Source: PVC group bacterium | Lineage (GTDB): Bacteria > Omnitrophota > Gorgyraeia > B26-G9 | Assembly (NCBI GenBank): GCA_024231215.1 | Contig: JAAEQR010000072.1 | Span: 65,210-129,209, forward strand | Direction of reading: 5' to 3' | Length of the DNA stretch: 64,000 bases | Shown: positions 1-64,000 of the stretch, one piece after another | How positions within the stretch are numbered: position 1 is the first letter of the stretch | Layout of the letters: every line of letters starts with the position of its first letter | Notes under the pieces: generated by a model | Seen by the model: only the letters and a program-made list of their open reading frames with translations | Told to the model about the DNA's origin: nothing | The model's database searches: none | Program-made: the position numbers and the translations under genes

Positions 1-673
1 CGGGCAAACGGTTGAAGTTCAGCCAAAAGTAAAAATGAATGGTATGCCGATAACCGGTAATGTGGATTTAATTGATCGCGCTTGCATTGAATATGGAGAG
101 GGAGTGGAAATAAAGAAGGTATTAGAAGCAGTAGGTATTGATACGAATATACTTGAAGACCGGGAAATTGTGGTTCGGGTTAACAGAGAACCAAAGATTT
201 TGTCCCAGAGCAATTATCATCTGTTAGTGGACGGGCAGAGGACTGTTTTGACCACTAAGGTTTGTAATGCAAGTAATATTGAATTTCGGGCAGATAATCC
301 TCAGTTTTATCGTATAAAAGATGTGATTTCCATTCCTGCGGTGGGAAAGAGTATAACGGTACGATTAAATGACAAAGAGTACGTGATTGATGGTAAGCCG
401 GGTAGGATTTCTATGAATGGACACCTTGTTGAGCCGGAGGAGTTTTTGATTGATCGTGCGGAAATTATTACCAGTCCCGGAGAGGATGCATTTCCGATAG
501 TCTCACATATATTAAAGCATTTTCCGGTTAATCCGGAAGACCATAAAGGCGAAATTCTTAAAATTTCAGTTAATGGTAAGCCGGGAGGCTTTACTACGCA
601 ACTGTCTGAGGGGTCAGAAGTTAGGATGCATTTTACACACAGATCCAGCTCTAATATAAAGGAGTTTAGCTAA
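1..673 (+). CDS. hypothetical protein, 5'-partial (reading frame is open to window start); possibly beta-strand-repeat FapA/DUF342-like
   Basis: ORF 35..673 is in-frame open back to nt 2, so the N-terminus lies upstream of the window. No recognisable catalytic motif; repeated G-x-V/I-rich segments. Confidence 0.35.
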   Translation, partial: GQTVEVQPKVKMNGMPITGNVDLIDRACIEYGEGVEIKKVLEAVGIDTNILEDREIVVRVNREPKILSQSNYHLLVDGQRTVLTTKVCNASNIEFRADNPQFYRIKDVISIPAVGKSITVRLNDKEYVIDGKPGRISMNGHLVEPEEFLIDRAEIITSPGEDAFPIVSHILKHFPVNPEDHKGEILKISVNGKPGGFTTQLSEGSEVRMHFTHRSSSNIKEFS

Positions 674-825
674 ATGCCCATCTATGGCGTTATTTTTTCA
701 CTCCCTTGTGCGGCATACTAAAATGTATGCCTCCGCGTTCGTTCAAAAATGCCTTATATCTGAACATCTTCCAACACTCCAGTAGTATATTTACCTTTCT
801 TTAAAGGTTTCTTTGTCCAAAAGTA

Positions 826-854
826 TTGACTATCTCTCTTAAATACGCTATTAT
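826..854 (+). promoter_or_regulatory. sigma70-like promoter upstream of topA (TTGACT-17nt-TATTAT)
   Basis: -35 TTGACT at 826-831, 17-nt spacer, -10 TATTAT at 849-854. Sits ~100 nt upstream of the topA start. Confidence 0.5.
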
Positions 855-950
855 ATCAGCAATTATGGGACTGTTACAAAAAGCACATCTGCCCATTTTG
901 CAGCAGTCCCAATTATGGTATTGTTGTATTATTAATAAGGATAGGTAAGT

Positions 951-2969
951 ATGAAAAAATTAGTTATTGTTGAGTCTCCGACAAAAGCGAGAACAATCGG
1001 CCGGATTTTAGGCAAGGATTTTGTCGTATATTCTTCTATGGGGCATGTTATTGATCTCCCGCGTCGTAAAATAGGCGTGGATGTAGATAATGATTTTGCG
1101 CCAACCTATTCTATTATTCCGGGAAAGAAGAAAGTCTTATCCCAGCTAAAGAAAGAATTAAAGAATTCGGATATTATTTACTTAGCGACTGACCCTGATC
1201 GTGAGGGAGAGGCTATTAGCTGGCACTTAAAGGAATATTTGCAGAATAAGAAGAAAAAAGAAAGCCGTGAGTTTCTGAGAGTTGTATTTCATGAAATTAC
1301 TCCTCAGGCAATAAAGGACTCATTTTTGCATCCAAGGACGGTGGACCAGAGCAAGGTAAATGCTCAGCAGGCAAGAAGAATTCTGGATAGAATTGTCGGC
1401 TATGTTTTGAGTCCGTTGCTTTGGAAGAAGGTAGCTAAAGGCTTAAGTGCAGGAAGAGTACAGTCGGTGGCGTTGAAACTCATTGTTATTCGGGAGCGTC
1501 AGATCCTGAGCTTTAATCCGGAAGAATACTGGAAAATTGAAGCAGAGCTAAAGCGCAGAGAACAAGGGCTTGAAGTTTTTAAAGCAGAGTTGTCCAAGTG
1601 TGACGGAGAAAAGATCAAGATAGAAGATCAGAAAAATGCGGAGAATATACTTACAGAGCTTAAAGAACAGGAATATAATGTTGCATCTGTTAAGAAGAGA
1701 GAGAAAAAACGCAATCCTTACCCCCCGTTTATAACCAGTACTTTGCAGCAGGATGCGTTTAATAAATTAAAATTTACGGCTAGAAAGACAATGCTTATTG
1801 CCCAGCAGTTATATGAAGGGATAGAGCTTGGGGAAGAAGGCCCGATTGGTCTTATTACCTATATGAGAACTGACTCAGTGAAAATCGCAGCAACGGCAGT
1901 GGGTAACCTTAGAGAATTTATTGGCAAAGAATATGGGAAGCAGTATTTACCTGCTAAACCTAATTCTTATAAATCAAAGAGATCTGCCCAAGAGGCACAT
2001 GAGGCGATTCGTACTACTTCGGTTGTTCGTACGCCAGATCAGATAAAGGAATATTTGAGTGAAGATCAGTATAAGTTGTATGAACTTATCTGGCAAAGGA
2101 CAGTTGCAAGTCAGATGAAACCAGCGATATACTCTGCGGTTAGCATTGAAATTGGTGCGGGCAGGTATACACTTGTAACTAGCGGGTCAGTACTTATATT
2201 TGACGGATTTTTGAAGATTTATAACCGGGAAGAAGGACAGGAAAAAGGGACGATTCTCCCGGATCTTAAGAAAGGTGAAGGTCTTGATCTACTTGAACTT
2301 ATTCCATCACAGCATTTTACCCGGCCTCCAGCCAGATATTCTGAAGCGTCTTTGGTAAAAGCATTGGAAGAAAAAGGAATTGGCAGACCAAGTACCTACG
2401 CGCCGATTATTCATACATTGATCTTGCGTAATTATGTGCGAAGAGAAAAAGGATATTTGGTTTGCACAGAGTTAGGGATGAAGATAAGTGATATTTTAGT
2501 CGAGTATTTTCCGAAAATCATAAACATAACTTTTACGGCGACCATGGAAACAGAGCTTGATAAAGTTGAAGAAGGTGAGCTTGAGTGGGTTACTGTATTG
2601 AGGGATTTCTATGTACCGTTTAAAAAAAGGTTAGCTTTTGCTCAGGAAAATTTAAAAAAAGAAGTTATTGAAACAGATGAAGTTTGCGAACAATGCGGCC
2701 GGCCGATGGTGATAAAATGGTCGCGTCGGGGCAAGTTTTTAAGTTGTTCAGGATTTCCGGAATGTCGTAATGCTAAATCAATATCAAGTGGAGTTAAATG
2801 TCCTAACGAAGGGTGCGAGGGAGAGCTAATTCAACGTCGTTCAAAACGCGGCATGCGTTTTTATGGCTGCAGTAAGTACCCGGAATGTCGTTACGTATCA
2901 AGATACCTGCCTAAAGAAGGAAAAGAACAGGACGATAATCCTGAGAACCCAGAATCCAGCAACCAGTAG
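951..2969 (+). CDS. topA: DNA topoisomerase I
   Basis: N-terminal TOPRIM (MKKLVIVESPTKARTIGRILG...DPDREGEAISWH). Conserved topo IA core. C-terminal tandem C4 zinc ribbons (CEQCGRPM...CSGFPEC; CPNEGC...CSKYPEC). Confidence 0.95.
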   Translation: MKKLVIVESPTKARTIGRILGKDFVVYSSMGHVIDLPRRKIGVDVDNDFAPTYSIIPGKKKVLSQLKKELKNSDIIYLATDPDREGEAISWHLKEYLQNKKKKESREFLRVVFHEITPQAIKDSFLHPRTVDQSKVNAQQARRILDRIVGYVLSPLLWKKVAKGLSAGRVQSVALKLIVIRERQILSFNPEEYWKIEAELKRREQGLEVFKAELSKCDGEKIKIEDQKNAENILTELKEQEYNVASVKKREKKRNPYPPFITSTLQQDAFNKLKFTARKTMLIAQQLYEGIELGEEGPIGLITYMRTDSVKIAATAVGNLREFIGKEYGKQYLPAKPNSYKSKRSAQEAHEAIRTTSVVRTPDQIKEYLSEDQYKLYELIWQRTVASQMKPAIYSAVSIEIGAGRYTLVTSGSVLIFDGFLKIYNREEGQEKGTILPDLKKGEGLDLLELIPSQHFTRPPARYSEASLVKALEEKGIGRPSTYAPIIHTLILRNYVRREKGYLVCTELGMKISDILVEYFPKIINITFTATMETELDKVEEGELEWVTVLRDFYVPFKKRLAFAQENLKKEVIETDEVCEQCGRPMVIKWSRRGKFLSCSGFPECRNAKSISSGVKCPNEGCEGELIQRRSKRGMRFYGCSKYPECRYVSRYLPKEGKEQDDNPENPESSNQ

Positions 2970-3032
2970 GGACACAGTATTCTGTGTTCCTAGGTAATAA
3001 AAATCCTGTAGGGGCGGGCCTAGCGTCCGCCC
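2969..3032 (+). terminator. two consecutive GC-rich hairpins after topA (GGGACACAG/CTGTGTTCC; GGGCGG/CCGCCC), no clear U-tract
   Basis: Inverted repeats read directly at 2969-2990 and 3012-3032. Confidence 0.35.
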
Positions 3033-3064
3033 GTAATAGAAAACAGTAAAAATCGGGTTTAAAA

Positions 3065-3937
3065 ATGGAACGTTATATCGATAAATTTTTAAATTATCTG
3101 AAAGTTGAGAAAGATTCGTCTGTTCATACTTTAGTAAATTATAGTGTGGATTTAAAAGAACTTTCTTCTTTTGTAGATCACAAAGAAATTAATGATGTTG
3201 ATGTATTGGATATTCGTAAATTTTTAGTATCCTTAAGACAAAAAGGTTTTAAGAAGGTAAGTATTGCTCGTAAAATGGCCTGTTTGAGGTCATTTTTTAA
3301 ATTTTTATGTCGAGAAGGACATTGTAAGAATAATCCGATGATTGGTTTGGTAGGTCCAAAATTAGATAAGAAATTACCAATTTTTCTGGGTGAAGATGAT
3401 ATGAGCAAACTGCTTGAATCTCCTGAGGAGAAAGATCTTGCAGGATTAAGAGACAAGGCGATATTAGAGACGTTATATAGTACCGGAGTACGTGTAAGTG
3501 AGCTGGTAGGACTTAATATCGAAGCTGTTGATTTTATCGGAGGAGTAATTAAGGTTTTTGGTAAGGGGAAAAAAGAACGGTTGGCTCCGATTGGAGATAA
3601 AGCATTGCGGGCTATAAAGAATTATTTGGATAAACGGGCTCGAGCGGGAATAGCTACTATTCGTGCTTTATTTTTAAATAAAAATAAACGCAGACTTACG
3701 GATAGGGGAGTGCGTAATATTATTGAAAAATATATAAAAGTGGCAAGTGTTCGAAACGATATATCTCCGCATAGTCTTAGGCATTCATTTGCTACTCATC
3801 TTTTGAATCGTGGAGCAGATTTGCGTTCAGTCCAGGAGCTGCTTGGGCATGCCAATCTTTCCACGACGCAGATATACACCCATTTATCCACGGAAAAATT
3901 AAAAAATGTTTATGAAAAAACACATCCGAGAGCTTAA
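3065..3937 (+). CDS. xerC: tyrosine recombinase XerC/XerD family
   Basis: C-terminal catalytic region HSLRHSFATHLLNRGADLRSVQELLGHANLSTTQIYTHL (R-H-R-Y signature). Chromosomal context next to topA, not flanked by IS features. Confidence 0.85.
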   Translation: MERYIDKFLNYLKVEKDSSVHTLVNYSVDLKELSSFVDHKEINDVDVLDIRKFLVSLRQKGFKKVSIARKMACLRSFFKFLCREGHCKNNPMIGLVGPKLDKKLPIFLGEDDMSKLLESPEEKDLAGLRDKAILETLYSTGVRVSELVGLNIEAVDFIGGVIKVFGKGKKERLAPIGDKALRAIKNYLDKRARAGIATIRALFLNKNKRRLTDRGVRNIIEKYIKVASVRNDISPHSLRHSFATHLLNRGADLRSVQELLGHANLSTTQIYTHLSTEKLKNVYEKTHPRA

Positions 3938-3949
3938 AAAGGATGAGGG

Positions 3950-5233
3950 ATGAGATTAATTTTAGACTTAATATATATTGTGCTGGCTGTTTTTTATTTG
4001 CCGGCATTGATCTTTCAGGGTAAGCATAAAACTGGATTCCGGGAACGCTGTGGGATATATTCGGAAAAAGTGAAAGCATGGCTGGCGGATGAAAAACCGG
4101 TTATCTGGGTGCATGCTGTGAGTGTGGGTGAGATAAGAGCAGCAGCTCCACTGATTAAGGTGCTTCGGGAACGTTTTCCGGCTATGAAAATCTTGTTATC
4201 TACAATTACGCCTACCGGCAACGCAGTTGCACATCAGTTAGCAACAGCAAAAGAGTTAGTTATTTTCTTCCCGTTTGACTTAAGCCAGATTGTAGCCAAA
4301 ACAATTAATCTATTTAAGCCGCGTTTCTTTTTGGTCATGGAGACTGAAATCTGGCCGAATATGATTTCATGTGTTTCGACGAAAAAAATACCGTTGGCGA
4401 TCGTTAATGGCCGGATATCAGACAAAGCATTTTCCAAATATAAACTTGGAGCATGGTTTTTTAAATTGATCCTAAAAAAAATTGATTTATTTTGCATGCA
4501 GACAGAACTTGATGCGCAAAGGATAACTCGGATTGGAGCAGACAAGACCAAAGTGCATATAACTGGTAACTTGAAATTTGATCAGATAGTCGAAACATCG
4601 AAGCATAACGATATATCTATAGGTCTAAAAAAAGAAGAAAAGCTTATTGTCGCCGGTAGTACGCATGATCATGAAGAAGAAATTATTGCGAGAGTCTATA
4701 TCAAGCTGAAGAAAACAATTCCGGATATAAGACTTCTGATTGCCCCAAGACATCCCCAGAGGACGGCGGATATTGAGCGTACATTAAAAAATTATAATTT
4801 ACGATGTGTCTATATAAGCACAATTGAGGAACACTTAAAAGACATGAAGGGGGATGAAATATTTATTTTAGATACCATGGGTGTGTTGAATGAATTTTAT
4901 GCTTTAGCAGATATTGTCTTTGTGGGAGGAAGTTTAATTCCGCATGGAGGGCATAATCCTATAGAACCAGCGTTATATGCGAAGCCGGTTATTTTTGGCA
5001 AACATATGTTTAACTTTTTAGATATCACCCGCATATTTTTAAAGCATAATGCAGCAATACAAGTAGAAGATGAAGCGTGTTTAATAGATACATTTACGGA
5101 ATTGCTTACCAATAACCAAAAGTGCCAGATTCTTGCCGAACGAGCTCAGGAGCTTGTTCTGAAAAATAAAGGAACCAGTCAACGCATTATGGGATGTTTA
5201 GAGAAGATAATCAGTAATTTGAGACTTGGCTAA
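3950..5233 (+). CDS. waaA: 3-deoxy-D-manno-octulosonic acid (Kdo) transferase
   Basis: N-terminal membrane anchor plus WVHAVSVGEIRAAAPLIKVL motif typical of KdtA/WaaA. GT30 length. Confidence 0.85.
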   Translation: MRLILDLIYIVLAVFYLPALIFQGKHKTGFRERCGIYSEKVKAWLADEKPVIWVHAVSVGEIRAAAPLIKVLRERFPAMKILLSTITPTGNAVAHQLATAKELVIFFPFDLSQIVAKTINLFKPRFFLVMETEIWPNMISCVSTKKIPLAIVNGRISDKAFSKYKLGAWFFKLILKKIDLFCMQTELDAQRITRIGADKTKVHITGNLKFDQIVETSKHNDISIGLKKEEKLIVAGSTHDHEEEIIARVYIKLKKTIPDIRLLIAPRHPQRTADIERTLKNYNLRCVYISTIEEHLKDMKGDEIFILDTMGVLNEFYALADIVFVGGSLIPHGGHNPIEPALYAKPVIFGKHMFNFLDITRIFLKHNAAIQVEDEACLIDTFTELLTNNQKCQILAERAQELVLKNKGTSQRIMGCLEKIISNLRLG

Positions 5234-5236
5234 AAA

Positions 5237-5265
5237 TTGACGGTAATAATTTTTTTTGTTAAAAT
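5237..5265 (+). promoter_or_regulatory. sigma70-like promoter of bio operon (TTGACG-17nt-TAAAAT)
   Basis: -35 at 5237-5242, -10 at 5260-5265, directly upstream of the bioB RBS GGAGGAG. Confidence 0.5.
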
Positions 5266-5294
5266 GTTAACCAAGTCTAATTTTATGGTTGACA
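5265..5294 (+). promoter_or_regulatory. BirA-operator-like inverted repeat TGTTAACC-N14-GGTTGACA overlapping the bioB promoter/5'UTR
   Basis: Half-sites at 5265-5272 and 5287-5294 (7/8 palindromic). Resembles Firmicute-type BirA bioO half-sites TGTTAACC. Sits between the -10 and the RBS. Confidence 0.4.
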
Positions 5295-5312
5295 ATGGAG
5301 GAGATAAATAAT

Positions 5313-6239
5313 ATGGGATGGGCTGGCAAAGAAGAATGGCAAGCTTTGATTGATATTTCCTTACCTGAATTAATTGCACAGGCGGATAAGGTGAGGAAGC
5401 AATATATAAGTTCGAAGATGGAGCTGTGCAGTATTATTAATGCTAAGTCTGGTGTGTGTGGTGAGGACTGTAAATTTTGCGCGCAATCTTCACATTATAG
5501 TACGGATATTTCTACGTTTTCCCTGGAAAAAGAAGATAAAATTATACAGGAAGCTCAAAAGGCTAAAGATATCGGAGCGGGAAGATTTGGCATTGTAACT
5601 AGTGGGAATAGGTTAAGTGATCAGGAAATATGTCAGCTGAGCACAGTAATTAAAAGGATAAGAAGCGAGATTGGCATTGATGTGTGTGCTTCCTTAGGTG
5701 CGCTTAAAAGAAGTGATTTTGAAACATTAAAAAAAGCCGGGCTTTCCCGCTATCATCATAATATCGAGACTTCGCGGCGGTTTTATCCTCAAGTTGTTTC
5801 AACTCATAATTATGAGGAACGAATTAATACGGTTAAGGCCGCGAAGGAAACAGGCTTGGATATTTGTAGTGGTGGAATTATCGGGATGGGAGAGAGTTGG
5901 CAGGATCGCATTGAAATGGCTTGTACTCTAAAAGAACTGGATGTAGATTCTGTGCCTTTGAATATTCTGGTGCCGATAAAAGGTACGCCTTTTGAGACTG
6001 TTTCGCCTATTTCTTGCAGTGATGTTATTCGGACAATATGTATTTTTCGTATTATTCTTAAAGACAAAACTATAAAGATTGCCGCGGGCAGAGAAGCAAT
6101 ATTAAAGGATTTTCAAGCTGCGGGTTTTATGGCGGGAGCAAATGGTATGCTTATCGGTGGTTATTTAACGATAAAAGGACGCGATGTGCAGGCAGATCAA
6201 CAGCTTTGCCGGGAAATAGAAACATTATGGAAAACATAG
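5313..6239 (+). CDS. bioB: biotin synthase (radical SAM)
   Basis: CGEDCKFCAQSS radical-SAM cysteine triad, and BioB-type auxiliary cluster region. ATG at 5313 is preceded by GGAGGAG at 5297-5303. The ORF track start at 5289 is TTG. Confidence 0.9.
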   Translation: MGWAGKEEWQALIDISLPELIAQADKVRKQYISSKMELCSIINAKSGVCGEDCKFCAQSSHYSTDISTFSLEKEDKIIQEAQKAKDIGAGRFGIVTSGNRLSDQEICQLSTVIKRIRSEIGIDVCASLGALKRSDFETLKKAGLSRYHHNIETSRRFYPQVVSTHNYEERINTVKAAKETGLDICSGGIIGMGESWQDRIEMACTLKELDVDSVPLNILVPIKGTPFETVSPISCSDVIRTICIFRIILKDKTIKIAAGREAILKDFQAAGFMAGANGMLIGGYLTIKGRDVQADQQLCREIETLWKT

Positions 6240-7381
6240 ATAAACTTTTACAATTTAAAAAAGAACAAAATCTTTTGCGGACTTTATATCCCGCTGATAT
6301 GAGAAAGCAGGGGCGGATAGGTTTTGGTACTCAAGATGCTGTTGATTTTTCTTCAAATGATTATTTAGGATTGTCTTCTCATCCGGCGCTTAAGGCAGCA
6401 TTTCAGGCCGCAGGTAATAAATTCGGGGTTGGCACCGCAGGGTCACGGCTTTTAAGCGGAGACCTGAAAATCCATCACCAATTAGAAGAAAGAATTGCGG
6501 TATTTAAAGGCAAGGAAAGAGCATTAGTTTATAATTCCGGATACCAGGCTAATATAAGTATCATTAGTGCTCTTGTTACTAAGCAGGATGTAGTATTTAT
6601 GGATAAGTTATCTCATGCCAGTATCATTGACGGTATAAAGTTATCTGGAGCGAGATTTTTTCGTTTTCAACATAATGATGTGGAACATTTAGAACGGCTT
6701 TTAAAAAAAGAAAGAAACAAATTTAAAGACGCTTTTATTATTACTGAAACTATTTTTAGTATGGATGGTGACCGGTGTCCTTTGCAAGATCTTGTTAGTC
6801 TAAAAAAACAATATAATTGCCGTTTATATATAGATGAAGCGCATGCTACCGGGATTTTTGGAGAAAGAGGTAGTGGTTTAGCTGAGTTAGAAGGAGTGTC
6901 CGCAGATGTGGATTTTATCATGGGAACTTTCAGTAAGGCGCTGGGGAGTTTTGGTGCTTACATTGCAGCTTCATCTAAAGTGATTGAGTATTTAATTAAT
7001 GCTTCCCGTGGGTTTATTTATACTACAGCTCTTCCAGCTGCGGTTATGTCGGCAAATTTAGCGGCTTTAGACCTTGTAGAACAAGAATCCTTCAGGCGTA
7101 AAGTTTTATTGGAAAATGCAGTGTATTTTCGAGAAGAGTTGAAAAAAAGAGGATTTCAGATAAAGGGTGATTCTCAGATTGTTCCCTGGGTGGTGGGAGA
7201 CTCTGAGCGTGCAATGAGTTTGAGCCGGGATTTGAGATCAAGAGGATATTGGGTGCTGCCGATACGGCCTCCAACTGTACCTGCCGGAGAGGCTCGTCTA
7301 AGATTTTCTTTAAATTATGACCATGATAAAGAAACACTGAAGAAATTGATTAATGAGATTGCAGAGATTAAAAATGTATAA
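6227..7381 (+). CDS. bioF: 8-amino-7-oxononanoate synthase
   Basis: PLP-dependent class II aminotransferase fold. SHASIIDG and FSKALGSFGAYIAAS motifs (PLP-lysine region). ATG at 6227 overlaps the bioB stop; the track ORF begins at TTG 6206. Confidence 0.85.
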   Translation: MENIDKLLQFKKEQNLLRTLYPADMRKQGRIGFGTQDAVDFSSNDYLGLSSHPALKAAFQAAGNKFGVGTAGSRLLSGDLKIHHQLEERIAVFKGKERALVYNSGYQANISIISALVTKQDVVFMDKLSHASIIDGIKLSGARFFRFQHNDVEHLERLLKKERNKFKDAFIITETIFSMDGDRCPLQDLVSLKKQYNCRLYIDEAHATGIFGERGSGLAELEGVSADVDFIMGTFSKALGSFGAYIAASSKVIEYLINASRGFIYTTALPAAVMSANLAALDLVEQESFRRKVLLENAVYFREELKKRGFQIKGDSQIVPWVVGDSERAMSLSRDLRSRGYWVLPIRPPTVPAGEARLRFSLNYDHDKETLKKLINEIAEIKNV

Positions 7382-8066
7382 TACAAAATTTGAGCATATT
7401 GATCGAAACTATAAAGATAGTCTGGTTTTGATTCCCGGCTGGGCTACAGATTACCGTATTTTTGAATTGTTTGACTTACCATATAATTATCTTATTCCGA
7501 CGGCGTTTTGGCCGCTTGATTTTGAACAAGAGCTTCTTTTAGTACTGGCGGAAAGAAAGATAGAAGAAATTTCTTTGTTTGGGTATTCATTAGGGGGATT
7601 TTTAGCGGCAGAACTTGCTGTGCGTAATCCTGACTTAATCAGCAAGGTTGTATTAGCCGGAATAAGAACACATTATCCAAAAAAAGAAATTGGACTGGTA
7701 AAAAGACTTTTAAAAAAAGATAAAGTTGGATACCTGGATAAGTTTTATGAACAGTGTTTTTTAGATAATCAGGAATTTTTGCGTTTTAAAGAGAAGCTAA
7801 GCAAAAATTATGTTCAGGAGTTTTCATTAGAGTATTTGCTGAAAACACTAGATTATCTTGAGCAGACATCAATCGACGTAGAATCATTAAATAAGCTTAA
7901 AACAAAGGTGACATTGATTCATGGGGAAGATGATCATATTGCTCCGATTCAAGGAGCCCAGACAATAAAAAATAAGTTGAATAATTGCGGGTTTTTGTTA
8001 CTTGAAGATGTTGGACATTTTCTTTTTTGGGATAAGAAATTTAACGGATTGAATGGATTGTTATGA
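7353..8066 (+). CDS. bioH: pimeloyl-ACP methyl ester esterase-like alpha/beta hydrolase (BioH/BioG-type)
   Basis: GYSLGGFLAAELA nucleophile elbow (GxSxG). Position between bioF and bioC in the operon. Alternative start ATG 7374 overlaps the bioF stop. Confidence 0.6.
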   Translation: MRLQRLKMYNTKFEHIDRNYKDSLVLIPGWATDYRIFELFDLPYNYLIPTAFWPLDFEQELLLVLAERKIEEISLFGYSLGGFLAAELAVRNPDLISKVVLAGIRTHYPKKEIGLVKRLLKKDKVGYLDKFYEQCFLDNQEFLRFKEKLSKNYVQEFSLEYLLKTLDYLEQTSIDVESLNKLKTKVTLIHGEDDHIAPIQGAQTIKNKLNNCGFLLLEDVGHFLFWDKKFNGLNGLL

Positions 8067-8830
8067 GCGTTAAAGAATTGATAAGAAACAATTTTTCTAA
8101 AAGCGCGTCTTCTTATGATGCATATGCACAGGTTCAAAATTTGTGTGCTCGAGAATTGGCTCAAAGGATTAATATTCAGTATCCGGGGACAATTCTCGAT
8201 GTGGGCTGCGGAACCGGTAACTTTAGCCAGCTTTTAAGAACAAAATTTGCTCAGGCAAAAATTACCGGAGTTGATATTTCCGAAGAAATGATTCAACACG
8301 CGAAAATCAGATGTAAGCAGGATGATATTAAGTTTATTGTTGCAGACGCAGAAAGAATGGATTGTTGCGAGCGCTTTGATTTAATTACTTCAAACGCAAC
8401 TATGCAATGGTTTGAAGACCTCCCCGAGGTTTTAAATAAATATAAAAATATGCTTGAAGATCAGGGAATGATAATCATTTCTTTGTTTGGGCCGCAGACA
8501 TTTAGAGAGCTAAATGTCTGCTTGCAGTCTCTATGGGGGACCGAAGATGTTATTTATTCTCAACGATTTCTGGATCAGTATGCGATTGAAGTAATATTTA
8601 AAAAGTTTTTTCAAGAAGTTTTGGTTGAAAAAATAGTGCATAAAGAATGTTTTGATAATGTATGGGATATGTTGTGCAGGATAAAATATACAGGAGTACG
8701 CGGTAATTCTTTTGCCGGGGGAAGCCTTTGGACCCCAAATAGGATTAAGCAGTTGGAGGATATTTATCGGGATAAATTCAAGCGGATAGAAGTAACGTAT
8801 GAGATGTTTTTTTGTCGGGGGGGAAAATGA
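8063..8830 (+). CDS. bioC: malonyl-ACP O-methyltransferase
   Basis: Class I SAM MTase motif ILDVGCGTGNFSQLL. Bio operon context. Start overlaps the bioH stop (ATGA). Confidence 0.8.
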   Translation: MSVKELIRNNFSKSASSYDAYAQVQNLCARELAQRINIQYPGTILDVGCGTGNFSQLLRTKFAQAKITGVDISEEMIQHAKIRCKQDDIKFIVADAERMDCCERFDLITSNATMQWFEDLPEVLNKYKNMLEDQGMIIISLFGPQTFRELNVCLQSLWGTEDVIYSQRFLDQYAIEVIFKKFFQEVLVEKIVHKECFDNVWDMLCRIKYTGVRGNSFAGGSLWTPNRIKQLEDIYRDKFKRIEVTYEMFFCRGGK

Positions 8831-9528
8831 CGGCAATTTTTGTAACCGGAACAGATACCGGAGTAGGAAAAACTATTGTTTGTGGGTTGTTAGGGCGATT
8901 TGCGCAGGATCAGGGGCAGCGGGTGGTTACACAAAAATGGATACAAACCGGAAGTAAGCGTTTTCCTGAGGATATTAGTCGCCATTTACAAATAATGAAA
9001 AGGCATAGACAAGATGTTCGTAAGGAGATTTCTTTTATTTGTCCCTATGTTTTTCCTTTTGCGGCATCACCGCATCTGGCTGCGACGAAGGCTTTAAAAC
9101 GCATTGATAAGAATAAAATAAAACAGGCATTTTGCCGGCTACAGCAGCAGTATGATTGTGTTGTTGTTGAGGGGATTGGCGGTGCGTTAGTTCCTTATAA
9201 TAAAAAAAGATTGGTGATTGATATTGCTAGGGAGTTAAAACTACCGGTATTGATTGTAGTGCAGAATAAACTGGGAGCGATAAATCACACTTTATTAACA
9301 ATTGAAGCTATAAAAAAAAGAAACATGAATCTAATCGGCGTGGTATTTAATACACCAGCCGGGAATGCTCAAAAAATAATTAGAGAGGATAATCGGAAGA
9401 TTATTAATGCTTTAACCGGTATAAAAGTTTTTGGGGAGTTACCATATTCCCAAAATGATGAAGTATTGTATAGTGAGTTTAGGAAATGGGGCAGGAGTAT
9501 TATCAGGAGAAGTAACGATAATGGATAA
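8827..9528 (+). CDS. bioD: dethiobiotin synthetase
   Basis: P-loop MTAIFVTGTDTGVGKT. ATG 8827 overlaps the bioC stop and follows GGGGGGGAAA. The track ORF extends to 8812. Confidence 0.85.
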   Translation: MTAIFVTGTDTGVGKTIVCGLLGRFAQDQGQRVVTQKWIQTGSKRFPEDISRHLQIMKRHRQDVRKEISFICPYVFPFAASPHLAATKALKRIDKNKIKQAFCRLQQQYDCVVVEGIGGALVPYNKKRLVIDIARELKLPVLIVVQNKLGAINHTLLTIEAIKKRNMNLIGVVFNTPAGNAQKIIREDNRKIINALTGIKVFGELPYSQNDEVLYSEFRKWGRSIIRRSNDNG

Positions 9529-10858
9529 GTGGATTAAAAAAGACTTACAATACGTTTGGCATCCTTATACACAGATGAAAGACTGTGAAACATTTCCGCC
9601 GGTTTTAATTGAAAAAGCCAAAGGAATAAAGTTGTTTGATAGTAAAGGAAAGGTGTATTTTGATACCATATCCAGTTGGTGGTGTAATGTTCATGGACAC
9701 AATCATCCACGTATAAAAAAAGCGCTTAAACAGCAGATTGAAAAATTGGACCATGTTCTTTTTGCCGGATTTACGCATAAACCGGCGATTTGTTTAGCGG
9801 AAAAACTGTTGGAGATTAGCCCCCGGAACTTGCGGCGTGTATTTTTTTCAGATAATGGTTCTACAGCCGTGGAATCTGCCCTGAAAATATCATTTCAGTA
9901 TTGGCTGAATAAAGGAAAGAAAGGGAAGAAAAAATTTGTATCCTTAGATCATGCTTATCATGGTGATACGATTGGAGCCATGAACGTTAGCGGTATGAGT
10001 TTATTTAATGAAATGTTTTCCCCGTTATTTTTCTCCTCTTATAAAGTGCCTTCTCCTTATTGTTACCGTTGCCCAGTGAAAAAAAAATACTCTTCTTGCG
10101 GTATTGATTGCATTAGGCCTCTGGAAAAACTACTGGATAAGAAACACCGGGAAATCGCTGCAATTATTCTGGAGCCTTTAGTCATGGCTGCCGGTGGAAT
10201 GATTATTTATCCTAAAGAATATTTAAGAAAAATATCACAGTTGGCTAAAAAGTACGGTACTCATCTGATCTTAGATGAAGTGGCGACTGGTTTTGGGCGT
10301 ACGGGGAAAATGTTTGCTTGTGAACATGCGAATATTAAGCCTGATTTCATGTGTCTTTCTAAAGGAATTACGTCTGGGACGATGCCATTAGCTGCGACGC
10401 TTACTACAGAAAGAATATTCAAGGCGTTTTACGATGATTATCATAAAGGTAAAACATTTTTTCATGGACATACTTATACGGCTAATCCATTAGCTTGTGC
10501 GGCGGCATTAGCCAGCCTGGATATTTTTAAGGAGGAGAAAACGCTGCTTATTATGCAGGATAATATAAGGTTCTTTCATGACGAATTGAAAAAGTTTTCT
10601 GAATTATCTATTGTCGGAGATGTTCGGCAAATTGGTTTTATCGGAGCGCTTGAGCTGGTACAGGATAAAGCAGATAAAACTCCTTTTAAAGCCAGGATCG
10701 GTATGCATATTTATCAGCAAGGGCTTAAACAGGGATTAATTTTACGGCCATTGGGAAATATTGTTTATTTATTTTTACCATTATGTATTAAGAAGAAAGA
10801 GATGGCTGAAGTTTTGCAAAAGACATATAATATTATAAAGGCCTGTAAATGTGTATGA
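9521..10858 (+). CDS. bioA: adenosylmethionine-8-amino-7-oxononanoate aminotransferase
   Basis: Class III aminotransferase (HGHTYTANPLA, DEVATGFGRTG, PLP Lys region CLSKG). Chosen start MDKWIKKDLQYVWHPYTQM at 9521. The track ORF 9431 overlaps bioD in the same frame. Confidence 0.85.
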   Translation: MDKWIKKDLQYVWHPYTQMKDCETFPPVLIEKAKGIKLFDSKGKVYFDTISSWWCNVHGHNHPRIKKALKQQIEKLDHVLFAGFTHKPAICLAEKLLEISPRNLRRVFFSDNGSTAVESALKISFQYWLNKGKKGKKKFVSLDHAYHGDTIGAMNVSGMSLFNEMFSPLFFSSYKVPSPYCYRCPVKKKYSSCGIDCIRPLEKLLDKKHREIAAIILEPLVMAAGGMIIYPKEYLRKISQLAKKYGTHLILDEVATGFGRTGKMFACEHANIKPDFMCLSKGITSGTMPLAATLTTERIFKAFYDDYHKGKTFFHGHTYTANPLACAAALASLDIFKEEKTLLIMQDNIRFFHDELKKFSELSIVGDVRQIGFIGALELVQDKADKTPFKARIGMHIYQQGLKQGLILRPLGNIVYLFLPLCIKKKEMAEVLQKTYNIIKACKCV

Positions 10859-11892
10859 AGAAAAAACATGTTATATCCGGATTATTTCCGGACGAATTAC
10901 AAAAACTACTTAAAGATTTTGTTTCGCAAGCATATCGAGGCAGACAAATTCTTGATTGGATATATGAAAAAAATATTTTATCATTTTCCAAGATGAGTAA
11001 TTTGCCGGATAAGTTGAGAGATGAATTAAAGCTTGTTTTTGAACCGGTAAGTTTGATAGAGGTTGATAAGCAGATAAGCTCTGATAAAACTACAAAGTAT
11101 GTTTTTAAGACTTATGATGATGAATACATAGAATCTGTATTTATACCTACGCGTAAACGTGCGACTATATGTATTTCGACACAGGCAGGCTGTGCATTTG
11201 GTTGTATGTTTTGTGCCAGTGGGAAAAACGGTTTAAAACGCAATCTTTCGGTAGGAGAAATCGTAAGCCAGGTTTTACTTATCCGAAAAGATAACCCGGA
11301 AAATCCAATTACCAATATTGTGATCATGGGAATGGGGGAGCCTTTGGCGAATTATGAAAACACACTAAAGGCAGTAAGAATTTTGAATCATCCGGAATGT
11401 TTAAGATTAGCGGCTCGGCGTATTACGATTTCTACTTGTGGTTTACCTGAACAGATACTTCGGCTGGCAAAGGAAGGGTTACAGATAGAATTGTCGATTT
11501 CTTTACATGCAGCTAATAATGTTCTTAGAAACCGTATTGTCCCGGTAAATAAGAAGTATCCGTTGGAGCATTTAATGCAGACAGCACGGGATTATATAAG
11601 AATTACAAATAGAGTTATTACTTTTGAATATGTGATTATAGATGGGGTAAATGATACTAAAAGAGATGCAGAGCAGCTGATTTCATTGTTAAACGGAATT
11701 AAATGTAAAGTTAATATTATTCCGTTTAATCCAGTGGATGGTACAGATTTTAGACCGCCAAAAGCGTTTAAATTAGAAGAGTTTCAAGAGACACTTCAGG
11801 CTAGTGGTGTGAATGTAACAGTGCGTCGTTCCCGGGGTACAGATATTAAAGGTGCTTGTGGACAATTAGCAGCTCACAGCAATAACGCTTAA
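10849..11892 (+). CDS. rlmN: 23S rRNA/tRNA (adenine-C2)-methyltransferase, radical SAM
   Basis: CAFGCMFCASG radical SAM motif. RlmN/Cfr family length and C-terminal Cys (GACGQL). Confidence 0.85.
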   Translation: MCMKKKHVISGLFPDELQKLLKDFVSQAYRGRQILDWIYEKNILSFSKMSNLPDKLRDELKLVFEPVSLIEVDKQISSDKTTKYVFKTYDDEYIESVFIPTRKRATICISTQAGCAFGCMFCASGKNGLKRNLSVGEIVSQVLLIRKDNPENPITNIVIMGMGEPLANYENTLKAVRILNHPECLRLAARRITISTCGLPEQILRLAKEGLQIELSISLHAANNVLRNRIVPVNKKYPLEHLMQTARDYIRITNRVITFEYVIIDGVNDTKRDAEQLISLLNGIKCKVNIIPFNPVDGTDFRPPKAFKLEEFQETLQASGVNVTVRRSRGTDIKGACGQLAAHSNNA

Positions 11893-11897
11893 AAAAT

Positions 11898-12392
11898 ATG
11901 TCTTTACATTATATAATAGATGGTTATAACGTTATAAAACAGGTGACTTTTTTTACCGGTAAAAAGTTAAGAGCTGGCAGGGATAGTTTGGTGCATTTTA
12001 TCGAACAACATCGGCCTCAAGGCAGTAGTAAAAATGAAGTAACTGTGGTTTTTGATGGGAAAGCGGAGTTTGATAATCCACAGATAAAAAGTGCAACAGA
12101 GGTTATTTTTAGTAAGAATGAAACTGCGGATGATAAGATTAAACGCATGGTTGAGCATTCCCGGAATCCAAAGAGGATTGTTGTAGTTAGTGATGATAAG
12201 GCAATTGTTTTTTATTGCCGTTCTTTAGGAGCTAGGATAAAAACAGTAAAAGAATTTTTAAATGACTCTCGTATCCCTGAAAAAGTTAAGCCGGATTTTG
12301 AGGGAGCAGATAAACCGGATTTAAGTAGTAATGCAGCACAAGAGATTACAGAGCAGTTAAAAGATATTTGGCTTAAAAGTGAAGAAGAGTAA
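11898..12392 (+). CDS. NYN/YacP-like (PIN-fold) RNA-binding/ribonuclease domain protein
   Basis: N-terminal IIDGYNVI motif and ~160 aa size typical of YacP/Rae1-like NYN domain proteins. Confidence 0.5.
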   Translation: MSLHYIIDGYNVIKQVTFFTGKKLRAGRDSLVHFIEQHRPQGSSKNEVTVVFDGKAEFDNPQIKSATEVIFSKNETADDKIKRMVEHSRNPKRIVVVSDDKAIVFYCRSLGARIKTVKEFLNDSRIPEKVKPDFEGADKPDLSSNAAQEITEQLKDIWLKSEEE

Positions 12393-12397
12393 TAACT

Positions 12398-12691
12398 ATG
12401 AAAAATAAATTAGATTCGTTAATGGTCATTGGTAAGATAACACATTTTCTTGGTACATTGTTACTGTTCAATTTCTTTTTCGGGTTGATTCTTTTTGGTT
12501 TTTTTCGTTGGCTTTTATTTGGGAGTGTTTTATTGTTTTTGTTGTTTTTATCTCTTTTAGCCGGTAAAACAGTTATTTTTAAACCAGGTAAACCGCAGGC
12601 AGAAAGCCAATCGGAACAGCCTCATTATCATAGGCGTAATAAAACAAACAGTGATATTATCGATGTAGAAGCAGAAGTTGTTGATGAGTAG
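12398..12691 (+). CDS. small membrane protein, hypothetical (2 predicted TM, acidic C-terminus)
   Basis: Strongly hydrophobic N-terminal 60 aa. No assignable family. Confidence 0.4.
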   Translation: MKNKLDSLMVIGKITHFLGTLLLFNFFFGLILFGFFRWLLFGSVLLFLLFLSLLAGKTVIFKPGKPQAESQSEQPHYHRRNKTNSDIIDVEAEVVDE

Positions 12692-12752
12692 TAAGTTTGA
12701 CAAATATTAAGATTCGATATAATATATAGAAAAATAGAGGAACTTTTCTTCC

Positions 12753-13436
12753 ATGGATAGGAAAATTTTTTGTTTTATCGCAATTCTATGTTTCTTCTGT
12801 AAAGGTGCTTTTGCTATTCCTGCCGAAGGAGAATCCCGGCCAAGTTTACACAAAAGTATTTGGGGTGTGCAGTTTAACCACATATTTTCCAGGGACTTTA
12901 ACAAAGTCGAAGCGAAGGCAAGTACAACTCAGTATTTTATCAAGGCTAGTTACGGTTTAACTGAAAAATTTTTTCTTGATGGTAAGGTAGGCTGGGGAAA
13001 TGTATCTTTTGATCGGGAAGGGCAGGAAAAGCTTAATTTCCCGAATAATTTTGCCGGCGGATATGGGTTTCGTTACTTATTCTATGAAGATGACAGTCAG
13101 GGGTTAAAAGCTATAGCGGGATTTCAGCATATTAGCTGTCATCCGTTTAAAGATGTAGTAAACAATATCGATCATCGGATTATCTGGGATGAGTGGCAGG
13201 GAACATTATTATTGATCAAAAAGTGGAATAGAGTCGGAATATATTTTGGTCCGCAGTATAGTGAGGCACAGCTAAAGTATAAAGAAGGTGATTTGCGACG
13301 CAGGGTAAAGGGCGAAGATATCTGGGGAGCAGTTATCGGTGCGGATTATTATATAAATGAAAAGACCGGAATTAATATGGAAGCGCGGCTTTTTAACGAG
13401 TGGGCATTAAATATCGGAATGAATTATAAATTCTGA
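12753..13436 (+). CDS. putative outer-membrane beta-barrel protein, hypothetical
   Basis: Signal peptide (MDRKIFCFIAILCFFCKGAFA). Alternating amphipathic strands. C-terminal ...NIGMNYKF with terminal Phe, typical of OMP beta-barrels. Confidence 0.45.
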   Translation: MDRKIFCFIAILCFFCKGAFAIPAEGESRPSLHKSIWGVQFNHIFSRDFNKVEAKASTTQYFIKASYGLTEKFFLDGKVGWGNVSFDREGQEKLNFPNNFAGGYGFRYLFYEDDSQGLKAIAGFQHISCHPFKDVVNNIDHRIIWDEWQGTLLLIKKWNRVGIYFGPQYSEAQLKYKEGDLRRRVKGEDIWGAVIGADYYINEKTGINMEARLFNEWALNIGMNYKF

Positions 13437-13461
13437 AAAGTTAAATGAATAGAGGTGCTTT

Positions 13462-14112
13462 GTGAGCGGAATATTTAGATTTAAGAAATTACGGTTATAT
13501 GTGGCATATCCATTTGCCGCAGTATATTTTTTTCTTGCATATTACACAGGTATAGATTTTAGTATCGGAATTTGGAGTGTATTTTTAGGTTTAATTATTC
13601 GTTTCTGGGCGGCAGGTTTTATTCGTAAAAAACGAGAATTAGCTGTGGCCGGGCCTTATGCGCTTGTGCGTAACCCTTTATATCTAGGTAATTTTTTAGT
13701 TGGATTTGGTTTTTCCTGCTTTGTTAACAATATTTTTATTATTTTGGCTTATTGTGTTTTATTTGCGATTTTCTATATTGGGACAATAAGGGAAGAAGAG
13801 ATATTATTGACCGAGCTTTTTGGACAGCAGTATTTGGATTACAAAAAGAGTGTTCCTTCTATTTTTCCGTTATTTAAGACATATAAAACAGACCAGAAAC
13901 CAGAATATAGTTTGCAGCAGGCTAATCGTAATGGTGAATTTATTCGTGTTGCAGTTACGGCAGTTTTGTTATCTATTTTGTACTGTTTTCAAGGGTTTAT
14001 TTTACAAGGAAGTGTGAATCTGGTAGATATTTTGATTTTTGCCGGACTTTTTATAATGCTTATTTTTACCATAATATCTCGAAGAAGATTTTTAAAACGA
14101 GATATTAATTAA
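13462..14112 (+). CDS. isoprenylcysteine carboxyl methyltransferase (ICMT/PEMT) family membrane methyltransferase
   Basis: Multi-TM protein with GPYALVRNPLYLGNFLVGFG and C-terminal EE..L...FG..Y..Y motif typical of the ICMT family. Confidence 0.6.
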   Translation: MSGIFRFKKLRLYVAYPFAAVYFFLAYYTGIDFSIGIWSVFLGLIIRFWAAGFIRKKRELAVAGPYALVRNPLYLGNFLVGFGFSCFVNNIFIILAYCVLFAIFYIGTIREEEILLTELFGQQYLDYKKSVPSIFPLFKTYKTDQKPEYSLQQANRNGEFIRVAVTAVLLSILYCFQGFILQGSVNLVDILIFAGLFIMLIFTIISRRRFLKRDIN

Positions 14113-14127
14113 CCTGAGAATTAAATC

Positions 14128-15810
14128 ATGCAGAAAATTTGGAAATTTAGAGAATTAGATGGTCATAAACATAAAGCATTTGCCGCAGAACTTGGAGTTT
14201 CTCCGATTTTGGCTCAGATATTATTGAATCGTGGTATTTCGGATCCGGATCAAGCCCGGACTTTTCTTAGATGTGATATGAAAGATTGTCATGATCCTTT
14301 TTTACTTAAGGATATGTCTAAGTCAGTTTCTCGCGTTCAGAAAGCAATTAAGTATAAGGAAAAAATAGTTATTTACGGTGATTATGATGTAGACGGAGTG
14401 ACTAGTTGTGCAGTATTGTTTTATGTTCTTTCGGACTTGGGAGCTGATGTATCCTGTTATATCCCGCATAGAATAGAGCAAGGGTATGGACTTAATCTGG
14501 AGTCTTGTCAAACTTTAAAAGAACAAGGTGTATCCTTGGTAATAACTGTAGATTGCGGAGTTAGTGGGTTCCAAGAGATAGAGTATTTAAAGGAGGCTGG
14601 AGTTGATGTTATTATCACAGATCATCATCAGCCTTTAGAGAGGGGAGTGCCTGATGCGTTATGTGTAATAAATCCTTGGCAGAAAAAATGTTCGTATCCC
14701 TATAAAGAATTAGCAGGGGTGGGATTAGCGTACAAACTTGCCCTGGGGGTTTCTGCGGGAACTTTAGATATATCTGAGCACCTAGATCTTGTAGCTTTAG
14801 GAACGATTTGTGATGTTGCGCCGCTAACCGGAGAAAACAGAATTTTGGTTAAGCATGGTCTAGAGAGACTTTCTAATACTAAAAAAGAGGGATTGAGAGC
14901 CTTAAAAGATATAGCTAAAATCAGGGCAAAGAAGCTTTCTACCCATCATGTAGGATTTATGTTTGGCCCTAGACTAAATGCTATGGGAAGAATGGGCTCA
15001 GCTGAGAAATCACTGGAGCTTTTATTAAGTACAGATTATGCTCAAGCATATAAACTGGCCCAAATACTTGATCAGGAAAACCGGACCCGGCAGAAAACAG
15101 AACAAAAAATTTTGAAAGAAGCTCTGTCGATGGTGGAAAGTCAGATAAATTTTAAACATCATCGTACGGTAGTTTTGCATAATGATGCCTGGCATCCGGG
15201 TGTTATCGGCATTGTTGCCTCTCGCATAGCGGAAAGATTTTATCGGCCTACAATCCTGATTTCGACACAAGAAGGTATTGGCAAAGGTTCCGGACGTTCA
15301 ATCAGAGATTTTCATCTATTTGATAATTTATCAAAATGCAATCATCTTTTGGAAGGATTCGGAGGCCATGCGAATGCTGCGGGTATATCTATTTTAGAAG
15401 AAAATCTGGCTGATTTTAAACAGGCATTTAATGATTTAGCCAGTCATGATCTTACCCCGGAAAAATTACAGCCGATAGTGGATGTAGATATGGAAGTTAC
15501 GCTGAGCGCGCTTTCTGAAAAACTGATTAATGATTTGGAAAAATGTGCTCCTTTTGGCATTGGTAATTCACGTCCAGTATTTGCTTCCCAGGATTTAAAA
15601 CTTAAGCAGAGGCCAAAGATTTTGCGCGGAGAAACCTTTAAGTTATGGCTTACCGATGAAAAGATTACGTGTGAGGCGATTGGTAGGCTTAACGGAGTTG
15701 CCCCAACGTCTCTTAATGAGGGATTTTCTATAGTCTATTCGCCGTCTATCAATGACTGGCAGGGGATCTCCACAATACAACTGCAGTTAAAAGACATCAG
15801 ACTCGCCTGA
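14128..15810 (+). CDS. recJ: single-stranded-DNA-specific exonuclease RecJ
   Basis: DHH motifs (YGDYDVDGVTS, ITDHH), DHHA1 region (GGHANAAG), C-terminal OB fold. Confidence 0.9.
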   Translation: MQKIWKFRELDGHKHKAFAAELGVSPILAQILLNRGISDPDQARTFLRCDMKDCHDPFLLKDMSKSVSRVQKAIKYKEKIVIYGDYDVDGVTSCAVLFYVLSDLGADVSCYIPHRIEQGYGLNLESCQTLKEQGVSLVITVDCGVSGFQEIEYLKEAGVDVIITDHHQPLERGVPDALCVINPWQKKCSYPYKELAGVGLAYKLALGVSAGTLDISEHLDLVALGTICDVAPLTGENRILVKHGLERLSNTKKEGLRALKDIAKIRAKKLSTHHVGFMFGPRLNAMGRMGSAEKSLELLLSTDYAQAYKLAQILDQENRTRQKTEQKILKEALSMVESQINFKHHRTVVLHNDAWHPGVIGIVASRIAERFYRPTILISTQEGIGKGSGRSIRDFHLFDNLSKCNHLLEGFGGHANAAGISILEENLADFKQAFNDLASHDLTPEKLQPIVDVDMEVTLSALSEKLINDLEKCAPFGIGNSRPVFASQDLKLKQRPKILRGETFKLWLTDEKITCEAIGRLNGVAPTSLNEGFSIVYSPSINDWQGISTIQLQLKDIRLA

Positions 15811-15883
15811 AATATTTTCAGTCAATAGCCATAACATGTTACCTTGAAAGCACTTAAAGTTTTCAAAAAAGTTGCTTTCGTCC

Positions 15884-15912
15884 TTGCGGGAATTGAAAAC
15901 ATATGGTATACT
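15884..15912 (+). promoter_or_regulatory. promoter of giant gene: TTGCGG-17nt-TATACT with extended -10 (TGGTATACT)
   Basis: -35 at 15884-15889, TGn extended -10 at 15904-15912. Followed by the very strong RBS AAAGGAGG 8 nt before ATG 16007. Confidence 0.45.
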
Positions 15913-16006
15913 TTAAAGAATTTTTTGAACTTTTTCAATCTGCTTTTTAAAGATAATAATAAAAGTTTAGTAATTCAATATATGTGATTTAAAAAGGAGG
16001 ATTATT

Positions 16007-19000
16007 ATGTTTAAGGCTCCACCTAATATGTTTTTGAGGATTACCTCACTAGCAATCATCCAAATATTTTTAATTACTAATGTCTCTTTTGCCGGAGGCA
16101 ATTTTTTTGCCCAAAATCAGGGGGAGGACTGTCTTTCGCCTGCCTTAGAGATCAATGCCGGAGCATTAAAGCAGGGAATATTAGCTGTTATTGAGGGAGA
16201 TAGTATTCCCAATGATGTTTCCAGCTTGGAAATGACCACATTATTGGAAACGGCACTGAGTAATCTTAGTGATATTGAAAATAATTCAGAGGACTTAAAT
16301 CTTGAAGTCTTGGAACAGTCAATAGATCAAGTAAGACAAATTAATGCGCAAATTAATTATCTTACGGGGGGTAGTGACGAGGGAGTAAATGATCTTTATT
16401 CAAGATTTCTTAGTAGACGTTCAGATTTAGCAAAAAAAATATCCGCAATAGTAATAAATGATGTTGCTAAGTATGCAGGTGTTTTAGAAAAGCTAGTTAG
16501 TCAATCAAAAGAGGATATGCATAAGCATATAGCTATGATGGTTGAGAATGAGAAGATAACTGCTACACAGGGAGATGCAACATTAAAAACAGCTATAAAG
16601 TTTCTTGAAGAATGGTTAGCTCCAGGAAATAACATTCCTCAATATATTATTCAGGGTATATATAAGGGGATGTTAGAAGGTCGTTCAGGAGATCTCTTAT
16701 ATGCGTATGGATTTGGCTGGCGTCAGTTTGGTACAGCTGGAATCAGGAATCAGGCGGTGCAAAGTGAATTCCCAGTTTTACTTCAGAAAGAAGTTGATGA
16801 ATTTGCTGAAGATGTGCATGCTCCAATATTAACTGGTCCAAATATGATTAATACAGTTACTTTATTGCAGCAGGTGGCAGCTTTGGTTGGATTGGTCAAA
16901 GATATTAGAACCAAATTGCAGCAAAAACTCAATAAAGGTATGAGTTTGGCAAATGCGGCTGAGGAATGTGGAATAGCTGAAGAATTTGCACAAAACATGT
17001 TGGATAACACGATTACCGTTACCTATGATAGTCGGTTGAATGGGGAATATTTTGCTCAGTTGCTTGGTGCCGCATTTTTGCAGAAAGATATAAAAGTAAA
17101 CCTTATGGATAGTCCATCCGGAGTACCGGCTGGAGTTTCTATTGCAAAAGGTGCTTCTTTTTTTGGTGAATTGGTTAAAGATTCTCGTTTTGCTGAGTTT
17201 GAACAGATAACAGGATCTATTTTTGGAATTCTTATTTCTGCCAGTCATAGTGAAGCAGAATATAATGGGTTTAAAGCATTTTTGGCGTATCAAAAATCAC
17301 AAGTAGATGCTGATAGTAAAAATATGATAATGGATGCCAGGGGAAATGTTAACTATAGCGATATAAACATGCGATTAGATACAGGATCTAAAGAAGATTT
17401 AAGATTGATATTTAGAAAATATAAGAATAATTTAATCTGGCTGGGTGGGGAGAAGAAAGTAGATGGCAAAGATTATTGTGGTGCCAAATTCGTACCTTTT
17501 TATCCGCTTTATTTTGAATATTTACGTAAAAGATCACCGATTCCTTATGCTGAATTGTCAAGTGATGATATTGAATCGATTAATGCAGCGAAAAAAGATC
17601 TAGGCATCTTATATACTGCTTTTTATGGTGGCGGATCTGTTTCTGCTGCTAATCTACCGGGATTTTTCCAGGAAATGGGATATGATAATGTAGCTATTGT
17701 AGATAAACAAACTAAAGTTATGGATGGGAAATTTCCAGGGCATATAATGCCTGATCCGGGTGTTGTAGAAGGATGGATGAGTAATTTGTATCATTTTCTT
17801 CAGCAGATAGCCGGAGAGGATTTGTCGGATATAGAAAAAGCCGTAGAAATGCTTAATAATAGACAGACGGGTGCTGCTACAGACCCGGATGTTGACCGGG
17901 CAGGTATGATGTTGGATTTAGAACCAGGGCAGCAAGGCAATGTGCGGGATGCTTTTATTGACTGGATAAGTCGGAATTTACAATACAGAGATGATATTTT
18001 GCCTGAAAAAAAACAACATATTATTAATGTTTTAACAAATAATTTAAAAGATAAATTGTTATTAACGGCAAATGATTCCTGGACATTTATGGCATATTAT
18101 AAGCTGCAGATCAGGGAAAAATATGGGTTGCTGGATAAAAACAAGCTTTACATCATTGAAAAATCCCATGTTACTACAGACGGGCTTGAAAATGTTGCCG
18201 CATATTATCGCAAGAAAGGTTATCGTGTGTATGTTGTGGATACATATGTAGGATTTACAGAATTGGCTAAAAAAAGCCGGGATTTGTTTGCTATAGCAAA
18301 AAAGGCATGGAAGATCAAAAAAATGTTAGATAAGTTAGATGAGCCAAATGAGCAAGAACTAAGGTGGGGTGAACTAGAAGAATTGCTGATAGAACTTAAA
18401 CAAGAGAATAAGATTTTAAAGACTAATGTTCCGTATGCTACCGCTGGATTACCCATAGTTGATGAGGCTATAGAGGCATTTGAAAATAGTAATTTTCAAA
18501 AAGCGGAAGAACTCTGGAATAGTATTGCCCATATGGAGAATATTTTGGCTTGTGAGGAAAGTAACGGTTATGGAGAGCTGGGGGAATATATTCCGGAAGA
18601 AGATAAAGTAGTGAATGCCCACATATCTGAAAAGGATGGAGGGTTAGCTTTGTTTGAGTTTTTTGAAATACTCTCTTATGGAAAAGCTGTTTTGGGAAAA
18701 TCGGAATATTCGATGTTTTTAGATATGCTTAGCGAAATAGGGTATTGTACAACAGATAACCAGTTTTTAAAATATCCGGGGCTTAGCGGGGTTCAGGAAA
18801 AAGTGGATGCGATTGAGAGTTTTGAAAAGGTATTTGCAGCTTTAATTCAAAAGGCTATTGATCAGGGCCAGGTAGTTACTTTATTTAATGGAAAGTATAC
18901 AGTAGAAGAAGTTATCGTTTACAGAGATAAAAAATATGATATTACTTATAATGGGTTTCCTGAGGAAGGAATCCGTTTAGTTTTGCGTACACAGAAGGGG

Positions 19001-22000
19001 AGCAAAGCGATAACAACATTTAGACCTTCCGGCACCGGTGATAATAACCGGGATTATAACTGGATAGTGGGTTTGATTCCTGAGACTGGGACTGATATGG
19101 AAGTTTATAGGAGAGAAAAAGTACAGGAATTAGAAGAACTCAGGGCTGATTTTTTTGGTGAATTTGGAGTTTCTGTTGGTTATGCAGATTTGCCTAAAGG
19201 TGAATTTTATGGATTGTTGACTGCAATGTGGGAATCAGGCAGTAATAGTCATTTAGCAATATTCAACAAAGCTTTAGACATAGAAGTTAACTTTACTTCA
19301 GCTGAAAACAAGTTACTTGATGCTGTAAAAATGTTTACCTTTGCGACAAGAGATAGAAAACGGGAATATATGAAAATGACTCCGGATCAAATGTGCGAAG
19401 AATTGCGTAAGACTCTTTTGTCCGCAAGGCGAAATCGAGCTGCATGGAATAAATATCTTTCTGCGAAGGAAGCAACAGAGTATAAAGATGTATTTAAGGT
19501 ATATGTTAATGGTGAAGTATTTGCTGAAGTCCCGAAAGTTTTTGTTAAACCGTGGATGATCGGGTTTGCCGGATATATTGCTGAAGAGTTGATCGTAAAC
19601 AGATTGGATTTAACAAGTGCTTGGGTTGATACGGATGATTTGGAAGTGACAGATGAGATACGTTTTCAGATAGATAAATTACAGCAAATAAGGCAGGAAT
19701 TGAATGAAATGCATAGAGCCGAACGTGAAGCAGCAGAAACTCTTTCTGGAAAACTGCATACACCTTTGGAAACAGAAAATCCTGATATGGCGGCACGATA
19801 TCTCAAGGGTGGATATCAGCAAGATGGATATGGTGTTCCATCGGGAGCGGTCATCGACGGCTCCTTTGCGGTGGGTGTTGCAGGGACTCAGGGATACTAT
19901 GTGTATGGAGGCAAAGAGATATTTCAAGGGATTGTTGCAAGTATGAAGAAGTTTTTCAAAAAACGAGCTAAAAGGTTAGGCAAGCCGATAAAATTGGTTA
20001 TAAAGATAGGTATTGGCGGACAGCATACTCCATTTCAAGCGATTGCTGAGGGATTTCAGGTGGTGGATTCTGAAACAGGAATTATTGTCGGGGAGTATGA
20101 GTTAGGGAAGGATTATGAGACATCTCTTTCGGAAATTGTAGAAAAGATGGGTATTGATTGGGATCAGATAGCTGTTATACCGAGCTCTAAATCCGGTTCT
20201 ACGGATGAGACGATGATGATCTTTGATGATGTTTTAGCTGTACTGCTTAAATATATTGCTTCTATGAAATATAACATTGACGGAGAAAAATTTACAGATA
20301 CTGTTTTTCAGGTATTGCATGAAGTGAATTTTGTTGATGGTAAAGAGCGTTCTGGGAAAGATCTTTTTAAGATAAATAAAGAGCGTTTTGGCACGGATAG
20401 TTTGGTAGAAGTGCTCTATGAACGGTTACAAGATAAAAGGATGCAAATAAGTAAAAGCGGAATAAAAGATATATTTGCGATAGTTCTCGGTAATATGTTT
20501 TTTGAGACTACCGATAGAGTAGAAGCAAGCAGATTGTCAGCATTTATCAGAAACTCCGGACTAGATAAGGAGCTTGGTGAAGATGCTCCAGGGTTTGGTG
20601 CAATGTTTGATAATGTCGGTGGCAGATGGACCAGTGATTTGCATATGATGACATTTCTTGCTTTCCATGATTTAAATGAGGAGCTGTATTATAAGAAAAG
20701 GATGGAAGAAATATTTAGGGTTCTTGCCGGTTCACCTTCAGTGAGGCTGTATCAGGATATAAAAGAAAAAATAGATGATGATGGCACACATAAGGGGTAT
20801 ATGTTAGGCAATCGTATTGCTGAGGAAACGATAACGGATATTGCTCTAGTGTTGCCGGATTATTTATTCTGGTTTGGAAAATCAATAGAACAGAATTTTA
20901 ACGAAAGTACTTGGCAGAAAGGCTTTGTAAATCTTGTTGCGATTAAACAAAGCCAATGGGGTGTTCAGAAAAAAAATTATGTGGACAGGTCTGAAAGACT
21001 GGTAATTAACCTGTCTAACTTAGATATTGATGAAAATAGTTTTAATGTGTATACCCGAAATTTCCCTGATTTTACTAAGTTGCAAAAACAGGATATCTCT
21101 GGTCAGTACGCATCTTTATTTAGCATGTTCTATGGAATTACTCATAATTTGGGTAACCGGCTGATTATCAGAGCACTTACAGCTGCCGGATATAATGTAG
21201 AAGATGTTAACTTAAATGATTTAGATAATCCTGCGACTAAAATTGTTCAGCAAAATCTTTATGTATTACAGCCTTTTGTAGAATTAGGGAAGAAACTATT
21301 GGAAAATAGATTAAAAATGCTGCAATCAGCAGAGGTAAAAAGCCCGGGAGTTATTGCTCAGGCTGAAGATGAGATTAAAAGGCTGGCAAGGGAAGGTACC
21401 ATAGAATCAAATATTCCAAGCATGGATATGCCAGATAGTGTGCAGGATATGGGAACACTGGCTAAGGTTATTAAGCAAGCAATTGAACATGCAAGGCAAG
21501 CTAATCGTAAATTTGCGCCGTTTATTTATTTAGAAGGTGGTAAATTTATGGATATGAGGGATTACCTGACAGAGTTGGGTATAGAGTGGGTTATGCAGGG
21601 TACGGGGGATCAGCATATTAGTTATCAGCAGGTATTAGCTCAGCCGCAGAAATATTCTATATTTATTATTTCATTTGTTCCTGAACAATTTATTCCGGGT
21701 AAGCCGGCAATTGGTTTTGCAAAAGGGTATTTGCATAATATTAGTCCTAATATGGTGAGAGATTATTTTGCGGAAGCTTCTTATCGGGCGCTTACTCAGT
21801 TAAGAGTTGAACAGGGTGGGAGAGGGATCTTCCTGCGTTTAATCGACTCACAGGAAAATATATCTATGATAAAAAAGGCAATGGTGGCAGCTCTGAATGA
21901 TGAAGTTCAAAATGAGATGGTAGCTGATTCACCGGCTGTTGCTGAGAATGATTCTGTAAAAACAGAAGAAGTGATAACTGTTATCCAGAGCGCAATTTAA
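16007..22000 (+). CDS. giant (1,997 aa) exported multidomain protein: Sec signal peptide + unknown N-domain + PGM1-like alpha-D-phosphohexomutase (4 domains) + coiled-coil linker + phosphoglucose-isomerase-like SIS module
   Basis: Signal peptide aa 1-30 (h-region ...SLAIIQIFLITNV, SFA-GG). Phosphohexomutase signatures: FGTAGIRN (nt ~16730), catalytic SASHSE-x3-NGFK (nt ~17237), DGKFPGHIMPDP (nt ~17723), Mg loop DPDVDR (nt ~17882), sugar loop CEESNGYGE plus EKDGGLALFEFF (nt ~18551), phosphate loop RPSGTGD (nt ~19022). PGI signatures: IGIGGQ (nt ~20006), SKSGSTDET (nt ~20186), GGRWTS (nt ~20618), GTGDQHISYQQ catalytic-His region (nt ~21599). Confidence 0.8.
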   Translation: MFKAPPNMFLRITSLAIIQIFLITNVSFAGGNFFAQNQGEDCLSPALEINAGALKQGILAVIEGDSIPNDVSSLEMTTLLETALSNLSDIENNSEDLNLEVLEQSIDQVRQINAQINYLTGGSDEGVNDLYSRFLSRRSDLAKKISAIVINDVAKYAGVLEKLVSQSKEDMHKHIAMMVENEKITATQGDATLKTAIKFLEEWLAPGNNIPQYIIQGIYKGMLEGRSGDLLYAYGFGWRQFGTAGIRNQAVQSEFPVLLQKEVDEFAEDVHAPILTGPNMINTVTLLQQVAALVGLVKDIRTKLQQKLNKGMSLANAAEECGIAEEFAQNMLDNTITVTYDSRLNGEYFAQLLGAAFLQKDIKVNLMDSPSGVPAGVSIAKGASFFGELVKDSRFAEFEQITGSIFGILISASHSEAEYNGFKAFLAYQKSQVDADSKNMIMDARGNVNYSDINMRLDTGSKEDLRLIFRKYKNNLIWLGGEKKVDGKDYCGAKFVPFYPLYFEYLRKRSPIPYAELSSDDIESINAAKKDLGILYTAFYGGGSVSAANLPGFFQEMGYDNVAIVDKQTKVMDGKFPGHIMPDPGVVEGWMSNLYHFLQQIAGEDLSDIEKAVEMLNNRQTGAATDPDVDRAGMMLDLEPGQQGNVRDAFIDWISRNLQYRDDILPEKKQHIINVLTNNLKDKLLLTANDSWTFMAYYKLQIREKYGLLDKNKLYIIEKSHVTTDGLENVAAYYRKKGYRVYVVDTYVGFTELAKKSRDLFAIAKKAWKIKKMLDKLDEPNEQELRWGELEELLIELKQENKILKTNVPYATAGLPIVDEAIEAFENSNFQKAEELWNSIAHMENILACEESNGYGELGEYIPEEDKVVNAHISEKDGGLALFEFFEILSYGKAVLGKSEYSMFLDMLSEIGYCTTDNQFLKYPGLSGVQEKVDAIESFEKVFAALIQKAIDQGQVVTLFNGKYTVEEVIVYRDKKYDITYNGFPEEGIRLVLRTQKGSKAITTFRPSGTGDNNRDYNWIVGLIPETGTDMEVYRREKVQELEELRADFFGEFGVSVGYADLPKGEFYGLLTAMWESGSNSHLAIFNKALDIEVNFTSAENKLLDAVKMFTFATRDRKREYMKMTPDQMCEELRKTLLSARRNRAAWNKYLSAKEATEYKDVFKVYVNGEVFAEVPKVFVKPWMIGFAGYIAEELIVNRLDLTSAWVDTDDLEVTDEIRFQIDKLQQIRQELNEMHRAEREAAETLSGKLHTPLETENPDMAARYLKGGYQQDGYGVPSGAVIDGSFAVGVAGTQGYYVYGGKEIFQGIVASMKKFFKKRAKRLGKPIKLVIKIGIGGQHTPFQAIAEGFQVVDSETGIIVGEYELGKDYETSLSEIVEKMGIDWDQIAVIPSSKSGSTDETMMIFDDVLAVLLKYIASMKYNIDGEKFTDTVFQVLHEVNFVDGKERSGKDLFKINKERFGTDSLVEVLYERLQDKRMQISKSGIKDIFAIVLGNMFFETTDRVEASRLSAFIRNSGLDKELGEDAPGFGAMFDNVGGRWTSDLHMMTFLAFHDLNEELYYKKRMEEIFRVLAGSPSVRLYQDIKEKIDDDGTHKGYMLGNRIAEETITDIALVLPDYLFWFGKSIEQNFNESTWQKGFVNLVAIKQSQWGVQKKNYVDRSERLVINLSNLDIDENSFNVYTRNFPDFTKLQKQDISGQYASLFSMFYGITHNLGNRLIIRALTAAGYNVEDVNLNDLDNPATKIVQQNLYVLQPFVELGKKLLENRLKMLQSAEVKSPGVIAQAEDEIKRLAREGTIESNIPSMDMPDSVQDMGTLAKVIKQAIEHARQANRKFAPFIYLEGGKFMDMRDYLTELGIEWVMQGTGDQHISYQQVLAQPQKYSIFIISFVPEQFIPGKPAIGFAKGYLHNISPNMVRDYFAEASYRALTQLRVEQGGRGIFLRLIDSQENISMIKKAMVAALNDEVQNEMVADSPAVAENDSVKTEEVITVIQSAI

Positions 22001-22008
22001 ACAATAAT

Positions 22009-22072
22009 TTAGCTGCAAATACCGACATGCCCCGTCAGGGTTTTTCTGACGGGGTTTTGTTATATAATAAGG
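22009..22072 (+). repeat. ~65-bp intergenic repeat copy A (TTAGCTGCAAATACCGACATG-[hairpin]-TTTTGTTAT-ATAAGG)
   Basis: ~85% identical to the copy at 24712-24777, same orientation. Confidence 0.8.
22030..22060 (+). terminator. rho-independent terminator after giant gene (CCCCGTCAG-loop-CTGACGGGG + TTTTGTTAT)
   Basis: 9-bp GC-rich stem at 22030-22038/22046-22054 followed by a T-tract. Lies inside repeat copy A. Confidence 0.7.
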
Positions 22073-22088
22073 TTAGAGGAGGAAAGGT

Positions 22089-24434
22089 TTAAATTGACTG
22101 TTCATAGATAAAATGATTATTTATTTCATCTTGAATTTTATGATTATTTTTTGAAGACATATTGATATCCTTGTCCCATGAATTTTGTTTTTCTTCTATT
22201 AAGTCTACTATCCGTTTTCCATAGCCGTTGATTCCATCTTCATTTTCAATTGCTTCTAAAGACATCCAAAGCCAATCAATAGCATTTTGCACAGTATCAA
22301 CATCGTCTTTCACATTAGCTCTAGCATTAGCGCTTACTGATTCATACAATTTCTTATTAGTAAATAAGCTGTACAATCTATTCGCTACTTTTAACTCCTG
22401 AGCCCCATTGCGACTAACTATAAATGTCGAACCGGTTATTTTTCCTGCTTTTTTTCTAACAGGCACTGCCTGATCAACCGGTCCCGGGAGATCAGTAATA
22501 ATAGTTGGTATTTCTAGTGAGCCAAGTTCAGAAATTTTTATTTCGTAACCTTCTGCTGTAGATAACTGTGTCCCAACCCAATCATTAGCAGCAAGAACAC
22601 CTAAGATCTGGTCATTATGGCCTATTCGTGCTATTTTGATATCACTGAATAACTCTTTATATTCTAAATATGCTTCTAAGAGATATTTATTATACAAAGG
22701 CATCCCCTCAGGATCATCTATTGCGCCATGCCCGGCAATAACCAACTGTGGTATTTTTGCCTTTGGATAGGTCTCTCCCAATTTATCACGAAAGACTTTA
22801 TAAGCTTTCAAAAGATCAAGGATACCCTTTGCAGGGTCAAAGCGACAAATCTGTAATATATAAGGTCTGGTAAAATCTAATGGCTCCTGTTGAAATTTTG
22901 CTAAAAAGTCTCTTAATTTTTGATCTTCTCGGTCTTTAATATTTACTCGATTGTCATTCTCTAATAAATTTAACAGGTTTTCCTGCTGTTTAGACAATTC
23001 ATTTTTATCTGCTATTTGTAATATTCTTTTATTACTTAGGTTCAGTACTGTATTAAACATATTCATATAATATGATTTGTCGCTTTTACTAAAATAATTA
23101 AATTTGTTAAGTCCGTCAAGACCGCCTAAACCTTGTTTTGAAATATCGGAAGCTGCTCCTTTTTTGATTATTATTTTTTTGTGACGGCGAATATCGTTTG
23201 GGATAAAAGCATCAACTGGATGCGTCACAAAAGCTTCAATGTGAAATTTATTTTTGCGTGCATCCCAAAGATTTTCGAAAATATACTTCCAATTAGTCTT
23301 AGTTGAATTAGAATCATCTAAAGGTAAATCAGTCAAGTTGCTTCTTATCTGGATATGTGATCTATAAAGAATTTTTATATGTGGATATTTTTCTTTAATT
23401 AAAGGTATTAACCCGGATGGTTGATAATCATCAATTATAACTACAGTTGCTCTTTTTATTTTTGGCTCCATTAATTTAAAATTATAATTAGTCCACGCTT
23501 TAAGTCTCTGTTTGTCATGCTCTGTAAGCCTATGATCAAAATTAGCAGCATTTGTATTTTGCAATGCATTATGCATCTTCTTTTTTGTTATGTTCGGAAT
23601 ATCCTCAAACTCTTTACCATCTAGATCCATTGCAAGCCAGTGGGCATCGATACCTAAAAGTTTATAAAGACGAATAAGCGCATGACGCATAAGAGCGACT
23701 CCTCCGCCTTGAGCAGTAGAATTAACAAATACCATATTTAATTTTCTTTTTTTTGCAAGCTTAACAAGATGTAAAAGTGTGTGCCATTTTTTAGGCGGAG
23801 TAATCTTTTTATATTCATCAAGAGTTACTAACGGATTTACTTGGATTTCTCTATTTTTATCGATCATAACTTTGCGTATTACAAGACCAACTTCGTCTAC
23901 TTCAAAGCTATTTGCGGCAAGACTCGCAGCATTCTGAGATATTTGCTCTGATGTGCCATTTGGAAGATTCTCAAATATTTTCACAGGAACAATATCGTTA
24001 TTAAGCCAAAGATTGCTGCCCAGCTTTGCTTTTTCGTTGGCAGATAATCCTTTTCCTTCAATTGCTACGCCATGTACTTTTAAAGGGTTACCCTTCTTGC
24101 GCATGCCCTCAACATCCTCTCTTATAGCTTCAATTATATCCTTATTAGTTCTTAAGAAAGTTTTAGTTTGACCATTCTTACCATTGGAATTAATTGTTAA
24201 GCTAAAGCTATCTTTAGTTATACATATGCCAGCAAAGGCGGGCTCTAAAGATAGCTTATCCAGATAGGCATTCATAACTGTTGACTTGTTTATACTTATG
24301 GAGGGGGATAGCGTGGACATTATGGTGCTATTGGCGGCAAAAGACAAATCCAGATATAAAAATGCCTGGATAATGATAAATGATATTACCTTTAAAAATA
24401 GTCTATTTTTTGATTCGTACTTATACATATACAC
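22089..24434 (-). CDS. TreT-like GT4 retaining glycosyltransferase with signal peptide and ~200-aa N-terminal extension
   Basis: aa 236-300 VNSTAQGGGVALMRHALIRLYKLLGIDAHWLAM...FEDIP...MHNALQN closely matches the N-terminal motif of trehalose glycosyltransferring synthase (TreT). FDPAKGILDLLKAY. E628-x7-E636 (STAEGYEIKISELGSL...ITDLPG) GT4 motif. N-terminal signal peptide MYMYKYESKNRLFLKVISFIIIQAFLYLDLSFA-AN. Confidence 0.75.
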   Translation of the reverse strand: MYMYKYESKNRLFLKVISFIIIQAFLYLDLSFAANSTIMSTLSPSISINKSTVMNAYLDKLSLEPAFAGICITKDSFSLTINSNGKNGQTKTFLRTNKDIIEAIREDVEGMRKKGNPLKVHGVAIEGKGLSANEKAKLGSNLWLNNDIVPVKIFENLPNGTSEQISQNAASLAANSFEVDEVGLVIRKVMIDKNREIQVNPLVTLDEYKKITPPKKWHTLLHLVKLAKKRKLNMVFVNSTAQGGGVALMRHALIRLYKLLGIDAHWLAMDLDGKEFEDIPNITKKKMHNALQNTNAANFDHRLTEHDKQRLKAWTNYNFKLMEPKIKRATVVIIDDYQPSGLIPLIKEKYPHIKILYRSHIQIRSNLTDLPLDDSNSTKTNWKYIFENLWDARKNKFHIEAFVTHPVDAFIPNDIRRHKKIIIKKGAASDISKQGLGGLDGLNKFNYFSKSDKSYYMNMFNTVLNLSNKRILQIADKNELSKQQENLLNLLENDNRVNIKDREDQKLRDFLAKFQQEPLDFTRPYILQICRFDPAKGILDLLKAYKVFRDKLGETYPKAKIPQLVIAGHGAIDDPEGMPLYNKYLLEAYLEYKELFSDIKIARIGHNDQILGVLAANDWVGTQLSTAEGYEIKISELGSLEIPTIITDLPGPVDQAVPVRKKAGKITGSTFIVSRNGAQELKVANRLYSLFTNKKLYESVSANARANVKDDVDTVQNAIDWLWMSLEAIENEDGINGYGKRIVDLIEEKQNSWDKDINMSSKNNHKIQDEINNHFIYEQSI

Positions 24435-24711
24435 CTGCTTTATTATAAAAAAGTGTTAAAAACATATAATATCTCAGAGGGATTCTAAGTACTTTTTAAA
24501 AAAGATAATAAAGTATATCATAAAAGATTTTATTTTGCAAATAAAATACGGTTTGTAGCTATTTAAAGATAAAATAGGTTAGGAAACAGTATTTTGTTAA
24601 AGCTATGGAATTAATTGATTCTTGCCATATTTTTGACTATTTTTCATTTCAACAGAGTATCAATTGTATGTGAAACAAGCTATATAAATATTAATAAAGA
24701 TAAGTAACCGG

Positions 24712-24777
24712 TTAGTTGCAAATACCGATATGCCCCGTCAGGTTTTTTTTGACGGGATTTTGTTATTTTCAATAAGG
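24712..24777 (+). repeat. ~65-bp intergenic repeat copy B with terminator-like hairpin (CCCGTCA-GGTTTTTTT-TGACGGG)
   Basis: Direct repeat of 22009-22072. Located in the divergent promoter region between the GT4 gene (-) and mscS (+). Confidence 0.8.
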
Positions 24778-24852
24778 GGGAATAACCGTAGAAAATCATT
24801 GATTTTTAGATGAATAATGGATATACTAAAAATGTTATTTTAGGAGGAATAT

Positions 24853-25878
24853 ATGAGTGATCTTATAAGATCAGCTATTGGAATTGGTATTATTGTGCTT
24901 TTTGGATTTTCCGGGCTGTATTTGCGTAAAAAGATATTTGGTTTATTGCATAAAATTGCTTCCCGGACTTCCTGGAAAGGTGATGATTTAGTGATTTCTG
25001 CACTTAAATCACCTTTTGTGCTGTGGTGTATTCTCTTGGGTGTGTATGTTGCCATAGTTTATGTACAGATACCCAGCAACATTTCTATAATTGCGAATAA
25101 GGTTTTGTTTTCCACTTTGATCATATCTATTACTGCTGTTATCGCAAAAATTTGTGTTAGTTTCAGTACTTTATATGCGGAGAAGTTGGGGACAAATACT
25201 GATATTGTACGCAGTGTTATTTATGCGATGGTATTTGCGATTGGCTTGATGTTTTTATTTAATGCTTTAGGCATTTCTATTGCACCTTTATTAACAACTC
25301 TGGGTATTGGGGGATTAGCTGTAGCTTTGGGGCTGCAGGATACTCTGGCTAACTTATTCTCCGGATTATATATTACTGCGGCAAAACAGGTGCGCATAGG
25401 TGATTATATAAAGTTAGATAGCGGAGAAGAAGGTTATGTCGTAGATATTAGCTGGCGCACGACAAAAATAAAACCTTTGCATAATAACCTTATTCTCGTT
25501 CCCAATTTCAAATTAGGAGAGGCAATAATAACTAATTATTATCTTCCGGAAAAAGAATTGGCTGTGAAATTAGAAGTAGGGGTGCATTATGACAGTGATC
25601 TGGAGAGGGTAGAAAAGGTGACGGTGGAGACCGCAGAAGAGCTGATGCAGAAAATAAATGGTGCAGTAGCAGGCTTTAAGCCGTTTATTCGCTATCATAC
25701 TTTTGATAGCTCTAGTATTAATTTTACAGTGTTTTTAAGGGCTAAAGAGTTTGTTGATCACTATTTAATTACACATGAGTTTATAAAGGAATTGCATAAA
25801 CGTTATGCCCAGGAAGACATAGTTATTCCTTATCCGATCCGGGCAATTAATTATTCACAAGAGAAGGTAGAAGTTTAA
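24853..25878 (+). CDS. mscS: small-conductance mechanosensitive channel, MscS family
   Basis: TM helices plus the conserved pore-helix region LTTLGIGGLAVALGLQDTLANLFSGLYI. C-terminal beta domain. Confidence 0.85.
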   Translation: MSDLIRSAIGIGIIVLFGFSGLYLRKKIFGLLHKIASRTSWKGDDLVISALKSPFVLWCILLGVYVAIVYVQIPSNISIIANKVLFSTLIISITAVIAKICVSFSTLYAEKLGTNTDIVRSVIYAMVFAIGLMFLFNALGISIAPLLTTLGIGGLAVALGLQDTLANLFSGLYITAAKQVRIGDYIKLDSGEEGYVVDISWRTTKIKPLHNNLILVPNFKLGEAIITNYYLPEKELAVKLEVGVHYDSDLERVEKVTVETAEELMQKINGAVAGFKPFIRYHTFDSSSINFTVFLRAKEFVDHYLITHEFIKELHKRYAQEDIVIPYPIRAINYSQEKVEV

Positions 25879-25900
25879 ACGTAGGGGAGTATTCAGTATT

Positions 25901-26206
25901 ATGTTTGTTTTAGGTTTTATTCTCGATGGCTTAGCAGCAGTAATTAGTATGATATTGACTATATTGTATTGGCTTATTTTAGCACGGGCTTTGATTTCAT
26001 GGGTGAGTCCGGATCCTTATAATCCGATTGTTCGTTTTTTGCGGCAGGCTACGGATCCGATTCTTGAGCCGATACGTAGAGTATTAATGCCGTTGACGTA
26101 TAAAATTCACATTGATTTGTCTACCATAGTTGCTTTTTTTCTTATTGTTTTTTTACAGCGTTCTGTGGTCGGTATACTTTTTACTTTGGCGCGTCAGCTT
26201 AAATAA
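25901..26206 (+). CDS. yggT: YggT family membrane protein
   Basis: ~100 aa, two TM helices, LILARALISWV...TDPILEPIRR motif typical of YggT/Ycf19. Confidence 0.75.
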   Translation: MFVLGFILDGLAAVISMILTILYWLILARALISWVSPDPYNPIVRFLRQATDPILEPIRRVLMPLTYKIHIDLSTIVAFFLIVFLQRSVVGILFTLARQLK

Positions 26207-26215
26207 GAAATATAA

Positions 26216-27928
26216 ATGAAAAATATATTTAATAGATTTTTGGATATCTTAATGAGCGTAACTGCTCTAGTATCTTTTTTGCTTTTACTTATGCAGTGGG
26301 GTGGGGTAGACTTTTCTCAAATAACATCTCAGATAGCTGATGCCGATAAATTATGTGAGACTATTGATGGAATAGTTTTATATATATTTTTGGCGATTGT
26401 TGTCCTTCGATTTTTATTTTCTGGTTCTAAAAAAGAATATTTTAAAAAATACTGGCTTGATTTGCTGGTATTTATACCTATTGCTCAATTTTTCTTGCAA
26501 GGAGTAAGAACGGCAAGATTATTTATTGTAATTAGGCAGGGATTTGTTATCTTTTACAAATTGTTCCGGAGTAATTTGTTAAAAAAGATTATTAGCTTAT
26601 TAGGGCTTAAGCCGGCACAGCTATTGGTAGTCAGTTTCATGATGGCTATTCTGATCGGAGCTTTTTTGCTGACGCTACCCATAGCGACTACAGATGGAAG
26701 AGGCGCTGATTTTATTGATGCCTTATTTACCGCTACTTCAGCTACTTGTGTTACCGGATTAATTGTTAAAGATACCGGTACGTTTTTCTCTCTTTTTGGC
26801 CAGCTGATCATTCTTCTTTTGATTCAGGTTGGAGCGTTGGGAATAATGACTTTTTCTATAACTTTGTTTGTTGCGGTAGGCAAAAAGATATCTAATAAAG
26901 AAGCTATGGCTATGCAGGAAGTTTTAGACCAGGATAGTGTTGCCGATATTTTGGGAGTAGTTAAATTTATTGCGACTATGACAGTTTTTGTGGAATTTTT
27001 AGGTGCAGCTTTTTTGTTTTTTTCCTTTGAGCCGTATATTTCTGATCCGATTCAAAGGTGGTATATATCTGTTTTTCACTCAATTTCTGCGTTTTGTAAT
27101 GCCGGCTTTTCTTTGTTTTCAGATAACTTAACGGGGTTTGCCCTGGATGTTAATATCAATTTATGCATTTCGTTTTTAATAATTTTTGGTGGTATAGGTT
27201 TTATCGTAGTTAAAGACATTTGGGATAAATATATATTGCGTAAACGAGCCAGAAGTATCGGGGTGCGTTTGCATACAAAGCTGGTACTTACCGTTACTTT
27301 GTCTTTGCTTGTAATCGGGACGGTTTTGATCTTCTTCGCTGAGAATAATGTGGGGTTAAACGGGTTAGCCTTAAAAGATAAAATATTAATGAGTTTCTTT
27401 CAGTCGGTTACGACCCGGACAGCAGGATTTAATACAATGGATATTGGCCGTCTTACTAATGCCAGTATTTTTTCGATGATAATTTTAATGTTTATTGGAG
27501 CATCTGCCGGTTCTACTGGTGGAGGGATTAAAACCACGACGTTTTGGATTATTTTAAAAGCATTTACCAGACATATGCAGAACAAAGAGGATATAAGCGC
27601 ATTCAAACGTAAAATTCCGGATGTGCTTTTAGGTAAAGCATTGACAATATTTGTACTTTCTGCTGGTTTGGTTGTTTTATTTACATATTTGCTTTCGATT
27701 TTTGAGTCTTTTTCTTTTCGGGATATAGTGTTTGAAGTAGTATCAGCCTTTGGTACGGTTGGGTTATCTTGTGGGATAACCCCGGATTTTCATATGGGTG
27801 GAAAGATTTTGATTACAATATTAATGTTTTTAGGAAGGCTTGGTCCATTGACAATGGTTCTTGCTTTTGCTGCATATAAGCGAAAGATAAATTATACTTA
27901 TGCCGAAGAGAAGATAATGGTGGGATAA
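26216..27928 (+). CDS. trkH: TrkH/KtrB family cation (K+) transporter with ~100-aa N-terminal extension
   Basis: Four MPM repeats with selectivity-filter glycines (SATCVTG, FCNAGFS, TRTAGFNT, GSTGGGIKTTTF; GTVGLSCG). Confidence 0.8.
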   Translation: MKNIFNRFLDILMSVTALVSFLLLLMQWGGVDFSQITSQIADADKLCETIDGIVLYIFLAIVVLRFLFSGSKKEYFKKYWLDLLVFIPIAQFFLQGVRTARLFIVIRQGFVIFYKLFRSNLLKKIISLLGLKPAQLLVVSFMMAILIGAFLLTLPIATTDGRGADFIDALFTATSATCVTGLIVKDTGTFFSLFGQLIILLLIQVGALGIMTFSITLFVAVGKKISNKEAMAMQEVLDQDSVADILGVVKFIATMTVFVEFLGAAFLFFSFEPYISDPIQRWYISVFHSISAFCNAGFSLFSDNLTGFALDVNINLCISFLIIFGGIGFIVVKDIWDKYILRKRARSIGVRLHTKLVLTVTLSLLVIGTVLIFFAENNVGLNGLALKDKILMSFFQSVTTRTAGFNTMDIGRLTNASIFSMIILMFIGASAGSTGGGIKTTTFWIILKAFTRHMQNKEDISAFKRKIPDVLLGKALTIFVLSAGLVVLFTYLLSIFESFSFRDIVFEVVSAFGTVGLSCGITPDFHMGGKILITILMFLGRLGPLTMVLAFAAYKRKINYTYAEEKIMVG

Positions 27929-27970
27929 CCACAAATTATTATTTTATAGATTTAGTAAGGGAGGCAGATA

Positions 27971-29026
27971 ATGTATTATCCGGTTACAAGATTGAGAAGG
28001 CTTCGTAAAAGTCAAATTCTGAGAGATATGATTCAGGAAACAGATTTAAATGTGCGTTCTTTGATTTATCCGGTTTTTGTTGTCGAAGGGGAGAGTGTAA
28101 AAAAACCGATAAAGTCTATGCCTGGGCATTACAGGGTTTCGACAGACGTTCTGTTGAAAGAACTTAAAGAAATTACGGAATTACATGTTCCGGCTATAAT
28201 GTTGTTTGGAATTCCGGAACGTAAAGATGAACGTGCTACAGCGGCATATGCTAAGAACGGAATTGTACAGACCGCGGTTAAAGCTATAAAAGACAAATAT
28301 CCGAAACTTGTGGTAATTACTGATGTCTGTCTTTGTGCGTATACATCTTCTGGTCATTGTGGGATTGTGAAGAACTGGGCTGCACCAAATAAAGAAGAGA
28401 CAACTGATGAATTACAGAAAACTGAAAGCAGTCAAGCACAGGATATAGTTATTTATAATGACGCCTCTTGTGAATTGCTGGCTAAAATGGCTATTTCCCA
28501 TGCTGAGGCCGGTGCGGATATGGTTGCACCCAGTAGTATGATGGACGGACAGGTAGCGGCGATTAGAGGGGGATTAGATGCGAATAATTTTAAGCATATA
28601 CCAATTTTAGCTTACAGCGCTAAATATTCTTCAGCATTCTATGGACCGTTTCGAGAAGCAGCAAATTCTGCTCCCGGGGCTGGGGATCGCAAGACTTATC
28701 AGATGAATCCGGCGAATGCGGCTGAAGCAATGAGGGAAATGGAATTGGATATCCAGGAAGGTGCGGATATTCTTATGGTTAAACCAGCGCTGGCTTATTT
28801 AGATATAATAGCTAAAGCAAAACAGCGTTTTAATATCCCTTTGGTTGCGTATAGTGTAAGTGGTGAGTTTTCAATGATCAAAGCGGCTGTGGCTAACGGT
28901 TGGGTGGATGAAAAAGAGATTGTATTGGAAACATTGACCAGCATGAAACGAGCCGGAGCGGATTTGATAATTACCTATTATGCCAAAGATGTAGCGCGTT
29001 GGCTGAGCGGAAAGTTTTTACTCTAA
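27971..29026 (+). CDS. hemB: porphobilinogen synthase (delta-aminolevulinic acid dehydratase)
   Basis: Active-site lysine regions (MVAPSSMMDGQV; ILMVKPA) and YSAKYSSAFYGPFREA. Contains a ~35-aa acidic insertion (NWAAPNKEETTDELQKTESSQAQD). Confidence 0.9.
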   Translation: MYYPVTRLRRLRKSQILRDMIQETDLNVRSLIYPVFVVEGESVKKPIKSMPGHYRVSTDVLLKELKEITELHVPAIMLFGIPERKDERATAAYAKNGIVQTAVKAIKDKYPKLVVITDVCLCAYTSSGHCGIVKNWAAPNKEETTDELQKTESSQAQDIVIYNDASCELLAKMAISHAEAGADMVAPSSMMDGQVAAIRGGLDANNFKHIPILAYSAKYSSAFYGPFREAANSAPGAGDRKTYQMNPANAAEAMREMELDIQEGADILMVKPALAYLDIIAKAKQRFNIPLVAYSVSGEFSMIKAAVANGWVDEKEIVLETLTSMKRAGADLIITYYAKDVARWLSGKFLL

Positions 29027-30043
29027 ATGTTGATTTCTTGGAATATTACCAAAGCTTGTAATTTAAAGTGTGAACATTGTTATCGTGATGCCGGAAATTC
29101 TCAGAATAATGAATTAAGTTTGGAAGAGGGGAAGACCTTACTTTCGGATTTAAAGTCACTGGGGTTCCGGCTGATTATTTTTTCCGGCGGAGAGCCTTTG
29201 CTGCGGGATGATTTATATGAGCTGATTAGCTTTTCCCGTAGTTTGGGGTTGATTAGTGTATTAGGAACTAATGGGACATTAATTGATGATAATATTGCGC
29301 AGAAATTAAAGCAGGTGGGGCTTAAGCGTGTGGGTATAAGTCTTGATTCTGTTATTCCCCAGCGGCATGATCGGTTTCGCGGTATTGATAAGTCTTGGGA
29401 GAAAGCGGTCGGTGGTATGAAAAGCTGTAAGAAGGTCGGCCTCGAATTTCAGGTTCATACTACGGTTACGACTAAAAATATAAATGAGGTTTTAAATATA
29501 ACTGATTTTGCTCAAAAGATCGGAGCACAAGCCCATCATATATTTTTTCTTGTTCCTACCGGAAGAGGTAAAAATATCGATACAGTTATTCCTAGTGCTG
29601 CAGAGTACGAATCATTACTTACCAATATCCTAGAGAAACAAAGCAAAGTATCTATAGAATTAAAGCCGGTATGTGCCCCGCAATTTACACGTATTGCAAG
29701 GACTAGGCATATTGATACCCGTTTTGAAAAAGGATGTTTAGCGGGTGTAAGTTATGCCTGTATCTTGCCGGATGGAACAGTTCATCCTTGTCCTTATTTA
29801 CCGATTGATTTAGGGAATGTGCGGGAGCAGGGAATTATTGATATCTGGCAAAAAAATGAAACATTAAAGAAATTACGTGACGCCGAATGGGGAGGTAAAT
29901 GCGGAATATGCGAATTTAAAGATATTTGTTCCGGATGTCGCGCAGCCGCGTTCTATCAATCACAAGGTGACTATTTAGCTGAGGATATAAATTGTTCTTA
30001 TGAACCCAAAAGAAAAAAAATTATTGAAGATCCTGCAATCTGA
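29027..30043 (+). CDS. radical SAM/SPASM enzyme of the AhbC/AhbD/NirJ family (alternative heme biosynthesis)
   Basis: CNLKCEHCY radical SAM motif plus C-terminal SPASM cysteines (CGKCGICEFKDICSGCRAAAF). Sits between hemB and the ahbA/B-like genes. Confidence 0.7.
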   Translation: MLISWNITKACNLKCEHCYRDAGNSQNNELSLEEGKTLLSDLKSLGFRLIIFSGGEPLLRDDLYELISFSRSLGLISVLGTNGTLIDDNIAQKLKQVGLKRVGISLDSVIPQRHDRFRGIDKSWEKAVGGMKSCKKVGLEFQVHTTVTTKNINEVLNITDFAQKIGAQAHHIFFLVPTGRGKNIDTVIPSAAEYESLLTNILEKQSKVSIELKPVCAPQFTRIARTRHIDTRFEKGCLAGVSYACILPDGTVHPCPYLPIDLGNVREQGIIDIWQKNETLKKLRDAEWGGKCGICEFKDICSGCRAAAFYQSQGDYLAEDINCSYEPKRKKIIEDPAI

Positions 30044-30446
30044 GTTTCCTGTAACTATTAATCCGTATAGAGAGATAGCCAGGAAATTGAAGCTTAGTGA
30101 AGATGAGTTGATTAAAAAAATAAAATCATTCAAACTCAGAGGGATTATTCGTAGGGTTGGGGGTAGTGTTAATGCTAAGCAGTTGGGGTTTAAGAGTGTT
30201 TTAGTTGCAGTTCAAGTGAGAGAAGATAACGTAACTAAAGTCGCAGAATTTATTAGTGATTCAGACAATGTTTCGCATAATTATTTGCGTAAAGACGAAT
30301 ATAATGTTTGGTTTACTTTTAGTGCCCGGACAATAAAACAGATGAACGATTTTTTAAGTAAACTAAAACGTAAACGAGGAGTGGTTGATGTCCTGGTGTT
30401 ACCACAGAAAAAGGAATTTAAGATAAACGCAGAGTTTGTATTATGA
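30000..30446 (+). CDS. siroheme decarboxylase subunit (AhbA/AhbB, NirD/L/G/H family, AsnC-like fold)
   Basis: ~150 aa. N-terminal HTH-like KKLLKILQSEFPVTINPYREIARKLKLSEDELIKKIKSFKLRGIIRRVGGSVN pattern typical of NirDLGH/AhbAB. Confidence 0.7.
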   Translation: MNPKEKKLLKILQSEFPVTINPYREIARKLKLSEDELIKKIKSFKLRGIIRRVGGSVNAKQLGFKSVLVAVQVREDNVTKVAEFISDSDNVSHNYLRKDEYNVWFTFSARTIKQMNDFLSKLKRKRGVVDVLVLPQKKEFKINAEFVL

Positions 30447-30922
30447 AAAACAAAATACTAAACGATTTTCAAAAAGAAATTTTGCGGTTTTTACAAAAAG
30501 ATCTGCCGTTAGAGATGTCACCTTATGCGGCATTAGCTGAAAAACTCAATACGGATGAAACTGCTATTATAAGAGAAATTAAGAGACTAAAGGCGCAGGG
30601 ATATATTAGGCGTTTTGGAGCAATATTAAATCATCGCAAAGTAGGACTGAATGCAAACTGTATGTGTGTGTGGAATGTTCCTGAGCAAAAGATAAGTAAA
30701 GTAGCAAAGCTGGCTATAGGTAAGAATCAAATAAGTCATTGTTATTTAAGAAAGATATCTAAAAAATGGTCGTATAATTTTTATACTATGATTCATGGTC
30801 GTTCTAAACAGGAATGTTTTGATGTTGTGGCAGATCTATTGGCTAAGACCGGAGTTGATGATTATAAGATGTTGTTTACAAAGAAACAATTTAAAAAAAC
30901 TAGTCCTGAATATAGATTATAG
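30443..30922 (+). CDS. siroheme decarboxylase subunit (AhbA/AhbB paralog)
   Basis: Paralog of the previous gene (QKEILRFLQKDLPLEMSPYAALAEKLNTDETAIIREIKRLKAQGYIRRFGAILN). Tandem arrangement typical of the heterodimeric AhbA/AhbB. Confidence 0.7.
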   Translation: MKNKILNDFQKEILRFLQKDLPLEMSPYAALAEKLNTDETAIIREIKRLKAQGYIRRFGAILNHRKVGLNANCMCVWNVPEQKISKVAKLAIGKNQISHCYLRKISKKWSYNFYTMIHGRSKQECFDVVADLLAKTGVDDYKMLFTKKQFKKTSPEYRL

Positions 30923-30932
30923 GGGCGAAACT

Positions 30933-32246
30933 ATGTTTTCGCCCGTGACAAAGAAAATTATGAATACAAAAAAATCAGTAACATATTATAAGCAGGCAGT
31001 AAAGCTTATGCCTGGGGGAGTGAATAGTCCAGTGCGTGCTTTTGGTGCGGTTGGCGGTAATCCTATATTTATTGACCGGGCTAAAGGATCTAAGGTATAT
31101 GATGTTGACGGTAATAGTTACATAGATTATGTATTAAGCTGGGGCCCGCTTATTTTAGGCCATGCACAGAAACAAGTTATTAGTATAATTAAAAAGAGTT
31201 TGTCCAGAGGTACTAGTTTTGGTGCTCCGACTAAGGCTGAAGTTGAATTATCGAAGATGATTAATCAGGCATTTCCCAGTATGCAGATGATGCGGTTGGT
31301 TAATTCCGGGACAGAAGCGACAATGAGCGCTATTCGGTTGGCTCGTGGTTATACTAAAAAAGATAAAATTGTTAAGTTTTCGGGTTGTTATCATGGGCAT
31401 AATGACAGCCTTTTGGTCAAAGCGGGTAGCGGTGCTGCGACGTTTGGTGTTCCTTCAAGCCATGGGATCCCGCGTGATCTTACCCGGGGAACGATTGTTT
31501 TGCCCTATAATAATATTGATAAATTAAAGTCAGTGATAAAGTCTCGTTATAAAGAGATTGCTGCGGTGATTGTTGAGCCGATTTGCGGGAATATGGGAGT
31601 TGTTTTGCCGGATAAGGGTTTTTTATCAGAGATGCGCAAAATTACTCGCAAATACGGGGTTTTACTTATTTTTGATGAAATAATCACTGGGTTTCGTTTC
31701 TGTTTCGGAGGAGCTCAGAAGTTATTTAAAGTAAAGCCGGATATTACTTGTCTAGGCAAGATTATTGGCGGGGGAATGCCGATCGGTGCTTATGGAGCGA
31801 GTAAGAAGATTATGCAACATATTAGTCCTCTGGGAGGGGTGTATCAGGCGGGTACGCTTTCTGGGAATCCGATTGCGGTAGCGTGTGGATTAAAAACTTT
31901 ACAGATTTTGCGTGAAATGGATTATAATAAGCTTAATAAGTTATGTGCTTATTTATGTAGGGAAATAACTCAAGCTTGTAACCACCATAGTATGAATATG
32001 CGCATAAACCGTATTGGCTCAATGTTTACGCTATTTTTCAGTCAAGAGCAGGTAGTTGATTTCCGGACGGCTTACAAAGCAGATACGGGAAAATACGCGC
32101 AATATTTTAGACAGATGCTTAAGGCAGGGATATATTTGCCGCCTTCGCAGTTTGAGGCTAATTTTCTGTCATTTGCACATACAGAGAAAGATATAGCATT
32201 TACAATAGCGGCAGTTAAAAAAGTGTTGGAGAAATTGAGGAGATAA
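30933..32246 (+). CDS. hemL: glutamate-1-semialdehyde 2,1-aminomutase
   Basis: Class III aminotransferase: [13 protein letters not shown]-Lys region ([11 protein letters not shown]), AGTLSGNP. Start chosen at MFSPVTKK (ATG 30933); the track ORF 30795 overlaps the upstream gene. Confidence 0.9.
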
Positions 32247-32247
32247 C

Positions 32248-32496
32248 ATGTTTAGTGTTGGGATGCCGGAGCTTATTTTAGTGTTTGTGGTGGCTTTACT
32301 TGTTTTTGGGCCGCGTAAGCTGCCTGAAATTGGTCGTACCCTGGGAAAGGCTATGCGCGAATTTAAGCGTGCAGCCGATGATTTTAAAGAAGCAATAAAT
32401 CAGGAACCTCCAGAAGAATTGGTAAAAGAAGTAGAAGATAAGTTAAAGGCGAATGAAGAAGAGCTGAAAAAAGAAGGGAAGGAGCTTAGTGGTTAA
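32248..32496 (+). CDS. tatA: twin-arginine translocase subunit TatA/TatB family
   Basis: [42 protein letters not shown]: TM helix + hinge Gly-Pro + amphipathic helix. Confidence 0.85.
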
Positions 32497-33223
32497 GACA
32501 AAATCCCGTATGGATAACCCCCTGTCGATTATTCAGCATTTAGAGGAGATGCGTAACCGGATTCTTATTTCTTTGCTTTTAATTATCGTTTGTACTTCTT
32601 TAGGCTATAGTTTTATTCCTCAGATAATGAAGATTATTACGAAGCCTGTAGGTAAACTTTATTTCATGGGGCCGACTGAGGCTTTCTGGGTGCAATTAAA
32701 AGTAGCTTTGTTTGTCGGACTTTATTTTTCTCTGCCGTTTATTTTTTATCAAGTCTGGAAGTTTGTAGAGATTGGACTGAAGCAGAAAGAAAGATCTTTT
32801 CTTGGTCCGTTGAGTTTTTCTTCATTTTTTCTGTTTAGTGTAGGAGGGGCTTTTTGTTATCTGATAGTTATTCCGGTCGCAATGAAATTCCTGCTTTCTT
32901 ATGGATCGTCGATTTTACAGCCATTGATTTCGGTAAGTAAATATGTATCATTTATCGGATGTATGATTTTTGCTTTTGGTATTACTTTTCAGTTGCCGTT
33001 GGTTATGCTGTTTCTCGGTCGGCTGGGGATTGTTCAGGATCAGGCTTTGAGGAAGTTCCGGCGTTTTGCTATTGTCGGTAGTTTTATTATTGCTGCTGCG
33101 CTTACACCTACGCCGGATATGGTGAATCAGACACTTTTGGCTTTGCCGATTATTGTGTTGTATGAGTTGAGTATTTGGTTAGTGAAAATTTTCGGACGCA
33201 AGGAAAATGATAATTTGGAATAA
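32489..33223 (+). CDS. tatC: twin-arginine translocase subunit TatC
   Basis: Six TM helices. N-terminal [15 protein letters not shown]. Conserved TatC P/G-rich loops. Confidence 0.85.
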
Positions 33224-33311
33224 CCCGCCACAAAGATTGGCGAGGTCAATTCACGCGGATTATTTAGGTATATAAATTCCTAAATGATGCGTTCATTGAA
33301 AGGGGGACAAG

Positions 33312-33485
33312 ATGGGTAGATTTGGAGTTCCGGAGCTGGTTTTAATTCTAATTATTTTATTGCTTTTATTTGGGGCAAGTAAATTGCCGCAGATGGCTCG
33401 TGCGTTAGGTGAGAGTATAAAAGAATTTAAAAAGTCAGTTAATAATAAAGAAGAAAAACCACAGGAAAAAAAAGAAGATTCTTAA
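33312..33485 (+). CDS. tatA: second TatA/TatE-family paralog (57 aa), not in ORF track
   Basis: MGRFGVPELVLILIILLLLFGASKLPQMARALGESIKEFKKS..., same architecture as TatA. RBS AGGGGGA 6 nt upstream. Confidence 0.65.
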   Translation: MGRFGVPELVLILIILLLLFGASKLPQMARALGESIKEFKKSVNNKEEKPQEKKEDS

Positions 33486-33497
33486 TAGGATATATTT

Positions 33498-34676
33498 ATG
33501 GCCACAGTTATTCTTAAACCCGCACAGGATAGCCGTATTGCTACGGGTTATCCCCGTGTATTTAATTCACAGATAAGGAATATCCAGGGAAATTTTAAGC
33601 CGGGAGATATTGTTTCGATTAAAAACTCTCAAAGTAGATTTTTAGGACGAGGATATATTAATCCTGGATCTAATATTCCGGTAAGGATTCTAACTCGTGC
33701 GGATGAACCGATAGATAAGGAGTTTTTAACCCGTCGCATAAAACAGGCGATTGACTTTCGCAAGAAAATAATCACAGAAGACACTAACGTTTATAGACTT
33801 GTCTTTTCAGAATCAGATTTTTTGCCAGGGCTTATTGTTGATGTATACGGGAATTGTCTGGTAGTGCAAATTCTTACTTTAGGAATGGAGAGTCGCAAGG
33901 ATCTTATTATTGATATTCTCCAGGAATTCATGAAGCCTAAAGGTATATATTTACGTAATGATACTCCGGCTCGCATGATGGAAGGATTAGTGTTGGAGAA
34001 GAAGGGTATATCAGGGCGTTTTGGTACAAAGGTAGAAGTAAGAGAAAACGGTATTCCTTTTGTTGTAGATATTGAAAACGGGCAAAAGACAGGGTTTTAT
34101 ATTGACCGGCGTGACAATAGGTATTTTTTAAAACAGCTGGTTAAGGATAAGAGTGTGCTTGATTGTTTTTGTTATACAGGAGCGTTTTCGACATATGCTT
34201 GTAGTTATGGAGCTGCTAAGCTTGTGGGAGCGGACATTTCAGCGCATTCTTTAAAATACGCCAGGACAAACATGCGGCTTAATAAGATAAGCTCACGGCG
34301 TTATGATTTTAAGGAAGAAGATGCTTTTAATCTTTTAAGGTCTTTGGACAAGCGCAAGGAGACTTTTGATGTGGTGATTCTTGACCCGCCGAGCTTGGTT
34401 AGTTCTAAAAATAAGATAGCTGGAGGTCTGCGAGGGTACCGGGAATTAAACTTAAGAGCTTTGCGCATTTTAAACAGGGGAGGGACTTTGGTTACGATAA
34501 GCGGATCTTACCATGTCCAGGAGCATCTGTTTAAACAGCTAATTCAGGAAGTTGCGGAAAAAGAAGGGCGTATTGTTCGTGTAATAAATTGGGGGCAACA
34601 GGCATCGGATCATCCTAGTTTTCTGAATATAAAAGAGAATTCTTATTTAAAATGTCTTGTTGCAGAAATATTGTAG
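33498..34676 (+). CDS. rlmI: 23S rRNA m5C methyltransferase RlmI/RlmK-like (PUA + class I SAM MTase)
   Basis: N-terminal PUA-like region. GFYIDRRDNR, LDCFCYTGAFS (SAM-binding), VILDPPS motif. Confidence 0.75.
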   Translation: MATVILKPAQDSRIATGYPRVFNSQIRNIQGNFKPGDIVSIKNSQSRFLGRGYINPGSNIPVRILTRADEPIDKEFLTRRIKQAIDFRKKIITEDTNVYRLVFSESDFLPGLIVDVYGNCLVVQILTLGMESRKDLIIDILQEFMKPKGIYLRNDTPARMMEGLVLEKKGISGRFGTKVEVRENGIPFVVDIENGQKTGFYIDRRDNRYFLKQLVKDKSVLDCFCYTGAFSTYACSYGAAKLVGADISAHSLKYARTNMRLNKISSRRYDFKEEDAFNLLRSLDKRKETFDVVILDPPSLVSSKNKIAGGLRGYRELNLRALRILNRGGTLVTISGSYHVQEHLFKQLIQEVAEKEGRIVRVINWGQQASDHPSFLNIKENSYLKCLVAEIL

Positions 34677-34677
34677 T

Positions 34678-35205
34678 TTACCAGTCGAAATTATTATCGG
34701 AAGAGGTCTGATTGGATCGTATTTTTTTAGTAGGTTGCTTCTTTCGCTTTTTATTTATTTGATTTTTTGTATGGTTAAGTTCTATCTTCAGGGATTTTAA
34801 ATTTTGCTGTAATTTTAGAGTTTTTCCCTTAGCCTTAGTTAATTCGTTACCTAAAGCATCATTAGTTTTTTGGGATTTTTTCAATTCTTTTGCTATCTTA
34901 TTATGTGCATGCTCTGCTTTATTCAAGTCTTTTTTTAGGGATTTATTTTTTTCTCTTTCTTCGGTTAGTTTATTCTTTAGCGTAGTTGTGGATTTTTGCA
35001 GATCTCCGCATCTATTTTTTGTCCGTTTTAGATCATCAGTGATGACAGTATTAGCCTGGGTAAGCTCTTTTACCCGGGTATAAAGATCGCCGCTTTTTTC
35101 TAATTCGACTTTTTTCCTTGAATTTGCTCCTACAGCCCAGATGACGCAGATAACCGTAAGAATAACAAATAGGGTCAAGATGTTTCTTAATACAGAGTTA
35201 TTCAT
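34678..35205 (-). CDS. membrane-anchored coiled-coil protein, hypothetical
   Basis: One N-terminal TM helix followed by a K/E/L-rich heptad-like sequence. No enzymatic motif. Confidence 0.4.
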   Translation of the reverse strand: MNNSVLRNILTLFVILTVICVIWAVGANSRKKVELEKSGDLYTRVKELTQANTVITDDLKRTKNRCGDLQKSTTTLKNKLTEEREKNKSLKKDLNKAEHAHNKIAKELKKSQKTNDALGNELTKAKGKTLKLQQNLKSLKIELNHTKNQINKKRKKQPTKKIRSNQTSSDNNFDW

Positions 35206-35241
35206 ACTTTATAACGGACACAGGTTGTGACCTGTCCCTAC

Positions 35242-35907
35242 CTATTTCATCTCTCCGGGTTGTGGTGCGGATGGTTTTTGTGTACTAGTTTTTTTCTTGA
35301 TAATCTTTTGCGGGAGAATAGTTATTTCCACGCGTCTGTTTTGTTGGCGTCCACTTGTGACGCTGTTGGATGCTACCGGACGATATTCACCGTATCCTAC
35401 GGCAGATAGACGGGTAGGGGCAGTGTTCTTGTTATCGACTAGATAATGTAATACGCTTGTTGCTCTTGCTGTGGAAAGTTCCCAATTAGACTTCCAGGTT
35501 GAACGAACAATAGGCTGATTGTCGGTATGTCCTTCAATAGCAATATCACGGTCTAAAACCTGATTATTTAAAACAGCAGCTACTTTATCCAGGACTGAAT
35601 GCGCTGTTTTTCTGATTTTGGCTTTTCCAGAGTCGAATAAAATTTCAGCGACAAAGGTGATAACAAGTCCTTTATCGAGCATCTGTAAACGAATATTTTT
35701 TTCTTCAATTTCTTTTTTGAACTGTTCTTCAAGTTCTTTTTTTGCTAGTAACAATTCTTCACGGGCTTTTTGTTCTTCTGCCAGCCTGTCACTTAAAGTA
35801 TCAATTTGTTCTAAATCTTTAGGGCTTCTTTTTTGCAGAATAATAGAACATCCACAGAGCCCAACAATTACCGGAATAATAACTAAAAATTTTAATTTGC
35901 TGATCAT
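35242..35907 (-). CDS. OmpA-family peptidoglycan-binding lipoprotein (Pal/MotB-like) with coiled-coil spacer
   Basis: Lipobox (IVGLCGCSI). C-terminal OmpA domain: IEGHTDNQPI...WELSTARATSVLHYLV...RLSAVGYGEYRP...NRRVEI. Confidence 0.8.
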   Translation of the reverse strand: MISKLKFLVIIPVIVGLCGCSIILQKRSPKDLEQIDTLSDRLAEEQKAREELLLAKKELEEQFKKEIEEKNIRLQMLDKGLVITFVAEILFDSGKAKIRKTAHSVLDKVAAVLNNQVLDRDIAIEGHTDNQPIVRSTWKSNWELSTARATSVLHYLVDNKNTAPTRLSAVGYGEYRPVASNSVTSGRQQNRRVEITILPQKIIKKKTSTQKPSAPQPGEMK

Positions 35908-35921
35908 AATCTATCCCTCCT

Positions 35922-36383
35922 TTAAAGATACGTCTTTAATTTTTCCCAGGTTTTGGGGCCGACAACCCCATCTATAGTTAAATTATTTTCTCTCTGAAAT
36001 TCGCGGATTACTTTTTTTGTCTTAGGCCCCATTTGTCCGTCAATATGCCCAGGGTTAAATCCAGCTCCTTTTAACGCTTTTTGTATATCAGTGATGCGTA
36101 TTTTTTTCGCGATAGTCGAAGAGTCTTTTCCCACCGCGGGCAAAACTTCTGCCGGGGATACCGATACCGGATTTTGATAGTCTTGTCCTTGTTCAGAGAG
36201 CAACTTTATATTCATCTCCGGTCTACTAATTATCTGGATTTCCGGAGAAACACATTCTTCAGGCGCTGCTTTTTTAGCCGCCTTCGGGTGTTTTCCCATT
36301 GCCATGACCGGAAGAAGAAGGGATGTTTTCAGCATGAGAGCGACAATTAAAAGTGCTGTGAAAAACAAAAGCCTTCTTTTCAA
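35922..36383 (-). CDS. peptidoglycan-binding (PG_binding_1) domain protein, exported
   Basis: Signal peptide. C-terminal LKGAGFNPGHIDGQMGPKTKKVIREFQRENNLTIDGVVGPKTWEKL matches the PG_binding_1 repeat. Confidence 0.65.
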   Translation of the reverse strand: MKRRLLFFTALLIVALMLKTSLLLPVMAMGKHPKAAKKAAPEECVSPEIQIISRPEMNIKLLSEQGQDYQNPVSVSPAEVLPAVGKDSSTIAKKIRITDIQKALKGAGFNPGHIDGQMGPKTKKVIREFQRENNLTIDGVVGPKTWEKLKTYL

Positions 36384-36439
36384 AGGTGATTCTCCTATAA
36401 ATAATTAATGAGCAATGGAAAGCGATTCTAATGATGCAA

Positions 36440-36523
36440 CTAGCTGCCGCGACATGGTTTACTGCCGTGATTAGCTTTTTTAGACTTCCACTTTAATTTG
36501 CCTTTTCTGGATCTTTTAGCCAT
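36440..36523 (-). CDS. 27-aa highly basic small ORF (MAKRSRKGKLKWKSKKANHGSKPCRGS) with strong SD, not in ORF track
   Basis: AAGGAGG 8 nt upstream of the ATG. Located between tsaD and the downstream PG-binding gene on the same strand. Composition resembles small ribosome-associated basic proteins, but no family could be assigned. Confidence 0.4.
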   Translation of the reverse strand: MAKRSRKGKLKWKSKKANHGSKPCRGS

Positions 36524-36648
36524 TGGTTTTGTGCCTCCTTTAAAAAATCATCACCAAGAAACCATAGCTTAGAAGCACAGCCTCTTATATGATGTATATA
36601 CTATTGTGCCAAAAAAATCGATTTTGTCAATCAGAATTTATTTATTAC

Positions 36649-37641
36649 TTATCTGCTCGTTGCAGCAGCAGTTAACGTGTACTTTGAGCGTACCCCTTTT
36701 TTATAGAGCTGATAACCGAGCATAGCGATCATTGCTGCGTTATCAAGACAGAAATGGGGATCGGAAAATAAGACCTTTATATGCTTTTTTTTGCCGGTTT
36801 CTTGCAGCTTTTCACGTAACAAACTATTGCAGGCTACTCCGCCGCCTACGGATATAATGTTTGTTTTGAATTTTTCGCAGGCGTTTATGCTTTTAGAAAC
36901 AAGACTATCAATTACTTCTTTTTGGAAGGCATACACTATTTGTGTTTTGTGTTTTTTACTGGGATTTTTTAGTTTTTGTGATTGGTAAAGAACAGCTGTT
37001 TTTATTCCGCTAAAACTAAAATCCAGAGTGTTTTCTAACCGTGCACAATTGAACCGGAAAGGAGAGGTGTTTATAGTCTGCGATAATTTGTCAATTACCG
37101 GTCCGCCGGGATACCCTAAATCCAATATTTTAGCTACTTTATCAAAGGCTTCTCCTGCGGCATCATCTCTGGTGCGTCCGATGATTTTTATTTTATTAAA
37201 ATCACTTACATAGGCTAAGCTTGTGTGTCCTCCGGAAACTACAAGCCCAATAAACGGAAACTGAAATTTCTTTTGCTGTAGGAAAGGAGAAAATAGATGT
37301 GCATTAATATGATTTACTCCGATAAACGGAATTTCGGTTGCGAAACTTAATGCCTTAGCAAAAGATACTCCGACTAAAAGTGATCCAACCAGGCCGGGGG
37401 TATTAGTGACCGCGATAAGTTTTATTTTAGCCAGCGGTACGTTGGCTTTTTTCAAGGCTTTATTTACTACCGGGCTTATGTATTCAAGATGGAAACGCGA
37501 GGCTATTTCCGGAATAATACCGCCGAATTTACTGTGTAGATGTACGCTGGAGCTAACGCAGGAAGAAATTACGGTTTTACCGTTTTTTATTACAGCCGCA
37601 GCTGTTTCATCGCATGAGGTTTCAATGCCTAATGTTAACAT
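36649..37641 (-). CDS. tsaD: tRNA N6-adenosine threonylcarbamoyltransferase
   Basis: MLTLGIETSCDETAAAVI N-terminus, Kae1/YgjD metal-binding His pair region (GVNHINAHL), GGVACN motif. Confidence 0.9.
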   Translation of the reverse strand: MLTLGIETSCDETAAAVIKNGKTVISSCVSSSVHLHSKFGGIIPEIASRFHLEYISPVVNKALKKANVPLAKIKLIAVTNTPGLVGSLLVGVSFAKALSFATEIPFIGVNHINAHLFSPFLQQKKFQFPFIGLVVSGGHTSLAYVSDFNKIKIIGRTRDDAAGEAFDKVAKILDLGYPGGPVIDKLSQTINTSPFRFNCARLENTLDFSFSGIKTAVLYQSQKLKNPSKKHKTQIVYAFQKEVIDSLVSKSINACEKFKTNIISVGGGVACNSLLREKLQETGKKKHIKVLFSDPHFCLDNAAMIAMLGYQLYKKGVRSKYTLTAAATSR

Positions 37642-37642
37642 T

Positions 37643-38461
37643 TTAATCTAATAACTCCGATAGGTATACAAATGTAATGCCTTCTTTTTTAAACTCAGGG
37701 ATTGTTTTAGCCAGGACAGACATAGTTGTTGGTTTAGCATGGCCTATGGCAATGGCCTGGCCTTGTCCTAAAGCAATTATTTTGGCTTGTTCTAACTGTT
37801 GTCGGATTGATTCTGCGTCACCATTGTTATCAATGAACACATCGCGTTTTAAAAAGGAAATGTTTATTGCCTGGGCAACTTTTCTACCTACGGATTTTGA
37901 ATCAACGTAGCTGTCTAAGAAAAAAAGCCCGTTATTTTTTAGTTCTGTAAGAACGATGTTCATTATTGTTTCATCTGCGGTTGCCTTAGAACCCATGTGA
38001 TTATTAGCGCCTTTTAAATGCGGAATATTAGTGATAGCTTGTTGAATGATTTTAGTTATTTGTTGTGAGTTCATCGTAGTTAATATTGTATTTTTCTCCA
38101 TAGATATTTGATCAGCGTTATAAGGCTCCATGGGGAGGTGTAAGATAAATTCGTATTTAAGTTTATGCAGTCTATTTGCGATATCTGCTGAATAGGGCAA
38201 GTGAGGTAGAATAGAGCAGGTCATTGGTGTATTAAGGGCTAAAAAGTCTTTAAGAATAGCTTTATTGTATCCCCAATCATCAAGTACAATAGCTAATTTT
38301 GCCACTTTCACATCCAGGGTTTTTTCTTCTGAGACTAGTTCCTCTGGGATGCTTTCGTTTTCCGGTGTGGGAGGAGAATAGTCTTTTTTCTGGAAGATAA
38401 AAAAAGATGCGACCACAGTCGCAATGATAACTGTAATAATAATTATTTTTATTTTAGTCAT
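37643..38461 (-). CDS. divergent polysaccharide deacetylase family protein (YibQ-like), membrane-anchored
   Basis: N-terminal TM. LAIVLDDWGYN motif and overall ~270 aa size as in the YibQ/DUF610 family. Confidence 0.5.
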   Translation of the reverse strand: MTKIKIIIITVIIATVVASFFIFQKKDYSPPTPENESIPEELVSEEKTLDVKVAKLAIVLDDWGYNKAILKDFLALNTPMTCSILPHLPYSADIANRLHKLKYEFILHLPMEPYNADQISMEKNTILTTMNSQQITKIIQQAITNIPHLKGANNHMGSKATADETIMNIVLTELKNNGLFFLDSYVDSKSVGRKVAQAINISFLKRDVFIDNNGDAESIRQQLEQAKIIALGQGQAIAIGHAKPTTMSVLAKTIPEFKKEGITFVYLSELLD

Positions 38462-38494
38462 TATTTATCTTAAAGCTTTAACGGAAAAAGAGCT

Positions 38495-39802
38495 TTAGTT
38501 TGTTTTTTTCATTGAATCGTATATTTTTATGCCGTGCATTAGATTGATCGCTGCTCTGAGCTGGTTGTCATTTTCGATAAATTCTTTTTCTTTCTTTTCT
38601 TTTTCGTTTTGTTCTTTGTCTTTTTTCTCTTCTTTTTTCTCATCTATCTTGTCGAAAATGTTAGTATCTTTTTCATTGGTTTTTTTAGAAGGGACTTCTC
38701 TTTTAACAACAACGTCTGGAGTTACACCTTCCTCATTTATTGTTTTCCCCGAAGGGGTGTAATACTTAGCTGTGGTTAAGCGCAGGGCTGATCCGTCACG
38801 TAAAGGGATTACTGTTTGTACAGAGCCTTTGCCGAATGATTGCGAGCCGACAATAATTCCTCTTTTGTTATCCTGAATTGCTCCGGCAACTATTTCAGAA
38901 GCAGAGGCTGATCCGCCGTTAATCAAAACAATAAGGGGAATGTTTTTAAAAGGAGATTTTCCGGTGGAACGGTATTCAAGGTCCTGTTCTTTATAACGGC
39001 CTTTAGTATAGACAATAAGGTCTCCTGTGGGCAGAAATTTACTTGCTGTTTCAACCGAGGAGATAAGCAGACCACCGGGGTTGTTGCGCAAATCGAATAT
39101 TAAGCTGTCCATGCCTTTTTCTTCCAGTTCTTGCAATGCTGAGTCTAGATTTTCTTTAGTTTTTTCTGAAAAATCAACTAGTTTAATATATCCGATATTA
39201 TCTTCTAGAATTGAAGCTTTTCTTATGGCTTTAATCTCGATGATAGCCCGGGTGATTGTATAATCTTTTAATTCATCTTCACTTTCACGCATGATTGTTA
39301 ATGTAACGTTTGTGCCCGGTTTACCACGCATTTTTTTTACAGCTTCGGTGAGTGTAATATCTCTGGTTATTTCGCCTTCGATTTTTACAATTCGGTCCAT
39401 AGCATGGAGGCCTACTTGATCTGCCGGGGTGCCATCTAGCGGGGTAATGATTGTCAGGAGATTATCTTTGATCGTTATTTCAATTCCCAAGCCGCCGAAT
39501 TCACCTTCAGTTTCCACTCGTAATTCTTTATACATATCAGGATCCATGAATTGACTATACGGATCCAGGGTGGCAAGCATGCCTTTTAATGCTCCGTATA
39601 TAATATCTTTTGATTTTACGTCTTCCACATAATCATGCTGGATAGAAGCAATGACATCAGAAAATAATTCGATTTGAGTATACAGATCTTCTTTGGGGTC
39701 TGTATCTGTCTTAGCGATTACCGTATTATTTAGACATAGCGTTATACAGAAAATTAATATAAATAAAAGGGAAATCTTTTTTCTTAACATTTTTACCTCC
39801 AT
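38495..39802 (-). CDS. ctpA: carboxyl-terminal processing protease (S41, Ctp/Prc family)
   Basis: Signal peptide, PDZ region (GLHAMDRIVKIEG), S41 catalytic motifs LINGGSASASEIVAGAIQD and K in FGKGSVQT. C-terminal K/E-rich tail. Confidence 0.85.
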   Translation of the reverse strand: MEVKMLRKKISLLFILIFCITLCLNNTVIAKTDTDPKEDLYTQIELFSDVIASIQHDYVEDVKSKDIIYGALKGMLATLDPYSQFMDPDMYKELRVETEGEFGGLGIEITIKDNLLTIITPLDGTPADQVGLHAMDRIVKIEGEITRDITLTEAVKKMRGKPGTNVTLTIMRESEDELKDYTITRAIIEIKAIRKASILEDNIGYIKLVDFSEKTKENLDSALQELEEKGMDSLIFDLRNNPGGLLISSVETASKFLPTGDLIVYTKGRYKEQDLEYRSTGKSPFKNIPLIVLINGGSASASEIVAGAIQDNKRGIIVGSQSFGKGSVQTVIPLRDGSALRLTTAKYYTPSGKTINEEGVTPDVVVKREVPSKKTNEKDTNIFDKIDEKKEEKKDKEQNEKEKKEKEFIENDNQLRAAINLMHGIKIYDSMKKTN

Positions 39803-41239
39803 TTATGTTGTTCCTAATTTTTTCCTTAAAATATCGTTTACTATTTGCGGATTAGCTTTTCCGCGAGTCTTTTTCATTACCTGTCCAACCAGAAACATGA
39901 GGGCCTTATCTGTTCCATTTCTAAAATCTTCGGCAACTGAAGCATGTTCCTGAATAACTTCGTCTACGATTGTTTCGATCTGCGATGTATCTGAGATCTG
40001 TACTAGATTTTTTTCTGTAATGATCTGAGTAGCTGTATTTCCACTAGTAAACATATCCGGTAGAATCTTTTTGGCTATTTTACCGCTTATTGTATTATTA
40101 TCAATTAATTCCAGCATTTCAATTAGATATTTAACTGGTAATATTTCTGCTAATTTTTTTGATTCAAGCTGATTGTTGTGTATATAATTCATTATATCGC
40201 CCATGAGCCAATTAGCAATAGTTTTTGGAGATTTATATTCTTTTGCTGCTTCCTCAAAATAGAGAGCTATATATTTGTCGGCGCTGATTACGTTTGCGTC
40301 GTATTCGGTGATCTTGTATTCCGAGACAAGGCGTTCTTTTTTAACAGCGGGTAGTTCAGGAAGTTCTTTTCTTACTGTTTCAATTGTCTTATCTTCTATT
40401 GTAAAGGGAGGAAGGTCGGGTTCTGGAAAATACCGGTAGTCATGAGCTTCTTCTTTAGTACGCATGGTAAAAGTCTTTTGCTTGTTTTCATCCCATAACC
40501 TTGTTTCTTGGACGATCAATTCACCGGCATTAAGTGCTTTTTCCTGGCGGATAACTTCATATTCGAGTGCGTCACGTACGCCTTTAAATGAATTCATATT
40601 TTTAAGTTCTGTTTTAACGCCTAACTTGGTTTCTCCTACAGGCCTAAGTGAAATATTTGCATCACATCTTAAGCTTCCTTTTTCCATGTCGCAGTCGGAT
40701 ACTTCCAGGTATTCAAGGATGCTTTTAAGTCGTGTTAGATAATCGTATGCTTCATGGGCTGAGCTTATGTCCGGTTCGGTAACGATTTCTAATAGACACA
40801 TGCCTGTACGGTTATAATCAACCAGACTGGATTGTGAAGTATGTATAAGTTTTCCGGCATCTTCTTCCATATGTGCGCGTAGAACACGGATTTTTTTTGC
40901 TGTAGAATTTTCCGTTTCTATTTCCAGATAGCCGTGTTCAGCCAGTGGCATATCATATTGAGAAATCTGATAGTTTTTCGGCAGATCCGGATAATAATAA
41001 TGCTTGCGGTCGAATTTTAGATAGTTAGAAACTTTGCAGTTAAGTGCTAAAGCAACCTTGATTGCGTATTGTAGGAATTTTTCATTTAAAACAGGAAGTA
41101 CCCCAGGCAAGCCTAAACATACCGGGCAGGTTTGTGTGTTTGCCGGTTGTCCGAATAGGGTGGAGCAGCCGCAAAACGCTTTGCTTTGCGTATCCATCTG
41201 CACATGTACTTCTAATCCGATTACTGTTTCGTATTGCAT
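39803..41239 (-). CDS. gatB: aspartyl/glutamyl-tRNA(Asn/Gln) amidotransferase subunit B
   Basis: MQYETVIGLEVHVQ N-terminus. GatB/YqeY C-terminal domain. Confidence 0.9.
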   Translation of the reverse strand: MQYETVIGLEVHVQMDTQSKAFCGCSTLFGQPANTQTCPVCLGLPGVLPVLNEKFLQYAIKVALALNCKVSNYLKFDRKHYYYPDLPKNYQISQYDMPLAEHGYLEIETENSTAKKIRVLRAHMEEDAGKLIHTSQSSLVDYNRTGMCLLEIVTEPDISSAHEAYDYLTRLKSILEYLEVSDCDMEKGSLRCDANISLRPVGETKLGVKTELKNMNSFKGVRDALEYEVIRQEKALNAGELIVQETRLWDENKQKTFTMRTKEEAHDYRYFPEPDLPPFTIEDKTIETVRKELPELPAVKKERLVSEYKITEYDANVISADKYIALYFEEAAKEYKSPKTIANWLMGDIMNYIHNNQLESKKLAEILPVKYLIEMLELIDNNTISGKIAKKILPDMFTSGNTATQIITEKNLVQISDTSQIETIVDEVIQEHASVAEDFRNGTDKALMFLVGQVMKKTRGKANPQIVNDILRKKLGTT

Positions 41240-41245
41240 AATTTT

Positions 41246-42694
41246 TTAAATTTCAGCTTTCTTTTTATGCCAGTCTGTATTTTGCTGGTAAGCATAAGCT
41301 ACATTAAACAAAGTTTGTTCATCAAAAGATTTTCCCAGAACCTGCAAGCCGATTGGTAATTTTTCTGCAGTTAGTCCGCAGGGGATAGATAACGCTGGAA
41401 TTCCGGCTAAATTTGCCGATATTGTAAATATATCCGAAAGATACATAGCTAAAGGATCATTTATCCGTTCTCCGAGTTTAAATGCTCCGGTGGGAGATGT
41501 CGGGGTAATGATACAGTCAACGTTTTTAAATGCATCTTTAAAATCCTGAGATATTTTAGTTCTTACTTTAAGTGCTTTTAAATAGTAAGCGTCATAGTAC
41601 CCGCTGGAGAGAGCATAAGTGCCGAGGATAACTCTTCTTTTTGCTTCCGGTCCAAAACCTTCACCCCTGGTTTTTAAATACATATCAATAAGAGGACTTT
41701 CTTTATCCAGCTTATTGTCGGTGCGAAGGCCGTATTGTACTCCATCAAAACGGGCTAGGTTTGAGCTGGCTTCGCTGGGAGCAATAATATAATAGGTTGC
41801 CACAGCGTATTCTGTATGTGGCAGAGATATTTCTTTAAACTGTGCACCTAATGATTTTAGTATTTCGATAACCTGCTGAATACTTTGTTTTACTTCCGGA
41901 TTGCTGTCCACATCAAAATATTCTTTAGGCAGCCCGATTTTTAAGCCTTTTATGTTTTCGTTAAGATTAGCAAGATAATCAGGAGTTTCGATATTAACAC
42001 TGGTGGAGTCTTTTTTATCATAGCCGGCGATAATATTTAAAAGTAACGCTGCATCACGGACATCATGTGTTAGAGGTCCGATTTGATCTAAGCTTGAGGC
42101 AAACGCAATCAAGCCGTAGCGGGATACTCTGCCGTAAGTTGGTTTTAATCCTACAACTCCGCAAAGTGAAGCAGGTTGTCTGATGGAGCCGCCTGTATCT
42201 GAACCTAATGCCCAGGGAGTAAATTGTGCGGCTACTGAGGCTGCAGACCCACCGCTTGAACCTCCGGGAGCACATTCTGTATTCCAGGGGTTATGTGTGG
42301 GGCCGTAACAGGATGTCTCACATGATGAGCCAAAAGCAAATTCATCCATGTTTACTTTTCCGAGAACTAAAGCGCCGGCTTGTTCTAGTTTTTCGATAAC
42401 CGTAGCATCGTAGGGGGGTCTGAACCCGTTAAGTATTTTTGAAGCGCAGGTTGTGAGTTGATTTTTTACGCAAAGATTATCTTTAATTGCAATTGGTAAG
42501 CCTTTGAGTTTGCCCTCAGGTAAGGTCTTGATTTTTTTTAATACCTGTTCTGGGTCAAGATGGACAAAGGCGTTTATTTTTGCATCGGATGATTCTATCC
42601 TTTTTAGATATGCCGATGCGATTTCCCAGGATGTAATTTCGCCTTTTTCTAATAATTCCAATAATTCTATTGCGGTTTTATTAACAATATCCAT
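41246..42694 (-). CDS. gatA: aspartyl/glutamyl-tRNA(Asn/Gln) amidotransferase subunit A
   Basis: Amidase signature GGSSGGSAASVAA with the catalytic Ser-cisSer-Lys region. Confidence 0.9.
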   Translation of the reverse strand: MDIVNKTAIELLELLEKGEITSWEIASAYLKRIESSDAKINAFVHLDPEQVLKKIKTLPEGKLKGLPIAIKDNLCVKNQLTTCASKILNGFRPPYDATVIEKLEQAGALVLGKVNMDEFAFGSSCETSCYGPTHNPWNTECAPGGSSGGSAASVAAQFTPWALGSDTGGSIRQPASLCGVVGLKPTYGRVSRYGLIAFASSLDQIGPLTHDVRDAALLLNIIAGYDKKDSTSVNIETPDYLANLNENIKGLKIGLPKEYFDVDSNPEVKQSIQQVIEILKSLGAQFKEISLPHTEYAVATYYIIAPSEASSNLARFDGVQYGLRTDNKLDKESPLIDMYLKTRGEGFGPEAKRRVILGTYALSSGYYDAYYLKALKVRTKISQDFKDAFKNVDCIITPTSPTGAFKLGERINDPLAMYLSDIFTISANLAGIPALSIPCGLTAEKLPIGLQVLGKSFDEQTLFNVAYAYQQNTDWHKKKAEI

Positions 42695-42781
42695 GAATTT
42701 ATAAAATTGATAGTTTTTATGTTTTTTTATTTATTTTCGTAGTTTGTTTTGTTCTATTGACCATGGACCATGGACTATTAA

Positions 42782-43066
42782 CTATATTATTTTTGGTACT
42801 TCAAATTGTCCGGTTTCTTTTTTTGGAGCGTTTTGTAGTGCTTCTTCATTAGGAAGAGAAGTCTTATTTTCATCTTTTCGGAATACATTTTTCAATTCTA
42901 AAACATGGATAGAAGCAGAAGCCTCACTTGTATCAAGCTGGTTTAGCTTTTCCATATAATTCAGGATTTTATCCAGTTGAGAAGTAAAGTTGTCTAAGTT
43001 ATCCTCTGCAAGCTCGATTCTGGATAGTTTAGCTACGTATTTGACCTGTATTTTATCAAGTGCCAT
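42782..43066 (-). CDS. gatC: aspartyl/glutamyl-tRNA(Asn/Gln) amidotransferase subunit C
   Basis: MALDKIQVKYVAKLSRIELAEDNLDNFTSQLDKILNYMEKLN...HVLELKNVFRKDE aligns with GatC (~95 aa). The track ORF extends 36 codons upstream with no support. Confidence 0.8.
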   Translation of the reverse strand: MALDKIQVKYVAKLSRIELAEDNLDNFTSQLDKILNYMEKLNQLDTSEASASIHVLELKNVFRKDENKTSLPNEEALQNAPKKETGQFEVPKII

Positions 43067-43172
43067 GATTAGAGATTTCTCCTCGTTTAGATTATTTAGT
43101 ATAGCATGAAAAATATAAGGAGACAACGGTTTTTTCTTTCTTCTAGAGGTATTATTTGGTAGAATAAGGGAC

Positions 43173-43667
43173 ATGTATAAAAGGATAACTATTTCTACTG
43201 TTTTGATGCTGGCGTTTATCGTAAGTAGCGTTTTTGCCCAGGTAAATCCGAAATTGGTAAATAGTCTGAATGAAGTTTTGGTTTTGGAGATAAAAGCAAA
43301 GCGTCAGTGTGATTTGCATCGCAGAAAGTTTAAGCTTGCTATCCCATATCATCAAATTGTAGTGGATAAGGGGCAGACAATAGATCAGATTACGGATTTG
43401 ATTATAGATATTGCAGGAACAGTAGATAAGCAATGGCCAGAACCAGCAGGAGCTGCTTTAGTAACAGAGGCAATGAATAATGACGCTTATAATCAAATTG
43501 AGCTTGTGCAGAAGTATGATTATATTCTTAGCCGGTTTGGGCATGCTTCTGTGCAGAGAACCATAAGTGTAGCCAGAAATAACGCAATGTATCATTTTAT
43601 GCTGCTTACTAATACTGCTCAGAAAATCATTGATGAAAATAAAATTAATGAACGTCTCTCCAAATAA
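43173..43667 (+). CDS. exported hypothetical protein
   Basis: Signal peptide MYKRITISTVLMLAFIVSSVFAQ. No recognisable motifs. Confidence 0.4.
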   Translation: MYKRITISTVLMLAFIVSSVFAQVNPKLVNSLNEVLVLEIKAKRQCDLHRRKFKLAIPYHQIVVDKGQTIDQITDLIIDIAGTVDKQWPEPAGAALVTEAMNNDAYNQIELVQKYDYILSRFGHASVQRTISVARNNAMYHFMLLTNTAQKIIDENKINERLSK

Positions 43668-43784
43668 TTAAATGTAAATTTTTTAAACTTTATAATAGTT
43701 TATTTAAAAGAATTATTTTGTAATTATATTTGATTTATCATTGGAGATAGATCACTTATTATATTTAATACTTTTTAGTAAACT

Positions 43785-43814
43785 TGACATATTTATTTGT
43801 CCTAAGGTATAATA
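43785..43814 (+). promoter_or_regulatory. consensus sigma70 promoter TTGACA-18nt-TATAAT upstream of fabG
   Basis: Perfect hexamers at 43785-43790 and 43809-43814. Confidence 0.55.
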
Positions 43815-43844
43815 AATATTCAAGTTAAAATAGCATTGTGCAAA

Positions 43845-43870
43845 AATTGTACTGCACAATAATAATTTTA
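43845..43870 (+). promoter_or_regulatory. perfect 8-bp inverted repeat ATTGTGCA-N10-TGCACAAT (putative operator) between promoter and fabG
   Basis: Read directly. Positioned ~+30 relative to the predicted promoter. Resembles TetR-type (FabR/FadR-like) lipid regulators' palindromic operators in architecture. Confidence 0.4.
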
Positions 43871-43893
43871 TTTTCCAACCAAGGTACACGGTA

Positions 43894-44640
43894 GTGGCTA
43901 ATTTAAAAAATAAAACAGTCATAATCACCGGCGGTTCCAGAGGCATTGGCAAAGCTTGTTGTCTGGCGTTTGCACAGGCAGGTGCTAATGTAATTTTTAC
44001 CTTCAGTAAAAGTAAACAGGAAGCAGACTCTTTAGAAAAACAGATAAATGATATAAATGCAAACTGTTTAGCTATTCAATCCGATATAAAAGACTATGAG
44101 CAATGTCGTGAAGTAGTTGTAAAAAGTATAGAAAAGTTCGAAAAGATTGATATCCTAGTTAATAATGCCGGAATTACTAAAGATAAGGCATTAATGATGA
44201 TGTCTGTAGAAGACTGGAAAGATGTTATTGATACTAATCTGGGTGGAGTTTTTAATATGTCCCGTGCTGTAATTACTACCTTTTTAAAACAAAAAGAGGG
44301 GTGTATTCTTAATATGAGTTCGATTAGTGGAATGGTAGGCATGCCCAGACAGACTAACTATAGCGCGTCTAAAGCAGGTATAATTGGATTTTCTAAAGCA
44401 TTGGCTAAAGAGGTGGCACCTTATAATGTGAGAGTTAATACGGTTTGTCCGGGTTTCGTTGGGACGGACATGGTTGATAATTTGCAGGATAGCGTTAAGG
44501 ATAATATTGCAAAATCTATTCCGGTAAAGAGAATTGGAGATGCCGAAGAAATAGCGGATCTCTGTGTGTTTCTGGCATCGGAAAAAGCACGTTATATTAT
44601 CGGTGAGACGATAAAAATAGACGGTGGTTTGGCAATATGA
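43894..44640 (+). CDS. fabG: 3-oxoacyl-[ACP] reductase
   Basis: SDR: TGGSRGIGKA, NNAGIT, catalytic S-Y-x3-K (YSASKAG), PGFVGTDM. Strong similarity to E. coli FabG throughout. Confidence 0.85.
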   Translation: MANLKNKTVIITGGSRGIGKACCLAFAQAGANVIFTFSKSKQEADSLEKQINDINANCLAIQSDIKDYEQCREVVVKSIEKFEKIDILVNNAGITKDKALMMMSVEDWKDVIDTNLGGVFNMSRAVITTFLKQKEGCILNMSSISGMVGMPRQTNYSASKAGIIGFSKALAKEVAPYNVRVNTVCPGFVGTDMVDNLQDSVKDNIAKSIPVKRIGDAEEIADLCVFLASEKARYIIGETIKIDGGLAI

Positions 44641-44656
44641 AAAATAAAAAAGAGAG

Positions 44657-44920
44657 GTGAATATGGCTGAGACAATTAATTTTGAAGAGGTAAAGACAGA
44701 GGTAAGGAAAATTGTCGCGGAAATTATCGAAACTTCCGAGGAAGAATTGAAAGATGACGCAGAATTTGTGGAAGATCTGGGTGTGGATAGCATGATGGCC
44801 CTGGAGATTGTTGCGGTTATCGAGAAGAAGTTTAAGATAACTATTCCGGAAGAAGAAATCCCGAACATTGGTTCTTTACAGAAGATATATGATATTTTAA
44901 AAAAGAGAATGGCTAGTTGA
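44657..44920 (+). CDS. acyl carrier protein
   Basis: 87 aa, acidic. Phosphopantetheine-attachment site LGVDSMMALEI (DSL-type Ser). Confidence 0.8.
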   Translation: MNMAETINFEEVKTEVRKIVAEIIETSEEELKDDAEFVEDLGVDSMMALEIVAVIEKKFKITIPEEEIPNIGSLQKIYDILKKRMAS

Positions 44921-44931
44921 TCTAACTTGAT

Positions 44932-45528
44932 ATGGGATATTGGATAGTCAGAACGATTTTTGTTGTGATCATAAAGGGATTATTTCGTGTTAAAATAGAA
45001 GGAACTGAACATATCCCGAAAGAGAGCAATTATATCATTGTTGCGAATCACGCCAGCTGGCTTGATCCGATGGTTATGGTTGCGGTAATTCCGTATAAAA
45101 TCTATGGCGTTGCGTTACGTTCTTTATTTCGTATAAAGTGGCTGCAAAGAACGTTAAAAGCACTAGAAGCAATTCCGACTGGTAATTCCTCAGGGCAAGC
45201 ACTTTCTTTATTAATGAAAAACAAGACAGTTGGTTTATTTCCGGAAGCAGGATGTAGTCGCGATGGCAAACTGCGCCGATTTAAAAATGGTGCAGCAGTA
45301 TTGGCTTTAAGAAGCGGTCGGCCTGTTGTTCCCTGTGGGATTAGCGGCTCATATGAAGCTATGCCGCGACATTCTCGATTTCCGAAACTCTTTTCTCGGA
45401 TTACTGTAAAAATTGGCAAACCTTTATATTTTCTCAAAGAATTCGATGAGCTTATTGATCCATTTTTACTGGAAGAAAGTACAGATAAGATAAAGACAGC
45501 GATAGAAAGATTGTGTTATGAACGATGA
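44932..45528 (+). CDS. lysophospholipid/1-acylglycerol-3-phosphate acyltransferase family (PlsC-like)
   Basis: HX4D motif VANHASWLDP, FPEAGCSRDG motif III, PVVPCGISG motif IV. Confidence 0.75.
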   Translation: MGYWIVRTIFVVIIKGLFRVKIEGTEHIPKESNYIIVANHASWLDPMVMVAVIPYKIYGVALRSLFRIKWLQRTLKALEAIPTGNSSGQALSLLMKNKTVGLFPEAGCSRDGKLRRFKNGAAVLALRSGRPVVPCGISGSYEAMPRHSRFPKLFSRITVKIGKPLYFLKEFDELIDPFLLEESTDKIKTAIERLCYER

Positions 45529-47086
45529 TTCGCTAATCCAAATACAATTTAGCCGTGTTATTCACGCGAAGAAATGGAAAGTTATTCGTACACTTACCCG
45601 TGTCTGGGAATTACCCCGCCTTGTGCATAGTATCAAAGAAGTAACGGTACTACAAAGAAGCAAGCGTACTCTGAAGACTAAATGGCATATTGAGGTAAAC
45701 AATGTTCCTATTTCCTGGATTGAGGAGGAAACCTTGTGCTTACAAGAGAACCGGATTTGCTTTCGTGCTGTAGAAGGTGATCTAACTAATTTTTCCGGTG
45801 AGTGGAATTTTCAAGATCATCCGGAAGGGACGCAGGTGTCTCTTAGTGCGAAAGTTCGTTTTGATATTCCGGCAATAGGGCAAGTGAGCGGCCCTTTTAT
45901 TCAACAGCTGTTAACCCGAAACTTTGAAGCAATAATGGATGCTTTTGAACGGCGATTGGTTTCTCTTAGATATTCCGGGTATAAGAAAGGAGATACAAGT
46001 CAACTAGCTGGTTTTGGGGTAATTGGCCACTTATATAATTTTAATCATCTAGAAAAATGTTTGAAAATGTTACAGCCTGATTTTGTAATGCCTTCAAAAG
46101 AATTTTTAAGCCAGCTTTTTTATATCACTCCGTCTTTTAAACTATACGATATTCTGAATTTCAAATCAAAAACAGGCCAAAGCGTTAATGGTTGTTTTAT
46201 TGTGGCTACGTTTATCCCTGAAATGATAGACAAAGATATCTGGGCAGTCTATTCGAAAGTTATAAAAGCTTGTAAGGTTGCGGAAAAGCATGGGACGGGT
46301 ATTGTCGCTCTGGGTGGATTTACTTCGATTGTTGGGGAACGTGTTAGTCAGCAGATGAATGATGATGTTGATGTCCCGGTTACTACCGGCAATGCGTTTA
46401 CTGCAGCAATGACTATTGCCGGAATAGAAAAAGCGGTTTGTCGAATGGAAAAGAATTTGAATCAGATGACCTTAACGATTGTGGGAGGGACTGGAGATAT
46501 CGGTAGTGCCTGTGCTCGTGTTTTTGCTAGTCGTGTAAAAAAATTGATTTTAACGGGCCGGACCAAGGGGCATCTGCGTAATCTGCGCAATGAATTAACC
46601 AAAAATGGATCAGCTCGTGTCATAGAGACTACGGACAATCAATCTGCAGTTAAAGAAGCAGATGTTGTTATAGCTGCGGCAAGTGCTTCAGCGTCTATTC
46701 TTGATATTAACTGGTTTAAACCCGGGGCGATTATCTGTGATGTGGGTTATCCTAAAAATGTTTCTTATAGGTTTAACTCCCGGGAGGATATCTTTGTTTT
46801 TTCCGGAGGGCTTACGAAATCCCCGACACAACTTCAATTACCGATCGATGTGGGATTGCCGAGTCCTGAAACTATTTACGGGTGCTTTGCCGAGGCGATT
46901 ATCCTGGCTTTGGAAAAAAGGTATGAACAGTTTAGCTTTGGCCGGGGCAATATCACAGCGGAAAAGATTGAAGAGATTAGGCTGCTAGGGGCAAAACATG
47001 GATTTGAAACAGCTGATTTTTTCTGGGGACACCAGGCAATTGATGAATCAATGATTGAAAGAATTAAAAAAGCGGCGTATGTTTAA
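45518..47086 (+). CDS. SRPBCC (polyketide cyclase/START-like) domain fused to acyl-ACP reductase (cyanobacterial AAR-like, fatty-aldehyde forming)
   Basis: aa 165-522 align motif-for-motif with cyanobacterial acyl-ACP reductase: FGVIGHL, ALGGFTSIVGE, TTGNAFTA, IVGGTGDIGSACARVF (Rossmann), LILTGRT, DVGYPKN, YGCFAEAIILALE, SFGRGNITAEKIEEIRLLGAKHGFE. aa 1-150 form a Bet v1/SRPBCC-like lipid-binding fold region. Confidence 0.75.
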   Translation: MNDDSLIQIQFSRVIHAKKWKVIRTLTRVWELPRLVHSIKEVTVLQRSKRTLKTKWHIEVNNVPISWIEEETLCLQENRICFRAVEGDLTNFSGEWNFQDHPEGTQVSLSAKVRFDIPAIGQVSGPFIQQLLTRNFEAIMDAFERRLVSLRYSGYKKGDTSQLAGFGVIGHLYNFNHLEKCLKMLQPDFVMPSKEFLSQLFYITPSFKLYDILNFKSKTGQSVNGCFIVATFIPEMIDKDIWAVYSKVIKACKVAEKHGTGIVALGGFTSIVGERVSQQMNDDVDVPVTTGNAFTAAMTIAGIEKAVCRMEKNLNQMTLTIVGGTGDIGSACARVFASRVKKLILTGRTKGHLRNLRNELTKNGSARVIETTDNQSAVKEADVVIAAASASASILDINWFKPGAIICDVGYPKNVSYRFNSREDIFVFSGGLTKSPTQLQLPIDVGLPSPETIYGCFAEAIILALEKRYEQFSFGRGNITAEKIEEIRLLGAKHGFETADFFWGHQAIDESMIERIKKAAYV

Positions 47087-49268
47087 TCAATTATTCTCCT
47101 TATCCAATTATTATTTAAATCCGTTTGCAATGCCGGTATTTCTGGTAAGTATAACTATTTTTTTTATTGGATCGGTTGTATTATTCCAGAACAGGCGGTC
47201 GCTTATTAATATATCTTTCTTTTTAAAATGTTTTAGCGCTGGATTTTGGTTATTTACAGCTTCGATTGTGTATTGTTGTTTGAATGAGGCAGTAGCACAT
47301 ACATTGTATAAATATTTTACTTTTCTCGGTGTTGTTAGCATTGGTCCGAGTCTGTACTTTTTCTCCGTATGCTGGTCTAATGTTGCCAAGCGTCAGAAAT
47401 ATATGATCCCGTTGGTATACATAGCTTTTTATGTTCTTTATGGAGTAACTGTAACTACGGATGTATTTATCCTGCCGGGTATGCGGAAATATTTCTGGGG
47501 GTTGTATCCGATTTATGGGCAGGCAATGGGTGTATTCGTGATAATGTTTACGACTACATATTTACTTTCTTTCATGAATACATTTAATGCGTATCACAGG
47601 GAAACAATTCCGATTAAGAAAAGACAAAAAGGAATTATTGCGTTTGTTCTCGCCTTAGGATATCTGGGATCAATTGATTTTATTTCAAAGTTTTTTGATT
47701 ATACGGTTTTTCCTGTCGGATATCTCGCTATTTTTGTCTATATTTCTCTTGTTGCTTATTCAATTGTGCGCTATCGTGCTTTTGATATTGAAACAGTAAT
47801 ACATAAGACAGCTTTATGGGTTTTGTCTTTTTCTTTTGTTGTTATTCCGGTATTTTTTCTTTACGACTGGTTATTGTCGCATATTGAATTGAAGATTATT
47901 AAATTCGCTTTATGGACTGCGACTTTTCTGATTTTTGCTTTATATCTGCGTGTAGTTCAGCCAAAAATAGACCATATATTTCAACGTCGCAGAGCTGATT
48001 TAGAAATTATTTCCAGAATGTTTATCGAAGAACTGGTGCATTTAAAAGGCCTGAATAATCTTTTGCGTTTGATAAAAGATACGATTGCGGATGTTTTGTA
48101 TTCTCAACAGGTAGATATATTTATTTACAATCAGGAGCGAAAGATTTTTGATTTATTTAACCAGATAAGCGAGGCTAAGCAGAGAGCTTTTCTTAAGGAC
48201 GATGACCGGTTTTTAGAATGGCTGACTAAAAACAACAGAATAGCATATAAAGAGTTTATTTATTTAGATCCCCAATACGCGAAAATAAGACAAGCCGCGA
48301 AGAAATATTTTGCGCTTAATGATGCGGTTTTAGTTATTCCTTTAATTGCAGACGGAAAACTGCTTGGGGTGATTAATTTAGGAAAGAAGGCAAACTTAAA
48401 ACGTTACACGGCAATGGAGTTTAATTTTTTGAATACTTTAAAAAACGAATCAGCTATAGCTATTTCTAATTCTCTTTTATATGAGAATATGGAAGATCAA
48501 GTCAGGCAGCGTTCAAAAGAATTGTTGGAAATGCAGAAACAGCTGGTGCAGGCAGAAAAGTTAGCTACTGTCGGTACTTTAGCCGGTGGGGTAGCACATG
48601 AAATAAATAATCCGCTGGCGGCTATATTGACCAATGTGCAAATGCTTTTGCATTCGGCTGAGATTGCCGATCCATCGGATAAGGAGTCGCTTGAACTTAT
48701 TGAAGAGGCGACGCAACGCTGTCGGGTTATTGTGAAGAAACTAATGGTTTATGCCCGGAAGCCATTGCATTCTTCAGAAATCTCCCGGATAAACCTGTCT
48801 GCAGTGGTGAATAATGTTATTTCATTTCTTGAATATCAATTAACTCAGGAGAATATTGCTGTGGTTATTGATATTCAAGACCTTGGATGTGTTATAAAAG
48901 GTAATCAGAATGAACTAGAGCAGGTAGTTACGAATATGATCCTGAACGCAAAAGATGCTATTAAAAAGGTTAAAAGGGGTGGTACAATAGAAATGTCTTT
49001 AGTTACGAAAGGTAGATGGGTTTGCCTTGAGATTAAAGACGAAGGAGAGGGAATACCCCAGGAAATAAAATCAAAGATATTTGATCCATTTTTTACGACT
49101 AAAGATGTCGGGAAAGGGTTAGGGCTTGGGCTTTCTATTTGTCAGTCTATTATCGAACGTCACGATGGGGTGATTACGGTGGATTCAGAGCCGAACAAGG
49201 GGGCGGTTTTCACGATAAATCTGATTAGAGCAGAAGCAACAGATAAAATTACAAAAAATAAATCTTGA
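47055..49268 (+). CDS. sensor histidine kinase with N-terminal multi-TM (7-8 TM) sensor, GAF-like region, HisKA and HATPase_c
   Basis: H-box VAHEINNPLAAIL, N/G boxes (MILNAKDAI; DEGEGIP; GKGLGLGLSI). Paralog of the HK at 53875-56064. Confidence 0.8.
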   Translation: MKELKKRRMFNQLFSLSNYYLNPFAMPVFLVSITIFFIGSVVLFQNRRSLINISFFLKCFSAGFWLFTASIVYCCLNEAVAHTLYKYFTFLGVVSIGPSLYFFSVCWSNVAKRQKYMIPLVYIAFYVLYGVTVTTDVFILPGMRKYFWGLYPIYGQAMGVFVIMFTTTYLLSFMNTFNAYHRETIPIKKRQKGIIAFVLALGYLGSIDFISKFFDYTVFPVGYLAIFVYISLVAYSIVRYRAFDIETVIHKTALWVLSFSFVVIPVFFLYDWLLSHIELKIIKFALWTATFLIFALYLRVVQPKIDHIFQRRRADLEIISRMFIEELVHLKGLNNLLRLIKDTIADVLYSQQVDIFIYNQERKIFDLFNQISEAKQRAFLKDDDRFLEWLTKNNRIAYKEFIYLDPQYAKIRQAAKKYFALNDAVLVIPLIADGKLLGVINLGKKANLKRYTAMEFNFLNTLKNESAIAISNSLLYENMEDQVRQRSKELLEMQKQLVQAEKLATVGTLAGGVAHEINNPLAAILTNVQMLLHSAEIADPSDKESLELIEEATQRCRVIVKKLMVYARKPLHSSEISRINLSAVVNNVISFLEYQLTQENIAVVIDIQDLGCVIKGNQNELEQVVTNMILNAKDAIKKVKRGGTIEMSLVTKGRWVCLEIKDEGEGIPQEIKSKIFDPFFTTKDVGKGLGLGLSICQSIIERHDGVITVDSEPNKGAVFTINLIRAEATDKITKNKS

Positions 49269-49360
49269 GGGTCGATTTGTTCAGCCTGGATATTTCATGA
49301 ATTATTTAGGCTATGGAAAGGAACGGATTTTCACGGGGATGATGTAGGGAGGAACCTAAG

Positions 49361-49747
49361 ATGAAGGGCCGGATTTTAATTATTGATGATGAGGTGATTA
49401 TCACCAAAAGTCTGCAGAAACTTCTCTTAAAACAGAAGTTTGAAGTTATTGTTGCTAATAATGGGACAGAGGCGATGCAGGCAGTACAAAATGAAAAAAT
49501 TGATTTAATTGTCTGTGATGTGATGATTCCGGAAATGGACGGGATTGAGATCATAAAGCTAATAAGAGAATATCTTACCCAACAAGCAAAACCCCTGATC
49601 CCAGAAATATTGATTACCGGTTATGCGGATGAGGAAAAGTATAAGAGTGCGGTAGATTTAAAAGTTGCGGACTACCTGTATAAACCTTTTGATACGAGTG
49701 AATTCCTGGAGGTTATTGAAAAGAATTTAAATGGTGTTAAAAGATAA
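49361..49747 (+). CDS. stand-alone CheY-like response regulator receiver
   Basis: ILIIDDE...DLIVCDVMIPEMDG (phospho-acceptor Asp), conserved T/K positions. RBS GGGAGGAA. Confidence 0.8.
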   Translation: MKGRILIIDDEVIITKSLQKLLLKQKFEVIVANNGTEAMQAVQNEKIDLIVCDVMIPEMDGIEIIKLIREYLTQQAKPLIPEILITGYADEEKYKSAVDLKVADYLYKPFDTSEFLEVIEKNLNGVKR

Positions 49748-49759
49748 GGACAGATTGCA

Positions 49760-50992
49760 ATGGAGAAAAAGCGGGTAGTGATTACAGGAATCGGTGTTAT
49801 TGCGCCAAACGGGATGGGCAAAGATGCGTTTTGGCAGGCATTAAAAAAGGGCAAGTCCGGGATTAAAGAGCCAACGCTTATAGATGTAACTTATTTTAAA
49901 AATAAATTAGCTGGTGAATGCAGTGATTTTGATGCGGAAACATTTTTAGGTAAAAAAGGTTTGCGTAATTTAGACCGGAGTACAAAACTTGTTTGCTCTG
50001 CGGCAAAAATGGCTTTAGAGGATGCTTCTTTTGAAATGACTGATGATAATAGTGACGATGTTGGAGTGGTGACCGCAACGACTTTGTCTATCAGTGCGGA
50101 TATTGCTAAGTTCAGCAAAGAAATAGCAGATGAAGGATTTAAGTTTACTAATCCGGCGTTATTTCCTCCGACAACAATGAATTTCCCTTCCAGTCAGATT
50201 TCTATCAGGAATAAAATAAAAGGGTTTAATACCACGGTGGCCTCAGGATATACTGCAGGCTTAGATGCTCTTAAATACGCGGTAAATTTTATAAGCTTAG
50301 GAAGGACAAAAGCAGTATTGGTAGCCGGGGTAGAAAGCCTCGTCTTTTCTAATTACGTAGGGTTTTCTAAGGTTGGGTTTCTGGCCGGAGCAAAAGGTCC
50401 GGAACTATCCTGTCCTTTTGATAGCCGACATAACGGAATTATTCTTGGGGAAGGGACAGCGGCTTTATTAGTTGAATCTGAAGATAGTGCTTTAGAACGC
50501 AATGCGCGGATTTACGGAGAAGTGTTGGGGGTAAAGACATTTTTTGACGCGTATAAGCCGGCAAAATATGACCCTAAGGTTCGAGGTTTAAAACAGAGTA
50601 TGACTAAGGCTTTGGAGAGTTCTGGTTTGAGTGAAGAAGATATTGATTATATTTGTGCTTCGGCAAATTCTGTGGAAGAACAGGATAAATTAGAGACTCT
50701 AGCTATAAAAAATGTATTTGGTCTTTACGCAGAAAATATCCCCGTGAGTTCTATAAAGTCTATGATTGGAGAAAGCATTAGTGCTAATGGAGTACTGCAG
50801 ATCGCGGCAAGCCTAGGGGCAATCAACGAAAGTTTCATTCCTCCGACGATTAATTATGAGAATCCTGATCCGGAGTGTGATTTAGATTATGTGCCCAATA
50901 CTTTCCGAAAACAAACCGTAAATAATGTGTTAATTAATAATTTCGGTCCGGGAGGCAATAACGCAGCAGCAGTGATTGCTAAATATGATTAA
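49760..50992 (+). CDS. ketosynthase-like protein lacking the Cys-His-His triad (chain-length-factor-like KS partner)
   Basis: Thiolase/KAS fold throughout, but the active-site Cys position reads TTVASGYTAG and the His motifs read CASANS / GESISANG. Confidence 0.7.
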   Translation: MEKKRVVITGIGVIAPNGMGKDAFWQALKKGKSGIKEPTLIDVTYFKNKLAGECSDFDAETFLGKKGLRNLDRSTKLVCSAAKMALEDASFEMTDDNSDDVGVVTATTLSISADIAKFSKEIADEGFKFTNPALFPPTTMNFPSSQISIRNKIKGFNTTVASGYTAGLDALKYAVNFISLGRTKAVLVAGVESLVFSNYVGFSKVGFLAGAKGPELSCPFDSRHNGIILGEGTAALLVESEDSALERNARIYGEVLGVKTFFDAYKPAKYDPKVRGLKQSMTKALESSGLSEEDIDYICASANSVEEQDKLETLAIKNVFGLYAENIPVSSIKSMIGESISANGVLQIAASLGAINESFIPPTINYENPDPECDLDYVPNTFRKQTVNNVLINNFGPGGNNAAAVIAKYD

Positions 50993-51021
50993 TGAGAAAG
51001 GTTATTTGAGAAAGGTTATTA

Positions 51022-52230
51022 ATGAATAAAAAACGCAGGGTGGTTGCAACAGGACTTGGAGTGATATCCTCGGTTGGCATTGGCAAAGACGCGTTTTGGA
51101 AAAGTGTAACCAGCGGGACTTCCGGAATTACGGAAATTACTTCAGTTGACACCACAGAGTTTAACTGCCATTACGGTGGAGAAGTTAAAAAATTTAACCC
51201 TGAAGAATTTATTCCCAAAAGAAAAGTTCCTTTTTTAGGTAAAACTTCGCAATTAGCATTATCTGCGGCATCACTTGCATTAAAAGATGCTGGATTTTCT
51301 GAAAAGAAAGTTCCTTCTCAAAAGTTTGGGGTGATTATCGGGACTACTGTTGGCGAAAGACCTTTAGAAGAATTGGTGCAGGCTTGGGCCAGAGGCGGGT
51401 TAAAAGAGGTAGATCGAGGAAGGGTTTTTCAGGCTTCGGTGAATAATATTTCGGCTAATGTTGGGATTCATTTTAAAGCCATGGGGTTGAATCATGTGTT
51501 TCCGACAGCTTGTGCTGCCGGTAATTATTGTATTGGCTATGGGATGGATTTAATCCAGAGCGGTGATTTGAATTTTGTTCTAGTCGGAGGTGCGGAAGCA
51601 TTTTCACGGGTGGCTTATGTCGGATTCCAAAGGCTTTACGCAATGTCTCCGGATAAATGCCGGCCGTTTGATAAAAACAGAAAAGGGATGCAGTTAGGAG
51701 AAGGCTCGGGTGTTTTGCTTTTAGAATCAATGGAGTCTGCTATAAAACGAAAAGCACATATTTACGCGGAAGTTTTAGGCTACGGTCTTTCCTGTGATGC
51801 TTATCATGCTACAGCTCCGGATACACAAGGTATTGCTAAAGCCATGGGCAAGGCTTTAAAAGATGCGGATACATTACCCGAAGATATAGATTATATTTGC
51901 ACACATGGAACCGGTACTCCGATGAACGACAGAATAGAAACTGCGGCAATAAAAGAAGTGTTCAAAGATAAAAGTAAGGATCTTGTGATTAATTCTCTGA
52001 AATCCATGCTTGGGCATACCATGGGTGCGGCTTCGGCAATTGAAGCAGCGGCGTGTTGTATGGCATTGGAAGATGGGATAATTCCTCCGACAATCAACTA
52101 CGATGAATCCGATCCTGAATGTGATTTAGATTGTGTACCGAACAAAGCAAAAAAGAAGAAAATAAAAGTAGCTTTAAATAACGGGTTTGCCTTTGGCGGC
52201 AATAACTGTAGTGTGGTGTTTGGAAAATGA
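51022..52230 (+). CDS. beta-ketoacyl-[ACP] synthase (FabF/FabB-like), catalytically complete
   Basis: Active Cys in PTACAAGNY (codon at 51511-51513), His motifs CTHGTGTP and SMLGHTMGAAS, C-terminal NxFGFGGxN. Confidence 0.8.
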   Translation: MNKKRRVVATGLGVISSVGIGKDAFWKSVTSGTSGITEITSVDTTEFNCHYGGEVKKFNPEEFIPKRKVPFLGKTSQLALSAASLALKDAGFSEKKVPSQKFGVIIGTTVGERPLEELVQAWARGGLKEVDRGRVFQASVNNISANVGIHFKAMGLNHVFPTACAAGNYCIGYGMDLIQSGDLNFVLVGGAEAFSRVAYVGFQRLYAMSPDKCRPFDKNRKGMQLGEGSGVLLLESMESAIKRKAHIYAEVLGYGLSCDAYHATAPDTQGIAKAMGKALKDADTLPEDIDYICTHGTGTPMNDRIETAAIKEVFKDKSKDLVINSLKSMLGHTMGAASAIEAAACCMALEDGIIPPTINYDESDPECDLDCVPNKAKKKKIKVALNNGFAFGGNNCSVVFGK

Positions 52231-53270
52231 GTGAAATAGATCAGAAAATTAGTAGTTTGTTGAAAAAATACAAAGTTTCTGCAAAAGATAAAAAAGTGAT
52301 TGATTCTTTTGTTAAGCAAGCAATAGAGTATATTGCTTGCTTTCAGCAATTTGAGCAAAAAATAAAAGGCAAGCCCTATAAAAAATCACTCCAAAGAATA
52401 TTTGATAAAGAACAGAACAAATTAATTACCACGTTATATACGGTTGATCGAAAAATTAAATCTTCCGGCGTTAAATTTAAAATGAGGGCATTATTTAGAG
52501 AGATAGGAAAAAAATATATTTTCAAATCAGGAATAGCAAAACGCATTTATGATCGTCCCCAAGGTTATCCTGGGGATTTTTTAACATTCGAAATATTCTA
52601 TGACAACAAACCGATATCTAAAGGCGCAGGAGAATATTTAGATGTCTGGGCATTAAGACACGTGCTATCTTTAGCAGCTACGTATAGGAAAAACAACATG
52701 CAGGAGATATTGAAAAAGATCATTAGTGGAAAACGTAAAAAAATAAAGATATTAAACGTAGGTTGTGGTTCGTCCAGGGAAATTCGTGATTTATTGACCG
52801 AAAATATGAATCTTAGCAAAAAGCTTTCGATTATCTGTTTAGATCAGGATAAAGATGCATTAAATTATTCAAAAAAATGTATTAAAGCCTTGGGGAATGA
52901 TATAGATGTTAAGTTTTTGCAGGAGGATATTTTATCTCTAATTGGGGTAAGCAAGAAACAATTATTAATAGGTCGACAGGATATAATTTATAGTTTAGGG
53001 GTTGCAGATTACTTTTTAAAAACAGCTTTGGGTAATTTTATAAAATTTTGTTATAGTAGATTAAATCCAGGAGGAAAACTTATAATTGCTTTTTGTAGTT
53101 CGCATAATCCTAAATTATATGTTCATTTGCGATGGTTTTGCGAATGGAACTTTTTCATTAATGATGCGAAAAAAATACGTGATTTTATAGTTAAAGATTT
53201 GGGGATTAAGAAAACTAAGATTGTGTGGGAAAAGCCAAAACCTGTTTTTCTCGCATTAATGGAGAAGTAG
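52227..53270 (+). CDS. class I SAM-dependent methyltransferase with ~150-aa N-terminal extension
   Basis: ILNVGCGSSREIRDL (motif I), acidic motif II (LDQD), YSLGVADYF. Start overlaps the KS stop (ATGA). Confidence 0.65.
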   Translation: MSEIDQKISSLLKKYKVSAKDKKVIDSFVKQAIEYIACFQQFEQKIKGKPYKKSLQRIFDKEQNKLITTLYTVDRKIKSSGVKFKMRALFREIGKKYIFKSGIAKRIYDRPQGYPGDFLTFEIFYDNKPISKGAGEYLDVWALRHVLSLAATYRKNNMQEILKKIISGKRKKIKILNVGCGSSREIRDLLTENMNLSKKLSIICLDQDKDALNYSKKCIKALGNDIDVKFLQEDILSLIGVSKKQLLIGRQDIIYSLGVADYFLKTALGNFIKFCYSRLNPGGKLIIAFCSSHNPKLYVHLRWFCEWNFFINDAKKIRDFIVKDLGIKKTKIVWEKPKPVFLALMEK

Positions 53271-53271
53271 T

Positions 53272-53865
53272 ATGGATTTTTTATGTATGATAAAAAATAG
53301 AGCAGTTACAAGGAGATATGAGGATAAATCAGTTCCTGTTGAAATTGTTGAAAAGATTATTGATTCAGGTGTATGGTCTTCATCAATACACGGTTTTCAA
53401 CCATGGAAATTTATGGTTATAAATGGTAAGGATAAAATTAAAAAAATATCAGAGATTGTTTCTGATGTGCCAGTAGATATAGCTGGTGATAGTATGGGGA
53501 AATTGGTGAATTTTTCAGCAAGGGTTATTGCCGATGCGCCTTTATTGATTATGGTGTATAATACAAAAGCATTTACTAATGCTGCTGGTAAATTTTTTAA
53601 AATCAATCGGGAATATATAGAAATAGCACAAATGACAGAAATTGAAGGTATCTCCGGAGCGATTCAAAATATGATAATGATGGCGGAAAGCTTAGGAGTT
53701 GGGAGTTGTTGGTTAACTACTCCTTTGTTTTGCGAAAGCAAAATAAACGATTTTTTAAATATTACAGATAGGTTAGTTGCAGTAATAACATTTGGTTACT
53801 CGATGCAGAAAGAAGTTCGTTCTCCCCGAAAGAATGTTGAGACCAAAGTTAATTACGTGCGATAA
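53272..53865 (+). CDS. nitroreductase-family (FMN-dependent NAD(P)H oxidoreductase) protein
   Basis: RAVTRRYEDKSVP N-terminal motif. ~200 aa. Conserved GxxSCW-like region (GVGSCWLT). Confidence 0.6.
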   Translation: MDFLCMIKNRAVTRRYEDKSVPVEIVEKIIDSGVWSSSIHGFQPWKFMVINGKDKIKKISEIVSDVPVDIAGDSMGKLVNFSARVIADAPLLIMVYNTKAFTNAAGKFFKINREYIEIAQMTEIEGISGAIQNMIMMAESLGVGSCWLTTPLFCESKINDFLNITDRLVAVITFGYSMQKEVRSPRKNVETKVNYVR

Positions 53866-53874
53866 AATTTTATT

Positions 53875-56064
53875 ATGAATTTATTTACAATATCTTCGGT
53901 ATTAATATTTACTTTTACTTTATTAATAGGTATTATTGCTTATTGGAAAGGTACAGATAAGAAAATAACAAAGGTTTGGGCTTTGTTTTGTCTTTCTATA
54001 TCTATTTGGGGGATGGGCGGGTATATATTTTCATCAACAATATCCAAAGATGTAGCTCTTTTAGGATGGAGGATTACTAATATCGGTGTTATCCTTATCC
54101 CTGTGACTTTTTACCATTTTATCTATCTTTTTCTTCGGCTGCACAAGAAATCACATAGAAGAATTTTGATCGGATCATATGTTCTGGGTAGTCTGTTTTT
54201 AGTATTTAATTTTCTGCCACGGCAGTTTTTTGTAGGGGATGTTAGTTGGGTATTTGGTCAGTTTTATTATGGCGATTGGTGGATATGTAAAAGTCCATTA
54301 TATTTATTACTTTACATCCTTTTTTATTGGGTATTACTTTTATATGTATTTACATTGCTTATCACCCAGTATAATCATTTTAGCGGGAATAAAAGAGAGC
54401 AGTTGAAATATTTTATACTGGCTGCTATAGTTGGATGGGTTGGCCCGACTTTAATGTGGCCGATTTGTTTTAGGATATATATATATCCCTATTCAAATTT
54501 TCTCATAGCGTTCTTTCCTTTTATAATTGCTTATGCCATTATAAAACATCGTCTCATGGATATCAAAATTGCACTTACCCGTGGGGCGATATTATTGATT
54601 GTATACGCGTTTATTGTGGGCGTGCCGTTGTTATTTGTTGCTTCCGGGAGGACTTGGCTGACCGGATTATTTAATGATAAATGGTTTTATCCGCCACTGA
54701 TAATGTATACAGTATTGGCATTGCTGGCACCGTATATATATCTTCGTTTGCAGGCAAAGGCTGAGGCAAAAAGAATGCTTGAACAATATCATTTGCATCA
54801 GTCTCTTAAAGCTGCGTCAAAAACTACAATTGAAGTCCAGAGCGTTAAAAAACTATCCAAAATAATTCCTAGATATTTACTTCGTTTATACGGGAGGTTA
54901 AATAATAAAATAACTCACATTAGTTTGTTTCTTATGGATAAAAACAAAAAGATATATCGGTTGAAATCTTCTGTAGGGGATGAGAAACTGCCCAAGGATC
55001 TGAGCATCTCAGAAAACAGTATTTTAGTAGATTGGTTTACAAAAATAAGCCATGAGGTGGTAGAGCAGGGAGTATTAAAAGCCAAAGAAGTGGAAGTCTT
55101 AGTATATGAAGATATAGATTATTGGATGAACGAAGCTAATGTTTTACGTGCGCCATATCGCGGCTTAAAGAAAATCTTGAGAGACTTAAAAAAAACCATG
55201 GAAAGCTTAAACGCGCAGATAATCCTACCTTCTGTATATCAGCAGGAACTGTTAGGATTTTTGATCTTGGGGGAGAAGACTCCTGATTTATATACGAGAA
55301 ATGATATTGATACGTTTTCTATTCTGGCGAATGACAGTGCTATGGCGTTTAAAGCGGCGCGATTGTTTGAAGACTTGAAAATGACTCAAGCCCAGCTTAT
55401 TCAGTCTGAAAAATTAAACCTTTTAGGCCAGTTGGCATCATCCATGGCCCATGAAATTAATAATCCATTAGCGATCATTTCCGGAAATATCCAGCTTTTA
55501 CTTATGGATGTAAAAGACGAAGGGATTCGTGAATTACTTAAGAAAATAGATGAACAGACCGAAAGAGGGTATAAGATAATCCATAGGCTGCTGAATTTTT
55601 CAAAATTGCCGAAAGAAGATATTAAAGATATTGATATGCATGAGACCATAAATGAAACACTGGAATTGGTCAATCATAAAATTATCCATGGCAATATCAT
55701 GCTGGAAAGACACTTTGATGAGGTAAAGATAATAAAAGGCAATCCTATTCAGATACAAGAGGTTTTACTGAATTTGTTTGTTAATGCCATCCAGGCTATG
55801 CCCGAGGGCGGAGATCTAAAGATATATACCAAACAGCTGGATGGTTTTGTCCAGGTTGTGGTTGAGGATAATGGCAAAGGAATAGAAGCGGAAGATGTAG
55901 CTAATATCTTTGATCCTTTCTATACCAAAGGCAAAAAAGACGGAACCGGCCTTGGATTATTTGTCGCCGACCAGATAATGAAGCTTCATAAAGGTAGTAT
56001 TGAACTAAAAAGCAAGTTAGGCGAAGGTACTACATTTACCCTCAAATTCGCGGAGAAATTGTAA
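53875..56064 (+). CDS. sensor histidine kinase, paralog of 47055-49268 (multi-TM sensor + HisKA + HATPase_c)
   Basis: H-box MAHEINNPLAIIS, N box LLNLFVNAIQAM, G boxes DNGKGI / GTGLGL. Confidence 0.8.
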   Translation: MNLFTISSVLIFTFTLLIGIIAYWKGTDKKITKVWALFCLSISIWGMGGYIFSSTISKDVALLGWRITNIGVILIPVTFYHFIYLFLRLHKKSHRRILIGSYVLGSLFLVFNFLPRQFFVGDVSWVFGQFYYGDWWICKSPLYLLLYILFYWVLLLYVFTLLITQYNHFSGNKREQLKYFILAAIVGWVGPTLMWPICFRIYIYPYSNFLIAFFPFIIAYAIIKHRLMDIKIALTRGAILLIVYAFIVGVPLLFVASGRTWLTGLFNDKWFYPPLIMYTVLALLAPYIYLRLQAKAEAKRMLEQYHLHQSLKAASKTTIEVQSVKKLSKIIPRYLLRLYGRLNNKITHISLFLMDKNKKIYRLKSSVGDEKLPKDLSISENSILVDWFTKISHEVVEQGVLKAKEVEVLVYEDIDYWMNEANVLRAPYRGLKKILRDLKKTMESLNAQIILPSVYQQELLGFLILGEKTPDLYTRNDIDTFSILANDSAMAFKAARLFEDLKMTQAQLIQSEKLNLLGQLASSMAHEINNPLAIISGNIQLLLMDVKDEGIRELLKKIDEQTERGYKIIHRLLNFSKLPKEDIKDIDMHETINETLELVNHKIIHGNIMLERHFDEVKIIKGNPIQIQEVLLNLFVNAIQAMPEGGDLKIYTKQLDGFVQVVVEDNGKGIEAEDVANIFDPFYTKGKKDGTGLGLFVADQIMKLHKGSIELKSKLGEGTTFTLKFAEKL

Positions 56065-56172
56065 GTTCTTATTTAGCAATATGGATATTGTTTTTCTCTT
56101 GTAGAGGCTGAAATTATGCTATACTTGTAGTATAAGGGTAATAGCTCGATAAATGCCGGAGGAGGCCTGTAG

Positions 56173-56694
56173 ATGGGTAGAAGAAAGAATGTTCTACTTC
56201 TGAGTATGGTATTTGTACTTTTGTTAACTGTTTGTGCGTTTGCAGTTGATGGTGGGGGGATTCAATGGCGCATGTATTTTTCCGACCTGTTTAAAATCAA
56301 ATTTTATATTCCTGTAAATCTAAACTTAAGCAAAGTTACCAGTTCAGAATGGACCAGGCTGCAGGGGCGCACCAGCTCCGGGATTGAAGTTGAAGCGCAT
56401 TTTGATAATAAAAATCAATATCTGATTTTTATTAAAGAATATGCGGCGGAGACTCTGGGGATTAGCCATAAAGCATTTAGGATGATTAATAAAAGCAAGA
56501 AGAATGCGCTGGAGTATCGTGTCTATCTTGCGGATATGGAACGTAACGGTAAGAACTATAGGGTGGGGGTTATTGTTGCGAAGCATATAGATTATAAAAT
56601 CTCATATATGCTTTATTTATTAATGCCATATGATATGTGGGAAGATCGTCGTGAAGCTTTTACTTTTTGGTATGAAAACATAACTGGCCTTTAA
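56173..56694 (+). CDS. exported hypothetical protein
   Basis: Signal peptide (MGRRKNVLLLSMVFVLLLTVCAFA). No motifs recognised. Confidence 0.4.
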   Translation: MGRRKNVLLLSMVFVLLLTVCAFAVDGGGIQWRMYFSDLFKIKFYIPVNLNLSKVTSSEWTRLQGRTSSGIEVEAHFDNKNQYLIFIKEYAAETLGISHKAFRMINKSKKNALEYRVYLADMERNGKNYRVGVIVAKHIDYKISYMLYLLMPYDMWEDRREAFTFWYENITGL

Positions 56695-56836
56695 AACTAT
56701 TTAATCCTTCCAGTTTATTTTAACTTGCCTTAATTCTTTTTGTTTTATTATATTTTTTTGCTTGTCAAATAAAGTAAATCGTATTAAACTCTTCCTTTGC
56801 GTCTATTGAATTGCGTAAGTATTAACAGGGAGGTTA

Positions 56837-57733
56837 GTGATGGTTAAAAAGGATAATGATTATAATACAATTCTGCAAGAATGGAAAACCCTTCGTGGGG
56901 AAACTCTCCAATCTCAAAAACAAAGACTGAATACTTTCAGGACATCAATAATAATATTAGCGGTTATTTATATTGCGTATTTAATCCCGGGATTGAAGCT
57001 ATATAAACAGCCGTTATTTTTTCAGACATTCATTTTATTGTTTCTTACCCCGATTGTTCGTTTTGTTAGTTCTCTCAGGTTGCGGGATAGTTTTCATGCT
57101 TGCTATATTGAAAATTTCATCAAGATGCAATTACCGCAGGTGCGTTATATTGCCCGGTTCAGTGAATTTAAAAAGAATTTTCGCAATCAAATATCAGCCG
57201 CGGAAAGAATCAGATGTACTTATTTGCAAATAGGCATATCAACTATACCTTTTACAATCGGGTATTCGTTTTTTTTATTTGAGCCGGGGACTCTATGGTA
57301 TGTTCGTTTAGGTGCGTATACTCCTTATCATGACTTGTGGCTGCGGGTTGGTTTTTTCGTAAGCGCATTGATTTATTTTATTTGGACGATTTATGTTTGT
57401 CGTTATGATACGCAGAAAACAACTAAATTTTTTAATGAATTAAGGCAAATTCTGATCAAGGAATTGTTGACCGGAGAGATTGTTCCTTATGGCTTTAACA
57501 CTGGTTCGTTTCAGCATCCGGAAGCTTGGCATTCGCTTTTTGGGAAGGAAAATATTACGCAGAAGAAAGATATTTTATTGTCTCTAAAAAAGCTAGAAGA
57601 TGAATTCGCGGGAGTGAAATTTCTGATTAAATCTTTAAATAAAATGTGGTTTAAAAATCCAGTTAAAGATTTATTGTATTATGATCTAGAGAAAGAAGAG
57701 TATGGAGATAAAACGCGGTTGATATTAAATTGA
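56837..57733 (+). CDS. hypothetical integral membrane protein (4-5 TM)
   Basis: Hydrophobic segments. No motifs recognised. Confidence 0.4.
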   Translation: MMVKKDNDYNTILQEWKTLRGETLQSQKQRLNTFRTSIIILAVIYIAYLIPGLKLYKQPLFFQTFILLFLTPIVRFVSSLRLRDSFHACYIENFIKMQLPQVRYIARFSEFKKNFRNQISAAERIRCTYLQIGISTIPFTIGYSFFLFEPGTLWYVRLGAYTPYHDLWLRVGFFVSALIYFIWTIYVCRYDTQKTTKFFNELRQILIKELLTGEIVPYGFNTGSFQHPEAWHSLFGKENITQKKDILLSLKKLEDEFAGVKFLIKSLNKMWFKNPVKDLLYYDLEKEEYGDKTRLILN

Positions 57734-58912
57734 AGATCCAATAATATCTGTTTGCATCGGTAAATCGTGTCTTAGACTTTCGATGCTGAGAGAATTGGCG
57801 ATTGCTCTAATTGTTATTACGGGAGGAAAAGAGTTAAGCATTAGTAAAAGATGGTTATTAAAATCATTAAAAGAGGGGAAGAAAGGTTCTACTAGCCGGG
57901 GCGACAATTGATGTATAAGTGCAAACTTGTTAGAGTTTGCTATTATTCCTAATCTGACAGTTTCGGGCAGATCTTCTGTAGAAGATACAAATATCGATAA
58001 CAGGTCAATTAAATACGGAGCATATCGCGTTCCTCGATTGCTTATAAGGTCTATAAAAGTCGCGGCAATGCTTTTTTGAGCCTTGTGCAGTGCCATCTGA
58101 TATGGCCGGTAACCAGCCATGGCATCGCCGGAATCAACAATACTTAGTAGTTGAGCTTCGATGGTGGTATTTTCGCCTGTTTTTTTATGAGGGTATCCTG
58201 TCCCGTCAAAAGATTCATGATGTTCTTCCATTATTCGTTTTAGATTTTGGGTGAGTATTGAGTTTGGAAGAGGGAGTTGATAGGGGATTATAACGTGGCC
58301 TTGCATTATGGCGTATTCGTCGTCAGTTAGTGGCCCATCGGTTTTATTTATAATATGACTAGGTATTTCCGCTTTCCCGATATCGTGATAACGAGCTGCA
58401 AGGACTAAAAGTCCTAAATCTACAGCTGGAGGGATAGTAACAGCATTGAATCTTAGTCCATAGTGATAAGCCAGGATCATAACTCTTTTTTTATGATTAA
58501 CCGTCCATTCATCCAGGTTTTTATTATTTATTTCCTCTTTTTCTTTAGCTTCAAAAAAATCTATTAGATAATGTAAATCAGGTTTGGTGGCCTTAATTGA
58601 AGCCATAATTTTGTTTACTTTTAAATCAATATATTCTTGAGAGTTTCTCTCATAAAGAGCGTCTATGTCTTTTCGGATTTTTTGTGCTTGGTAATTTTCA
58701 ATTATTTTTAATCGTTCGGCTCTAGGCAAGTTTCTGTTTCCGGAGCTCTTTTTGAAGACAGATTTAAGCGATTTTTCCGAGATGGTTAAAGGAGCATTGA
58801 TATTATTGCGTGCATGTGGGCATAGTTGTGCGTTTGCAGCAGGAGCGGAAGTTAGCCAAACCGCGAGCAAAAGAATATAGACTGTAGTTTTTAGTAATAT
58901 TGAGTTCTTCAT
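57725..58912 (-). CDS. HD-GYP domain protein with N-terminal signal peptide/anchor and ~180-aa N-domain
   Basis: HD motif (LAARYHDIGKAEIP), GYP motif (HHESFDGTGYPH). N-terminal MKNSILLKTTVYILLLAVWLTSAPAANA. Confidence 0.75.
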   Translation of the reverse strand: MKNSILLKTTVYILLLAVWLTSAPAANAQLCPHARNNINAPLTISEKSLKSVFKKSSGNRNLPRAERLKIIENYQAQKIRKDIDALYERNSQEYIDLKVNKIMASIKATKPDLHYLIDFFEAKEKEEINNKNLDEWTVNHKKRVMILAYHYGLRFNAVTIPPAVDLGLLVLAARYHDIGKAEIPSHIINKTDGPLTDDEYAIMQGHVIIPYQLPLPNSILTQNLKRIMEEHHESFDGTGYPHKKTGENTTIEAQLLSIVDSGDAMAGYRPYQMALHKAQKSIAATFIDLISNRGTRYAPYLIDLLSIFVSSTEDLPETVRLGIIANSNKFALIHQLSPRLVEPFFPSFNDFNNHLLLMLNSFPPVITIRAIANSLSIESLRHDLPMQTDIIGSSI

Positions 58913-59083
58913 AAATGCCTAAGCAGTAACCTGATATATAAATACTTTTATAAAGTATATCATATAATGAGGTGTTTTTCAAGTTCAAGCTGGTTTTTAA
59001 TAATTGAAAAAGCCTGATATTTATGTTAAAATCAATATTTATAAAACTCGCAATTTAATAACTAAGTTACATGGAGGTTTACG

Positions 59084-60139
59084 ATGCTGGAAATTTTAAT
59101 AGTTGATGATGAACAGGAAATTTCAGGGGCGTTAAAGGATTTTTTTACAGCCAAGAGTTATAAGGTATTAGTTGCTAATAATGGGGAAGAAGCACTAAAT
59201 ACTGTACGTAAGCATCGACCGCATCTTGTGTTTTTGGATATTCGCATGCCGAAAATGGATGGCCTTTCAGTCCTACGCAATATTCGTGAATTGGATAAAT
59301 CGATTAAAGTAATTATGGTAACTGCTTTTGGCACAAGAGAGATTGTAAATGAAGCTATGCGTTTGGGTGCAGTTGATTTTATCCGGAAACCGTTTACACT
59401 TGAATATCTCGAACATGATGTTATGGAAAAGGTCAATGTTCAGTTATTTGAAGATCTTCGTAATGAAATAGATGGTAAGGACGAACTTATTGACCAGTTG
59501 CAAAAATTGAATAAAAGGGTTTCCCGTAATTTTTATCAAACAATGCTTTCTCTGGCAACGGCTTTAGAAGGCAGGGATCAGTATACACATGGACATTCAG
59601 AACGGGTTGATTTATATAGTAAGCTGATTGCGGAAGAATTAAAAGATAAAAAAACTACAGCGATAACTAATAAATTCTTAGATGATTTGCATATTGAGTC
59701 CCGGTTACATGATATCGGCAAAATTGCGGTTCCGGATGGTATTTTAAATAAACCTAATCGCTTAACTAACGAAGAATTTAATGAAATCAGAAGACACCCT
59801 GGAGAAAGTGCACGTATCTTAGCACCGCTAGAGGGTATTAAAGACCACATTGATGTTGTTTATAGTCATCATGAACGTGTAGACGGGACGGGTTATCCGG
59901 AGCGGAAAACTAAGGAATCAATACCTTTAAGGGCAAGGATTATTGCGGTTGCCGATGCTTTTGATGCAATGACTTCAGATAGACCGTATCGTAAAGCTAT
60001 GACTCGTAAAGCAGCATTTACGGAACTCGAGAAGAATAAAGACAAACAATTTGATGCAACGGTTGTAGATGCATTTTTCAACGCATATAACAAGAAAAAG
60101 GACAAAAGCAATAAAGAAGCAATGGAGTTAATACTCTAA
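59084..60139 (+). CDS. response regulator receiver + HD-GYP (RpfG-like c-di-GMP phosphodiesterase)
   Basis: Receiver (ILIVDDE...LVFLDIRMPKMDG). HD-GYP (HGHSERV, LHDIGKIAVPD, HHERVDGTGYP). Confidence 0.85.
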   Translation: MLEILIVDDEQEISGALKDFFTAKSYKVLVANNGEEALNTVRKHRPHLVFLDIRMPKMDGLSVLRNIRELDKSIKVIMVTAFGTREIVNEAMRLGAVDFIRKPFTLEYLEHDVMEKVNVQLFEDLRNEIDGKDELIDQLQKLNKRVSRNFYQTMLSLATALEGRDQYTHGHSERVDLYSKLIAEELKDKKTTAITNKFLDDLHIESRLHDIGKIAVPDGILNKPNRLTNEEFNEIRRHPGESARILAPLEGIKDHIDVVYSHHERVDGTGYPERKTKESIPLRARIIAVADAFDAMTSDRPYRKAMTRKAAFTELEKNKDKQFDATVVDAFFNAYNKKKDKSNKEAMELIL

Positions 60140-60157
60140 GGTGTCCGGAGGATTATT

Positions 60158-61207
60158 ATGTTGAAAATTCTAGTAGTGGATGATGAGCCGGAAATAACGC
60201 AGCTTTTGAAAAACTTTTTTCTGCGTAAAAATTATGATGTTTTAACTGCTAATAACGGTAGTACAGCGGTTGAGTTGGTAAAAACAGAAAGGCCGCATCT
60301 TGTGTTTTTAGATATACGTATGCCGCAAATGAACGGCTTGACTGCATTACGTCATATTCGGGCATTGGATAAATCGGTCAAAGTGATTATGGTAACGGCT
60401 TTAGAAGACGAGAAGATGGTGCAGGAAGCAGCGGAATTAGGTGCGGTTGATTATGTGCGAAAGCCATTTAATCTGGATTATTTAGAACGCGATGTTATTG
60501 AAAAAGTAAATGCAAAACTTTTTGTCGATCTGCGTTCTGAATTGGAAGAAAAAAGTAAATTAATTGATCAGCTGGCTAATCAGGTAGAGCAGATCAGTGA
60601 TTTGAATGAAAAATTAAAACGCAATTTTTATCAAACGATAGTATCTTTGGCAACCGCATTGGAAGCCCGGGACCGGTATACACATGGACATTCTGACCGG
60701 GTTGATTTATATTCAAAAGTTATTGCCGAGGAATTAAGGGATTCAAAGCAATGGGAAATAGACGATTTGTTTCTGGATGCTTTACATGTTGAATCGCGGT
60801 TGCATGATATTGGTAAGATTGCTATCCCGGATATGATATTAAACAAACCCGGGGTATTGACCGAAGATGAGTATGCACAGATTAAAAATCATCCGGTACA
60901 AAGTGCAAAGATTTTAACTCCCTTAGAAGATCTTAAGAAAAATATTGAAGTAATTAGACATCATCATGAGCGTGTTGACGGCAGGGGATATCCTGATGGG
61001 TTAAAGCATGACGAAATCCCGGCCAGAGCTAGGATTATTGCGATTGCTGATGCTTTTGATGCGATGACTTCGGATCGGCCGTATCGTAAAGCCATGTCGA
61101 TTGCAGAGGCCACAGATCAGCTGGAAAAAGGTAAAGGCGCTCAGTTTGATGCGGAAGTAGTGGATGCATTTAAGAATGCTATAGCACAGGGGAAAATACC
61201 AAACTAA
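60158..61207 (+). CDS. response regulator receiver + HD-GYP, tandem paralog of 59084-60139
   Basis: Same architecture and ~65-70% identical by eye (ILVVDDE...LVFLDIRMPQMNG; LHDIGKIAIPD; HHERVDGRGYP). Confidence 0.85.
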   Translation: MLKILVVDDEPEITQLLKNFFLRKNYDVLTANNGSTAVELVKTERPHLVFLDIRMPQMNGLTALRHIRALDKSVKVIMVTALEDEKMVQEAAELGAVDYVRKPFNLDYLERDVIEKVNAKLFVDLRSELEEKSKLIDQLANQVEQISDLNEKLKRNFYQTIVSLATALEARDRYTHGHSDRVDLYSKVIAEELRDSKQWEIDDLFLDALHVESRLHDIGKIAIPDMILNKPGVLTEDEYAQIKNHPVQSAKILTPLEDLKKNIEVIRHHHERVDGRGYPDGLKHDEIPARARIIAIADAFDAMTSDRPYRKAMSIAEATDQLEKGKGAQFDAEVVDAFKNAIAQGKIPN

Positions 61208-61267
61208 AGGCAAAAGTCAAAAATCAAAATGCAAAAATAAATAAAAAATTAAAAAGGGGATAAATAG

Positions 61268-62128
61268 GTGGAAAAAATTAAAATAGGAATTATCGGTGGG
61301 AGCGGGCTTTATGATATCGAAGGAGTAGACGATGTAGATACAGTAGCAGTAGATACTCCCTTTGGTGCTCCTTCAGATAAGATTATTTGCGGGACTTTAG
61401 AAGGTGTGAGGTTTGCTTTTTTACCTCGGCATGGTCGCGGTCATAAGATTTCGCCAACAGAGTTAAATTATCGGGCAAATATTTATGCTTTAAAGAGTTT
61501 AGGTGTGGAACAGATAATATCTATATCTGCGGTAGGCAGTCTTAAAGAGGAATTAAAACCACGTGATTTTGTGATTCCGGAACAGTTGTTTGACCGGACT
61601 AAAAGCAGAGTAAGTACTTTTTTTACAGAAGGTATAGTTGCTCATGTAGGGGTGGCTGACCCTTTTTGTCCGGATCTAAGTACTATGGCTTATGAGACAG
61701 CAAAAGAGATTGGAATTTCCGTGCACAAAGGGGGAACTTATGTTTGTATTGAAGGCCCTCAATTCTCAACGCGGGCTGAGTCTAATGTTTATCGTCAGCT
61801 GGGATTCTCAATTATCGGCATGACTAATATCCCGGAAGCAAAGCTGGCCAGAGAAGCAGAGATTTGTTATGTGACTGTTGCGTTGGTTACAGATTATGAT
61901 GTGTGGAAAGAAGATGAAGAGGTTAGTGTGGAAAAAATAATTGCAAATCTAACTGCAAATTCATCCAAGGCCAAAAAGTTCATTCGAGTTATATTGCCAA
62001 AACTTAAGCGTAGCCGCACTTGTGGCTGCCCCGATGCATTAGCTACGGCAATTGTTACGGCGCCGGATGCTATGCCGCAAAAGATCGTTAATAAGCTCAA
62101 GCTTTTGATTGGAAAGTATATTTCATGA
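61268..62128 (+). CDS. mtnP: S-methyl-5'-thioadenosine phosphorylase / purine nucleoside phosphorylase (PNP/MTAP family)
   Basis: IGIIGGSGL phosphate-binding N-terminus. MTAP-like core. C-terminal CGCPDALATAIV. Confidence 0.75.
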   Translation: MEKIKIGIIGGSGLYDIEGVDDVDTVAVDTPFGAPSDKIICGTLEGVRFAFLPRHGRGHKISPTELNYRANIYALKSLGVEQIISISAVGSLKEELKPRDFVIPEQLFDRTKSRVSTFFTEGIVAHVGVADPFCPDLSTMAYETAKEIGISVHKGGTYVCIEGPQFSTRAESNVYRQLGFSIIGMTNIPEAKLAREAEICYVTVALVTDYDVWKEDEEVSVEKIIANLTANSSKAKKFIRVILPKLKRSRTCGCPDALATAIVTAPDAMPQKIVNKLKLLIGKYIS

Positions 62129-63240
62129 AACGGATTTTACTTCTTTATATCTCCAACAATTCAGGTCATCATCGTGCTACTATGGCGATTGAAGAAGCAT
62201 TATATTCTTTGTCGCCTGAGATTAAGGTGATGAATATAAACTGTTTTAATTATACTAATCCAATGCTTGAAAAAGTAATAAACAGTGTGTATAACAAAGT
62301 AATTAAAATTAAGCCGGAAGTTTGGGAATATTTATATGATAATCCTAAGATTGTGCGTCGGTCCAAAAAATTACGCAGGCTTATTCACAAATTCAACTCT
62401 AAAAAACTTAAAAAATTAATTTACAATTTTAAACCAGAGGCAATTGCCTGTTCCCAGGCGTTTCCCTGCGGGATGGTGGCTGATTTTAAAAAAACATATG
62501 CTTTAGATATTCCACTAGTTGGTGTGCTCACAGACTATTATCCGCATTCTTATTGGATGTACGATAATATAAATGGGTATGTTGTCCCGAGTGAACAAGC
62601 TAAAAAACGTTTAGTAGATAACGGTGTGGAAAAAGATAAAGTGTTTGTGTATGGAATTCCGATCAGCCCGACGTTTTCCAATAATCATGACAAGGAATTT
62701 ATTCTTAAAAGCCTGCATTTAGAACCTGATGTGCCTACGATTTTAATTATGGGAGGTGGGCAGGGATTAGGTCCGATAGAAGATCTGGTTTTTGCGGTAA
62801 ATACAATTGAAAAACCATTTCAAATTATTATAATCTGCGGTACGAATAAAAAACTAAAAAAATGGCTGGAAAAGCGTAAAACCCTGTTTAAGAAAAAAAT
62901 GGCAATACTTGGTTATACAAAGCAGATAAACATACTTATGGATATTGCAGACTTGTTGGTAACTAAACCGGGCGGTCTTACTACTGCAGAAGCGCTTACA
63001 AAAAGTCTGCCTGTAGTGATTGTCAATCCTATCCCCGGACAGGAAGCAAAGAATACTGAGTTTCTTTTAAGTGAGGGGGTAGCTGTTAGAGCTAGAAATA
63101 CGCTGGATGCAGCGATTTTGATTGAAGATCTTTTGAATACAACCGGTAAATTAAATAAGATGAAAAAGGCGGCATTAAAACATGCAAAGCCGCAATCTGC
63201 GGTTGATACAGCAAAATTATTATTAAATCTTGTTCAGTAG
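62125..63240 (+). CDS. GT28 MGDG-synthase/UgtP-like diacylglycerol glycosyltransferase
   Basis: N-terminal LLLYISNNSGHHRATMAIEEAL (MGDG_synth domain). C-terminal GT-B half with LVTKPGGLTTAEAL. Confidence 0.65.
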   Translation: MKRILLLYISNNSGHHRATMAIEEALYSLSPEIKVMNINCFNYTNPMLEKVINSVYNKVIKIKPEVWEYLYDNPKIVRRSKKLRRLIHKFNSKKLKKLIYNFKPEAIACSQAFPCGMVADFKKTYALDIPLVGVLTDYYPHSYWMYDNINGYVVPSEQAKKRLVDNGVEKDKVFVYGIPISPTFSNNHDKEFILKSLHLEPDVPTILIMGGGQGLGPIEDLVFAVNTIEKPFQIIIICGTNKKLKKWLEKRKTLFKKKMAILGYTKQINILMDIADLLVTKPGGLTTAEALTKSLPVVIVNPIPGQEAKNTEFLLSEGVAVRARNTLDAAILIEDLLNTTGKLNKMKKAALKHAKPQSAVDTAKLLLNLVQ

Positions 63241-63254
63241 GGGTAATAAGATAG

Positions 63255-64000
63255 ATGTTAATCTATTTTTTATACAGAATAGCACAATGGCTTGCCTGGA
63301 ATCTTCCAATTCGTGTAGGATATCGTATCGCCGATTTTTTTACATGGATAAAGTTTTTTTTTGCAGGAAAAGAACGCACTTTTATAAATAATAATTTAAA
63401 GATAATTTTAGGGGAGAATAATCCTAAAATTAAAAAAGATGTTTGGTGTGTATACAGCAATTTTGGCAAATATTTAATTGATTTTTTCCGTTCCGGAAAA
63501 ATGAACAAGCAGTTCATTGACAGATTTGTAAAAGTTGATAAATTAGAATATATGGATGAAGCTTTAAGCCGGGGCAAAGGGGCAATCGGACTTACCGCAC
63601 ATCTTGGCAATTGGGAGCTTTGTGCACAAATCCTTGGGGTGCTGGGATATAAAATGAACGCAATTGCTTTGACTCACCAGAATGAAAAGATTAATGATTT
63701 TTTCAACTATCAAAGAGAGCTTAGCGGTATTAAAGTTGTTCCGGTAGGGATTAGTGTTCGCCGGTGTTTTGCTGCTTTAAAACGTAATGAGATTGTGGGG
63801 ATCCTGGGGGATCGTGATTTTTCCGGAGCTAATGGTATTTTTATGGATTTTTTGGGAAAGCAAATGCTTATACCACGTGGACCGGCAGTATTGAGTTTGA
63901 GGACAGGCGCTGCTATTGTTCCGGCATTTGTAGTTCGGGATGAGCAGGATGAGCGTTGTTTTAAATATATTTTTGAGAAACCTATTTATCCGCAGAAAAC
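63255..64000 (+). CDS. lipid A biosynthesis acyltransferase (LpxL/HtrB/MsbB family), 3'-partial at window end
   Basis: MLIYFLYRIAQWLAWNLPIRVGYRIADFF... N-terminus and TAHLGNWELCAQ (HX4E/D) motif. Runs off the window. The antisense ORF 63263-63610 is spurious. Confidence 0.7.
   Translation, partial: MLIYFLYRIAQWLAWNLPIRVGYRIADFFTWIKFFFAGKERTFINNNLKIILGENNPKIKKDVWCVYSNFGKYLIDFFRSGKMNKQFIDRFVKVDKLEYMDEALSRGKGAIGLTAHLGNWELCAQILGVLGYKMNAIALTHQNEKINDFFNYQRELSGIKVVPVGISVRRCFAALKRNEIVGILGDRDFSGANGIFMDFLGKQMLIPRGPAVLSLRTGAAIVPAFVVRDEQDERCFKYIFEKPIYPQK

Follow-up and report, generated by a model that had tools for sequence, protein, structure and literature searches.

A ketosynthase pair and its operon

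The window considered here, a 64-kb stretch of DNA from an uncultured member of the Omnitrophota, carries two adjacent genes for FabF-fold ketosynthases, KS1 and KS2 (Table 1), and in both proteins the N-terminal and C-terminal Pfam ketoacyl-synt domains span the full length. A preliminary description of the region gave the span of the two genes and a gap of 29 nt between them, and in this it was exact; both reading frames are on the forward strand. The gap is a perfect tandem duplication of TGAGAAAGGTTATT, each copy with a ribosome-binding-like core (GAAAGG).

Table 1. The KS1/KS2 operon and its features (coordinates are positions in the window).
Feature	Coordinates	Strand	Remarks
Promoter-like TTGACA-18-TATAAT	43784..43813	+	12/12 consensus match, 80 nt upstream of fabG
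FabG-type 3-oxoacyl-ACP reductase	43894..44640	+	TIGR01830, 300.8 bits vs cutoff 297.75
Acyl carrier protein, amxACP-like	44657..44920	+	Pfam PP-binding
PlsC-type acyltransferase	44932..45528	+	PF01553; also found ahead of the KS pair at other Omnitrophota loci
SRPBCC/START-like domain fused to acyl-ACP-reductase-like domain	45518..47086	+	Pfam Polyketide_cyc and TIGR04058
Histidine kinase, N-terminal 7TM domain	47055..49268	+	Domain match
Stand-alone response-regulator receiver domain	49361..49747	+	Stops 12 nt before KS1
KS1, catalytically dead FabF-fold ketosynthase, chain-length-factor-like	49760..50992	+	410 aa; Pfam ketoacyl-synt N and C
KS1-KS2 spacer	50993..51021	+	29 nt; read from sequence
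KS2, ketosynthase with full catalytic set, predicted active	51022..52230	+	402 aa; Pfam ketoacyl-synt N and C
SAM-dependent methyltransferase	52227..53270	+	Start overlaps KS2 stop codon; in only 2 related loci
Nitroreductase-family flavoprotein	53272..53865	+	In 10 related loci
Second histidine kinase with 7TM domain	53875..56064	+	Domain match; synteny

The operon possibly starts at the promoter-like site upstream of fabG, a consensus match only, promoter-like sites overall being as numerous as expected from shuffled sequence. In what follows, related loci are those of 84 relatives of KS1 in other genomes, the family set on which the pattern counts are based. Of the 84, 75 have a FabG gene and 14 have the fusion gene, whose product matches a long-chain acyl-ACP reductase (PDB 6jzq, E 1.5e-40). 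In many loci from Omnitrophota, the dead KS is immediately preceded by the kinase-plus-receiver pair. As for the acyl carrier protein (ACP), its top three PDB matches (7auf, 9s5i_E, and 7qv0_D) are all amxACPs from anammox bacteria, with E values of about 1e-14 as against 1e-11 for canonical ACPs, and it is 50-55% identical to the amxACPs of Brocadia and Scalindua. Besides PlsC, there are MGDG-synthase-like and LpxL-like lipid genes nearby. The 64-kb window lacks a dehydratase, an enoyl reductase, and any further ketosynthase, and the pathway is therefore incomplete locally.

Residues of the dead subunit and their conservation

Residues were placed by an 11-sequence MAFFT alignment (including B. 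subtilis FabF, Iga11, and both chains of 9S5H) and by two larger alignments. KS2 has Cys164, His295, Lys327, and His332, together with the gate residue Phe391, in agreement with the Cys and His motifs ascribed to it in the preliminary description. KS1 has at the corresponding positions Tyr164 (in SGYTAG), Ser301 (CASANS), Lys333, Glu338 (GESISA), and Pro397. The same description had KS1 losing all three members of the triad. This stands for Cys, since the canonical position is occupied by Tyr164 and offers no catalytic Cys, and for the second His, now Glu338, but the first His was taken to have become Asn. The residue there is Ser301, with Asn303 two residues on. Chain-length factors (CLFs) of the actinorhodin type carry Gln at the Cys position, where KS1 has Tyr164.

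With its catalytic residues all lost, KS1 might be thought a functionless duplicate of KS2 in the course of decay. The conservation data contradict this idea, and we give it almost no credence. The replacement residues are themselves conserved: the pattern [Y/F/H]-x-K-[E/D] is found in all 84 relatives, the Cys position being occupied by an aromatic residue (Phe in most, otherwise Tyr; His once), the Lys kept and the second His replaced by Glu or Asp without exception (84/84 each), and the gate position held by Pro in 82. The dead proteins have a mean pairwise identity of 58%, near that of their active partners (62%), and this, along with a pattern of replacement common to every relative, argues that the losses in KS1 did not come about by chance decay. 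Also, the KS1 reading frame is intact, full length, and preceded by a ribosome-binding-like AAGGA, and a scan of a genome collection, using a 7-sequence alignment as the query, found that 302 species genomes, chiefly from Omnitrophota and Thermodesulfovibrionia, have relatives of the dead KS. The AF2 model of the KS1 monomer has a confident core (pTM 0.88). Its top match in the PDB by Foldseek is B. subtilis FabF (TM-score 0.92), a match that confirms the fold only, the library (to April 2026) lacking 9S5H.

Conservation extends to the positions of the dead subunit's helix-loop-helix that in the anammox pair line the tunnel of the active subunit. At those numbered Phe135, Thr138, and Val139 in the Brocadia protein, KS1 has Phe, Thr, and Thr. 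Among the 84 relatives, Phe135 is invariant, Thr138 is found in 79, and position 139 is always Val or Thr. The three positions are Val, Met, and Ile in B. subtilis FabF, and the first is Ile or Val in the KS2 family.

Kinship with known ketosynthases

Both proteins find their best match of known structure in the anammox heterodimer amxFabFhet (kuste3605/kuste3606; PDB 9S5H and 9S5I), which consists of amxFabF2 and amxFabFmut (Granatino et al., bioRxiv 2026, doi 10.64898/2026.05.19.726425). The top PDB sequence match of KS1 is 9s5h_C, the Brocadia amxFabFmut (362 bits, E 3.2e-107; next match 260 bits), while that of KS2 is 9s5h_B, amxFabF2 (455 bits, E 2.4e-135), followed by Iga11, 6kxd_A (348 bits, E 7e-103). 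A BLAST cross-table against Brocadia and Scalindua genes gives the same pairing of subunits, with identities of 45% for KS1 (dead) and, for KS2 (active), 52% to the FabF2 proteins of Brocadia and Scalindua. In a neighbor-joining tree, KS1 and KS2 are each sister to the corresponding subunit of the anammox pair (that of ladderane Cluster I), with weak bootstrap values of 42 and 57; the group of KS2 also includes Iga11 and fused KS/dead-KS proteins. The preliminary description supposed a heterodimer by analogy with other pairs of dead and active ketosynthases. That supposition is now supported by homology of a specific kind, as each subunit is closest to the matching anammox subunit. A second dead KS of anammox bacteria, Kuste2805, with the pattern F-N-K-E-F (Rattray 2009), may be an equally close relative.

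A preprint shows the anammox pair to be an obligate heterodimer of the ketosynthase/chain-length-factor kind (doi 10.64898/2026.05.19.726425). Its subunits copurify and are active only if co-expressed, the heterodimer they form being the crystal structure 9S5H, and the pair both decarboxylates malonyl-ACP and forms acetoacetyl-ACP. Residues of the dead subunit alter the preference for acyl length. Homodimers are reported to be disfavored by an electrostatic asymmetry of the helix-loop-helix and the partner helix. When expressed alone, amxFabFmut of Scalindua crystallizes as a homodimer in which the helix-loop-helix is disordered, and in an anammox crystal, PEG is bound in the dead subunit's own tunnel.

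The helix-loop-helix of KS1 (residues 109-138) has AF2 pLDDT values below 50, and this was considered as an echo of the disorder in the amxFabFmut homodimer. The idea was rejected: the KS2 monomer model has a lower overall quality (mean pLDDT 71.7) and is likewise weak at its interface segments, which makes the contrast between the two models meaningless. The helix-loop-helix and its partner helix show no clear asymmetry in net charge as calculated from sequence, and the measure is uninformative in this regard because the Brocadia reference pair itself fails to show the asymmetry reported for it. Over the whole protein, the active subunit is the more basic in 36 of 45 pairs.

The likeness to amxFabFhet goes beyond similarity scores. 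In both cases the operon has two FabF-fold paralogues, one with Cys-His-His and one without, and the dead subunit keeps the Lys, has Glu for the second His, and conserves Phe135 and Thr138. An amxACP-like ACP is encoded in the operon of the window, and an amxFabZ-like dehydratase and a phytoene-desaturase-like (PDH-like) oxidase in related loci. There are differences as well. The host is a member of the Omnitrophota rather than an anammox planctomycete; the Cys position has Tyr in KS1 (Phe in most relatives) but Val or Thr in amxFabFmut; Pro, not Arg, occupies the gate position; the order of the genes is reversed, with the dead one upstream here and downstream in anammox; and the B12 radical-SAM gene of the anammox cluster has no counterpart at the window's locus. 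The window operon has in addition FabG, PlsC, the acyl-ACP-reductase fusion, two-component sensors, the methyltransferase, and the nitroreductase.

Two other enzymes bear comparison. The KS-alpha/KS-beta pair of type II polyketide synthases (PKS), as in actinorhodin synthesis (1TQY), similarly joins an active KS to an inactive paralogue that has a part in the tunnel and influences chain length, but it is far more distant (1tqy_B, E 6e-47 vs KS1), and its genes run KS then CLF rather than dead then active. The aromatase/cyclase/ketoreductase set of aromatic polyketides is missing here, the sole Polyketide_cyc-type domain being the SRPBCC domain fused to the acyl-ACP reductase. Canonical FabF (KAS II, a homodimer; B. 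subtilis, 4LS5) is alike in fold and length and, as regards KS2, in its full catalytic set. It differs in that KS1 is dead and that both proteins fall below the cutoff of the NCBIfam fabF equivalog TIGR03150 (493.75 bits; KS1 335.3, KS2 433.2), although KS2 scores above that of the looser PRK07314 subfamily model (418.5 vs 387).

Co-inheritance and possible function of the pair

The window proteins themselves are recorded from a metagenome-assembled genome of a "PVC group bacterium". Their nearest relatives (59-75% identity) are labeled Candidatus Omnitrophota, and the anammox homologues stand apart in a tight group of their own (mutual identity of at least 64%). One sequence cluster of ten looked up is labeled Candidatus Poribacteria. 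No relevant publication came up in a literature search for a link between Omnitrophota and the KS pair or clusters of the ladderane type.

The dead and active genes are inherited together. Their distance matrices are correlated (Mantel r = 0.89, reached by none of 2000 permutations), and their subtrees have mirrored topologies. Both genes occur at the same locus in 56 of the 84 cases, and in all 56 the dead gene is upstream, whereas the active gene comes first in two anammox loci. Natural fusions of an active and a dead KS domain (46 among the 150 nearest sequence clusters) also place the active half first, in every instance. The gene order of the window, remarked upon at the outset as unusual, is indeed so.

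Could KS1 work apart from KS2, perhaps as a homodimeric pseudoenzyme that binds acyl-ACP or serves in regulation, or as the partner of another ketosynthase? In 28 of 84 loci, the stretch examined around the dead KS holds no active KS, about 15 loci have a third, divergent active KS (424-445 aa), and the homodimer crystal from Scalindua and the PEG in the dead subunit's tunnel would fit such a role. But the helix-loop-helix of that homodimer is disordered, and activity resides only in the co-expressed heterodimer (Granatino et al.). The covariation of KS1 and KS2 distances, the invariance of the KS2-facing Phe135, and the existence of natural fusions all speak against independence as well, and we consider it quite improbable.

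We instead favor, with a probability of about 0.75, the view that KS1 and KS2 are the Omnitrophota counterpart of the amxFabFmut/amxFabF2 complex and act as condensing enzyme in a dedicated pathway resembling type II fatty-acid synthesis. KS2, with the only Cys-His-His site, would decarboxylate malonyl-ACP and perform the Claisen condensation, receiving acyl chains from the amxACP-like carrier protein encoded in the same operon. KS1 would be non-catalytic, its active site plugged by an aromatic residue in place of Cys, Glu in place of the second His, and Pro in place of the gate Phe. It would complete the dimer, and its helix-loop-helix (Phe135-x-x-Thr-Thr) would wall part of the acyl tunnel of KS2, thereby stabilizing KS2 and shaping the chain lengths that it accepts. 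The pathway would draw also on FabG, ACP, PlsC, and the acyl-ACP reductase fusion, within an operon bracketed by two-component sensors, and its output would probably go to membrane-lipid synthesis. The analysis shows the homology, the residue pattern, its conservation, the synteny, and the co-inheritance; from the homologue we infer the formation of the heterodimer, the shaping of the tunnel, and the lipid product. The arrangement itself is real and of a known kind: since the pair fits the mechanism just demonstrated in anammox bacteria, it does not constitute a new kind of system.

The heterodimer might be real and yet serve a different end, in a highly reducing type II polyketide-like pathway of the polyene type with a specialized unsaturated lipid or pigment, not ordinary saturated fatty acids, as its product. 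The Iga11/Iga12 (ishigamide, 6KXD) and ApeO/ApeC (aryl polyene, PMC8358021) systems resemble the present one in having a KS/CLF heterodimer, a FabG-like ketoreductase (KR), a FabZ-like dehydratase (DH), and ACP-bound reduced chains. They differ from it in cluster content and phylogenetic distribution, and KS1 resembles proteins of the FabF type far more than it does the CLFs of these systems (Iga12 is absent from its 60 best PDB matches). Iga11, second among solved structures for KS2, is also near it in the tree; the core of KR, KS/CLF, ACP, and DH goes without a recognizable enoyl reductase of the FabI/FabK type; in 25 of 84 loci the pair comes with the PDH-like oxidase; and in the window, a methyltransferase and a nitroreductase lie downstream of the pair. 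We nonetheless think this outcome unlikely. Neither the window nor the annotated loci contain the hallmark genes of aryl polyenes (adenylating enzyme or ammonia-lyase, LolA/MMPL export, thioesterase), while PlsC and the MGDG-synthase-like and LpxL-like lipid genes are close by. The family is very widespread in the phylum, and in about 30 genomes the dead KS resides in housekeeping operons, which hold riboflavin genes along with nusB in some cases and lpd and lipB in others. At L044, one of the loci with no active KS in the stretch examined, a dead KS, FabG, and FabZ are found among riboflavin genes.

If the favored reading of the pair as a counterpart of the anammox complex is correct, what of the cluster to which that complex belongs? 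Anammox ladderane Cluster I has six gene types: amxACP, amxFabZ, FabF2, FabFmut, PDH, and the B12 radical-SAM enzyme. The conserved neighbors of the KS pair are FabG, the amxACP-like ACP, an amxFabZ-like dehydratase, and the PDH-like oxidase. The dehydratase, whose top PDB matches are the amxFabZ structures, occurs in 69 of 84 related loci and the PDH-like oxidase in 25, but the 64-kb window has no gene for either. Together, the related loci cover five of the six Cluster I gene types. The missing one is the B12 radical-SAM gene, which is present in the Brocadia and Scalindua loci: the cobalamin-dependent radical-SAM enzyme has no match in the window and only weak ones (at most 81 bits) in 6 of the 84 related loci.

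Perhaps, then, the Cluster I core (amxACP, amxFabZ, FabF2, FabFmut, and the PDH-like gene) is not specific to ladderane producers but came from, or was exchanged with, a widespread fatty-acid synthase module of the KS/CLF type, which serves Omnitrophota and Thermodesulfovibrionia as a primary pathway for lipids or acyl-ACP and in some lineages is wired to lipB (a user of octanoyl-ACP). We put this forward tentatively, at somewhat less than even odds. Were it so, only the B12 radical-SAM enzyme would be specific to anammox, and the hunt for the ladderane-forming step would narrow to it. Fatty-acid synthases containing a chain-length factor would be no one-off but a common feature of uncultured phyla, the KS/CLF enzyme may run the fatty-acid synthesis of a large uncultured phylum, and the heterodimer would be open to study in organisms other than anammox bacteria. 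The pair of dead and active ketosynthases, with amxACP-like, amxFabZ-like, and PDH-like genes, recurs in hundreds of Omnitrophota and Nitrospirota genomes.

The ketosynthase pair and its operon

Catalytic columns in KS1, the ketosynthase without a Cys-His-His triad (i.e., dead), and in KS2, its active partner, were placed by aligning both with B. subtilis FabF, the ishigamide ketosynthase Iga11, and both chains of PDB 9S5H (the anammox pair amxFabFmut and amxFabF2), and also through two larger alignments. In these, KS2 retains Cys164, His295, Lys327, His332, and the gating Phe391, in keeping with the active type ascribed to it. The matching columns of KS1 hold Tyr164, Ser301, Lys333, Glu338, and Pro397. 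The preliminary description had proposed the loss of the Cys and both His residues, with reference alignment as the check, and the canonical Cys column is indeed occupied by Tyr164. Judging from the aligned residues, its account is right except in one detail: the second His has become Glu, as it said, but the first corresponds to Ser301 rather than to an Asn, the nearby Asn303 being two positions further along the chain. The 29-nt gap it noted between the genes (50993-51021) is also present, made up of the 14-nt unit TGAGAAAGGTTATT perfectly duplicated in tandem; each unit has a ribosome-binding-like core inside, so that two GAAAGG ribosome-binding-like cores precede the KS2 start codon.

Features of the window (promoter to second 7TM kinase in gene order)
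Feature	Position	Remarks
Sigma-70-like promoter		perfect match; ahead of FabG
FabG		
ACP		amxACP-like
Acyltransferase	44932-45528	PlsC
SRPBCC/acyl-ACP-reductase fusion	45518-47086	PDB 6jzq, E 1.5e-40
7TM histidine kinase	47055-49268	HisKA_7TM
Lone receiver domain	49361-49747	
KS1	49760-50992	same strand as KS2; 410 aa; Pfam beta-ketoacyl synthase N- and C-terminal domains, full length
KS2	51022-52230	same strand as KS1; 402 aa; Pfam domains as KS1, full length
Methyltransferase		after KS2
Nitroreductase		after methyltransferase
Second 7TM kinase	53875-56064	HisKA_7TM
Two receiver-HD-GYP genes	59084-61207	
Biotin operon	5289-10858	bioB, bioF, bioH-like hydrolase, bioC-like methyltransferase, probable bioD, bioA
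Single ORF	16007-22000	+ strand; 1997 aa

The fusion joins an SRPBCC/START-like domain to a cyanobacterial-type acyl-ACP reductase domain beside the PlsC-type acyltransferase, a pairing seen again upstream of the ketosynthase pair in Omnitrophota loci and presumably akin to the way bacterial ether-lipid synthesis combines a reductase with an acyltransferase. The two histidine kinases and the lone receiver flank the ketosynthase pair, followed by the receiver-HD-GYP genes. Since this placement of kinase and receiver is kept in many Omnitrophota loci, it suggests membrane-sensing regulation coupled to the lipid operon.

Conservation and order of the two subunits

The closest relatives of KS1 and KS2 (59-78% identity) are labelled Candidatus Omnitrophota. 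KS1 relatives were encoded in 302 genomes, scanning one genome per species; the best 80 are mostly Omnitrophota, with about 15 from Nitrospirota/Thermodesulfovibrionia and one from Desantisbacteria. Some of the 80 bear the label Planctomycetales, yet their sequences group with Omnitrophota.

Residue conservation, co-variation of distances, mirrored subtrees, and fusions are evidence, at the level of sequence, that the dead subunit is probably functional and partnered. All 84 KS1 relatives examined have an aromatic residue in place of the Cys, the conserved Lys, and Glu or Asp at the second His, and 82 have Pro at the gate. The tunnel residue Phe135 is invariant in dead proteins; the position is Val in B. 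subtilis FabF and Ile or Val in the KS2 family. Mean pairwise identity is 58% among dead proteins and 62% among active partners, their distance matrices correlate (r = 0.89, reached in 0 of 2000 permutations), and their subtrees are mirror images of each other. An active domain is fused to a dead one (about 750-870 aa) in 46 of the 150 nearest clusters (50% identity), and a further 44 are stand-alone dead ketosynthases with the Lys plus Glu/Asp pattern.

In every one of the 56 loci with both genes, the dead one lies 5' of the active one, directly adjacent in 10 (the window included); in one lineage (L003, 11229-11705; also L004 and L019), a 158-aa ORF without a Pfam match stands between them. 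The active unit comes first in all 46 fusions and in both anammox loci, where FabF2 is upstream of FabFmut (Brocadia L085, 6723-9242; Scalindua L086, 6727-9239), bearing out the suggestion that an order with the CLF-like gene first is unusual. A preprint sentence placing amxFabFmut upstream of amxFabF2 (doi 10.64898/2026.05.19.726425) disagrees with both anammox loci.

Relation to the putative ladderane Cluster I of anammox bacteria

By sequence search among solved structures, the top match of KS1 is 9s5h_C (E 3e-107, 362 bits; runner-up 260 bits) and that of KS2 is 9s5h_B (E 2e-135, 455 bits; runner-up Iga11, 348 bits), two chains of one entry. A preprint of May 2026 (doi 10.64898/2026.05.19.726425) describes these proteins as amxFabFmut and amxFabF2 of Brocadia fulgida, from the putative ladderane 'Cluster I'. 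According to that work, neither is active singly; the two co-purify, and as a complex they decarboxylate malonyl-ACP and yield acetoacetyl-ACP. Crystallography shows a heterodimer with one functional tunnel; the dead subunit contributes Phe135 and Val139 to its lining, and these residues altered acyl-length preference in crosslinking assays. A C6-C8 preference is stated for the anammox enzymes. The dead triad of Kuste3606 had already been tabulated by Rattray et al. 2009 (PMC2649909); Kuste2805 is another dead ketosynthase of anammox bacteria.

By homology, KS2 would perform the chemistry, and KS1 would be its obligate structural partner, forming part of the tunnel wall. The dead/active pair is real, and its interpretation as heterodimer-like is supported by the sequences. 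Its kind is already known, described in 2009 and characterized in 2026; new in the window's pair are the Omnitrophota host, the dead gene first, the Tyr plug, and the lack of a radical-SAM gene. KS1 is 45% identical to the anammox amxFabFmut homologues, which cluster tightly by themselves (mutual identity 64% or more), and tree support for the exact relationship of KS1 and KS2 to the anammox subunits is weak.

The neighbors recurring across the 84 related loci are FabG (75), a FabZ/ApeP-like dehydratase (69), ACP (56), KS2 (56), a phytoene-desaturase-like (PDH-like) amine oxidase (25), a 3beta-HSD/NAD_binding_4-type SDR (24), and a third, divergent ketosynthase (about 15). The closest solved structures are amxFabZ for the dehydratase and amxACPs for the ACP. 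Set against the Brocadia and Scalindua order (ACP, FabZ, FabF2, FabFmut, PDH, B12 radical-SAM), these loci contain five of the six Cluster I gene types, the missing one being the radical-SAM enzyme. Two B12-binding radical-SAM-like genes do lie upstream of the dead gene in one Omnitrophota locus (L065, 4502-5917 and 8498-9940), with weak similarity to the anammox enzyme (at most 81 bits). More interesting than the pair itself is how widely the anammox Cluster I core occurs beyond ladderane producers.

Genomic contexts and the possible product

A primary acyl-ACP/lipid pathway is favored as the product route, the product itself being uncertain, because of the PlsC acyltransferase, the acyl-ACP reductase fusion, and the MGDG-synthase-like and LpxL-like genes nearby, and because of housekeeping contexts in one subclade. 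In 20 loci, ribD and ribE are directly upstream of the dead gene; the order in these riboflavin-type loci (L039, L043, L044, L049, L050, L057, and about 14 more) is ribD, ribE, dead ketosynthase, FabG, FabZ, amid nusB and ligA. Neither an ACP nor an active ketosynthase was found within 10 kb in these approximately 20 loci, which encode the dead subunit away from its presumed partner. In nine loci of an Omnitrophota subclade of Phe-Asn-Lys-Glu-Pro type (L040, L045, L047, L048, L051, L055, L062, L067, L070), the run of dead ketosynthase, FabG, ACP, dehydratase, and KS2 is directly preceded by lpd-like and lipB-like genes, 1.3-3.5 kb ahead of the dead gene. If these two genes, named dihydrolipoamide dehydrogenase and octanoyltransferase from reading the sequences, are correctly identified, they hint at a connection with the supply of octanoyl-ACP and lipoate. 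More speculatively, the proximity to lipB, the constriction at the invariant Phe135, and the anammox C6-C8 preference might together point to medium-chain acyl-ACP supply.

A polyene-type product is also possible, given the PDH-like oxidase and the lack of a recognizable enoyl reductase. The third ketosynthase beside KS2 recalls the two-ketosynthase logic of aryl-polyene clusters. It has 424-445 aa and an intact triad (L009, L013, L017, L018, L021-L023, L025-L028, L034-L036) and is usually directly 3' of KS2 (L027 and L035 have a 1.3-1.6-kb gap); at E 1e-38, its best PDB match is too weak for a canonical FabF. The 64-kb window contains no dehydratase, PDH-like gene, or further ketosynthase. 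It carries the biotin operon, of the BioC/BioH type, a route that borrows elongation cycles of fatty acid synthase.

Follow-up and report, generated by a model that had tools for sequence, protein, structure and literature searches.

Organization of the locus

In the window, the 64-kb stretch of DNA that was analysed, three HD-GYP genes follow each other within 3.5 kb, as had been noticed from the sequence alone. ORF calling placed them at exactly 57725-58912 on the reverse strand and 59084-60139 and 60158-61207 on the forward strand, and they are referred to here as genes A (MCP4649066.1, 395 aa), B (MCP4649067.1, 351 aa) and C (MCP4649068.1, 349 aa), respectively. In agreement with this, Pfam assigned Response_reg plus HD_5/HD to B and C, which confirms the RpfG-like architecture previously proposed for them, and HD_5/HD only to A (HD_5, E=1.8e-17). 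The residues had been flagged for inspection, and alignment revealed a complete set of metal ligands in all three proteins: the HD, HH, D and GYP positions are intact and none is obviously a degenerate receptor.

B and C are separated by 18 nt (60140-60157, forward strand); this spacer carries the GGAGG Shine-Dalgarno of C at 60147-60151, and a sequence scan found no terminator-like site between the two genes. C is followed by the gene for S-methyl-5'-thioadenosine phosphorylase (MTAP; 61268-62128, forward strand; NCBIfam TIGR01694, 330 bits versus a cutoff of 275). The kinase- and lipid-rich surroundings described earlier were recovered as well: the upstream region contains histidine kinase genes at 47055-49268 and 53875-56064 as well as lipid genes, including two KAS genes. 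The second kinase (MCP4649063.1, forward strand) is a 7TM-HisKA sensor histidine kinase (Pfam HisKA_7TM, HisKA and HATPase_c). Between it and A lie two orphan genes on the forward strand, one for a 173-aa protein with a signal peptide (56173-56694, MCP4649064.1, with a GGAGGAG Shine-Dalgarno) and one for a 298-aa protein (56837-57733) with three hydrophobic segments, detected as 19-mers at aa 37, 60 and 167; the latter gene shares 9 bp with the 3' end of A. Domain searches detected no GGDEF, EAL or PilZ genes in the 64-kb window, nor was a gene for a diguanylate cyclase, a cGAMP synthase or a receptor found there.

A and B diverge from an intergenic region of 171 bp (58913-59083). A promoter scan of positions 57400-61500 (4.1 kb) placed its best two sigma-70-like matches back to back in this region, TTGAAA-17-TAAAAT at 59004-59032 on the forward strand and TTGAAA-17-TATACT at 58982-58954 on the reverse strand, both matching 10/12 and both with a TG-extended -10. 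The earlier suggestion that the region holds promoters for A and for B-C is thus plausible. The site for A precedes the annotated ATG by about 45 nt; NCBI calls this start as well, and the Shine-Dalgarno of A is weak (AGG).

Catalytic core and specificity motif of A

The catalytic core of A spans aa 112-312 (57977-58579, reverse strand), as judged from alignment, PDB sequence matches (4mcw, 5z7c and 4r8z) and AF2/Foldseek. Residues H140, H176-D177, K180, H206, H231-H232, G239-Y240-P241 and D260 occupy columns that are invariant in an alignment of 64 sequences, and A keeps all 15 of the 15 invariant family residues at only ~35% identity to its nearest homologue. The core was modelled by AF2 with a pLDDT of 85-98, and the top Foldseek matches of the model were 4mcw, 4r8z, 9rbz and 3tm8. 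The reference HD-GYP structure PmGH of Persephonella marina (PDB 4MCW/4MDZ) is the top structural match of A, the only one of the three that was modelled, and belongs to the top two PDB sequence matches of A, B and C; its ligands H189, H221, D222, H250, H276, H277 and D305 map one-to-one onto all three proteins. PmGH is a GAF-HD-GYP protein with a trinuclear site (E185) and an RxxK motif, whereas the E185 position is taken by W, Y and Y in A, B and C, respectively, which are predicted to be binuclear, and A has RxxQ.

This last motif, R-P-Y-Q at aa 269-272 (58097-58108, reverse strand), aligns with 'DRPYKKA' of PmGH (R314/K317) and represents an RxxQ variant of the guanine-recognition motif RxxK. 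The column holds R or K in 60 of the 64 homologues and Q in only 2. RxxQ is the published signature of 3'3'-cGAMP-selective HD-GYPs such as PmxA (MXAN_2061) and other 'GAP' proteins, and the Q518R substitution switches the preference of PmxA from cGAMP to c-di-GMP (Wright et al., bioRxiv 10.1101/600031). It is a signature and not a proof, considering that the V-cGAPs hydrolyse cGAMP with RxxR and that an RxxS enzyme still hydrolyses c-di-GMP. The specificity motif of A is therefore best described as cGAMP-type, with a predicted substrate preference to match. PmxA shares this motif with A but is a Cache-2TM-HAMP-HD-GYP protein with a cytoplasmic catalytic domain, whereas A has one signal-peptide-like segment at its N-terminus and a KPG loop that is longer by one residue. 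The phosphodiesterases V-cGAP1/2/3 of Vibrio cholerae (PDB 5Z7C) are HD-GYP proteins that act on 3'3'-cGAMP and are cytoplasmic, V-cGAP3 having tandem HD-GYP modules; 5z7c is the top PDB sequence match of C and the second of A.

What had been described as an extra domain of ~180 aa in A turned out to be two stretches that flank the core, aa 29-111 and aa 313-395, with a length of ~83 aa each. Neither matches a known family, and a word-indexed search yielded no homologue for them; for the N-terminal one, 1.84e9 representatives were also searched exhaustively with HMMER, again without a homologue, and the C-terminal one was modelled by AF2 at low confidence.

Predicted signal peptide and cellular location of A

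The N-terminus of A (aa 1-28; 58829-58912, reverse strand) reads as a Sec/SPase I signal peptide of textbook anatomy, MKNSILLKTTVYILLLAVWLTSAPAANA before the predicted cleavage site and QLC after it, in line with the first description of this gene. It comprises an n-region with K2 and K8, the h-region TTVYILLLAVWL and the c-region TSAPAANA, which ends in an AxA site with predicted cleavage before Q29. Similar N-termini are present in OMP, PG-binding and S41-peptidase proteins encoded in the same window. AF2 predicts a helix at residues 2-22 followed by disorder at 22-43, and a hydrophobicity scan showed no second membrane segment. Judged by sequence rules, A is most likely a soluble cyclic-dinucleotide phosphodiesterase that is exported to the periplasm or envelope, where it would act on a pool distinct from that of B and C. 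The sequence-only reading held that a simple N-in anchor would leave the HD-GYP domain in the cytoplasm, but the topology works the other way around: a single N-in anchor puts the C-terminal domain outside the cytoplasm, and only an N-out orientation makes it cytoplasmic.

Such an orientation is the basis of the main alternative, in which A is tethered by an uncleaved N-out/C-in anchor and, from the cytoplasmic side, trims a local pool of c-di-GMP or cGAMP beside the envelope proteins encoded by its neighbours. The stretch that follows the hydrophobic segment is basic (17 K/R versus 8 D/E in aa 29-111, with five K/R in aa 29-58), as the positive-inside rule would require of a cytoplasmic C-terminal side, and within about 20 residues on either flank of that segment the K/R counts are equal; together, these features weaken the N-in call and would disfavour translocation. 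Moreover, the known HD-GYP substrates are all cytoplasmic, the census of Galperin and Chou describes cytoplasmic HD-GYP outputs only, and the retention of the catalytic residues despite extreme divergence suggests that A does meet its substrate. However, the hydrophobic core of ~12 residues (T9-L20) is short for a stable transmembrane helix, the helix-breaking S-A-P and the subsequent A-N-A site before Q are typical of SPase I substrates, and both K2 and K8 would need to cross the membrane. In addition, within the top 120 homologues the membrane-bound HD-GYP proteins have at least two TM segments, except for one fragment-like entry, and none of those inspected uses a single N-terminal anchor. 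We consider a tethered A possible but unlikely.

For an exported A, a functional analogue would be CpdB of E. coli, the fold of which is unrelated to HD-GYP. This periplasmic protein is reported to have cyclic-dinucleotide phosphodiesterase activity (PMC4905662), which provides an extracytoplasmic precedent. It is annotated as 3'-nucleotidase/2',3'-cyclic-nucleotide phosphodiesterase and not as HD-GYP; the comparison is functional only.

Active sites of B and C

B and C are RpfG-like proteins, with, as judged from their residues, a phosphorylatable receiver, a helical linker and an HD-GYP domain of binuclear type with all catalytic residues in place. The B clade shows no variation in the receiver residues D8/D9/D52/T80/K102 or in any HD-GYP ligand; in C, residues H178, H216-D217, K220, H245, H269-H270, GYP277-279 and D298 are likewise invariant. 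Both proteins have the canonical guanine-recognition motif RxY(R/K). They share the REC-HD-GYP architecture, the intact phospho-acceptor pocket and the full active site with the RpfG family, for example TM0186 of Thermotoga maritima, PA4781 of Pseudomonas aeruginosa (4r8z, among the best PDB matches) and RpfG of Xanthomonas with its kinase RpfC. Unlike TM0186, they do not possess the third-metal Glu; in C the position of PmGH E185 is occupied by Tyr174. According to the census of Galperin and Chou, Tyr at this position predicts a binuclear enzyme with pGpG as product, and the predicted reaction of B and C is therefore the conversion of c-di-GMP to pGpG.

The retention of both copies across Omnitrophota, with clade-specific differences, could also be explained if one of them were non-enzymatic in vivo and served the other as a regulatory partner or as a phosphate sink. 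The C clade has a 7-aa insertion in the linker, R267-H268 stands beside the HH ligands of C where B has Y-S, and the KPG motif varies within the B clade (KPN in B itself). Branched networks from one kinase to multiple regulators, HD-GYP members included, have been documented, and in Shewanella the degenerate HnoD plays such a partner or sink role towards HnoB. Regulators of the HnoD type have degenerate motifs, however, whereas both the B and C clades show no or almost no variation in the metal ligands, GYP and RxYR, which makes a non-enzymatic B or C improbable.

A lineage-specific insert

Together with the two ORFans, A constitutes an insert of ~3 kb between the 7TM kinase gene and B. The 173-aa ORFan, of which the signal peptide MGRRKNVLLLSMVFVLLLTVCAFA precedes VDGG, and the 298-aa ORFan have no family match in Pfam, NCBIfam or PADLOC, and the loci of relatives (searched with tblastn for the former) contain no counterpart of either ORFan or of A. 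Among 5.8e9 proteins the only full-length match of A was A itself, with no homologue outside the catalytic core, and one MAG contig is the only source of the gene. Its score is 63-65 bits when compared with B and C but 112 bits with the best HD-GYP from elsewhere, and on this evidence A is not derived from B or C.

An orphan of this kind might be a young, chimeric or decaying gene, in which the insertion fused an HD-GYP fragment to unrelated sequence, coding or non-coding, that by chance resembles a signal peptide, with little or no function. Its singleton status in all databases searched would fit, as would the weak Shine-Dalgarno, the low-confidence C-terminal extension and the position of the gene, which in relatives is a hotspot of insertion. 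The codon-frame scores of A and the ORFans (0.19-0.24) are also low, that of A being about 2 SD below typical genes (0.305±0.044 for the window genes; 0.41-0.43 for B and C). Nevertheless, A is an intact ORF of 395 codons in DNA of 37% GC, every segment scores as coding in the annotated frame and negatively in the others, and a strong promoter-like site is suitably spaced from the gene. The conservation of all invariant residues at such low identity also implies that the active site has long been under purifying selection. We therefore regard a gene without function as distinctly improbable.

Age and conservation of the B-C pair

B and C are tandem paralogs, as was noted before, but they are not recent ones: their identity is 63% at the protein level, 66% at the DNA level and 48% at third codon positions. 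C has orthologues with 68-74% identity in other Omnitrophota, whereas B-type proteins are only 59-65% identical to C, and the orthologues of B in the relative loci L001-L007 show 70-79% identity. In the tree the B and C types form reciprocally monophyletic clades, each with orthologues from many other Omnitrophota, and many C-type and B-type homologues are paired on one contig. Since B and C are each closer to foreign orthologues (69-79%) than to one another (63%), their duplication is, by sequence comparison, ancient and the pair is conserved across Omnitrophota.

The genomic context is conserved too. L001, L005 and L007 show the order kinase, B, C, MTAP and the glycolipid gene for MGDG-synthase, and so does L004, where an additional gene separates B from C; MTAP follows the C-type gene in all of L001-L007. 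In L001, L004, L005 and L007 the B-type gene is directly preceded by a kinase gene, and the kinase of the window (53875-56064) shares 54-59% full-length identity with these kinases; no kinase is adjacent to the pair in L002 and L006. B and C are neighbours by conserved descent and A is a later addition. A recent local amplification that left three redundant cytoplasmic c-di-GMP phosphodiesterases in one spot, as the sequence-only reading pictured from three intact-motif HD-GYP ORFs within 3.5 kb, is contradicted by tree and synteny and is extremely improbable, given the divergence of B from C and the different architecture and specificity motif of A, which is not closest to either. Instead of a striking concentration of turnover capacity, the cluster combines two elements, a conserved module of two genes and an inserted orphan that is unrelated to it and nearer to outside HD-GYPs.

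A proposed branched pathway and a probably exported enzyme

On the basis of gene order, the kinase at 53875-56064, 3 kb away here, is probably the cognate kinase of B and C. In relatives a sensor kinase is encoded beside B and C, a feature in common with the known RpfG-family systems; unlike in these systems, the regulator occurs as a conserved tandem pair that follows one 7TM-HisKA kinase. This kinase would phosphorylate both regulators in a branched two-component pathway, through which a membrane signal would lower cytoplasmic c-di-GMP. In this lineage only, ~3 kb with three orphan envelope-type genes would then have been inserted between the kinase and B, so that B-C would use a promoter of their own, located in the divergent region. 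The combination of an ancient B-C pair with its kinase and an inserted, exported A is the explanation that we favour, with moderate confidence. It would endow the organism with an unusual protein, namely an enzyme domain that combines a putative export signal with a cGAMP-type residue.

Results

ORF calling recovered three HD-GYP genes at exactly the coordinates of the sequence-only reading. Gene A (57725-58912, minus strand; 395 aa; MCP4649066.1) carries the Pfam domain HD_5/HD alone, at aa ~138-277, and genes B (59084-60139, plus strand; 351 aa; MCP4649067.1) and C (60158-61207, plus strand; 349 aa; MCP4649068.1) combine Response_reg with HD_5/HD. The NCBI annotation lists the same proteins for a 'PVC group bacterium' MAG, on a contig of 708,307 bp, and all of their closest relatives in the protein search carry the label Omnitrophota. 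The best sequence matches of solved structure are the HD-GYP enzymes PmGH of Persephonella marina (4mcw), V-cGAP3 (5z7c) and PA4781 (4r8z). Overall, the three-gene observation is real and its earlier framing needs correction.

The description of B and C as RpfG-like proteins, made of a receiver (REC) and an HD-GYP domain, holds. Response_reg is matched with E=7e-32 and 1e-32 in B and C, the REC residues D8, D9, D52, T80 and K102 are present in both, and the HD_5 match spans model positions 5-170 of 170. When conservation was scored over 36 C-type and 40 B-type orthologues, D52 and K102 were kept in all 76 sequences and D8/D9 in all except a few N-terminally incomplete ones; three C-type sequences have Ser in place of T80. 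Judged by sequence, B and C are thus RpfG-family proteins with a receiver and a full-length HD-GYP domain, and new members of a well-known family. The metal ligands, for which degeneration had been considered, are intact: their columns are invariant in both clades (C numbering: H178, H216-D217, K220, H245, H269-H270, G277-Y-P279 and D298), and A keeps all columns that are invariant in a family alignment of 64 sequences (H140, H176-D177, K180, H206, H231(-H232), G239-Y240(-P241) and D260). Most members of the B and C clades have the canonical RPYR as their guanine-recognition motif. Differences between the clades are few, namely a 7-residue insertion in the REC-HD-GYP linker of C, R267-H268 in C versus Y-S in B directly before the HH ligands, and a KPG motif in which the Pro is variable in the B clade. 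From their residues both B and C look fully functional. The equivalent of PmGH E185, a ligand of the third metal, is Tyr in 76 of the 76 sequences of the two clades and W136 in A, in pairwise as well as family alignments. HD-GYP enzymes without this Glu, for instance with Tyr, constitute a binuclear class whose reaction ends at pGpG (census of HD-GYP domain architectures by Galperin & Chou). With a non-acidic residue at this position, A, B and C fit the binuclear subclass by sequence.

B and C had been taken for recent tandem paralogs, a dating that has to be given up. The two share 63% protein identity, 66% DNA identity and 48% identity at third codon positions. A search of 5.8 billion proteins with C yielded orthologues at 68-74% and a second group at 59-65% to which B belongs, and many members of both groups share contigs. 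In a neighbour-joining tree the C-type clade (36 sequences) stands apart from the B-type clade (40 sequences), and the B and C of the window each pair with a copy from the same nearest-relative genome, GCA_043826565.1. In tblastn against the loci fetched from other Omnitrophota genomes (L001-L007), the orthologues of B are 70-79% and those of C 69-74% identical, and the B-type gene precedes the C-type gene in every case. The separate clades and the closer orthologues in conserved order therefore indicate a duplication that is older than the radiation of this Omnitrophota group and of which both copies were retained. A contig scan with C was swamped by the generic pattern IADAFDAM and returned only relatives at 31-53% from many phyla, the close orthologues not among them. 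The gap of 18 nt between B and C was confirmed, and it contains a GGAGG ribosome-binding site.

The surroundings of the pair are conserved as well. In L001, L005 and L007 a 7TM-HisKA kinase gene is followed by the B-type gene (after 27-45 nt), the C-type gene, MTAP, an MGDG-synthase-like glycosyltransferase, a lipid-A-type acyltransferase, a GT2 gene and PCMT. L004 shares this order, with an AAA_14/DUF4143 gene added between B and C; L002 and L003 have an AbiEii-containing insert upstream of B, and in L006 the kinase is missing and MTAP is followed by a PilZ gene. The kinase gene thus lies directly upstream of the B-type gene in L001, L004, L005 and L007, and 3 kb upstream of it in the window, where the kinase (53875-56064) has full-length identities of 54-59% to the kinases of these loci (tblastn). 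From gene order alone we infer a branched two-component module, in which one 7TM kinase would feed two RpfG-type phosphodiesterases: phosphotransfer to B and C would set their predicted activity on c-di-GMP. The gene of the L006 PilZ protein (8034-8387, 117 aa) comes directly after MTAP, as the second gene downstream of the pair; this protein is a candidate receptor for c-di-GMP with a link to the module, and its presence in one relative indicates that c-di-GMP reception exists in the group. GGDEF, EAL and PilZ domains, named earlier as partners to look for, were found in no ORF of at least 120 aa of the 64-kb window.

Further upstream, window positions 47055-53865 are syntenic with L001 992-4637 (Polyketide_cyc/Shikimate_DH, histidine kinase, stand-alone REC and methyltransferase genes); this block is what the sequence-only reading had called a kinase-rich lipid locus. 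Beyond what L001 has, genes for two beta-ketoacyl synthases and a nitroreductase lie in the window between the stand-alone REC, at 49361-49747, and the 7TM kinase.

The region between kinase and B (56065-59083) holds three genes that are missing from all of the relatives' loci fetched (tblastn): A and two ORFans, the first of 173 aa with a signal peptide and the second (56837-57733, plus strand) of 298 aa with three hydrophobic segments. Apart from the HD domain of A, none of them has a meaningful match in Pfam, NCBIfam, PADLOC or PHROG, and a defence-system or phage origin of the insert (56173-58912) was rejected for want of any PADLOC match and any meaningful PHROG match. Their codon-frame scores are 0.19-0.24, where 0.305±0.044 is typical of the window and B and C reach 0.41-0.43; the annotated frame of A is clearly coding in every segment. 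Across the 3-kb insert there is no GC deviation, and no convincing direct or inverted repeats flank it as borders of a mobile element. A lineage-specific insertion, at a position where relatives vary too, is the simplest explanation. In these relatives the neighbourhood of B and C is an insertion hotspot, with AbiEii and hypothetical genes upstream of B (L002 3122-6620) and further insertions at L004 946-1791, 6764-7912 and 10215-11647 and at L007 5013-5384; the contents include the AAA_14/DUF4143 gene between B and C, a Y1 transposase, HipA/HipB-like genes and 23S_rRNA_IVP genes. The A-containing insert would fit as one more such event.

Since the insert separates kinase and B, B and C probably use a promoter of their own in this genome. 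The guess that the divergent region of 171 bp between A and B holds the promoters of both sides gained support: the two best sigma-70-like sites of the 4.1 kb scanned lie within it, back-to-back and in opposite orientations. At its other end, A overlaps the convergent gene 56837-57733 by 9 bp (57725-57733), with no terminator-like site between the two; the only candidates lie inside A on the opposite strand (57921-57940 and 58163-58177). The exact sequence of the 298-aa orphan as read from its first in-frame start (GTG, 56837) is absent from the protein collection in which the flanking genes are present, and the NCBI start codon probably differs. An exact 14-nt match, TTGTGCGTTTGCAG, occurs at 56232-56245 and 58826-58839, in the cleavage-site codons of two signal peptides, sense in the 173-aa orphan and antisense in A, with weaker matches nearby at the mirrored positions 56149/58911 and 56276/58771. 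It is probably due to chance, aided by Ala-rich codons.

The N-terminus of A, MKNSILLKTTVYILLLAVWLTSAPAANA followed by QLC, had been described as a signal peptide or anchor. A rule-based reading finds all the parts of a Sec/SPase I signal peptide, with K2 and K8 in the n-region, a 12-residue hydrophobic core (TTVYILLLAVWL) in the h-region and a c-region, TSAPAANA before Q, that has Ala at -3 and -1 and Pro at -5. It resembles the N-termini of proteins of the OMP, peptidoglycan-binding and S41-protease types in the same window. The first five residues of the mature part are uncharged, with R35 at +7. No second membrane segment was found in A; a marginal second hydrophobic match (aa 155-173) is the buried helix that precedes the HD motif, and cytoplasmic homologues show it as well. 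Of the membrane-bound proteins in the set of the 120 closest HD-GYP homologues, all have at least two TM segments, bar one fragment-like entry. An in-house signal-peptide heuristic run on all ORFs of the window chose cleavage sites poorly and was not relied on; the N-terminal hydrophobic segments that it reported belong almost only to envelope and membrane proteins, with one false positive in a KAS gene. The earlier view that a simple N-in anchor would leave the HD-GYP domain in the cytoplasm was inverted, as a single anchor of this orientation places the catalytic domain outside. Cytoplasmic placement calls for an N-out anchor, and the Lys/Arg-rich stretch after the hydrophobic segment (five K/R in aa 29-58, net charge +9 over aa 29-111) gives some weight to a C-terminal side in the cytoplasm, or at least to inefficient export. 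We consider A probably extracytoplasmic, and an N-out-anchored cytoplasmic enzyme rather unlikely. The census mentions periplasmic sensor domains, and never a signal-peptide-bearing or secreted HD-GYP (Galperin & Chou).

Among 5.8 billion proteins, A has no full-length match other than itself; the matches that follow, at 28-36%, are confined to the catalytic core. Its extensions alone, with the core removed, also returned only A in a word-indexed search. HMMER, run exhaustively over 1.84 billion representatives with the N-terminal extension (aa 29-135), likewise found only A. In the AlphaFold model the core (aa ~95-310) has a pLDDT of 85-98, and the top Foldseek matches are 4mcw, 4r8z, DvhD and Bd1817. 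Of the extra domain of ~180 aa that had been ascribed to A, the extra sequence is there and the single domain is not: two extensions of ~83 aa flank the core, the N-terminal one basic, helical and of moderate model confidence, the C-terminal one of low confidence. A is known from one MAG and its Shine-Dalgarno sequence is weak. That it would be a non-functional young chimera is quite improbable, considering that all catalytic residues are kept at ~35% identity to any relative.

At the guanine-reading Rxx(K/R) motif (R314/K317 in PmGH), A has R269-P-Y-Q272, whereas the column of Q272 shows R or K in 60 of 64 aligned homologues; a one-residue insertion in the KPG loop is unique to A. RxxQ was identified in PmxA as a signature of cGAMP selectivity (Wright et al., bioRxiv 10.1101/600031; also in the census), and the Q518R substitution shifts the preference of PmxA from 3'3'-cGAMP to c-di-GMP (Wright et al., bioRxiv 10.1101/600031). 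The rule has exceptions (census). A has RxxQ at the selectivity position in common with PmxA and so carries the signature of cGAMP-selective HD-GYP enzymes ('GAP', PmxA type), and a preference for cGAMP is predicted. As far as its sequence tells, A is a variant new to HD-GYP, a singleton that combines an export signal with a pocket of the cGAMP type.

Several other readings of A do not hold. A membrane-bound sensor HD-GYP disagrees with the single N-terminal hydrophobic segment and with the lack of any sensor domain recognisable by Pfam or NCBIfam; an alternative start that removes the signal peptide would have to be M103, the next in-frame ATG, with 102 open, coding-scored codons upstream, a promoter-like site before the first ATG and an identical NCBI start; 'AQLC' mismatches the lipobox (L at -1, Q at -2), and Tat export lacks the twin-arginine motif. 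Nor is A a local, diverged copy of B or C, which score 63-65 bits versus 112 bits for the best HD-GYP from outside, and the gene of 311 aa that lies upstream of B on the minus strand in L002, the nearest relative, has no similarity to it.

Elsewhere in the window, 16007-22000 (plus strand) encodes a protein of 1997 aa with an N-terminal hydrophobic segment and a sole weak Pfam match (PGM_PMM_I, aa 322-427), which looks like the giant, largely unannotated genes reported for Omnitrophota. The genes of 27971-32246 (plus strand) encode ALAD, a radical-SAM/SPASM enzyme, two NirDL-like/AsnC_trans_reg2 (siroheme-decarboxylase-like) proteins and a class-III aminotransferase, a domain content that suggests an alternative, siroheme-dependent route of heme biosynthesis. 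By domain content, a run of six genes at 5289-10858 (plus strand) resembles a set for biotin synthesis, namely a BioB-like radical-SAM/BATS protein, a BioF-like class I/II aminotransferase, an alpha/beta hydrolase, a BioC-like methyltransferase, a BioD-like AAA_26 protein and a BioA-like class-III aminotransferase.

Discussion

The interest of the locus as a whole is moderate to low. The pair of B and C is ordinary by itself, because RpfG-type regulators are the commonest HD-GYP architecture. Its value is descriptive: Omnitrophota conserve a module of one 7TM kinase and two HD-GYP regulators within a block of membrane-glycolipid genes, a concrete point of entry to the c-di-GMP signalling of this uncultivated phylum.

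To our knowledge, HD-GYP domains are regarded as strictly cytoplasmic outputs. In its most far-reaching form, the reading of A would make it the first extracytoplasmic HD-GYP, a soluble, binuclear phosphodiesterase for cyclic dinucleotides that is exported by the Sec route, has a cGAMP-type (RxxQ) pocket and works in the periplasm or outside an ultra-small, probably host-dependent cell. Taken in full this is unlikely, and since the export claim derives from one metagenome-assembled sequence and a rule-based topology, it is a lead and not a result. An exported A could possibly scavenge released cyclic dinucleotides or interfere with the dinucleotide signals of neighbours or a host. If true, an exported and catalytically complete HD-GYP with a cGAMP-type residue would mean that cyclic dinucleotides are also turned over in the envelope or outside the cell, which would be of interest for host-dependent nanobacteria.
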